64,000 nucleotides of DNA from Asterias rubens (lineage: Eukaryota): assembly GCF_902459465.1 (NCBI RefSeq), contig NC_047062.1, forward strand, positions 21,514,001 through 21,578,000, in the 5' to 3' direction. Positions 1 through 64,000 of the stretch are shown here, one piece after another. The notes under the pieces are model-generated. The model was not told the origin of the DNA and made no database searches. It was given only the letters and a program-made list of their open reading frames with translations. Positions within the stretch are counted from its first letter, which is position 1. Every line of letters starts with the position of its first letter. The translations under genes were made by a program, and so were the position numbers.

Positions 1-123
1 CGATGTGGTGCACAATGACTTGTACTTGAGTTAATGTCAGAGGTTTTTCTATCTGACGACACAACGCCCCCCCACCCCACCCCACCCTCCCCTCCCCTCA
101 TCCTGCCCTTTAAGTCCACCTAC

Positions 124-250
124 CTGAGCAAGCTTGGCCCTCCTACGACCCTTAGTGAAAGACGGCGGGTCTTGCTCTTCCTCCAGATCGATCTTATTGA
201 ATTCATCAATAGTCAGCTGGCCTGATGGAGTCTCTTCAAATTCAGTCAGT
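124..250 (-). CDS. BRF1: BRF1 coding exon 8 (127 nt; gene continues beyond window start)
   Basis: Acceptor ttctttctcttccag and donor CAG|gtaggt. Encodes (R)[42 protein letters not shown], matching the BRF1 homology block after the cyclin repeats. Confidence 0.95.
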
Positions 251-2260
251 CTGGAAGAGAAAGAAGAACGAAAAAGTTAAAGAAACCCATAAAACATTCC
301 TACATGGAGCCAGTTTCTGAATCTGTTATGGATTGACAATTTTGCAAAAACATGTATGGTCGCCCAATGTGTTTTCAATGGACTCATTGCATATGACTGA
401 GGCCAAATAGCGCCCTCACTGAGGCCAACAGGGGGCATGACCTTAGCGCCCCAGAAGCATTTTTGCGCTTGTGAAGGGGTCTATTGTTTTATACACTTTT
501 TGTTATCTGTTTGAATCGTCACTTTCAACTCTTTTTAAAGGTTTTGTCTAATAATTTGTTTTAAGAAGTTTGCACTATTTACCATAAATACACATGAACT
601 GTTCGCATTAATTGGTTTACTGTACTTAACTAGATTACATTTAAAGTACATCTCATAATAACTGTGTCAGTGGTTATCAGATATTATACATCCACTCAAA
701 ACATCTTTGATTATAGGTCTTTAAACATAGCTCCGAAAACCTTATAGAAAAAACAATTACGCTTTGAGAATAAAGTGTGATAAAGTGCCATATAAGAACT
801 GCGAGCTATTATTTGTATTTGTACACTGTACATTAGTATATGTGTATGTGGTCATCTTTAATTAGGGAATGTGGCCAGCCCTTAAACAGACTCAACAATG
901 TATTTCTAAAACACAACATAAATGCCACTATTATTAGTAGCAATTTACCGCCTGGTTGCGAAACACAATCTTTGTTTTCCCTTCCACTTCATCAATGTAA
1001 TCACAATGAGGCTCAAAGACAAAATATAGTAGGGTCCCTATACATTGTACATGTAATTTTACAAATGAACATTCAGTATTAATAACTGCTGCATACAGGG
1101 AACATGACAAAGATGGCTAGAATATGATATGATTATCTAAGGAGCCAATTGTCTATCCTTGCAATACAGCTCCAACGTGTCCATTTCCACTACCCCAGCC
1201 AGTCATAGTTTGCCAATGGGCTTAAATGATTCATGCTTTGTGAATAATGCATTTTATGTATTTCCACAAACACAAGTCACCCCTACCCTCCCCTCAACAA
1301 AAATTATAAATAAAACACTCACAACCCCCCCCCCCCCCCACCCCTCCCCATCACACACAGAGTTATTACTGTGGTATTAATTCTTTCTTTTTTGAAAACT
1401 AAAAAGTACAATGATCTTTCAAACTTAATTGGCCCTAACCAATTTGAGGTCATCCTTGCATTTGATATGGTGTCGTTCCGTGGCTTTTTATTCATTTTAC
1501 AGTTTGTTATATGGTTAATTAAGAAGCTCTTAAAATCCCACACAACTCAATTTGTTCTTAGTACTACGCCGAGGGTGAATTGTCAACAATTGTCAAACAT
1601 CTCTTCAAAGCATGCCGCTGTTTGTACATTGTACTTTCAAAAGGTGTTTGGGTATTTGATGGATCAGCAGATAATTGATTCAGTCATGAAATTGTTTCAC
1701 AGAAAGTGGTGATGATAATAAGAAGTCGTATTCACTGAGTAATTGCAATCCTTTAATTTATGACTCAATTCAATTTTCAAATGACACAAAAAAAACCACT
1801 CACTCATGGATAGAAAATAATTACGGGGAGGATAAACTTATGAACAAAGGGGTACATTGTAGAGGTGGGGGCAGGGCAAAGTGTTAGCCAGAGGGTTCAC
1901 TTGAGTGTTTTTGGACTCCCTATTTAAAACCAAGACACCCTGTATTATCTGTCATTTACGTGTAAATTCATTATAAGTGAACAATTTAAAAAGCCCAATT
2001 TTTCTGAGAAAGAGACTAGTGAATTTCAAAGATGTTGCCAGATCATAAACCATCTATTTGACAATTAAGAAACCATTATAAAAAAAATTAGTACTAATAA
2101 GGTGCTCCTAGTACACTACACACCAAAGGTCCAGCGGTATCTGAACTGTTTTTTTTGCTTTCATTATTCAATATAAGAGCAAATTCAGGTTCCATTTCCT
2201 TTCAGAATAAACATATTTCTATTTATCAAAACAGTTGATATTTAGTGGAAATTTTCTTAC

Positions 2261-2354
2261 CTTTTTCTAAGAGTAGCATCACAGACTTTGACTACTCGAA
2301 TAATGTCCTTCTGTGTTCTGTTGAAATTGTGTAAACGAGCTGCAACCAATAATG
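2261..2354 (-). CDS. BRF1: BRF1 coding exon 7 (94 nt)
   Basis: Acceptor tttgtctttgcag and donor AG|gtaaga. Encodes (A)[30 protein letters not shown](R); phases agree with exons 6 and 8. Confidence 0.95.
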
Positions 2355-2751
2355 CTGCAAAGACAAATGTTAATTTCTAATTAACAAAATTTAAGTTTTT
2401 TTTGTATCATGACTGAGTGAATAAAATAAATTTAGAAAACACATGTTCACAAAATTAAAAACATGAATCAGCATTTTAAACTCAACTTAAGACGATTTTT
2501 AAATTAATTGTTTGAATTTCTTTTATAGGTCTATTCGTATGACAATGTCCGTGTGTAAACATGGAAAGAAAACTTTTGACTGTGTCAACGGTTAGGAAAA
2601 TATTAACAAGTGCAGTAGTTATTTTGCTGGGTTTTCTTACGCAAAACTTTCTACTTTAAATGCATCTTTAAGAAACTGTATGATGTGGCTTAACTGTTAC
2701 ACAGTGTGGGAAGTTTAAAGAAGTCTGGGAACCAAATATAATAAGACAAAC

Positions 2752-2901
2752 CTGCGCCACAGAGCCCTGAGGGCCTTCGTCCCAAGTGCATCCAGTCACG
2801 CTTCATCCTTCCAACAAGCCGTAACGCTGTCATGGAAACTTCATGTACCTTTTCCGTTAACTCTAACTTGTGAGCAAACCGGTGGATGTATAAACAAGGA
2901 T
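2752..2901 (-). CDS. BRF1: BRF1 coding exon 6 (150 nt)
   Basis: Acceptor ttttttccag and donor G|gtttgt. Encodes (D)[49 protein letters not shown], the second TFIIB-type cyclin repeat. Confidence 0.95.
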
Positions 2902-4956
2902 CTGGAAAAAAACAAAAAAAGAGAAGACACTTTGAATAAGTGCTACATGACAAAGGCCTATAAGTTATGAGCAGGCCACAACCACATTGCCCATGGTCTT
3001 TGCCTTAATGCCCCTGCAAAAGTTTCCCATTGACTTTGTAAGATTTTCCAATGGAAGTGCCCTTTACAAAATGAAATCAGCCTTGCACTTTCAAAAATGA
3101 AATTTCAGGCCTGAAAGATAATGAGTTATTCCAGTGCCACACAACAACAAAACAATGTACAAAGTCTTTTTTTTCTTCTTTTTTAAACGAATTTACACAT
3201 GTTTTTCATCACCCGGTAGCCCCCAAAATTATAAGTCCTTTCATTTGTGATTGAAAACAAATCAGAGCTATAAATGTTTAGAACTCAGAACCTGTTTAAT
3301 ATAAAACCATTCTTTATTCATTAAAACAAAAAGGGTAAAAGAATGTACACACAACCCAGGCTGCGGTCTTGCCTAAAAGCCAAATCACATGCAGGGTATA
3401 CAAGATAAACAATATAAAAATTACATTCAAACATTATAATTGTTTACAAATTTATAGCCAAACATTTAATGTGAACTACTATACATGTAGGCCTACACTA
3501 AAATGTTAACAATTTCCCTGTCCAATCATCCTACCCTTTATGCACAATTACGCATACAGAACATGCACACCACATAGACACAGTCTCCTCATCTGACACT
3601 GTGCCTATAATGGACCACCCCTTTCACAATAATGGACTGTCCTTAAATTTCTCTTGGACAGGGCATTGTGGGAAACCAATGGCTGAAACAGCAGTGGAAA
3701 CAGGAAGTGAGTTTAGGATCAGGAAGAATCATATCATAAGTAAGCAATCCTTTTGTTTATTTAGTATCAATACTTTACTTACAAGTAATGAGTGTGGAAA
3801 ATAAACAAATGACCTTGCAGTGTGCATTCTTGCAGGTAAATGCTGTTACTTATTTAAGGGTCATTTGTGTATTGAAACTGAATGTGTAGTACTGTAGTAA
3901 GTGTAGCAATGCCAAAAGTTTGACATTTTTATGAGGGACTGTACAGTTTAATTCTATCACTCAGAATATGCCAGCTTGTTGAATAAAAGGTGAGGTTTGT
4001 TAGGTAATTTCCTTCCTGTATGGTTTAAAAAATGCACTATATATCCTTCATCATTGTCGAGTGTGCTTAATTATAGTCAAAAGCCTTGCATTTGTTTTGC
4101 AAGGTGCCTGGAATTGGTCAGTGTCAAATGTACAATAATATTGCATTCATGCATGACTTATGACATTATGTTGAAATGATTAGAAATGAAATATAACAAC
4201 AACTTTATTGAATTGATTCTTGTTTGTCCACATGAATAAAATTATTACAAAGCCAATCTGGTCTCTGAAGAGACATGAACATATGATAATGGTATGTACT
4301 GTATATTGTATGTTTGAGTCTGAGTGTGCGTCTGTGGAGGAAGGAACCATAGAGAAGGAACGAACGACTTCATGTCTGAGTAATTTGAACACTTTCAAGA
4401 TGTACTCGCCCTTGATCATACAGTATTTGTAATTTAAAGTTCCCCAAAGTTTAACTCAGACCATCTTGCTTTGAACTAGGGTACATGTTAGTAGAAAGGA
4501 CATATAAATCACTCATCCATTTTTGAGGCTACATGATGTGTTCATAAAAAATGTGTCTGCCGTACAACAATGACAATGACTACGTAAATCTGCTTGTTGT
4601 TACATTATCTGACTATCAATATTACTTGCAATAATACATACACCCACGTTCATGGATTTATTTGTTGTTATAAAATGGGAAAGCGCGTATAGCCTACATG
4701 TACGTACAGTAGGTTAAATGCCATCATCATGTCTGTGTCTGTTTTTATCAATGTCAATATTTAACTTGTTCTTGTTAACCCACCCAATTACACTGAATTT
4801 TTTTATTTGTTCCTTTATTTACATGTAGGATCCAAATACATGTAACAAATTGGCCAGTTTCCATGTAATCTTGAAGACTGAAAGGTCTGCTGAAGGGTGT
4901 GAACGACCAGTCTCATCAATCCAGCACAGTCAGTCAACTTGATGTAATAACCCAAG

Positions 4957-5459
4957 ATGGAGGCACTGAATCTGGGTGAGCCAAACATTCAGAATCTGAG
5001 CGGCGGCGGTGGGGAAAATCTTGAAGTGGACAACCGCCCTCCGAACAGCATGCCGAAGCAACATTCAGCCTCCAAGAGTCCCAACAATGCCCAGGGCATT
5101 TCACAGACCACTCTGCCGATCGAGATCCCCTCCTCTGACGCCCGAATGCCCATCCAGGATATAGTGCAGCCAGAGAGTCCCATGCTGATCACGCCGCGAC
5201 GCCCGCTTGGGCAGAACTGGCAGACCAAAGGGGCGACGGTACGGGAACGCAACGCCTACATGTTCAACAACGATCTCATGAGTGACATTAAGTTTCTGGT
5301 CGGACCCAAGAACACTGCCCAGCGAGTGCCGGCACACAAGTACATCCTTGCCTCGGGGAGTTCGGTGTTCTTTGCCATGTTCTATAGCGATCTTGCTGAG
5401 AACCAATCGGAAATTAACATCCCTGATGTGGAACCACAGGCCTTCCTCACATTGCTCAA
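4957..5459 (+). CDS. BTBD6: BTB/POZ-BACK-PHR protein (BTBD3/BTBD6-like), coding exon 1
   Basis: ATG in caagATGG context. NWQ..ATVRERNAYMFNNDLMSDIKFLVG...AHKYILASGSSVFFAMFY is the BTBD3/6-type BTB domain. Phase-2 donor AA|gtaagc at 5460. BTBD3 and BTBD6 cannot be distinguished; this is probably their shared ortholog. Confidence 0.9.
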
Positions 5460-6481
5460 GTAAGCCAACCATTTTGGGGGGTTTTACAACCAGGGCCCCA
5501 TTTCATAAAGCCTGTAAAGCACAACAAAATCTTGCTAAGCAAAATCAGGTTACCAGCCAGAATACCTTACAGTTACCATTGATGTGACTGGCACCCCACT
5601 CATTTCTCACTTTAGCCAACAAATTTGCGAAGCAGAATTTTCTGCTTTAAATAAGCTTTATAAAAATTGGGCCCTGTATAATGATTTCCAGAATGAAAAT
5701 CGTGACTAATTACTGTTCACAGAGTTTCAAACAAAACATTAGTACACCCCCTTCGGCGACAGCAATTTTTTCAAAAGTTTTTTAGAAATTTCATACATCA
5801 ATGAATCAGGATTTTTTTATTTAACCACAAGGAACCTTCTTTCCCAAGGCAATTATTTTCTTTGTAATTGTACCCCCACATTACATGACTCATTCAACCA
5901 CAAAATGCACTCCACTTAATTACTGCCGGGGAAAAAATGGAGGAAAAAAAGAATAAAGCAAGTACATGTTTGGCATCTTGTTGATCATTTCAAATGACTC
6001 ACAGTCTTGATAAACTGTAGCTGGAACTCTTCCAAGATAGATAATAAATAAATAAGAGATCATAATTATAAACATACAAAAGAATATAAAACCCCCAAAG
6101 GTGCACAGATTATTTTGCCAAAATTGTCTATAAGGTTGGTTAGTCTAAAAATGGTGCAAATTTAAAACAAATAAACATCCAAGGGGAACCAATAAAATAA
6201 AGTTTACTTTACATGGTATAACCCTATTGTAAAAACAGGCTTTGAACTTTGCTTTTAAAAGAGGCCATCTATCAAGGCAAATATAAATTTGTATTGGAAC
6301 TTTGCAAAGGGCACAACCGCAAAAGCCTAGAGCACCCCAGGTTATTGCGAGGCCTGTAAAGACTTCAGTAGAAAATTGTTATTATGCCCCTACAAGAACG
6401 AAACTCAAGGCCTGGTACATGGATGTCAGGTTACATTAAACAAACTCTTCTATAATTATAAACAATCTTTGTTTCTTCCAG

Positions 6482-7514
6482 ATACTTGTACTGCGACGAA
6501 GTTGACCTCACACCTGACAATGTGCTAACCACACTCTACGCAGCCAAGAAGTACATCGTGCCTCACCTGGCCCAGGCCTGTGTCAGCTTCCTGGAACGAA
6601 GCCTGAGTGCAAGGAACGCTTGCGTACTCCTGAGCCAGAGCCATCTATTTGAGGAGCCTGACCTGATGCAGCGATGCTGGGAAGTCATCGATGCTCAGGC
6701 TGAGGTGGCCCTCTCGTCGGACAGCTTCTTGGACGTTGACTTCAAGACGTTGGAGAGCATCTTGATGCGAGAGACACTCAACGTCAAGGAGATTGTGCTC
6801 TTCCAGGCGGTCTTGCGCTGGGCAGATGCTGAGTGTAACCGTAAGGGGATGCACCCCAACCCGGAGAACAAGCGTAAAGTACTTGGCAAGGCGCTGTACC
6901 TGGTGCGCATCCCCACTGTGCCGGTGACTGAGTTCGCTAATGACGCTGCACAGTCGGGTCTTCTTACTCTCATGGAAACCACCAATGTGTTCCTCTACTA
7001 CATGGCCAAGAATAAACCCAAACTGCAATTCGTCTGCCTGCCGAGAAAAGGCCTGCAAACCTGCAAGGTCCATCGGTTCCAGTCCTCTGCCTACCGCAGT
7101 AATCAATGGCGCTACAGAGGCAGATGCGACAGCATACAATTTTCCGTGGACAAGCGCATCTTCATCGCCGGTTTTGGACTTTACGGCTCCAGCTCTGGAG
7201 CGGCAGACTACGGCGTCAAAATCGAGCTGAAGCGAAGCGGCAAGGTTCTCGGAGAGGCACAGACGAAGTTCTTTTCTGACGGCTCAAGCTGTACCTTCCC
7301 GGTGATGTTCCCCAACCCGGTGCAAGTGGAGCCCCATGCATACTACACGGCCAGTGTTATACTCTGTGGTTCGGAGCTGAGCTACTTTGGTCAGGAAGGA
7401 CTGACTGAAGTCACTGACCACAACGTGACATTCCAGTTCCAGTGCTCACCGGAGAGCACCAATGGAACTGGCGTTCAGGGAGGTCAAATCCCAGAGCTTA
7501 TCTTCTATGCATAA
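6482..7514 (+). CDS. BTBD6: BTB/POZ-BACK-PHR protein (BTBD3/BTBD6-like), coding exon 2 to stop; total 511 aa
   Basis: Acceptor tttgtttcttccag restores K-YLYCDE in frame. Contains BACK and PHR domains and ends in the family signature STNGTGVQGGQIPELIFYA*. Confidence 0.95.
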
Positions 7515-8577
7515 TTAATGAGGACTGACCTATGAATAATGAATATTAATAACCTGAAGAACCTGAGTCTCAGTGTCTTACAGTAGTGGCTCGCTAAGTA
7601 CTGTATATTGTAGGATCATCGTACATTGTGGTTATATACAGTGTACTGAGCACTGAACAGTACATAGAATAGACTAAATTATTGTGTATCTTAGTAACTG
7701 CATACTACTCGCACACTGTTAACAAGCTGTCTCAATAGATGTATTTTTGTGATAAACAGTCAATGCACTTCACTACGCGGATTCAAATCTCAGTTATGTT
7801 TACTATTTTATAGTACCCTGCTGCTGGGTTTGTATTGACTTAGCGCACAGGAAAATCTCAAATTTGATCTGTTTTGGTCTGAGATGATGGGATAACAGCC
7901 GTCTCATAAACGTCACTCGGTGAACTACAATGAGAAAATTAGAGGTTTGCAAGAGAACAGTGAAATCAAAGAGATATTTTATCATAGAATGTGTTGAAAG
8001 TTTTACAGTTCCAAACACACTGATTATTTTGTAGAGGTTCAACATGTAGTTTCTCTTCTCTTAAAGGACAGGGTAGTTTTTTACACTGCACTATGTACGC
8101 GGCGTAATACACGTGGACCTACACTGTACATTATTTATGCTGCTTAGACAGCCACAATTGTATTTTGTTCACAAGATGTAGAGAAGCAAGTATCCGCTGG
8201 TGTAAATGAACCAATTCTACCAAAAGCCCAGCCAGTACATTGTACATGTACATGTACAAAATGTATGCATATTACATGTAAATGCACAGTATTTAAGAGA
8301 AGTCTTGAATGCAGGCACACACTGTACATTTTATGTTGAGATCTACTTTACATTTTGTGCATACTACAGTACATGTAAAACTCTAGAACTACTTCTTAAT
8401 CCATGAAGAACACTGCTCATTAAAAAAAAAACATTTGCTTATTTGTAGAGAGCAAAAGAAATGTGAATGTTGTTTTAAACAGTTGCATGCATGACGCTTA
8501 TTGTTATGTTCAGTAAGTGACGTAACTAACTTTTGAAAATGATTTGAGATGCCATAATAAATTATGATCAATTTTAA

Positions 8578-8927
8578 AGACACTGGACACTATTGGTAAT
8601 TGTCAAAGACCAATTTTCTCACTTGGAAACCTGTGAAAATTTTGACTCAATTGGTCTTCAAAGATGCGAGAGAATAATGGAAGAAAAAACATCCTCGTCG
8701 CACAAGTTGTGTGCTTTTAGATGCCTTGAATTCGAGACATCAGCTGTGGTCTCTTATTAAATTCAAATATTTTAGCGAGAAATAACATCTTCTCAAAAAC
8801 TTTGTAACTTCAGAGGGAGCCGTTGCTCACATTGTTTTATACAATCAACAGCTCTCCATTGCTTGTTACCAAGCAAGTTTTTACGCTAACAAATATTTTG
8901 AGTAATTACCAGTAATGTCCAGTGCCT
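8578..8927. mobile_element. Non-autonomous TTAA-flanked DNA transposon (Kolobok-like MITE, family A)
   Basis: TTAA|AGACACTGGACAC...TGTCCAGTGCCT|TTAA gives terminal inverted repeats with RR..YY ends and a TTAA target duplication. Internal sequence is shared with copies at 11462, 35824, 52386 and 57445 and with partial copies near 20672 and 49950. Confidence 0.8.
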
Positions 8928-9388
8928 TTAAGCGGGCAGCTTTAGTTTTCAAGATGATTGAATACAACTGCAAGTAGTATAAATGCTGTATAACTGCCAT
9001 ACCTTTCAGTATTTAAATCTTAACAGGAATGTTCGTGCATGATATGTGCCTACATGTATGGTCCTTGATTGAACTTGCTCATACTGGGGCGGATTTCACA
9101 AAGAGTTAGGACTAGTCTTATCTCGAGTTAGGACAGGCCTTAAGTTTTTTCTCCTAGGACTAGTCCTAAGTCAGGACTAGTCCTAGGTTCTTTGTGAAAT
9201 CGACCGCAAGTCTGTAAGCAATTCCATTGGTCTAAGTTAATGGTTTCATTCAGTAAATATGAAAGGAATTTCTTTTACATTTACCACAACCAAACATTTC
9301 TAACACTTTCAAATGAAATTTCTTCGAATTTGTATTACATTTTGAGCATGAATTACTTTCAATATATTGTCAATTAGCACAAACTCAC

Positions 9389-9461
9389 CTATAGCTGGGA
9401 CATTTATGTGTAGTTCTTGTGATAGCTTGAGGTAGGTCTTCCCAAGAACATAAACATTAAC
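9389..9461 (-). CDS. BRF1: BRF1 coding exon 5 (73 nt)
   Basis: Acceptor ccttgacag and donor G|gtgagt. Encodes VNVYVLGKTYLKLSQELHINVPAI(D). Not in the ORF track because it is too short. Confidence 0.95.
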
Positions 9462-10247
9462 CTGTCAAGGATAGATGTGGAGGCAATCAGTTTAGAAAAT
9501 ACTTTATTATCCCAAATGTCCTTGCAAGGTAATTTTACTTGGATCCTTCCTCATTCTACCAAAACCCAACTCTATTATGGTAACCTCAACACCCAAACTG
9601 ATGGACACTGATGGATTTATGTCTGGCCCAAATGTAACAATTAGCCCAATTAGAAACAACAGAGGCAATTGCTTTGATTGCCTATGGAGGAAGAACCTCC
9701 ATGGATTGCCCCAGGTCATTGCCTTGATGCCCTTGAAATTTCAAATTTTCTCATAGAGATGCCTTTTACCAGGGAGAAAACACATTGATGCCCTTGCCTT
9801 TTTGAAAAAAAGCATCAAGCCTGATGAGACGACAATCAACAGGTTTTTAACAGATGCTTCCATATGGCCTTTACTGCCCTCGTGTTCACCTTGGTGCCCC
9901 TTCAAAATCTTTCTGAAATCTTTCCAAACAAAACCTAGACCCCTCTGATGGAATAAACTTCAATGTCTGCTTTAGATTTTTTTTAGTGCTTTGGGTAAAG
10001 ACTAGGCTAAACTTTGGACTTTTCACTACTATCCTTTAACAAAAGTAATGATTTCTATGACACCTTTGGGCATACAGTTGACTCTCACTATAACAAGATC
10101 CCTGGGGGACTAGCCTGATAACCTCTTTATAAAAAGGAACGTTATTATAAGAGGACAACAAATAAAAGAAACACAAAGCAGAAATGAAACTTGTGACTTC
10201 AGAACAGATAAGCAGAACCTCTGTACATGTATATTAATGCTCTTTAA

Positions 10248-10848
10248 CCCTTTAGTCACTGCACCGCCCGAGTTTGCTGAAATCCAATTTCTCAAGATTC
10301 TTGCAGTAAATTACTGGAATCGTAGTTCAAATTTTAAAAGATAGCCATGGCTTAATGTGTATGCACAATTTTTTACCCTTTCGGTAATATTTGTATAAAA
10401 GTACAAGTTCTCATGGGAACAATAAATGCCTCTCGTTAAACGGCTACGGTAATTGTTATGGCGAATATTTGTGTGCACGGATAAAATGAACACAATAGCT
10501 TTTCAAGGCTTTGGTCTGGCTCAATGCTCATACTGATTAAATGCGAAGGCGTTAATTTTCGACAATATCATCATAAATGATGAACTTTTTCCTGTTTACT
10601 AATGAGCGTTTTATTTTTCGTAAGAGCTAAACTATTTCATCATCATTAGCTTCGACAAGTCAACTGTGAAGGGAGAATTAATAACGATCTATAACAACTA
10701 GATATATTAACAAATGCGTAGACCTACTAATGACTATCAAGTTTTCTTTTGATGTTCCTTTTTTTCTACAAACACAAGCTAGCGAGGTTTCCTCGTACCG
10801 CATACAGTGTATCGCTATATGCGGCTGGGCGGTACAGTGGCTAAATGG
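10248..10848. mobile_element. Non-autonomous piggyBac-like element in BRF1 intron 4
   Basis: TTAA|CCCTTTAGTCACTGCACCGCCC ... GGGCGGTACAGTGGCTAAATGG|TTAA; the TIRs match at 19 of 22 positions. The interior is CpG-richer than the flanking intron. Confidence 0.75.
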
Positions 10849-11461
10849 TTAAGACTAGGGTAAAGTGTATGTTCATGTAGCTTTGACGCAATGACATGAT
10901 TAAGCATTTTATACAGGCGGTTGCATTTCCAGGATAAAAAAAAACAAAAAACGTGAATCTGGCCTTTTTTCTGAGAATAACAGAAGACAATTCTTATTAA
11001 TAATTTGCTGTCAAAATTTTCTTTACTCGCTGACTCATTCAAATGTGTTCATGTGCGAGTTGTTCTGTCTCCAAGATTTTTTTTAATTTTTTTTTGTATT
11101 CCTTTTTGTCTTCTTTTCCTCATTCTCGATTTTTTTCTTCAAAGTTCTGTACTACGAATGTCTTTTGCTATGACTCATGGTCATGCTTTGGTCACATGCA
11201 CGGGTGTATGGATTGTGGTTGAGTTTTCCCCAAAATATATATAATCAGCAAGTATATGAGCGGTGCCAGTCTGGCGTCTTATGCCGGGGACAGAACAAAA
11301 TCATACCCCCAAGTGCAATGACATGTAAAGGTCTGCGTAAAGTTCATGTACTGAGGAGACCTTTTTTCGGTGAATTACCAAAAAGAAGTATCTTTACAAA
11401 AAAAATATATATATTTGTAAGAATACAGACCTGGGCTAAATTTCATTGAGCTGCTTTTCAA

Positions 11462-11827
11462 AGGCAGTGTACACTATTGGTAATTACTCAAAATAATTAT
11501 TAGCATAAAACCTTACTTGGTAACGAGAAATGGGGAGAGGTTGATGGTATAAAACATTGTGAGAAACGGCTCCCTCTGAAGTGCCATAGTTTTCGAGAAA
11601 GAAGTAATTTTCCAGGAATTTGATTTTGAGAACTTGAGGTCTCAAAATCAACCATCTAAACGCACACAACTTCGTGTGACAAGGGTGTTTTTTTCTTTCA
11701 TTATTATCTCGCAACTTCGATGACCGATTGAGCTCAAATTTTCACAGGTTTGTTATTTTATGCATATGTTGAGATACACCAACTGTGAAGGCTAGTCTTT
11801 GACAATTACCAATAGTGTCCACTGTTT
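11462..11827. mobile_element. Kolobok-like MITE family A copy (opposite orientation to 8578)
   Basis: AGGCAGTGTACACTATTGGTAATT...AATTACCAATAGTGTCCACTG; TTAA at the right end, degenerate TCAA at the left. Confidence 0.75.
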
Positions 11828-11983
11828 TTAAAGGTGCTTAAAGGTGGGGGTTTTTTTTTGCCAAAAGACCAAACAATTTTTTGAACATACTCCGACAGAT
11901 GACAATGGTTCCAAATGGTTCTTTTAAAACAAAAAAAAGAAAGTTTTTTTACAATATTTAACAAATCTTATTGAAAATCTTAC

Positions 11984-12015
11984 CTGAAGTAAATCGCTGA
12001 GATCTAGAAGCATAT
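11984..12015 (-). CDS. BRF1: BRF1 coding exon 4 (32 nt)
   Basis: Acceptor ttcttcag preceded by branch point TTCCTTAAC; donor CAG|gtaaga. Encodes (H)MLLDLSDLLQ. Confidence 0.95.
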
Positions 12016-15000
12016 CTGAAGAAATTACATAGTTAAGGAACTCATTTTTTTCAACTATTATTCATCTTTGACATTGTTACTTCTTCTATTGATGCACCAG
12101 CCCCTCTGCTCTCTTTTGTTCCCTCATCCATTCCTCAAACCTCACTGAAAACAAAACAAAAAACCAAGGCAATTACTTTGCCCCTTTGGCTTCACCGGAG
12201 AGGCATACAAATCGTATTAAAAGAAAAATTGGTAGAAAAAGAGGCTATTGCATGTCTTTATCCTATTTAAGAATAACAGTCATCACAATTCTAAGAACAA
12301 AAAAGGGGAATAACTAAGAAATGTCACAAAACATACACAGTGACTCAGTACTCACTTGTCAAACAACGTTATGTGTCACTAAAATCTCAGTGTACAATAA
12401 TATATCGAACAACAAACACGAAAACAATCAAAACGCCTCATGACTAACTACATGTACATGTATGCTCATCAACCCATTGCTCAGACCTGATGCTTCTCGG
12501 AGGCAACGAAGCGATTGTGTCCATGCCACCTGGTCATTGCCTTCATGCCCTTGAAATGCTCCAGTAGAAATTTACAATTTCCTCATAAGATAGGGTGCCC
12601 TTTACCAAGGAGAAGATGCCACTGTGCTCTTGCCCTTTCGAAAACAAAGCATACAGGCCTGATTGCCTATCGACTTAACAGCAGAATTATACATGTCACT
12701 ATGCAACACTAAGTAACACTTTCCCAGAAATACCACAAAAAACAAAAAACAAATCTTATAAAATTCTCCTCCTTAAAATGTCTATGATTTGATAAGTGAT
12801 GATGGATCTGATACTTCTCCTGAGCCCATGTTTGAATGAGTTGACTTTAATTACTATCGACTCGCACTCCATGGCTAATCCATCAAGATGCTCTTCATTT
12901 TGTCCAACACTCAAGTTCGTCTTCTTCTCTGAGATGTCTTGAGGCAGGAAAGAGCTGTGGTGATAACTGATGCCAATAAAGAGCTGCACCTGTGTTTTGG
13001 TTTTTACTCAATTTATGCGTTGTTATTATTTTGTTGGGCAAGTTGGTGTCTTTTAATAAGGCATATGGTTAATTGGTTATGACATCAATAAATGAATTTG
13101 TGTTGGATGAACTTGCTGATGAGAGGCGAGATCAGATTTATTAAATTTAACTGCTATTCATCAGATAAGAAGCTTTCCACTCATCACCTGTTTTTTTTCC
13201 AAAATTGTGGGGCATTCTGGACCCCAATTTCTTTCGAAATGTTTGGTCAAAACACGCTGAATAAAAACAATGTCTTTGGAATGTTTTTCACCTGGTGTTT
13301 TTTGTGTGAAATGATAATAACAATGAGTTTTGTGTATTGACCAAAATGTTCACATACCGACACACATTTGTGCGTATCGACCTGATATGCGAGCTTGTGC
13401 ATGGGGGGAAGCATGCTCATCTCAACGATATTCTAACCCTCTTTAAATAAATAAAATTATATCTTTAAGGAAAAACACCTACGTTCAGCTGATGTAAATG
13501 AAGCAGGAGTAACTTAAAAACAGGAAATGAAGTTTTACTAGGATTGCATAATTTGCATTCGACATTATGGAATTTTCTTTTTAAAATAGACACAAAAAAC
13601 AACACCTAGGCTCCCCTATTTGTCACATCGGTGTATAAGGCCCTAATCCAAATGAAGCTATTAAAATTAGGATACAAGAAAGCCCATCTGTTACATTTGA
13701 TAACTTTGATAACAGTTTTTGGCAATGCTCCTGGCACTAGTTACATCGTAATTGAAATAAAAGCTGACCTTCGAGAAGCCTTGCATATTATGTGAGTGTA
13801 AGTCAAGGGAAAATGGCAAGGATTTTTATTCATCTATTTCCCTGTTTGGAACAAAAGCCCTGCAGATTACATTGTCAGGAAAACGAGCTGACAAACAAAT
13901 CAAATCTCAAAATAAGCATTAAGAGGGTGCTAAAAAGATAAAGTTCTCCAGTATGACGATCTTTAAACCCTGTAGTGTAATCAGAGCTGTGCCTTAACAC
14001 AAGCTTAGCAATAGTAAAAACCGCTACAGGCTAGTAAACACTGCCATGCTCTTATTTTGCCTGTGGACTACTAACAACTGTCCATCTAAAATGCTCATTT
14101 CTTCCTTATCAGGTCTGGAAAATGTTTTAATTTTTAATATAGTGGTTGCATATTCATTTGACCAATAAACTGGTTATGATCATACCAAGAATACAGACAG
14201 GTAAAGTTTTGACAAAACGGGTTTGAAATTAAAATAAAAAAAAACCTGGGGCCGAGTAGCAAAAGCAAGGCCTGGTAATTTATGTGTAAATCAGGCCTGG
14301 AATTTCACGGAGTGCCTCCATTGCCCTGGTATTGGCCATGGTAAAGTGCCTTTTCCAAAATGGAAATGGGCTTGCCCTCTCGAAGATGAAATTCCAGGAC
14401 TGGTAAATCTGAGAACATTTATAGTCTCAAAGTCGAGCAAAACCCCTTAAAATTAATCCAAACAAGTCAATGTTGTAATAAGTTGCTTGAATGAGTCTCA
14501 GTGTTTCATGAGCCTGCATATTACAGACTCTGAGCTTGGCTACTCATGCGTTACTCAACATCACTCCCTGGACGTGCCACAAGATACAAACATCCAAGGG
14601 TGGGTTGAGTTCATGCTGAGGCAGGCACGTTCTCACATTTGTTATTGGGAGAAGAAAAACATCGTAAAAAAAAGCTGTTCCAAGAAAAACAGGGCCTCTT
14701 GGGAAAAAGTCTGATGGGAAAAATAGCGAGATGTGAGTGAACTTGTGCTCTTTTGTTAAATGTTTTGGCCGCAGGCAGGAGGGGGAGGGCGGCTTATCAT
14801 GCTTTTTTTCCTTCTTTTGTTTTGCAGTGTACATGTAAGTGACAGGGGATGTTTTCTATGGAGGATGCTTCAGATGTGGATGACAGCCTAATGAATAACA
14901 GTCTCTTAAAAAAAATACAAAACTTTTTTTTTTTAATTCTCTTTCCTTCAGTTTACATGTATGCAAATGACCAATGACTGGAAAATAAGTCAAAGGTTGA

Positions 15001-18000
15001 GGCCTGAGAGCCTATAGATCATTGGGGTAGATTTACCATCTTTACAGGGGTTTAATTTTTAGAATACCTATTTCCTCATCGATAACCCGAATGAAGTGCA
15101 ACAAACTTCCTTCTTGGCATGCTGGGTCTGAACCAAAGGGATCAGGAGCAGCAGCATCCCAAAGAACCCAAAGACGATGCCTGTCATTTTTAACCCACCC
15201 ACTCCAGATATTCTCTGCCACTTGTTTTTGTGTGTCCCCCCCCCCCCCAGAGGTCTTCAGATGGAATTTGTCATCAGTAAAATAACATTATGAAATGATT
15301 GCTCATCCAACTGGAATCAATCTGCAGAGATCCTGATATTCATTAGGATAATCTGGGAATGATCCGCTGGATTTACACCTCGGCAGGTGGTTTACTTAAT
15401 CCAGTGATCTCATCACGTCTTCTCTTCCGTCATGGCAACAACCTATTCCAAGCTTTATAAATGTAACACAATGAGAGGTTGACTCCAGTTGAAACAAGTC
15501 TGGTACCCGGCTGACCCAGATAAGTGTTATGTTGATAATATTTGTCCGCCAGGCTGCAAGTGTGTGGGTTTTTTTGAGGTACTAAAAACTCTGAGTTTAA
15601 GAAAAATCTGGATAAATCTCATGGGTGTTTTATGTACATATTGTAGCGGCGGTGCCGATCGATCGACTCCACTTCGGAGCAACGCTTGTGGCCCAGACAA
15701 GCCGATCGTGTCTGCTCGCCGGAGAGGGCGCTCTCTGGCTTAGGGTTTCTGTTTCGTGTAATTTTATGACTTGCTGTATGTGAATAAACCTCCAAAGAAA
15801 CGGACAGGAAAGGCAGTTAATTGTACCTTCAATTGTGTCATTAAACTGTGTACAACGCATCATGGTCAACGCTACAATATGAATCTTTCATTTCCGTTAT
15901 TCAATTTGTACCACGAGTATCTCTGCTGTATCTCTGCTGTGATGGGATCTGGTGTATTTTTAGTCTCCACAAAAAGGGCCCATCTAAATTAATCAGCTCA
16001 CATAATCCTTTGTTTAAAGCAAATTATGTGATCTGGAAATTTAATCTGATTGGCACCCAGCTCTGTTATGCTTTTTTATCTGTTCTTACTTAGCAAATAA
16101 TGTTTGTGCTTACTACCTACAATGTAATGTTATGATCACGACCCAATGTAGCCTGCAAGCATAATATCATGCTAAACACAGAATAGCCTGGCTTAGTTAA
16201 AACAAGTTACCAGCCAACATTTCACAAAATTAACATTGTTGCCACTGCTCAGCAAAGAAATTGCCTGAGCAGTATTTTGTTTCTGCTTAACAGAAAGAAA
16301 CAAATCTGGGCCCTTGAAATAAGGCTCTGCAGAAAAAAAAAATACATTAAGTAGAGCCTGGGTAGCATTAAGGGCTGATTAGAACAGTCACGCAAACATT
16401 AATCCTTCCTTAAGGGCATGGAATTAACGTGAGAGTGAATGCCAGACAGCGTCACAACCACAACTTCATCACATCTGGGCAAAAACGAGGGAAAAAATAT
16501 TGTATTTGTACTTTGGTTTCTCTGATTATCACTGACACCAATGAACAAGACTGCGAGACTGCAAAACCAATTGTAATCCACTACTGCTCCTTTGGGGTAA
16601 CTTTAGGTGCACTGGATTGTTTGATGAGAATATTTGCCAATTTGGACTTCAAAACCACAAGAAATTAATCAAGTACTTTTGCTTTTCTGTATAAATAAAC
16701 CACATTAATTCCTTAGCTGTGTCTGTGGTCTTTTACCTTTTTTTTTTTTTTTTGCTGGAGGCAAATTTACACAGGGTTCAAGCTAACTTCAATGGCTAAG
16801 CCACCACATTATGCAAATAACACCAAAGGGTTTAACTGATTGCAACCAAAGTAAATAACAGCAAAGTGGACATCCATAGACTGGACTTCCGAAGTACGTG
16901 GAACCCCTCGGGCATTGAGGCTTTTCCTTTTTTTATTTTAATTGAATTGAAAGGACAATATTTTGCAAGCCACAGAGCAGACCAGCGAACTGGTTCAGTT
17001 CGTGTGTCAGACTAAAATGGGATTTGTGACTCCAGTAGGTACTGGCCTATATCTGTAGTGAAAATCAATTTACATGCTATGTGAATGGGGTAATAATAGA
17101 GGGCTAGATGACGTGACCAGATTTCTGATGGATATTCAATGGTGATGACTTGACCTTAATTATAATGGCCCTGTCAGACATGGAGGGGCGACTTCGTATG
17201 TCATGGAAGGGTCAATTTGAAGGGGACAGTCTGTTGATCAATTAAACTAATTTAGTTTAACTGTATGTTGAATAATGTCAAAAGAGAAGAGGGTGGCAAC
17301 CTCAAAAGGGGCTTAGTGCAGTAGGCTATGGCATACATGTAGTCTGCTGACCTGGTCTTGGCCTTTGTGCCCCTTTAAAAGTTTCCAACAGAATTAAAGA
17401 TTTTCCACTCGAAAAATGAAAAACGCCCCAGCCATCTCATAAAAGGAAATGGCCTTGCCCTCTCAAAGATGAATTTCCAGGATTGTTAGTGCGAAAACCT
17501 GAAAAAGCCTGAAAAGAACCCCAAGTCAATGTATAAACAATGAACAATAAGCTACATGTATAATCCAACAAACATAAGCTATGAGTTAGTATTTCTAATA
17601 GTGGTAGCTCTTGGCCCTAGAATCCATACACACTTCTTTTTTTTAATGCAGCTGGGGAAAAACCAACCCCAAAACTCAGCAACTGTACTTGCAGAGGTGA
17701 ATAACCTTCAAACATCCAAGCAGGGTTACTGTGTCTCGCTGTTATTGTGTTCAGGTCTTTGAACTTCAGACACAATACAAACTGGCCTTGAGATCTCACT
17801 CACCATGACACGCACACATCCTCACAAAGTTTGTTTTTGTCTGATGTTGTTAAATACCCCTTCCAAGAAAAGACTGCTTAAACTTTAAAGTCCTGGCGCA
17901 GCCTTGCATTGTCCACAACATTCTAGATCTACAACGAGTCCTGTCAGTGCCATAACTGGGCGGAGCCTCCCAAACCAACCACCCCCATCCCCACTCTGAA

Positions 18001-19005
18001 CCCTTGCCCCACCCCTGACCCCAAGAAATGAGATTAAAAGAAATGCACAAATCAATTAGCCATTAAAAACCACTGATGTGTACAATAAAACTCGTCTATA
18101 CTAACTGGGCCTAAAGATTATTAAAAGTGAACGAATTAGCAGCAAAAAATGGGGGGGGGGTGGGGGTTGAGAACCATGGTAAAACTAAAGTTTTGAACTG
18201 CAGGACCTACGTGTAGTCCACCATTAAGCCTGGGCGACTAGTGTCAGAGTCGCGACTATATTATGATTGAGGCGCGGCTAGTCGAGTAGTAAATATCACT
18301 AGTCGCCCTATCTACCCAGGCCTAACCAACCAGCCCTATCCACCATGTACATGGTGTATGACTTGTAAATTGACATTTACAGCTTGTTAAAAATAAGTAC
18401 TTTACCGTGACCATGTAATAGTCATTGTAACGAGACTAATGCAAACCCAGGATGTGGAAGTGACAGTTTCTTCTTAACTAGAACAAGACACTAAATAAAG
18501 AATTCCTGACTCTTTGATGACCTACTCTCAGGAGTTTAAGACATTATTGGCCTTTGGTTAAAAGCAATGTCCACACACAAAGAATAATTCCTAATTGGAA
18601 TACACAATGTGAAGCGTCGGTAACACTCCTCAGATTTAGCGTGGGTAACGCTTCTCAGATTTACATTTTGGGTGTTATCTTTTACATTTATAACCACACT
18701 TACATATTTCTCAAAATGCTTTATTCTATCGAAAGCTGACTGAAGGTTTTCATTGCCATTAATTTTAAGAATGATTACCAACTGTGTACCTTCCCTTTAA
18801 ATGCTTTCTGAGTAACACTTCATTTCATACACATTAAACACTCAAATTCTGAGGGTTATCAGAAAAGTTTCCAACGTACTTTACCTGTAATAAATTCCTT
18901 TGGGGTAATACATTTATGATTTAGACCATCTTCGAGTCTTCACTTAAGTTTCTTCAAAAATTTTGACATACAACATTAGCGACGGGAATAAATTTCAAAG
19001 GATAC
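12016..19005 (-). other. U12-type (minor spliceosome) GT-AG intron of BRF1, ~7.0 kb
   Basis: 5' splice site GTATCCTTT (19005-18997) and branch point TTCCTTAAC (12040-12032) about 17 nt upstream of the AG; both are U12 consensus. Splicing here restores EGTP-H-MLLDL. Confidence 0.92.
12482..12661. repeat. Dispersed ~170-bp repeat with CAGGCC(TG)-like ends
   Basis: Core CCCTTGAAATGCTCCAGTAGAAATTTACAATTTCC...TGCCCTTTCGAAAAC recurs at 39680-39818, with degenerate copies near 2960, 9720, 14300, 17400, 33640 and 47400. Confidence 0.7.
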
Positions 19006-19179
19006 GGGGAGTACCTTCAGTCCTACACACCAGGTACAGACAGGCGGCTACGATGTGGCTGGTCTTTCGCCCTCTTGTGAGCTTCTTGGAGACGGCCATC
19101 TTAAAGAAGTTATAGGCTGTGTCTAGACAGTGCTGGTTCAATTGCAACTGGGCACCGAGGCCATTGATTTTGCCCTTTC
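19006..19179 (-). CDS. BRF1: BRF1 coding exon 3 (174 nt)
   Basis: Acceptor acactttacag. Encodes (G)[57 protein letters not shown], the first cyclin repeat. Ends at a U12 donor. Confidence 0.95.
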
Positions 19180-22100
19180 CTGTAAAGTGTACAAACAAAA
19201 TTGTACCAAATTGAATTAACTAATTCTTACTGTATTAATGCAGCTCTAGTATGAAATAATGCTGGCACTGAAAAACAGTGTGATTTTGAAATAACATTAA
19301 TACAGTACATGTATGTAAATTGTACACAGATTAAAGAAAAACCTGTTCTGTACATAATATTTTATAATTTGTAATGGACAAAGGTAAATCTTTGAGTAAG
19401 AATAAAGCTGCATTCTAAGAAGAGTATTCTGAAATTCGTACAGTTTATCCCTAGACCAAATATTAGACTCAACATATGATGGTTCAACAAACTTCTACTA
19501 CACCATGTGCATCTTATAGGCCCATCATAACATTACAGGTAAAGGTAAACCGTATGATTTATTATTTAGACCTCTCCAGGGTTTTAACCATGCACAACAC
19601 AAATGTTACATGTAACCTGCATGTAAGTGTGTAATTCTTGCCAAAAATGGGGTGCATACTGTACTGTGTAGGGCAAACAAATTTTGAATCCATACATAAT
19701 CTGAGAAAGGTTACTAAAAGTAACATTCTCAAATTAAATTTTTGGGGGGACAAAACCTGATACATTTTTACAAATAAACACACTTTTTTGAAGTGAAATG
19801 TTACTAAAAATACTTGCTTTAGGGGGCCTACATGTATACATGTACATCAAAAGCTACTGTAGGCTTCTATCACAAAGTTATTATCCCAAAGTAATTTTAA
19901 AAGTGATTACAAAATGTATAATACCTTCCCTTTAAACAGTAATTAATTTGCTTCACGGTTCACACTTTGAGTGTTGTTTTTTAATTGCCTAGCTTCCCTT
20001 CTACAGTAACAAAAAGAGCAGTGCAACATTATTGATGAGCTAATTAAGTTTCATTTCAATAATCCCAAATGCAAGCAGTCGATTACCAACGCTTCACAGT
20101 GCACCCATCTGACAGCCACCATTGCACTGACCTACTTATGGGTGACTTTAATTTTACCAGCAAACTTTGCCCTACAGCCAAACTGCAGACGACGTCTTCT
20201 GCATTTCCTTGGGCGCTAATTGGAAAAACGCTCTGGTGCATGAATGCATGGGGGGGGGGGGCTTGTCATATGCCAGTGTTTCCAGGCGGTTTATTTGACA
20301 AAATATCCATTTTCACGATGCATTACGTGTCGCCACCAGTTTTTTTTCAAAGTACATGTAGTGCATGGTGCTCCTTACATGCCTACGCCAACATTTTGTG
20401 TTTTGGGGAGAAAATCGTAGTTGAAGCTAACTCGTTTTTCACACTGCTGTTTCAGAGACTGCTTACATGTTTTGGGTGTTTTTTTACTCAAAATTTATAA
20501 CATTGAAATAAAGCTGACTTTCTTCATTTGTACAGAACTGTCAGAACTGTAAGTTCTCAACTCAATCTTGCAGTGTTTTATGAGTTATTTGTTTCCAAAC
20601 ACGTGTCACTTTGTGAAAATGGAAAAACTGCAAAGTATGTCGCTTCATGTATTGTAAACACTTGAAATTTAAGGCAGTGTATACTTTTAGTAATTGTCAG
20701 AGACAACTATTTTCACTTGGTGTATCTCAACATACAAGAACAAACCTGTGAAAAATTTTGCTCAATTGGTCATCAAAGTTGCAACAAAGTAATGGAAGCA
20801 AAGTTGTGTATAAAATTGTGAGCAATCAGATGCCGGTGACAATTTTTTTTACTAAACTGAGAACAACAGGAATAAAATAGTCAGGACCTTTTTTATGAAA
20901 CTACTTACACTGCGCCTTGAACACCCAGCAGGGTGGATATGTGCGCATTACAAGTCTTATAATTATTATTATTATTACTGTAAGACCACCAATGAGCAAA
21001 AAAAGGGCGAATTTGGCAAAGACAATTGCAATGGTCTGTGGATGCAAAAAAAATCTCCAAGACCAATCAATGTAATGCCTAAGGGGAGGCAGGGGGACGC
21101 TCCACAGCTGATTTTATATGGGTGTCCCAAACCACGATTAAACAAAGTACAAACTCCTGAACCGCTCAATCTTGCTTGGAGCTATCAGACAGGAGAACTA
21201 TTTCATTACGACGGAGGAAGTACGTGACTTTAATGGGTTACATGTACGTGACTTTCACAGAAGGTGTAAATTTCACACGCACGACAGACGCCAGCTGCAA
21301 ACTATATTATACTGTGAATCGTATACATGTATACACAGTATTGTACGTGTACGCAAATTCAGTGTGCTATGTAAGCTTCTAACTGTTTATTAATTAAAAT
21401 CAACCCTGGCATTTGTTTTGTGTTCATTGCATTCTGTATTACGACACATCTTTGGATGTCAATATAATGCATCAGTGATTTGTGAATGCATATTGACATA
21501 GTAGTTATTTTTAAAGAAACTAATTAGTTTGAATGCGAAAGCTCACTGAGGGTGCTGAAGCTCTTGCCAGGCTACCAGTACCAACCCTCTGCAGAAATAT
21601 CAAAATTCTGTCTAGATAGCCTATGAAGATTCCCCCCCCCCCCCAAATCAGTACATTATTGTAAACTAGGAAACAATTAAATTATAACTCCCCAACACCG
21701 ATGTTTGGACTTTAGGACGTGGTTGCTGGACATTTTTTATCCAAATGAATTGAAACCCAAATGTGCAGTCTGGTCTTGCACCCTGATAGATAGATAGATA
21801 CATAGATAGATAAAATGGTTTATTAAAAAACTGTCCTCGCAGCACAAAGGCTGAATTACAACAATTTTACATAAATTTAAAATTTGAAATTAAATAGAAG
21901 GCAAATTGGTAATAAAAAAATATATAAAAATATGTTAAATAGTTAAGCCACTCACCTAAATTTACACATATTGAAAATTGCACATTGGAATTGAATTACT
22001 TTTACTCAAAAATGGTGTGACAATACAACAAAACAACAGACAAGAATTGAAAATGTTATAATCACGAAAAGCAAGCAAAACAAAACCAATTAAAATCTGA

Positions 22101-24221
22101 ACATCAATCAGATAGTGTGTGCACTATGCATTTTGGGGACTGAAAATGGCCTCTAGTTGCAGATTGTCGCAACATACTCAATACATGTACATCTCTGTTT
22201 TAAAAAAATTTGTAAACCACATACAAACTGTACTGTACCTCATAAAAATAAAATTAACAAATAAAATATTTAAAAAGCTCAACTTTACAAGTAAAATGTT
22301 CCCTCAATAACTACCTTATCAGCAGGGTTTCAGTTCAATGCAATGACCCTTTGAATGCTGACGACCCCCCCCCCCCCTCCTCCCCCCTCTGATATTGTTT
22401 ACACTGTTAATATTCAACATCAATATCCCAAATTCACTTCCATTAAATTTGTACATGTACGTGAACACCAACAATATCTCCAACCTCAATATTGAATTGA
22501 ATGCCGGTCAACATCCCCCTTCTAAAAGTTGTCCCCTGACAGAGTTCTCCCCCCCCCCCCCCAACAAAGTAATCTTTTGTAAAGGTTTAAGCGCAGTGAC
22601 AAAGTAATTTCAGTGACGGCTTAATATTGTTTGTATGCAGCCTGATGTTTTCAGAAGAGTGAGTGATTTTGTATACTAAAAGTTAGTATACTAAAAGTTA
22701 GGGTTGAAATTTAGGACCTTGAACAGTACATTTTACAAACAGATTGTAAGTGCACAAAAATTACTGAAAATTTTAACACATAAATTATGTAGTAGCGTGA
22801 ATATACCAAAACCAAGTAATAAATTGATAAACCATGTACTTCAATTTTAAACAAGTAATATATACCATCACATCATCTGAATAAAGTTAAGTAAACAACA
22901 ACAATTAAAAGTGGGGCTCGAAATTTAAGACAACTTAAAAACAAAATAAGGTAATTAATCATCCTAACACCTCTTATAAAGTAAAGAATTTATTTTTAAA
23001 GAAGGGCTTGAAATTTGAAGATAATTTCCTGAACAAATAAAGTACATTTTAACAATTATCATTTAAAAATTTAAAAACAAGTAGGCCTGAAATAAAATAA
23101 AATATATAACCATCCTGATTCCTATCACCCCAATAAATTACTGAATAAAGTAGGGATGACTCTGTCAGTGGGTGAATTTGTTTGGAGACATTGATCTATG
23201 AGAGGGGGCAGCTTTGTAAGTGAGGGGGCAACTTTGCCAGGGGGTGACTTTGTTGTGGACGACTTTGTACATGTAGTGGGTGGCTTTTCTCGGGGTGGGG
23301 GGGGGGTTTACTGGTTTCCATTGAATTAGTGTACAAGTACACTGCCACTTTTGACTTATTACTTAGAAGATCTGTACAGTGCATGCCTAACACTAAACAG
23401 AATTGTTAAGTTGGATTTAAAGTTTTGATTGAATATCATGGAAAGCCATGAATGAGATGATAAAGGATGAGTAAAATATTGATTACTTCATCCCTAGACT
23501 AAGGCACCAATGCCTCATCCAACAAACAACAGTCAAACTGTTTGAATTAGCTGGCGCCATAAACCAACTACATCATAGGTGCGCACATTAAAATGTTTCC
23601 AATGAACCTTGGCGATTACATACTTCCATAAAGTGTAAACAGGATTCTCTCTTCCAAGGCTTTTTTTTTTCAAAATTGCGGGACATTCTGGACCCAAATT
23701 TTGAAGTTTGGCCTACATGTAAGAATACAAGGCTGAAATGGTCAAACAGTAGGAGGGTTAACCCTTCTACAGTCTGACCATTTAATATCATCAGCTGTGG
23801 TTTTGATTGATTTATGAACTACACCAGCCAATAATGCATCATGTGGTAAGTGCACCACTGTGCACAGGAAGTTACATGTGTACAGTTTGCTACACAATTG
23901 TGCCACCATACACAATACTTGTGATTAATACATTTGTATTGACCAATCACAACCCATTGCACAACCAAAAGTCTGACACTGTAAAGTCTGACATGGGTGC
24001 GCGTATGCTTGGTGCGCGCGGCAGAGTTGTGCGGAATGGCATTGGAGAGGCTGAAGTGTTCTTGCTTACACATGTGCCGTGGGCGGAGCATAATGGATCT
24101 GTGGGTGTTTTTTTTGGGGGGGGGGCAACACACCCTCAATCACATAATTGGGACATGGTAAATGTTACCAAGAGTAGGGAGGGGGTAATATAATTCTGGT
24201 GAATTGACTGAAGGTTCTTAC

Positions 24222-24299
24222 CTGTCTGAAGTGTGATGGCTCGCGACTCCTTCCCAAATCCATGTCTGAAATTACCTCCTAGAGAATGGCTTTTCCCAC
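24222..24299 (-). CDS. BRF1: BRF1 coding exon 2 (78 nt)
   Basis: Acceptor taataaag and donor G|gtaaga. Encodes (G)GKSHSLGGNFRHGFGKESRAITLQT(G); the GKESRA motif is typical of BRF1. Confidence 0.92.
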
Positions 24300-24734
24300 C
24301 TTTATTAAACGAAACAGACTTTGGTTAAAAGGGTCTGATACAAGTAAAATGTAAAATGGGGGGAACAACATCACTCAAATGATTCAGTGGATGAAAATCA
24401 CATTTCCTTTTCATGCCATTTTTTGCTGAAGTAGTCTTAACAGGTCTTGAATTAACCCACGGCACAAAGCAGCAATTGCTGTCGTGACCAGTCAGTGTGT
24501 TGCCCTTTGCAAAGTTCCAATGACAGTTTCCTAAGTAATAGGAGTGCCCCTTACAAGAAGAAAATTGTAGTGCCACTTCTAGTCTAGGTTCAAGGCCTGT
24601 CTTAACTACATACAGCAGGTAGTCTGTATTTAAAATGGGCATGCAATTAAATCTGTGAAGAACCAGAGTTTTTGTTTAATTGCAAATAATTTTTATTAGA
24701 AACAATGACTGCAGTCAAGGCATACACAACTTAT

Positions 24735-24937
24735 GACTTGTAGACAAGTCGTTAAATGTTCGTCGAGGTTATACATGTAGAGTTCCGACTCTCTCCACCA
24801 TTCCCACAACACTGGGGATAGTCTTGCGAACAGCTTCGGGCGAGAGCAGTATACGATCGCGTAGACCTTAACCAGTACGCCACCACCACAACTCGACTAT
24901 CACCGTGATCAGACCATTAACGACTTGTTCACAAGTC
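24735..24937. mobile_element. Small TIR element in the first coding intron of BRF1
   Basis: TIRs GACTTGTAGACAAGTCGTTAA / TTAACGACTTGTTCACAAGTC match 19 of 21; the interior is CpG-rich. Confidence 0.6.
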
Positions 24938-25149
24938 TACCACAAGTTCAAAACTGTCTTCCCAGAGCGCTGTCTAGTTCAGTGTTGAAAAGCATCCATA
25001 TTTCATATGAAATAATGACCAGTGAAGTCCAATTGGACTCTGTGTTATTATGAGCTAACTTGTCCTGCTGGACTAGTCACTAAAAAAGTTAAGTGCAAAC
25101 ACTGCCTCTACCCATCTAAGTGTAAAAAATCTCTATATTAAATCCTCAC

Positions 25150-25342
25150 CTTCCGAAGAAACAAATTGACCCACCACAGAGGTCCCTCCAAGGCTATTCT
25201 CCGCAAAGTTGACTTCTGAAACAATAAAGTTGTCCTCGATAACCGATCCACAGTTGACACAAACTGCGCTCCCGCGGGCCTGGTCCGTGTCTATTTCACT
25301 GCCACCACATGTTTTGCACACAATGCTCTTCGTTTTCGACAT
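25150..25342 (-). CDS. BRF1: BRF1 coding exon 1 (TFIIB-type zinc ribbon); exon starts at acceptor ~25350
   Basis: [14 protein letters not shown]...[19 protein letters not shown] is a CxxC/CxxC zinc ribbon. Donor G|gtgagg. An acceptor cttctccag 8 nt upstream of the ATG implies an upstream non-coding exon. Confidence 0.95.
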
Positions 25343-26103
25343 TTTGATTCCTGGAGAAGATATGAAAAAATAAATATGAATAGACTTAAACATATAGTTC
25401 ACAAATTCATATTGTTTAGTTTTTGTTTTAGAGTATTTGAGATTTTTTTTTTTTAAGAGTCTTTTTTGACAATTAATGTTACCAACCAGTCAAGCACATT
25501 ATTGTACCATGAAATGCTAAGTGTTTTATAAGCTCAAATTTTGGAATTTAATTTCCAAATCACGCCACCACTTTTTTACTAATTTTTACAAAAAGAGATA
25601 TCTCTTTGAGGTACATTAGATACTATCTTATTTCATATTGAATGAAAAAGTGGTGGCGTGATGACAAAACTTTTCCCAAAGTTTCATACAAACAGAAACT
25701 TCCGTCCCCAGTCAATATGGAAATCAATGACTGTTACATAATCAACAACCCATAATGGATCATCAACGGTCACATGACCACATGGTTTTCGCTGGGGACT
25801 AGTTAGCATGTTTAGTATGACCGCAGATGTCAATTTTATTGGGGGAAAGGAGTACTATTGCTGCTTACCCTCCAACATGCCTGGTGATGCTCATGTTTGT
25901 TGTTTGTTTGAATAATCTTCCCATCAAGGGAACTCAATAAACTCCCACAAAGGGATTTAAACACCAAGCTGGCAACAGCCAATCTCTCTCATACAAACAT
26001 TGGTTTAACATCTATGATTATAAATTACAGACGTACACAAATCAAAAAATTGTGATTCAGTAACTAGACGACAATATTTATTCTAGTCGTTGTGAAATCA
26101 GCG

Positions 26104-26174
26104 GTCAGCTGGGGATTCGAACCCACAATGTTGTGATTGCAAGTCCTGCAGTCAAACCACTTGACCACGGCGAC
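26104..26174 (-). mobile_element. tRNA-derived SINE-like head (Ala-TGC-like loop), not a functional tRNA
   Basis: A box TGGTCAAGTGG, B box GGTTCGAATCC and loop CTTGCAA are present. The D-stem pairs but the anticodon and acceptor stems are broken. Confidence 0.6.
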
Positions 26175-26792
26175 ACGCTAGAGAGTATGCAGTGTTGCTA
26201 AGACCTCCATTGTCATTGACCCAAATAAAAATAAAATTTTGTCTTCTTTTTGTTTTTTGACACTTTGTTCACATTCATGACATTCACCCAACTCAAGTGC
26301 TTGGATTTGAATGATTTGTAATTGTGTTAATCTCTCATCAGCATTCAAGTTTACATTGATTACTCGACAGGATCCTTACTTAAGTGAGGTTTTTAGGCCA
26401 AGCATGCATGGGTGCTTGATTGTTGAGTGTAGATCAGACACAAAAGTGCATTCAGAAAAACAACACTCAAGAAACTGCTGACAAGGCAAAAGGTGCTGAA
26501 GACAAGACATTTTTGGCCTAAGCTAAGTTAGTCAGCCAGCATGGTCCATAAAGTGGTGAACAGATGCAAAATTTTAGCCCAATACACAGACATAAAGATT
26601 AAAGCATGCTTGAGAACAAACAAAAAATGGATTCCAAAACAATGAGAACCCTCCTAAAACAAATAGGCCGGTCGTTCAAGATGCACTATTTTGCAGCCAG
26701 CTGACCAGACCCGGCATTTTCATTTGTTGTAAAATATAGAAGCACAATGCTTTCGTTAAAATTGATGAAAACAAGTGCATTTTAATTGTTAC

Positions 26793-26910
26793 CTGAACAG
26801 CAACTCCGTTTCAGTAAGAACTCGAGCGCACTCCCAGTAAAATAAGAAGAAACTCTACATGCAGGTTTTCGTTTTCATACATCAGCTGGATTGCGCCATG
26901 TTGAACCATA
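26793..26910 (-). promoter_or_regulatory. Probable BRF1 non-coding first exon / promoter region
   Basis: Donor CAG|gtaaca at 26792, a local rise in CpG, and a YY1-like GCCATGTTG motif near 26895. The transcription start site cannot be determined. Confidence 0.45.
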
Positions 26911-29168
26911 ACATTTTATCCGTTCGTTTGTTCGTTGTGAATGTATAGCTCTCCACTGAGTAGATTCGTCCACTTTTTCAGAGGTGGTTCGTTGTTTGAC
27001 CGGGAATGCTGTTTCAAGTTCATTTGGAAAAGGGGTAAAAAATAAGGCGTACTGCTGCAATTTCATAAATCTTGTGAGCGTAATAACTGGCTAAGCACAG
27101 AAACAGGCATATAAAATGACGTTAAGTTGACATTGCTTTGACTGGTGCCCCATCAATTTTTGCTTAGCAAAGAAAATATGCTAAGCAGTACTTTCTGCTA
27201 ATGAAACTGGCCCTTTCTACCTCCATGCTATTCTACCTCCATGCTATAAACCTAGAGCAGAAATGTTTGCTTGACAAAGCTGTATCTGTGCAGGATGCCA
27301 ATGTCAAAAGGCAATACGTGTGATATGGTATTTTGGCTACCTGGTGATTTAGGCCCCAAAGTTTTTTTCATTTATTGTCTTGTCTCGTTTGGGGGGGGGG
27401 GCTTAGTAACCTTTTTATTTGAGCAGGTGTTTCCAAATGGGCCCATTGCTTTTGCTTTTAACGATAACAATCGTACTTGCACCTTGTTCATGGCGGATTT
27501 TATTTAGCCCCCCCCCCCCCGCCCCCACCAAAAAAAAAAAAAAAATAAAAAAAACATTGTACATAATTACTGCCATCATCAGCGCAGACCTACATGAGAT
27601 ATTCATATTTCAAGAGATATGCTAGCTTTTCTTCAGGCCTTGAGACTTGAGAGCATATATAGTAGCCAGAACTCGTCCCTTTATGTGCGAGTTCTCAGCA
27701 GATCTCCTATAGGGATACCATGGAGGAAGTCTATTTCTTCCTCCATGGAGGTACCAAACCATCGATGTTTCCCATATTGATAGTATTGAAGATTCAGGGG
27801 CGTTTGATGTCAGTTTAAATTATTCGGACGGAGGATCGGAGAGAGCTTGTTCACATTTAGAAAGGCTCATACATTTTGCATTACAAGTCTGGATTGAGAT
27901 AATGTTAGCGCTGGTCCGACCTTCTGCACGCACCCATCACCCGGCCGGCCGGGCCGGTCTGAGACTGCGTCCATTACCACGGCAGGTCACTCACTGCCAC
28001 GCCTTCAATGCACTTTACAGGGATGAGAACGTCTTCTAATCGTGTCAAATTTGGTCTGCTATTACTGTTAGCAAAAATAAAAGCAGTTTATGTCCCCTTT
28101 AATCCCCAATATCCCCGCCCCCTCCCATCCACTTGAGCTGTCATCATCATCAACGAGCGGAGGCAGTGATACCATCAGTTCAAAGAGTTCAGTGGATTCA
28201 TCAGCGACCACCACCAGTAGTTAGCAGTAGGCTGATAGCATGCCAGCCTCGTTGTTTGCTCAAGCATGTTGGGAACTCACCGCATTACCCAACATTAGCA
28301 TCCGCCGCATCCGACGGCCTTGAACATACCCTCTACGCTGTCATCAATATAGTCATCCTCGCCACACTCGTGCCCGCCCCTTAGCAACGGCGCAATGCGC
28401 ATGACTGCAAGAGGCGATTGATGACTGGTGGAGATGTGTTTGAGCTCAGCATGGGTGGTGACTTTTACAATGACTGAAAAAAAAAAAAAAAAAAAACACA
28501 CACTGGAAGCCGACCTAAAATGCCCAACCATCGCGTGACAAGGTGCTATGACCGCCCACCGCCACAACTACGGACATGGAGTAGAGAGAGCTTGGCCGGA
28601 CCGGTATGGCAGTTTGAGGGTGCTGAGTTTTGAAAGAGGCTGGGAGCATAGTCCTCCAAACATTACTTATTCATCAATGTTCTTCTCCACGACAAGGTTC
28701 GGATGGTTCCTGCAGTCGGAGGAAACAAATTAGATGAAACGAGCGAGCGGTTGGTAGCTCCTCTTTGAACGTCACAGCCAACGGACGGATAAAAAGACCG
28801 CATTTTCCAGCACGTGTGTCATTGTTTTAACGGATTCGACTCTCGCCGATTTGAGGTTTATCGTCGTCTTTATTATAAACCTCATGCTTCATGCATCAGT
28901 TTTCACCACCGGCACATCTGCACTTTGGTCGATGTACACCGTTCACAGTTTGACCGGGTCTAACCCAACGGTTACCTCTTAGCGGAAAACTGCGTGTGGT
29001 CTGTGCACCGAACTAGGTCACCAGACGACCTTTCCTTTTGCGATAGAAATAGAAAAGGCATCAGGCACAAGGTTTCCGGACAGAAACATTTACTCTACAA
29101 AGAGTATTCACCCCTAAGAAATTTACACGTTTGAACTCCTAATCAGAGGCTAACTCTACAACAAAATC

Positions 29169-29594
29169 ATGGCGAACGAAGCTCAGCTGTTGAAATTCGC
29201 GGGAAAGTGGAAACTTGAAAAGAGCGAGAATTTCGACGAGTACCTGAAGAAGATGGAGGTGATGTTGCCGATGCGGGCAGCGGCCAAAGTCATGACGCCC
29301 ACGTGCGATATCGACGTGCAAGGGGGAAGTTTCGTGATCAAGATGAACGTACCGGTGATCACACTCCACGTGCAGAAGTTTACCCTGAACCAGCAATTCG
29401 AGGACCTGCTGCCCAACGGGACCAAGCAACTGACCCAGGTCAACTGGGAGGATGGAAAGATCGTCCTACGGGAAGTGGACAAGGGGGACCCGCCTCACGT
29501 GGTCACTCGAGAGGTCAGCGATGCCGGCACGGAGATGACCATGACGTGTACCAAGGGAGACATCATCTGTAAAAGGTTCTACCGAAAGGTGTAA
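29169..29594 (+). CDS. Intracellular lipid-binding protein 1 (FABP/CRABP-like), 141 aa, single coding exon
   Basis: F-A-G-K-W-K-L-E-K-S-E-N-F-D-E-Y-L-K N-terminal signature, TRE and C-terminal CKRFY motifs, and high GC at third codon positions. Confidence 0.93.
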   Translation: MANEAQLLKFAGKWKLEKSENFDEYLKKMEVMLPMRAAAKVMTPTCDIDVQGGSFVIKMNVPVITLHVQKFTLNQQFEDLLPNGTKQLTQVNWEDGKIVLREVDKGDPPHVVTREVSDAGTEMTMTCTKGDIICKRFYRKV

Positions 29595-31283
29595 GCATCA
29601 CCGGTCAGAAAGAACAAAGATCGATGTTCGAGAAGAAGAAGACAAAAAAACCTGCTGCACCCTGGATGAGAAAATTCGCAAAGAAATTTATATAGCGTCA
29701 GGGTTTTCGTTATCAGTTTCGCCATTCGTATATAATTCGTAAAAAGGGCTCTTCTTTCTAAAAAATAAAAAAAAAATAATAATAAATAAATAAATGCACT
29801 TTAACTTCGCGACATACTAAAACAAAAAGCTTTTTAAAAACACAAACACCAGGGAATTGTGGTAGGGGAAGCTATGACTCATAATAAATCACATTATACG
29901 CTCGCGGAGGTTTTCAGCACTGCCGACTGATGCCTACCCAAGGCCACTGCATCGCCTGCAATGACCTTCAACGCGCTCGGATATTGGATTGTGTGGTCGG
30001 TCCACCAGCTATCAACATTTTACCGGTACCTCGGCAAGTGCATTTCCTTCCACTTCGCTTAGCAATTACATAATTACTGGAGAATAATAAACAGAATTTT
30101 CTTCGGTGGCACCATCGCTGTGAAAAAGAAAGTGAACGGCCACGAAGACATTCGTAAGTTATTCATGGATTTTTCTGTTTTGTTTTTCGAGTACCTGTTT
30201 CTATAAAGCAGTGAAAAAATAAAAACCAAAGAAAATGATCAACGAGAGATTTAACTTACTCGCCCTTTTCCCGAATGAAATGTGTGGGACTATTCTGTGG
30301 AAATGTCAACTAGAATGTAAGTTTTTAATCGGCGATTCAATTAAAAAATATATACAACAACATTCACAATGGGGGTTATCAAGTCTCTGCCTGACCAAAC
30401 TGATGTCAACTTCACATGCATGAATAACATTCTGTGTTCATTGAAACAAATTACAAAATTGCTTTTGATAATTGGCATTTTCCATTGACTAAATTTTAAG
30501 GTTGATACTGTTTAGTTTACAACACTGACAAATCAAAAAAGGGATTGGGTCAAAACTTGCTTTTTAAAAGTTTGCATTGCCCGTATTGTGACGACTTGAA
30601 TCCTTGTTTTAGCAGTGGACCACGATCAGTATTTCCCCCACACATTCAAGGGGTAAACATTCTCAAATTACAAATCTGCAAATTGGATTATTAAACTGGC
30701 ACAAACGGGAATTTCTTTGTCAATGTCAAATCCAGGTACAAAAGTGCAGGCTTTATATATACAGAGCTTGCATTGCCGTTGGATGCCGCGGAACTATATA
30801 TGCAAAGCAACAATGCATGGGAATGGTATTTTTTTCTTTTTTCTTTTTTAAGTAACAGGCCTGTGGCGATGTTCCCTTTTAAAGCTTTATTCCAATGCCT
30901 CAATCTTTTAAAAAGTAACGATCATTGAGTAAAATAAATGCAAAATTGTATATTATTTTAGATTATAGAATGGTGGTGTTGTTCTTCATGTGACACTCAA
31001 AATTGAGTATAAACATTATAGTGACACGTGTATTATGTGTGTATAAAAAGCGAATCTATGTAAAGTTGTAAAGTATTGAAATATTAATTAGTCGACTTCA
31101 TCCTAACACGTAGTAATTATCTTAATTATAGGTTTGTGTATTTTGTTTATAAAACCAAACGATTGCTCACCAAAAGGAGATTTTTTTTGCTCAAAAAAAT
31201 GCACAATATGGCTTCTTTTAAACAGCTCAACCAATATTCATTAATCAAATGTACCTGCTAAAAAAAATATTAAATAAACTTCA

Positions 31284-31487
31284 CACTGCAGAAACTGGGG
31301 TGTTAAAATGTATACCATAGGTGTAGTTACATACCGAAAAGAGAATCACAACACCATCAGGGTGTTAAAATAACACTATCACGCAAGCACAATTCCATTG
31401 GTGTTAATTTGACGCCCTATATCATGTCACTTTTGATTCTCTCTTGGGTATCTTTGTGTGGATTTTAACATCCAGGTTTTTGCAGTG
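31284..31487. mobile_element. CACTG-ended MITE (EnSpm/CACTA-like) with subterminal GGTGTTAA repeats
   Basis: CACTGCAGAAAC...TTTTTGCAGTG; second copy at 31655-31873. Confidence 0.65.
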
Positions 31488-31961
31488 TATAAACGCAGAG
31501 TTATTCCTGCAAATATTACAAAGCAAAATGTGAGCGTTATGAATGTATCTCAATAATTAAAGCCTTCAATCGGTGTAGTTGTAATACTATAATATATGCT
31601 AATTTATTCAAGTGATATTTCCAATGTATGTGATGCATTTTTGTACGAACCAAACACTGCAAAAAGTGGGGTGTTAAATTTACACCATTGTGCTGACAGA
31701 TGTAGATACAAAAAAAACGAATTCAAAATCTACATCATAAGGTGATCAAATGACACCAAAATAACACTTATTTCTGCCAACCCATTTACATTGGTGTTAT
31801 TTTTACACCAGATACTTTGTTTGTATCTATGTTACCACACCCTGGTGTCAATTTAACACAAGTTTTTGCAGTATAGAATGGGGAAGGAACTTGAAATTGA
31901 GATTAACTCAATAGAGAAGTAGGCCTACAGCGGGGGTAAAATGATATCATTGACTCACACA

Positions 31962-32130
31962 CACTCTAAAAACTCTCGGGTCAAATTTGACCCGGATTCC
32001 GAGTTTGGGGAGGCTAACCCATTTTGAGGTCAAACGCTGCCCCTGAAAGTGGTTTAAAATCGGCTCCGACGGGTCATGCTGACCCACAAATGGGTCAGGT
32101 ACCACGTGACCCTGATCCGGATCAATTCTG
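31962..32130. repeat. CACTCTAAAA-headed repeat rich in GGGTCA/TGACCC palindromes
   Basis: Three related copies (~31962, ~32469, ~34335) share CTCTAAAAACTCTCGGGTCA(N)4TGACCCGG-like heads. Confidence 0.65.
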
Positions 32131-34929
32131 ACATGTAAAAGTCGTGATGTAAAGTAAGACACCAAGTGGATATCACCTGCTTTTAATCTTCAAGATATCT
32201 CCAAATAGTTACAAAAAAGTGTGTCTGTTCGATTCTCCATCCTTTTATCAACATTATCTTTATGCTCGATACTATTATGCGGTATTAAATCTAAATGGTA
32301 TGCATCGATGTATTCTATAACAGAGATAAAATGCTCATTGTCGCCCACTTGCATTAGGCGAATTCTATCAGCGCTATAAACGACATTTCAGACGGGGGGA
32401 TTATTAATAATGCCATGACATAGTACTTTGGCAAGTCTATTCTGTGAAATGAACAGGAATATGCTGTCCACTCTAAAGACTCCCGCATCAGAATTGACCC
32501 GGGTTTAAGAGTCAGTTTGACCCGGAATCTGTATTCAAAATTACTAAGAAATGGGTCAAACTGACGCAAAATTCAAGTTAAATTAAAAAAAATTTAAATC
32601 AGTTTCCGGGTCAGCCTGACCTTAAATACAGGTCATGCCCACTATGGCCCAGAATGGGTGTAACCAACTGAAATGACTGTTTCTTTCTTCAGATTTATCA
32701 TTTTGTTGTTCCCTGTGTTGTGACTTAATTTATTTCAAACCCAAAGAGGCTGATGCTGGGAATCGTTTGTATTACTTTTTTTATTACGAGTTATGTGATA
32801 GCGTATAGCACGCTTTAGGTAAGAAAAGAAATGTATGGTGAATAAAAGTGCATTTTGCTCCAACCATAAACATGCAGTGATTTGTTCAATACAAAGCCCT
32901 TTTACTTTTTCCTTCAGCAAATGACCCCAATTTAAGTTGTTTTGAGTCAGATTTGGGTTTTCTAACAACCTGATATGCCTATTATAAATTGCAATTTAAT
33001 TCTAGCAATGGGTGAATGCATGCAACGCTCTCAGAATGGGGTCTCAAAGGTTCTATTTAGATAACCTACAACGATACATTCGTTTTGTCCCATGTTGAAG
33101 TTTCGGCTCAGAAACTAGGCTAACATTAAGAAATACGGTCAGTCAGATTTGTTGTTGTCTACAATATGTATGGACGTTCTTAAAATACTTCATAGTTCTT
33201 CTCTTTGAATGTATCAATTCTGGGCCGGGCCATAGAGATGTGTGTTGTGAAATGTCTCCTATTCCAAGACAATTTCAGTCCAGAAAACGCATGTGTGACA
33301 CACTGGGTGCCAGACTAGACCGCACATCGTTGGGCTGTGCTAACATTCGGACCGAATAGCGTCCAGCAACAACAATAAAACTTTTCAAACTCGCAACCCT
33401 CTTATTAAGGACACTGTACTCGTCGTACTGAAGACATTTTATGTGTGCGGACTGGGTAATTATTGGCCATAGTTTGAGATAAAAATAGACACATTTGAGA
33501 GTTGGAAGTTTTGGTCCAATATCAACAAAATCGACCGTGCCGGCATGGTCAAAATTTTTAATATTTGGGTCAAACTTTTTCGGGTGATTATGGGTGTGCC
33601 TGATGGATACACGTGAAAGTAACGTCGAGGTTGGCAGGCCTTGAATTTCATCTTTGAGAGGGTAAGGCCGTTTTCATTTTGCAAAGGGCACTTCCATTGG
33701 AAAATCTGCAAGTCTATGTGAAATTTTTGAAGGGTACAAAAGCCAAAACCGGCCAACAGTTGCCATGCCTCATTTGCCCCACATGCCTGTAATGGTGAGG
33801 TCATGACTCGTTGTGGTATAGTGACTTGAATATAATGTGCCCCACTTTCATGACACTCTAGATGTGACGGATTGACAACAACGTAAGCCAATCTGAGATG
33901 ATGCAGACCGTCAGCTGCACTAAGACCACGGCACCGTGCCTCCGAGGGGAGGCTGGCGACACCAACACCCTTGCCGTCTATCGCACCAATAGTCCCCCAA
34001 GTTTCCAGCAGCGTTCGCTGTCTTTTTTCTTTTTTTGATCAATGACGCCACATTACAGCTTGATAAACGACTATGTACTTGAATGACTGAGGATAGTAAT
34101 GCAAAGAATGCGTGTATGCTGACGTGAGGTTTAATCAGAAAAACAACATGATTTCATAAGATGGTTGCTTTAATGTGAATCGTTTAGAATGTAATTGGAC
34201 CGATGTATAGGGTTAACCATGCAGATCATCCAGGAAATTGGTCATGTTTTAGTAATAACCATCCTTCATCATGCAAGCTGCCAGACACTTTGTTCCGGGT
34301 GGTGTATCTATATCATCCAATACTGGTTCTCTCTCCCTAAAAACTCTCGGGTCAGAATTGACCCGGATTCCGGGTCTCAGTGGGCCTGACTGACCCATGT
34401 TTGGGATAAGGCTGACCCGGAAATTGGTCAGGCCCGACTACTGGACCCGGAATCAGGGTCCATTCTGATCCAATGGAAAGTTTGTTATCATTTACATTGT
34501 GCCCAATTTGGACGACAGCGGGCGCTCATCAATCTCTCAAGAGAAGTGTGAAAATCGTACATTCGTTATACGCGCCAGCTTCAAATTAATTTGAATAGCT
34601 TTTTTTGATAGCTTTTTAAATGCATGAAAGTCCACGTCTTAAATTTAGTGAGTTTTTTATAGTGAACATAACTATGGTGTCAATGCCTGAATAAAACCAG
34701 GATGAAACGTTACAAGCATTATAATATAACAGTTTAGTTACTATTTAATTTATATTAAACAATTATTTCATTCATATTTCACTCGCAGCTCCAAAACACA
34801 TACTGACGTGATTGCCCACAAAAACAATTAAGCATGATAAATTATTGAGTATTCATGTAAAAGACAAACGATCAGAAGTTTTACAGCTCATTATCAAAAT
34901 GCAGTATACATACACTAAGCTAAATAAAG

Positions 34930-35235
34930 ATGGCGGCCGCTGAGCTAATAAAGGTTCCTGGCCCACAATATCGGTGCGATTTACACCCATAACCAGCTAA
35001 TACAGTCGTCTCAAGCAGCTCTTTAAAATGTCTGGCTCGACTGAGGAGGAGCTTTTCACCGCGGCATCAGCAGCAGCATCGGGGGAAATCGTTGCCAGAC
35101 ACGGCATGCGTGCGAACATCCATCCCCTCCCCCTTTTCGTCATCGATTCTCGGCTCAGGCATGAAGGTGATCGCCACGTGTAAAAAATGTGCCGTCGTCT
35201 GCTCCGGAAGGACGGATCACCTGCCTCCTCTCTGA
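34930..35235 (+). pseudogene. Possible decayed coding remnant (101-codon frame with one premature TAA)
   Basis: GC-rich patch with frame MAAAELIKVPG...*...GSGMKVIATCKKCAVVC; only a weak resemblance to the termini of iLBP gene 1. Confidence 0.2.
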
Positions 35236-35823
35236 GGATCAAATGCATCCTCGTCAGTGTCTGACGTTTCCATGGTGATGAGATGGAGTGGATTTCTTCC
35301 CCTCATCTCTTTCTATCTCTCATGGGTGCATGAGCCCAGACGGACTGTACTCCTTTTCATAAGAGTGTCTGGCGAATTGTGTGCTCATCTTATGCATCTG
35401 TCGTGTTTGCTTTATTTGATTTGTCCCTTTTGAATTTTGAATTTTTATTCAAATTGACAAAAATCGTGACCTTAAGGTCAAATTGCAATAGTCATTACAA
35501 AAGTTACAAATAGATATGAATTGTTACAAATAGATATGAATTGTTTGTATGCTCTAAATGCTGCATTTTTATGGCAAATGTCGTTTAATAAACCATTTGT
35601 TCAGTCGTATAAGTGAAAAATAATAATTGATAATTCCTTCCGACCGTGTGGCAGCACCCGCCTCCCCGCCGTTCGTTGACCGGGCAGACTTGTCCTAATT
35701 TTCCCGCAGAGTAATTTTAGACTGGCTGTGAGCATTTCCGGTTTCCAGGCAGAAGAGACTACGGAACCAAACCATATCAAGAGACGCTGGCCGGCACTCT
35801 TTTCAGAAAAAGGGGGAAATTAA

Positions 35824-36158
35824 AGGCACTACCGACACCTTTGGTCATTGTCAAAGACCATTATTCTTACTTGGTTTATCCAACAAACATAATGCATAAA
35901 ATAACACATCCGTGAACATTTGGACTCATTGGTCATCGAAGTTGCAAGAGAATAATTAAAGAAAAAACACCCGTGTTGCACAATAATTTGTGTGCTTTCA
36001 GATGCCGAAAAAGGACATTTTGGAGTGAGAAATTGGCCTATGACCTCCTTAGGCTGTTTGTCACAATGTTTTATACTATCAACAGCTCTCCATTACTCGT
36101 TACCAAGTAAGTTTTTTGCTAACAATTATTTTGAGATTACCAACAGTGCCAAGTGGCT
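35824..36158. mobile_element. Kolobok-like MITE family A copy
   Basis: TTAA|AGGCACT...AGTGGCT|TTAA; internal sequence homologous to 8578-8927. Confidence 0.75.
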
Positions 36159-50340: not shown

Positions 50341-50584
50341 TGGGCCCAATTTCATAGAGCTGCTAAGCACAAAAGTTTGCTAAGCATGACATTTTTGTCT
50401 TCATAAAAACAGGTTTTCCAACCAAATTTCCATATGGTTTTCAGGATAAGCCAACAACAGCTGATTACCAGTAACAGGCAATATCCATCAAATTGTAATT
50501 TTGATGGTAATCCTGTTTTTATCCAGGAAGAAGTTTCATGCTAAGCAAATTTTAGTGCTTAGCAGATCTATGAAATTGGGCCCA
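50341..50584. mobile_element. MITE with ~30-bp TIR (TGGGCCCAATTTCATAGAGCTGCTAAGCAC family)
   Basis: TIRs match 29 of 30. Other copies at ~46514-46702 and ~53874-54194, with fragments near 11431, 16240 and 27150. Confidence 0.8.
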
Positions 50585-51410
50585 GGTTGTAATAATATAA
50601 AAGGACTTTGGGGGGGGGGGGGGTTCCAAGAGCGACAGCAATGATTTAACATTCGCATTTTGTATTTATTTATTGAATTGTTAACCAAAACTGAACAAAA
50701 AGGAGAAAATCAGTCGTAGTGGCGCATGGGTCGACTTGCGCGCCAGGCGAGGTGTCTCTATTTAAGGTCAAACCATAGTTTTAAATTATAGATTATAGCA
50801 TTGCGATATCCTTCCTCTTGGTTGTTTTGAATGTACTTGAAGACAAACAAATATGTACAGATGGTATCAAGCTGAAACCCAGCTTCAGTTTCCGGGTTTT
50901 AGTGCAATACAACGCAGTACAAAAGTCACACGGAGAAACAAAAATAGGATTTCTTTTTCTTCAAATAAACTATGTTTAATTTTGTTGAATATCCAAACGT
51001 GATAGGGCTGGCTATTATGACAAACAGTTGTAATTTTAAAAATTATCTCTTTTACTAATTGGCAATAATTTGTCTTTTTCAAAAACTTATATTATGCTTT
51101 ACAGAATCGTTCAATTGTATACCATCTGAAAAAAAGGCTAAACCCAAAGAAAACAAGTTTTCGAAAACATGTTTTGCGCTCTGAAAACTACCGGGTCAGA
51201 TGTGGACTCGGATCCCTGGTGATGGAAAGCAAGGCAGTTATGTTTCACTTTGAATATCCTTCTCAAAAAAGGGCTAAACCCAAAAGAACCATGAGAAATG
51301 TTATTGTTCTTTGCACATCTACAGAGATGGAGTATGCCGCTTGGTCGATGAACTAAAAATAATACGAAGAAGTGTTCATTTTCATTCCATGGCTGACTGC
51401 TGGAAACATC

Positions 51411-51803
51411 TTACTGCTTTACGTAGTACGTCTTGGCAACGGTCCCGTTGAAGTCGATGGTGACGAGCATCTCCCCACCCACCAGCTCCCTGACGCTGCC
51501 GCCCTTTCCCCCGGTGGCTCTGGTGACCAGCTTGTCATCTTTCCACTCCGACGAGGACTCGATGTCGTGTCCCATCACGCTGTTGGTGAAGTTACTACCG
51601 ACGTTGATGGTGAGTTCCTTCTTGCTTGACGGGTCCTTGTTGTTGGTGGTGACGATGGTCACTGCGTTCCCTAACTGTGAGATGGTCTCGGTCATCTTCA
51701 TGTCCTTGGGGATCTTGTCCATTGGGATTTTCAGAGCGGTCAGAAGCTCCGGCCAGCCCTCAGAGCGACCGCTGGTCCAGACACCGCTGAAGTCGGTAGG
51801 CAT
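51411..51803 (-). CDS. Divergent intracellular lipid-binding protein 4 (FABP1/6/10-like), 130 aa, single coding exon
   Basis: DFSGVWTSGRSEGWPELL...EWKDDKLV...SVRELVGGEMLVTIDFNGTVAKTYY. Confidence 0.88.
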   Translation of the reverse strand: MPTDFSGVWTSGRSEGWPELLTALKIPMDKIPKDMKMTETISQLGNAVTIVTTNNKDPSSKKELTINVGSNFTNSVMGHDIESSSEWKDDKLVTRATGGKGGSVRELVGGEMLVTIDFNGTVAKTYYVKQ

Positions 51804-52385
51804 GATGAGAGTTTTGTTTTTGGTCTGGGATATCTGATGGAAAGAAGCAAAACAAAACCAAGCTATCAGCTACAGATTCTGTCAAGATACTACACTTGAA
51901 TTTGGTGGTGGTGGATGGGAAGGAATCATTTAAGCATATTATTATTTTTCGATGATAATCCATAGGTGTTTTTTAATATAAAACTAATGGCGGAGTCAAA
52001 AAAGGTGAATTTAACAGTAAATTCAGAGGCAGCCATTTAGACTGCATATAAAATTAACACTTTGGTACAAAACATAAAACAAATAATACATAAATTATCG
52101 AGCATTAGGCCTAATCATGTGCCTTAATGTTTTCTTCCGTCTTGTCTGGAACTATCAATGCCCGATTATTTGACTTGTATGGCTCTAACATTTCAGAACA
52201 TCGAAAACATTATTTGCACCGTCAGCATTTATGGCAGCTTCTTGTACTTTAAAGGGCCGATGAGCAAAACAAATTGTTTTTCTTTATAAAATCAAGTGTA
52301 AAGTATACTGGTAGGCCCGACTATAGTGACATCTTATTGTATCAACATAGAGATTTAAACTGTTAAGATGTTAACCGTCTCATTG

Positions 52386-52734
52386 AAGCACTGGACACCT
52401 TTGGTAATTGTCAAAGACCAGTATTCTCACTTGGTGTATCCAAACATTATGCATTAAATAACGAACCTTTGAAAATGTTGGTTCAATTGGTCATTGAATT
52501 CGCAAGAGAGTTAATGCAAGAAGAAACACCCTTGTTGCATTACTTTGTGTGCTTTCAGGTGCATAATAAAAGGCTTCGGCTGAAGTCTTTAACTATTTGA
52601 GTGGGAAACTATACCTCTTTCTTACAAATTCAGAGGGATTCGTTTCTCTCAATGTTATTTACTATAAACAGTTTTCCATTGATCGTTATACAAACCAAGT
52701 AAGTTTTTATGCTAACAAGTAGTGTCTAGTGCCT
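52386..52734. mobile_element. Kolobok-like MITE family A copy in the 5'-UTR intron of iLBP gene 4
   Basis: AAGCACTGGACACCTTTGGTAATTGTCAAAGACC...GTGTCTAGTGCCT; target-site duplications are degenerate. Confidence 0.7.
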
Positions 52735-52779
52735 TTCAGAATGAAATGGAATCATCATGAACCCAACAAGAAATCTCAC

Positions 52780-52948
52780 CTGAAGATGAAAGCTGAAAAC
52801 ACGAAACGTCTGTCGCAGTGGGCTGATCACAACAAGAAGGACGAACTCACCGATCTACCAACCTTTTTATCTGCGATCAAACAATCACCAGGCAGTCCCA
52901 AGACCAAGTTTAACGGGTCCTCCTATTGGTCGATTATCTCATTTGCAT
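52780..52948 (-). promoter_or_regulatory. Probable promoter and non-coding exon 1 of iLBP gene 4
   Basis: On the minus strand: octamer ATGCAAAT (52948-52941), AGATAA (52939-52934), CCAAT (52929-52925), GATAAAAA (52871-52864), then a strong donor CAG|gtgaga at 52779 that pairs with acceptor ttccatcag at 51834. Confidence 0.55.
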
Positions 52949-53329
52949 AATCAGGTGACTGACAACACCTACCCGTGTTTAAATATAACCATTACGTATC
53001 CGTGGTACGAACCAATGATCTTGTGTTTGGTTATACAAACTAACCCGCGTTAATATTAACACAATTAAAAATGTCTACCATATGACTTGTTTATTTTACC
53101 CTTTACCTCGATTCTACTAAAAATACAACTACAGTGAGTTTATGTTTAATTTCTGGGGCAACTTCGCCACCTTTGCCCCGTGACTCCTTTTCAGCATATG
53201 GCTGTTTGCGGTTCGATCAGAGGCTTCAATACCACCAAGTACGTGCCCATTGACTGGCCTTTATTATGTCCTTGCTAGACTTCCTCAGCAGCAGGTATAG
53301 CCAATCAATTTTCATTTGACATACATAAA

Positions 53330-53698
53330 AGCCATTAGACACTTTCGGTAAACAGTATTGTCCAAGGCCCACACTTCGTGTATCACAACTTCTATATAAA
53401 ATAACAAACCTGTGAAAATTTAGGTTCAATCGGTCATCGGAGTCGGGAAAAAATAACGGGAAAAACCCACTCTTGTATCCGCACGTTTCCTCGTGTCAAG
53501 ACATTTGTTCAAAATAAATTCGTAATTCTCGCTATCGAGAATTGATATTGTTTTAATGTTTTCTCAAAAAGTAAAGCATTTCATGGAATAATATTTCAAA
53601 AGAAGTCTTTCACCACTACCTTCTGTAAACCCTGTGAGTTATTTGTAAATCTGTGATTTTTTTTGATTTATTTATTTTACCGAAAGTGTATAATGGCT
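53330..53698. mobile_element. Kolobok-like MITE, related subfamily
   Basis: TIRs AGCCATTAGACACTTTCGGTAAA / TTTACCGAAAGTGTATAATGGCT followed by TTAA. Confidence 0.75.
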
Positions 53699-55746
53699 TT
53701 AAACAACGCGTGCTCAGACGAAAACTTGAAAATGTTGATTTTAGAGCAGTCTGTTCAAGTCAGGGTATGTGTGTGTGTGTGTGTTCGATTAGGTTTGTTT
53801 GGGGTTATTTGTTGGTGTTTGTTGATGTGTGCTTTTTGTGGTGGTGGGCGTTTATAATGTTTGTTGCTCAACCCGGGCCCTAATTTCATAGAGCTGCTTA
53901 AGCAGACAATTCCCCCTAGAAATGTCGAGACCACACCGGCTCTTTTCAGAGCCAACACTCCCACAAAAGAGATTTTTCACATGGTTGTACCTGTAAGTTA
54001 ACTATTAATGAAATAGTATCCTTCTAGTTATCCACACCATGCAAAGCTTCAAACAATGCTTAAAAATGTTGTGCTTAGCAAGATACCAGTCATAAATGGT
54101 GCATGCGATATGGTATTTTGGCTGGTAACGTTATTGTGGTAGCTTTGTTCTGTTTAGCTACTTTTTGTGCTTAAGCAGCTCTAAAACTTGGCCCTCACTG
54201 CACTGGATGTTATTTCAGCACACTTGTATGGTGCTGCGCTTACCGAGAAAATTACGTAGAAAATGAAGTCACAGTACTTTAAAAAAAAGCCTTCCCATTT
54301 TACCTTGTGCAGATTTTGGCCTTACATGCGTGAATGGATTCAGCTATGGCAAACTTGTACTGAGGCCCTGAGGCCTAAAAATAGCAATGCTTTAAAACAA
54401 TACGTACAAATCACTGAATACTTTAACAAAAATGCTGGTATTGCTGATAAGCAACTTCCATTTATCGAGATTGATATTTAACCGGGTACCAGTACAAAGA
54501 CTTGCCAGATATTATTAATCAGGATCCTGTGTAACGAGTCATAGGCAACAGAACATGTGGATGCACAATATTTTCAGCATAAACATTTTGTCCTAAATTA
54601 TGGTTGTACACCCGAAATCGGTTAAGGTTTTCTGACACAGTTTTCTTGAAAATGACTTCATTTAAGAGCGAAATGGTCACGGAAAACATGATTGTGAAAA
54701 TTGTGCGTGGTTTTCACTATTTTCTCTTGAATCTACACAAAGGATTAAACCCATATTTTCAGAGGTCGTTTTTACTATTTTTTTTTTGTAAGTTTTGCTT
54801 GATCACACATTAATTGTCTACGACTAATTATGTCAGATACAACGATCCAGGTCTACCTTTCAACAAACTACGTTTCATTTTGCCTTTTTCGTGTTTTTTG
54901 TTGTGTTTTTTTTTTTTTTTGGTGGGGGGGTTTCAGGGAATGAGAATTGTTCTTAAATCTGTAATTAGCAAACAGTATTTAGTTGTTCTCTTCTTTGTTT
55001 TTAATCAAATAATAAAAATACATGTTGTCAGGGCTGGACAAAAGTATTTATCTGAAAACTTTAATAATACAATAAAATAACAAACTTTTATCAAAAAAGA
55101 TGTGGTAATAACTCTGACAGATTAATGGCAATAATATAGCGTCTGATATAAAGCATCTTCTATAGAAACATTTCACTTTGAAGTAAAGTGGTTCTGTAAA
55201 AGATAACAGTTTTTATGCCCGGATATTTGAATCTGAGAAGCGTTAATGCCAATAACGTTTCTCATACAGATTTTGTACTCATATCTTCCTGCGTCGTGGA
55301 CATTATTCGTTCTGGATTTTCGGCAATCTAAAAAACGCGACCACTTGTTGACACGCTACCTTCAGATGCTAGTTTTATCGTGTACATACTAAAGGTATCC
55401 TTTGCCTTTGCAGATCAATCATAAACTTGTCAAATTTGGTTGTGATTTTACTTTTCTTTAACCAAAAAATAAGACGTTGAACTGCAAACCAGGAGTTCCT
55501 TTCCCCTTGCCTGCCGTGTTTTGAATACAAATTATGCACAAATTAACAGTAGACGATCCTTTAAAAGTAAAAACCGTTTCACAATGTTATCAACAGCCCC
55601 GTCTGGCATAAGAATACAGAATTTGCACCCTGTGCCAAATTTTAACACTGAAGTGGATTTCCAGCTCCTAATATGGTGTAATTAGGACGATTTGTATCAG
55701 GTACAAGGATTATGTCTGCCTTTGAATCACGTGTGAATCACAGCAC

Positions 55747-55844
55747 TATAAAGTGTGGGTGTCTGTTACACCCTGTCTACTTTTTCTAAACCGAGGCATC
55801 GACACTTGCCCATCGTCCACCGCAGTTTGTATCTTCACAGTAAG
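55747..55844 (+). promoter_or_regulatory. TATA box and non-coding exon 1 of iLBP gene 5
   Basis: TATAAA at 55747-55752, overlapping donors gtaagg (55840) and gtatga (55845), and acceptor gtgtcatccag at 56309. Confidence 0.55.
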
Positions 55845-56339
55845 GTATGAATGTGATGAAATGGTATTTGTCTATAGACATTTAACAGATTAAAATATTT
55901 TTGTAATCTGAGATATTTGTGACAATTTTTTATTGTTTAGGTTTTGTCCAAATTTAGAAGATTAAATTAACTCAAAAGAAGATGAGACAATTTTTCACTG
56001 TTACAAATCCTATAGTTCATTTGACAAACTGAAAATATTTTATTTTTTGCATGTAAGAAGTTTTCTTATGACTTCGACACAAAAAGGAGGTCCTGGAGAA
56101 GGGATGTGGTCTAGTCAGTGGTCTGGTCCAAGCTCTGCGGTGGTACGCACCAGAGACCCTTGAAGATTTTACCTATAGGAAACGGACACCAATACCTATA
56201 CTGGTTTGCTGACAAGATCAATCTGAGTATGGTATCAATGGCACCGTAGCTCGGTAAATTCTCTTCATTATTTCTCAAAATGTGTATTCTTTTTCACTGT
56301 GTCATCCAGACAGGTTACTCCTTCGAACCAGTTTGCATC

Positions 56340-56738
56340 ATGGCAGTGGATTTCTCCGGCACGTGGACCTCCTGCAAGACCGAGGGTTGGGCAGAGTTCC
56401 TCCAGAAGACCAAGGTCCCCAAGGGAAGCCTTCCACTACCAGCAGACATCAAAGTGACTGAGGAGATCAGCCAGTGCGGCGACGTCATCACCATCAAGTC
56501 CGCCAACAGCATGGACACCGGGTTGAAGGAGAAAACCATCAACGTTGGGAGTAACTTCATCACCGAGATGCCACCAGGCACGCAGCTGGAGTTCAGCACG
56601 GCGTGGGAGGGGAAGAAGCTGGTCCTGAGAAGGATCGACGGGGATGGGACCTCCACCAGGATGATGGAAGGGGATCAGATGGTGCTCGTTGTTGAGCACG
56701 AGGGCACTGTGGCCAAGACGTACTACGAGAAAGCCTGA
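56340..56738 (+). CDS. Divergent intracellular lipid-binding protein 5 (FABP1/6/10-like), 132 aa, single coding exon
   Basis: MAVDFSGTW...TEGWAEFL...DIKVTEEISQCGDVITIKS (liver-type FABP-like segment)...AWEGKKLV...AKTYYEKA. Start placed at atcATGG. Confidence 0.9.
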   Translation: MAVDFSGTWTSCKTEGWAEFLQKTKVPKGSLPLPADIKVTEEISQCGDVITIKSANSMDTGLKEKTINVGSNFITEMPPGTQLEFSTAWEGKKLVLRRIDGDGTSTRMMEGDQMVLVVEHEGTVAKTYYEKA

Positions 56739-57444
56739 CTCAAGGAGGCTCATAATGGGTGCTGTCTTCACTCCTTCAGCCATGGAGGATAACCACTACC
56801 ATGGAAGACACAAACATCTTTTGGTAGCCAACTTTAAGATAATTGAATGTCCTTTTAATTGATGTATGATATTGATTCAAACCTTCGCGTTGACCATTAC
56901 TCACACCATGTAGGAAGGAATCGGAATTCCTCCAAGATCACACTGACTTTCATCTTTAGAGGGACATCAACAAACATCACTCCAGACTATATTAAACTAA
57001 TCATTTGAATACCGATGTAAAAATATAAAGCACAGTTGTGTTTTCCAACATAATACAAATCTCACTTGTTGAATTACTGCATGGTGCAAGACCTACACCC
57101 TGACATGATTTACTGTTACTTGGGAAACTTCATCATGCGAAACTAAACACGCACTAAACGAATTATTGTTCTTACGTCATAACCTCTCACAAGCGCAGCT
57201 GCAATCCAGGTTTAAAATGTTCATTTTCCACGTTAAATTACGTTTTATTGAATATTAAAGAACAAAGTTACAAAAAAACCAGTACTCAGAGTCAATTTGT
57301 AAAATATTTAAATACCCCCCCCCCCAACAACTTCAAAAGCTGCCGGATCGTCACAAGCGGCACGTATGCAAAGACCAATAAATAAAACAAGTAAAACTGT
57401 GTCCAGTCGCCGGATAGTTCGTGTGGATTAAAATTTTAAGTTAA

Positions 57445-57812
57445 AGGGAAGGTATACGTTTGGTAGTTACTCAAAACAAATATTAACTTAAAAACTGACT
57501 TGATAACGAGCATTGGAAAGCTGTTGATAGTATAAAACATTGTGAGAAACAGCTCCCTCTGAAGTAGCATAGACTTTGAGAAAGAGGTAATTTCTCACTA
57601 AAATAATAACAGACTTCTAGCTAGAAGTCTTTTATTCCTATCTGAAAGCACACAAATTCGTCCAACAAGGGTGTTTTTCCTCTCATCATTTTCTCACAAC
57701 TTCGATGACCAATTGAGCTCAAACGTTCACAGGTTTGTTATTTTATGCTTATGTTGGGATACACCAAGTGAGAAGACTGGTCTTTGACAATTACCAAACG
57801 TGTACCTTCCCT
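57445..57812. mobile_element. Kolobok-like MITE with intact TIRs and TTAA TSDs
   Basis: TTAA|AGGGAAGGTATACGTTTGGTA...TACCAAACGTGTACCTTCCCT|TTAA; TIR match 20 of 21. Confidence 0.85.
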
Positions 57813-59218
57813 TTAAAGGTGTGGTTAAATAACTAAAAGTAACATTGCAGAATGAAATCAACAACACCGCTAATGGTATATCTGGTCGATTAATAGAGAT
57901 AGGATTTGACAAAAGCAGTGTTAATTCCTTTACGTAGCTTGAGTCGTGTATCGAGCACTGATATCACTAACTACACAGTTGACGCTCACAGTCTGAAAAT
58001 TCATCATGCTTTCTATATCCGCAAAAAAAAAATTCACAATACACATACTGGCAATTTATATGCCACTGCGAGCCGATTTAAGGCTAAAATGAGCATTCAC
58101 TATTATTTGAGAGAGTTGCATGCTTTAATTAGAGGTAATGCACAAAACAATAAGCCAGTTATTAGGGCAAGATAATCAACAAACTTTAAAATGGTTCATT
58201 GATGGGATCAAGATAAAGTAATCGTCTTTCAGCCATGTACAAAGATGTTATAGTTCGTGCCTCGTCCGTGGCGTATGCAACAATTAATGTACGTTTTCGT
58301 TTTGAAACAGCATCTGTCGGTCAAAATTCGTCAGAGGAAAAAACATGGCGAAAACAAACTTTAGAGAGCTTCAACTTTGTTCGTAAAAACCCGTCTCTTA
58401 ACTTGTGTATAACATGGGAAGCTTACTTCTAATTCTACCTCCATGCTTCAACATCGAACAAATTAACAAAGCCCCGCCCCCACCACATTCATTTTAGACT
58501 CTAGAATTGCACCACTTGTACTTGAAACTATTACGACTTCACATCAGCCCATTCTTTTCAGTAAAACACATCTTCAGAAAGCCCTATCAAATCGAAGTAT
58601 TGACATTTCCCACAGATCGTTTTTGACTTCTCTGTCTGTCTTAGTACTTGAGGTGCTCTTCAAAATGAGCGAAGTACACATGTAAACCAGGGTCCAGTGC
58701 TTGTAAAACAAGCTGACACGACGTGATAAAAGACTATAAAATGATGAATAATATCGTTTGTGGATGAATTTACTCAGCGTGCACAAAGTTCAACGAACAT
58801 GAACTTTGTGTTTATTTTGTGTAGGGCTGCTACAGGTTTGTTTTAAGGAGAGTAACACGAGTTGACATTTCAGGTTCGAGAAATTAACTTCACATAGTAT
58901 GATTGATGATGACGTTGGTATATGTGTGCACCACTCTCAATAGGCCAAAAAGCACGCGCCAAATTGATTCTTTCTTCTCTTTTTGTTACGGGGGGGGGGG
59001 GGGCAAGTTACCACAACTTTAGGTTTCTGTGTTTCAACCTTCGAGGAGGCGTGATACATTTTAGGCTGGCTTGCCAAACGCCTGGCTCGCCAGAAATTTT
59101 AAAGAAATCTGAAATGTATTTGTCAAAAAATATACTTGATTGAGAATAAATTTCAAGAGGCTGACTAACCTTTGTTGAGTATTTTGGAGTATTTAGCATT
59201 TTAGCATCAGTTGCTAAA

Positions 59219-59391
59219 TGCGGCCGATTTCACGAAACACTAGGATTAATCCTAACTCGAGTTAGGACGAGTAACCCGTCCTAACTTACGATGGGTTCAA
59301 TTCGTCCTACGTATTTGGATACGGAACTGAACCCGTCCTAAGTCCTAAGATTAATCCTAAGTTAGGAAGAGTTTGGTGAAATCGACGGCAG
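59219..59391. mobile_element. Foldback MITE with GATTTCAC..GTGAAATC termini and internal TAGGA/TCCTA repeats
   Basis: Terminal inverted GATTTCAC/GTGAAATC; a shorter homologous copy lies at ~9084-9210. Confidence 0.7.
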
Positions 59392-62300
59392 TGGTGATTA
59401 TTGCCGCAGCCCAAAGTCACACTCGGGTGTTGGCTTCATATGCTACTAGGTGTAGCACTTTTCCAGTCCGCCTGCTGCCGTAGTGCGGTTTTTCAATAGG
59501 ATCTTCTTCTTTTTTAATCGATTTAAAAGAGGGAATCCTTTGGAAAAAAAATCCGGAAAATTGTTTAGGATGACAATTCTAATGTACAGAAAAAAACAAA
59601 TTGCCTTCCGCGTCCAACAAAATGAAGTTATCCTTTGACGAAGTTGTATAAGTATAAGTATCTCATTGGCTGGTGTGGCAGGAGATGCTGTCTCCCAGAG
59701 ATTATGTTGTTGAGCCCCCCCCCATCCACACCCTTCCCACCCTAGAGAGGCTGTCACGGTACAAACTTCTTCTGAGAGCGCCCTCTTTTGATCCAGCCTC
59801 CTTCATCATTTTGTACAGTCCATTATTTTCCATAATATTATGGAGGACAGAATCCCCCGGGGACAGAAATCCCTTGGACACCGTAACGCTTCGCTTTATG
59901 TGGATCAACCGCGGCAGTCTAATATAGGAGTTGCCTCCATTATATAATCAAATGGAGAGTCGAAAAATGTTTAGTGTTCTGAATAATTCCTTACCGCGTG
60001 TTACCTGCTGGTGGCGCTATATCAAAACAACCATGTCTTTGCGTACACATTATGCTACCATGTACATGTATGCCAAGGGTCAACACAGTGAACGTCGTAC
60101 ACACATGCAAAAAGCGATGTGACCTTTATAATGGCATAGCCTGTCGACCTGTGTACAGACAATCATTAACACATACAAAACATAGCCTACAGTACATTAC
60201 ATCGTTCATTTTGTACATTGAGGCTTATGTTGGGATGTAAACCTCGACAGGTGTGGCCACAAGACACAATAAAGTCGTAAGTGCTGTTTTGTTTTGTCTT
60301 AATGATATTCCATTATGTCAGCAAATAATTGTTTACATAAACCTCAACTCTAGCTTCTAACTAATCCTATCAATCACATGGGGCCTACGAGCCGGCCTGG
60401 ATGGTGGCTAGGTAAGGAGTAGCGCCTAGCCTAAGTTAAAAGAAAGGGCTACTGTCTAATCCTACCTCCATGTTACAGTGTTTAATAATTATGCTAGAAC
60501 TAAACTTCAGAGGGGAGGCATAATTAGCTATATTTACCTCTCTTAGGAAGTAGAACCAAGAATAGACCACAACCATACGCTTTAATATGACCTTGCTGGT
60601 GTGCTCTGCCATGTGCAGTTGGTGTATTTAATGACAAAGGATAGTGTGCATTACAAGGCTTTTTATTTTGGGGGCCTTAAAAATCGCCCGGCAAGACAGG
60701 TGATAAGCCTAGTGAATTAACACTATATTATAGCCGCGCCAAGTACATTAAATTTAGCACGGGAGTGTCCCGATTAGACTTAATTTTTTCTACATCCATT
60801 ATCATGGAGGTATAGAAATAGATTGGTTATACCACATTTAAGTTTATCGTCATCAGTTTGCCTTCATAGCCTAGGCTACATAGCCTAGCCTACATCCATC
60901 CTAGGACATGCTCCATACAATACTGGGTAGTGGACATGTCCATGACGTGTGGGCCTACGTACGCCATCATAATACTAGCCTATATCTAGTGATTATTTGA
61001 TCATACACCCTTTGAGATTTGCCAATATTTTATATTGCAAATCACTACATTTTGTGCAAAATAATATACGGGGTCGTAGCTTAGAATGTGGAGGGTTGCC
61101 CACGGGGAGCTTGATTGAGCCCAGCAAGGAACATCAATGGAAGTGAGCCTATTGTATTATTGACCAGCAACAATGACCACAGAAAATGAAATCGGGTGGT
61201 AAGTCAAAACACATAACCCACTCACTTATAAATACAGTTAATCAACTTTGACCTAATGCCCCAGAGAATGTGTGTCTTCAGTACAACCTCTGTTTAATAC
61301 TCCGTTATAAACTTGTCAAATAAACAGCACAAAGTTCATCTTTTGACGTCACCCAATAGGTTTAGCCATGCAATGATAAACAAACCAACCTCATTGAACG
61401 TACATTCTGTGTTATTTAGAGCAAGGACTCGGATGTTTTTAGTGCCAGTTGTCTGCAATATTTTAGTTGACAAGTCCTTTTTCACGATTGAATTTAAGTC
61501 GGCTGACATTTTGTAGATATTTTCACCGTTTGCTTTTAGAACTTGTCACGGATGGGTTAATGTACAGCAGATAATGTAAGGGTAAGTTTGGGTTTTTACG
61601 GTTTTTTTTTCTTCTTCTTTTTTCCTAACCCTAGGCCTACCCGGTACATGTGTAGTGTACGTACTTTCAAATGATAGCAATCATAGTTGCTAACCGTTTG
61701 TGTATGTTCCGTCCTATAGCCCTGGTGGCCTTTCTGTGCACAGCACAGAGGAAGAGCCTTGTACTATATGTTTCATCATAACTTGACGATCGTCTGTATA
61801 CTGGATGTAGTGATTAATCTGGTTAAGTCGTCAGCCTGTAATTTTTTCAAACTAGAGGATACTTAATAAAATATAAAAAAATAAAAAACGATTGCATTTT
61901 TGTATGTCAAATATCCACCATGCGCCGATCGCAAGGCATATACAATAAATCAATGTTATCATACACTGGTTGAACCAGCACTGGTTGTCCTTGCTCTATG
62001 GTTGAATCAGTGAAAATTATGTCACCAAAAACGTATCTGACTGTTTAAGAAATAAATGTTCAGTACCATCATCAATAAAATCGTTCAATCACTTTCACTG
62101 CATGCTACGAATTAACATACGGCACACGCGGTAACTACCGTGGTGTGGTGCATGCAAGGTTTCAATAAAAAAGTTCCCCATAGAAGTGCCCCTAAGTTCA
62201 AGACATGTTAACTGAAACATTCTCACATTGCCAAACTTACTATACTATTGAGTTCTATTTACTCACGAAATATACAGATTAATTTACAGGAACAAAGAAA

Positions 62301-62583
62301 ACATTCACAATACATTCTAGACAATTTACATAATGTTACCAAATTTATTGAGTCGTCTATTCAGAACAATTTTGTCGGTATATGAAACAAGACAACATGA
62401 GATAAACTGTTGAATTCTGTTTCCAGGATAACCAAATAAATGCTTCCGTTGCATGATGTCCATAAAATATTTTCCCCTCTTCTTTCCATAGTGTTGATTT
62501 TGACAGTCGGGGCAATGGTAACTCAAACGTGGCGGACCAAAGATTGTTGCTGAGAAAGAACAAAAACTATACCGTCCAAAACA

Positions 62584-62997
62584 ATGGAAGATTCGATACC
62601 ACCGGCAGACGTAGAGGAGGCCTTTATTGGCAAATGGAAATCCGTCAAAACGGAAGGAATGGACGAATTTGCCGAGGTATTCAACATCGAAAAGAGCAAG
62701 ATACCGGAGAATCCTTATTGTGAGTTGGACATCACTAAGGACGGTGAGGGCGCTTACATCATCGTGAATAAATCCGACGGAGGACTAAAAACTCAGCGAC
62801 ACGAGCTTGGGAAGCCTTTGAAAGACAACATCATGGGACGGGAGGTGGATATTGTAACGATGTGGAATGGACGGAGGCTGGTCACGTCTAACGTCAAGGG
62901 GGATTCGTCCCTGTCAAGGAGCGTTGTGGACGGTATGCTCGTGTGTGTTGTGATGACCAAAGACTTTACCATCACCACGACCTTTGAAAGATGCTGA
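62584..62997 (+). CDS. Highly divergent intracellular lipid-binding protein 6, 137 aa, single coding exon
   Basis: AFIGKWKSVKTEGMDEF...HELGK...DNIMGREV..VTMWNGRRLV...SRSVVDGMLV shows iLBP spacing and length. Confidence 0.82.
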   Translation: MEDSIPPADVEEAFIGKWKSVKTEGMDEFAEVFNIEKSKIPENPYCELDITKDGEGAYIIVNKSDGGLKTQRHELGKPLKDNIMGREVDIVTMWNGRRLVTSNVKGDSSLSRSVVDGMLVCVVMTKDFTITTTFERC

Positions 62998-64000
62998 TCT
63001 TTTTATATATGAACCGTTATCCAAGACAGCGGTTCCAATAACATCGGGTGGCCCTATAGCTCAGCAAAATGCTGAATCTACCTGCACCCCTTTTTCATAA
63101 CTCGAAGAAAATAGTGCTCATTTGGGTTTCTTTTGCCAAAGATTGGCACAGCGTTTAAATTATGGGAACTTGTGATATTTTGTCCATTTTCGAAATGGAC
63201 ACAGGCATGATATTTGGTCAAAGGGGGGGGGCATTATTAGTTTTCAACTTTTTATGATTTTTCCATGGGCAAAAAAGTAGAAAGAATATCATGCCCGTGG
63301 ACGTATTGTTGATTTGCACTGTACAAACCAAACAGTCTGGTTTTAATGTCACTGTTTGCTATTAGGAATTGTGCTGAAATGGATCAAAATACATGGAGGT
63401 TTGTGACGTGCAATGTCAAGTTCACACGATACAATTTTATAGTCACATTATTTGTTACACTCCCAAACAAGAACAAACAAGTTTCAATGTTCGCATAATC
63501 TTCGGAAAAGTTTACGGGAATTACAATTTGGGTGGTTTCTTTTTTGCATTCAGTTATAAAGGGCCAGTTTCGGTCCAACAAAACCACTTTATGCGTTCAC
63601 AGGATGCCAGAATAGACTGCACTTTGAGCTGTGCTACAAGTGGACCGAAAATGGCGCCAGCAACCACGTGACTCCATGCCGCAATATTCTCAATACAAAG
63701 CTCTTGATTTTTTTGTAATTACCGGATTACGCCCCGTTATTGTATACTAGGTCACGACAATAATGTCAACTAATGTCTGATGATAGACATAATTACCAGA
63801 GGATACGGGTATTGACGTTTTTAGTCTTGCAAATATTGTGTTGTTGCTTCGAGGGTTGACCCTCTGGATTATAATCAGCTGTAAAATCAATAGCTTTGGC
63901 TTTGGTAAATATTATTGTTATCGTGTTCCGAAGGTGAAAGTCTATATAATTATTGACCTCAGATAACTGTGTTCTACTTTGTGTATACGGCTACGTACCA

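Follow-up and report, generated by a model that had tools for sequence, protein, structure and literature searches.

The window, a stretch of 64,000 nucleotides of Asterias rubens DNA without any run of N, contains six complete genes of the iLBP family, g1 to g6. The ORF listing gives one ORF for each gene, with a strand order of +,-,-,-,+,+, and all six lie at the coordinates proposed in the first-pass annotation and are homologous to iLBPs over their full length (Table 1). A canonical iLBP gene has four exons, and its introns are located after about codon 24 (phase 1), codon 82 (phase 0), and codon 116-120 (phase 0). None of these three conserved introns is present in g1-g6. Since a continuous ORF crosses the entire domain in each gene, no coding intron is needed. 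An in-frame ATG of g5 at 56280 is probably intronic, lying upstream of a predicted acceptor. The mutual divergence of the tandem members described at first reading is confirmed: g1 shares 21-32% pairwise identity with the other members, and g3 shares 27-50% with g4-g6.

Table 1 Features of the iLBP genes in the window, in window positions.
Feature	Position	Strand	Size	Description
g1	29169-29594	+	141 aa	single exon, conventional type
g2	41269-41676 from ATG	-	135 aa	single exon; ORF to 41715 if the start is TTG
g3	47557-47952	-	131 aa	coding region in a single exon, divergent (D) type
g3 5'-UTR intron	47981-48615	-	635 nt	GTAAGT...TTTCAG (GT-AG); contig joint 47980/48616
g3 non-coding first exon, at least this part	48616-48811	-		from contig pieces
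g4	51411-51803	-	130 aa	coding region in a single exon, D type
g5	56340-56738	+	132 aa	from homology-based ATG, D type; ORF from 56280
g6	62584-62997	+	137 aa	single exon, most divergent member, long branch

Searches of the PDB with phmmer aligned the full length of g1, g2, and g3 with FABP/CRABP chains of known structure (5e-21, 3e-21, and 2e-7, respectively). The best matches of g1 were squid ReP1-NCXSQ (5e-21) and CRABP2, g2 resembles FABP7 and FABP3 in sequence (FABP7 in the PDB at 3e-21), and g3 matched CRABP2 (2e-7). An HMM built from 33 canonical-clade iLBP proteins of other animals scored 116, 105, 53, 49, 49, and 45 bits for g1 to g6 (44.7 for g6). The Pfam search proposed in the first-pass annotation identified only part of the set. 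The gathering score of PF00061 was passed by g1 (30.7 bits) and g2 (41.7 bits) alone, and g3-g6 gave no match at E<=0.1 to this model, which covers the lipocalins as a whole and responds poorly to the divergent clade. Treating g3-g6 as non-members for want of a Pfam match is overruled by the PDB searches, the canonical-only HMM, and the fold tests. In the AlphaFold models of g3 (pLDDT 92.6) and g6 (pLDDT 88.8), helix I is followed by ten strands, whose pattern in g6 is like that of iLBPs, and helix II is shrunk to a 3-residue turn in both. In Foldseek, the g3 model matched FABP5, FABP3, and FABP4 at TM 0.82-0.88 with an rmsd of about 2 Å (TM 0.83-0.88 for FABP5 and FABP3). All six proteins share, without any change, the G-x-W motif and the TRE-strand arginine (G12, W14, and R114, numbered as in g1). 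Judging from sequence and modeled structure, g1-g6 are members of the iLBP (cytosolic FABP/CRABP) family, and a ten-stranded beta-barrel fold is predicted for g3 and g6. The PF00061 matches on contigs C13 and C20 are true lipocalins with a TDY...YSC motif and were set aside as non-iLBPs. The relatives in Diadema carry PF14651.

The array extends past the end of the window and contains eight genes, with g7 at ~65071-65556 and g8 at ~68598-69041 in window-equivalent positions. It is located between a BRF1 homologue, whose domain lies upstream, and SLC3A2-like genes, with SLC3A2_N matches 15 and 23 kb beyond g8. Elsewhere in the genome, we found an unlinked single-exon iLBP gene (g9, contig C5), an unlinked 2-exon gene of the D type (g10, contig C21), and two canonical four-exon genes on C5, with exons of 70/176/114/51 nt. 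The persistence of canonical four-exon genes in the same genome indicates that the intron-less state is derived. The coding regions of g1-g6 have no introns, and the canonical genes are on another contig, C5, both of which fit a processed retrogene.

RNA evidence for g3 and g4 came from contigs assembled from runs X1-X4, of which X4 is a poly(A) plankton metatranscriptome. The coding region of g3 is unbroken in a contig covering 47504-47980, which is spliced to the upstream exon (X1 and X3), and the 5'-UTR intron ends 28 nt 5' of the ATG. The coding region of g4 is likewise unbroken in contigs spanning 51040-51837 (X2, X3, and X4), and a strong acceptor lies 30 nt 5' of the g4 ATG, at the point where these contigs stop. 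The check for introns within coding regions suggested in the first-pass annotation therefore came out in its favor for both genes. In g5, a putative acceptor-like site is found 30 nt 5' of the ATG, from sequence only. Words of g6 are present in runs X1 (70%) and X2 (57%). At least some of the six genes are expressed. A homology search with the g3 5'-UTR exon across the window found only the exon itself. The P0006 contig was considered as a transcript of g2 and rejected, being collinear genomic DNA at 99.6% identity; it thus gives no evidence of g2 expression.

Counterparts of these genes are found in other starfish and beyond. In A. amurensis, the matching proteins share 99% identity with g3, 97% with g4, and 97% with g6. 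The orthologues of g2 share 66% (Patiria) and 62% (Acanthaster) identity, and g1 shares 62% with P0018. Patiria has a collinear single-exon array with a best-matching counterpart for each of g3, g4, g5, and g6, in order: g3 matches at 61%, g5 matches a single-exon gene at 54.5%, and g6 matches a single-exon gene at the same array position at 54%. Two further Patiria genes match g7 and g8, so the Patiria array comprises equivalents of g3-g8. From this comparison of sequence and order, we consider that single-exon g3-g8 predate the Asterias/Patiria split. Both hemichordates checked, Saccoglossus and Ptychodera, have single-exon genes of the g1/g2 type in tandem next to SLC3A2, as does Asterias. 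Single-exon relatives were also found in S. purpuratus and a crinoid, and the relatives of g1, g2, and g7-g9 that bear a name all come from echinoderms or hemichordates. The three-exon structure of S. purpuratus P0039 is backed by a spliced contig; an apparent extension of its first exon to a longer ORF resembling an iLBP proved spurious on checking.

In the maximum-likelihood (ML) tree, g1-g6 do not form one clade, as a branch with 100/96 support separates g3-g6 from the others. The six genes fall into two groups: g1 and g2, together with g7-g9, are of the conventional type, and g3-g6 belong to an echinoderm-only D clade, which takes in the sea-urchin proteins related to one known to bind a carotenoid. 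The free ML tree, whose backbone is without resolution (138 alignment columns), does not join the conventional and D types. In the AU test, a single clade uniting all 47 non-canonical rows from Ambulacraria, a grouping picked with the tree and the names already in view, gave p 0.55, and the constrained tree had the higher likelihood. A single ancient intron-less founder is therefore compatible with the AU test and is not proven. Two features of a quick tree were lost in the careful search: a 29-row ambulacrarian clade with 98% support, and a sister relationship between the D clade and the hemichordate proteins P0121 and P0141 of a 'liver-like' group. The first-pass annotation had also described g3-g6 as liver/ileal-FABP-like, an affinity for which our comparisons gave no clear sign. 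CRABP2, FABP5, and FABP2 came first in the sequence search, and FABP5 and FABP3 in the fold search with g3, where zebrafish L-BABP was at rank 34.

Some members of the ambulacrarian non-canonical group do contain introns, and 4/5 of these are at non-canonical positions, with new sites after codons 22, 59, 66, and 96. Mostly non-canonical introns are what would be expected after complete loss followed by gain. The remaining one is the sole intron of Diadema P0074, a member of the D clade, and it matches the canonical intron-2 position and phase exactly (246 nt, phase 0). P0080, the sister of P0074, has no intron. The P0074 intron could be a retained ancestral intron, in which case the D founder was not fully intron-less. 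The junction is AAG|GT, a typical proto-splice site, and parallel gain is therefore possible. A bolder reading, less likely than not, is that all conventional and D-type ambulacrarian iLBPs descend from one gene, which was intron-less before the echinoderm/hemichordate split and founded a lasting array next to SLC3A2, and that introns were regained independently at new sites and, in Diadema, once at the old intron-2 site. If true, this compact family would offer a natural example in which all introns were lost and others repeatedly gained, one of them in parallel at an ancestral site.

Taken together, the best explanation is that the six are working lipid-carrier genes in an old array, shaped by a single early intron loss, tandem duplication, and divergence of the D type, to which we assign a probability of about 0.55. 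One iLBP gene would have lost all three canonical introns before the echinoderm/hemichordate split, presumably as a retrocopy or by recombination with cDNA. Ordinary tandem duplication at the DNA level would have followed, a step to which the common 5'-UTR intron acceptor of g3-g5, ~30 nt before the ATG, would point, and 7/8 array copies would then be DNA-level duplicates rather than retrocopies. In echinoderms, one branch would have given rise to the D type (g3-g6 and the unlinked g10), and a few copies would later have gained introns at new positions. No A-rich tract was found 3' of g2-g8, and only g1 has A-rich stretches, which are among its poly(A) signals. The hallmarks of retroposition, a poly(A) tract and target-site duplications, would not survive the inferred age of the array. 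The same old array may also have lost its introns stepwise and more than once. The D founder would then have contained canonical intron 2, kept by Diadema P0074, and the conventional and D types would have become intron-less separately, one route being cDNA-mediated intron deletion, which may recur in genes that are small and highly expressed. The agreement of the P0074 intron with canonical intron 2 in alignment column and phase fits this scheme, as do the strong support for a D clade including P0074 (100/96) and the separation of the two types in the free ML tree. However, it requires that intron 2 was lost independently three times or more in the D clade (in P0080, on the g3-g6 stem, and on the g10/P0083 stem), plus two gains. 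The remaining introns of the group are all at new positions, the array that holds the D-type genes has a hemichordate counterpart already free of introns, and the proto-splice site in P0074 allows a parallel gain. We regard stepwise loss as possible, on the doubtful side.

The first-pass annotation had proposed that a retroposed founder was amplified within the starfish lineage, which would make the six genes one clade and a lineage-specific repertoire. All six genes lack coding introns, the canonical genes elsewhere in the genome are possible parents, and an asteroid-only clade is not formally rejected at 0.05 (AU p 0.086). Nevertheless, the tree constrained to this clade is worse by 55.6 log-likelihood units, and the 100/96 branch cutting off g3-g6 speaks against the monophyly of the six. 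Genes from crinoids, echinoids, holothuroids, and hemichordates either cluster with g2 and g7-g9 or are of the same type, and sea urchins have D-type relatives. The repertoire is also not specific to the lineage, given the collinear single-exon array of Patiria and the SLC3A2-linked single-exon tandems of two hemichordates. We therefore consider an origin within starfish very improbable. Still less credible is the reading of part or all of this set as nonfunctional sequence, either processed pseudogenes or ORFs open by chance. It could appeal to the scores of g3-g6 below the Pfam threshold, to the very long branch of g6, and to the intron-less FABP pseudogenes of mammals (PMC3796463). Yet the ORFs are intact in A. 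amurensis, at 97-99% protein identity, and in Patiria, at 54-61% identity, transcripts of g3 and g4 were seen, with that of g3 spliced, and the AlphaFold models of g3 and g6 are confident.

Intron-less FABP genes have been published for S. purpuratus and Saccoglossus kowalevskii (Zheng et al. 2013, PLoS One 8:e77636, PMC3796463). Those genes and the starfish genes are alike in being single-exon members of the FABP family, in which ligand-contact residues are often altered and multi-exon paralogues exist alongside. P0045, a neighbor of SLC3A2 that falls with the g1/g2 type, is identical to Skow_FABP2 of Zheng et al., and their two S. purpuratus genes are of the D type, like g3-g6 and g10. Zheng et al. 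list the genes by species; the conserved tandem array, the linkage to SLC3A2, the two ambulacrarian types, and the starfish genes are not described there. Asterias has eight arrayed genes and one unlinked gene, with orthologues for all in a second starfish order. The starfish genes resemble canonical vertebrate-type iLBPs (FABP3/4/5/7 and CRABP1/2) in fold, length, and the G-x-W motif. Mammals have processed FABP pseudogenes or retrocopies, such as FABP3 and FABP5 pseudogenes and an intron-less segment of rat Fabp6 (PMC3796463), which are also intron-less copies in an intron-bearing family. Whereas these retrocopies are dispersed, young, and mostly dead, the starfish genes form an array, show conservation between Asterias and Patiria, and are at least partly expressed; they have their own 5'-UTR introns, and the conventional type has hemichordate counterparts. 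The starfish genes are thus further members of an already reported kind of intron-less FABP gene, and the finding is sound and fairly ordinary. None of these array findings overturns current views. They provide a catalogue of starfish iLBP genes (eight arrayed single-exon, one unlinked single-exon, one two-exon, and two canonical four-exon genes) and a small family suited to mapping intron loss and later gain. They also show the intron-less state in sea urchin and acorn worm as a conserved, syntenic feature rather than scattered recent retrocopies. Gene predictors can fuse or miss tandem single-exon copies, which is a warning for annotation.

The ligand-site residues differ between the two types. 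The Arg106/Arg126/Tyr128 triad of the carboxylate-binding subfamily (FABP3/4/5/7 and CRABP) is complete in g1 (TRE ... KRFY), and g2 has R-x-F. Both ligand arginines are kept in g1, g2, g7, and g8, as in canonical iLBPs, and these four proteins probably carry fatty acids or retinoid-like acids, judging from their residues. In contrast, g3-g6 lack the second carboxylate-binding arginine, with KAYF (AKAYF) in g3, KTYY in g4 and g5, and TTTF in g6, and have a shortened helix II. By analogy, the ligands of g3-g6 are probably hydrophobic and uncharged, carotenoids for example, because the nearest relatives of a carotenoid-binding sea-urchin protein are of the D type. This echinenone-binding protein (EBP) of Evechinus chloroticus is a 131-aa FABP-like protein, and its nearest S. 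purpuratus relatives are XP_789999, XP_782066, and XP_785180, named intestinal- or liver-like (PMC4156332). The sequences of XP_782066 and XP_785180 in the supplement of Zheng et al. (PMC3796463) are of the D type, and the D-type motif REIVGGQMV is similar to EIIDGQMVTTVSK, a tryptic peptide of EBP. We note that this link consists of a published BLAST table and a comparison by eye of published sequences, with EBP itself outside our tree. Our word-indexed protein searches returned 4-14 relatives per query, and the S. purpuratus homologue of EBP was not among them. Carotenoid binding by g3-g6 is thus a lead, and in this strongly pigmented animal the four are candidates for carrying carotenoids or other uncharged lipids.

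The window contains six genes of the intracellular lipid-binding protein (iLBP) family (FABP/CRABP/CRBP), named g1-g6. The first-pass annotation had described six iLBP ORFs in orientation +,-,-,-,+,+, and a mechanical ORF list contains all of them at the coordinates tabulated below. There are no N runs in the window. One continuous ORF per gene covers the whole iLBP domain, and therefore no coding intron is needed; the observation of six single-ORF iLBP genes is correct. The strong divergence noted among the six was confirmed (21-32% identity to g1); identity to g3 is 50% for g4, 43% for g5, and 27% for g6. We note that long ORFs of 113-136 aa lie antisense to, or in another frame over, g3-g5, at 47600-48010 (+), 51433-51837 (+), 56315-56656 (-), and 56436-56783 (-). 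These ORFs had no homologues among the hits and are most likely a by-product of the codon make-up of the real genes.

Coordinates of Asterias rubens iLBP genes in the window, past its end, and elsewhere in the genome
Gene	Location	Strand	Features
g1	29169-29594	+	single ORF, 141 aa
g2	41269-41676 (from ATG)	-	single ORF, 135 aa
g3	47557-47952	-	single ORF, 131 aa
g4	51411-51803	-	single ORF, 130 aa
g5	56340-56738 (from homologous ATG)	+	single ORF, 132 aa
g6	62584-62997	+	single ORF, 137 aa
g7	~65071-65556 window-equivalent (L008:1438-1923)	-	single ORF, 161 aa, charged C-terminal tail; past window end
g8	~68598-69041 window-equivalent (L007:1486-1929)	-	single ORF, 147 aa; past window end
g10	L010:1501-1699 and 2325-2524 (G000:C21)		two exons, D type
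canonical gene	L025 (G000:C5:4840000-4849999), exons 906-975, 4856-5031, 5534-5647, 6614-6664		four exons
canonical gene	L027 (C5:4850000-4859999), exons 6-75, 5424-5599, 6649-6762, 7700-7750		four exons

The assignment of all six genes to this family had been proposed, and a search with Pfam PF00061 recovered g1 and g2, with g3-g6 giving no match at E<=0.1. Among solved-structure sequences, the matches are squid ReP1-NCXSQ and CRABP2 for g1 (5e-21), FABP7 and FABP3 for g2 (3e-21), and CRABP2, FABP5, and FABP2 for g3 (2e-7), all end to end. All six genes score 45-116 bits with a canonical-only HMM of 33 canonical-clade proteins from other animals, including teleost FABP3, amphioxus FABP, and crinoid and bryozoan proteins. 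The AlphaFold models of g3 and g6 (pLDDT 92.6 and 88.8, respectively) contain ten strands behind helix I, with a shortened helix II, and the g3 model superposes with FABP5, FABP3, and FABP4 at TM 0.82-0.88. Together, these results establish the family membership of all six genes. Neither the sequence matches nor the fold matches, as ranked, support the description of g3-g6 as liver/ileal-like.

Contigs from four sequence runs were aligned over 47300-53299, which covers g3 and g4; all four runs consist of assembled contigs, and three were guessed to be RNA. The g3 contigs from runs X1 (687 nt) and X3 are unbroken over 47504-47980 and then jump to 48616-48811. On the strand of the gene, the skipped 635 nt run from GTAAGT to TTTCAG; the g3 contigs are therefore RNA-derived. 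The 5'-UTR intron of g3 ends 28 nt before the ATG, and its coding region is uninterrupted. Contigs of X2, of X3, and of a poly(A) plankton metatranscriptome cover g4 without a break over 51040-51837. The g4 contigs end 30 nt upstream of the ATG, at a strong acceptor, and by sequence pattern g5 has an acceptor-like site at the same distance from its own ATG. This shared position of the UTR intron indicates that g3-g5 are probably DNA-level duplicates of a whole gene rather than products of repeated retroposition. For g6, 70% of the words of its stretch occur in X1 and 57% in X2, which suggests that g6 is expressed. A short interspersed repeat (consensus around ...TCAACATATGCATAAAATAACAAACCTGTGAAAATTT...) is located at 52388-52600 and 49949-50100 of the window and at ~6000-6300 of L025, where the copy lies within intron 3 of a canonical iLBP gene on contig C5. 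It has very high contig depth, with many false joints in RNA-derived runs, and is probably an abundant SINE/MITE-like element.

The whole 417.6-Mb assembly, in which the window is G000:C1:21514001-21578000, was searched in six frames with iLBP family profiles. The array continues with g7 and g8; past g8 are SLC3A2_N-domain exons at C1:21598677 and C1:21606071, and upstream of the window is a BRF1 domain. Two genes are unlinked to the array, the single-ORF g9 on C5 and the two-exon g10. C5 also carries gA and gB, two tandem canonical genes with identical exons of 70, 176, 114, and 51 nt and intron phases 1, 0, 0; a weak match of 22 residues (E 0.76) in the profile search is exon 1 of one of them. 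Their intron positions and phases are those conserved in vertebrates. Since such genes are present in the same genome, the intron-less state is derived, and possible parent-type genes persist. PF00061 matches on C13 and C20 were ruled out as further iLBPs and are true lipocalins. The nearest named proteins to the window genes are from Asterias amurensis (97-99% identity).

A profile search of 1.84 billion representatives returned 3,186 matches, and 30 of the closest were named via cluster look-ups. Among these 30, the relatives of the conventional-type genes (g1, g2, and g7-g9) are all echinoderm or hemichordate (Patiria, Acanthaster, Anneissia, S. purpuratus, Apostichopus, Saccoglossus, Ptychodera, and Glandiceps), and Patiria and Diadema supply those of the divergent D-type genes (g3-g6 and g10). 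Patiria has four tandem single-exon D-type genes, three of which are the best matches of g3, g4, and g5; the same scaffold carries, ~21 kb off, three more single-exon genes, namely a g6 orthologue (54%) and two of the g7/g8 type. The gene order in Patiria (Pat_d, g3, g4, g5, g6, g7/8, g7/8) agrees with Asterias, and the array is therefore older than the Asterias-Patiria split. Single-exon iLBP genes are also found near SLC3A2 in hemichordates: two adjacent genes 5 kb away in Saccoglossus, and three genes 4 kb away in Ptychodera, which has a second trio elsewhere (2/3 single-exon). Thus, the conventional-type part of the array and its SLC3A2 linkage are older than the echinoderm-hemichordate split. 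Anneissia P0024 and S. purpuratus P0023 are single exon as well. The proposed reading of a lineage-specific repertoire from a single retroposition is wrong about age and scope, and its mechanism is at best partly right.

The profile search is led by database entries that carry two to six iLBP domains (P0012, of 1590 aa with six stretches, P0013, P0015, P0020, and P0022). These may be gene models fusing neighbouring single-exon array members of other genomes, or true multi-domain proteins. Two models, one of 283 aa in L029 and a double SLC3A2 model of 1468 aa in L036, resemble fusions of neighbouring genes. The g7/g8-type Patiria miniata P0019 (L039:7342-8082) has a ~105-residue Pro/Thr/Ser/Glu-rich N-terminal extension in the same exon as the iLBP domain.

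A maximum-likelihood tree was calculated from 125 rows and 138 columns (LG+C20+F+G4 by PMSF). Proteins of <120 or >165 residues were left out, the multi-domain models P0012, P0013, P0015, and P0019 among them, as were near-identical cluster mates and database copies of the window genes themselves. The D clade comprises 13 echinoderm rows (support 100/96), with g3-g6 and Patiria grouped within it (95/85), and g2, g7, g8, and g9 form an echinoderm-only clade (86/89). Therefore, the six genes do not form a clade of their own. The position of g1 with P0018 is uncertain, the canonical Asterias pair clusters with crinoid, amphioxus, and teleost FABP3 sequences, and the backbone collapses to a polytomy. 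An AU test did not reject a single clade of the 47 ambulacrarian non-canonical rows, a group defined only after names were seen (p 0.55); the constrained tree was even 6.7 log-likelihood units better. A tree that held the eight array genes in one clade with their starfish orthologues was 55.6 units worse (p 0.086).

The introns of gA and gB lie at alignment columns 34 (phase 1), 100 (phase 0), and 141 (phase 0). The g10 intron is at column 82, phase 1, splitting the Gly codon of FTIG/VEF, and that of its Diadema orthologue P0083 (L034) is at column 77, phase 0. The latter is six codons upstream, and the orthologues thus have two different non-canonical positions. The conventional-type S. purpuratus P0039 has one intron at column 32 (phase 0) and another at column 113 (phase 2). 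Its three coding exons are separated after codons 22 (phase 0) and 96 (phase 2), and this model is backed by a spliced contig (L030). The second intron is apparently common to a neighbouring S. purpuratus gene, which also breaks after ~codon 96, and looks like an echinoid-specific gain shared by tandem copies (L029:10001-21219 and 26908-27195). The intron of Diadema P0074, which follows exactly 246 nt at column 100 in phase 0, therefore coincides with canonical intron 2 in position and phase, and the sister gene P0080 is single exon. New positions account for 4/5 introns, a pattern that fits loss of all introns and sporadic gain afterwards. The P0074 intron was either retained, which demands at least three separate losses within the D clade, or gained in parallel at an AAG/GT proto-splice site. 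Because both origins are open to P0074, we give a single-founder history of the intron-less genes about even odds.

Zheng et al. 2013 (PMC3796463) reported single-exon FABP genes from five phyla, with S. purpuratus and Saccoglossus among the species, and noted changes in ligand residues as well as support from transcripts; Skow_FABP2 of that study is identical to P0045. Such genes were already known, and the conserved array, its synteny, and the pattern of intron loss and gain are of some added value. Our literature search found no paper on a starfish iLBP array or on SLC3A2 linkage.

In FABP3/4/5/7 and CRABPs, an Arg...Arg-x-Tyr triad holds the carboxylate. g1 retains this triad; g2, g7, and g8 have Arg-x-Phe, and the second Arg is replaced by Ala or Thr in g3-g6. 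Among echinoderm relatives, only the echinenone-binding protein (EBP) of Evechinus chloroticus gonad has been studied biochemically, and XP_782066 and XP_785180 are among its published nearest relatives in S. purpuratus (PMC4156332). The sequences of these two (supplement of PMC3796463) are plainly D type and match Diadema P0080 and P0083 by eye. Since the second Arg is replaced and these two near relatives of EBP are D type, g3-g6 may reasonably be regarded as candidate carriers of carotenoids or other uncharged lipids.
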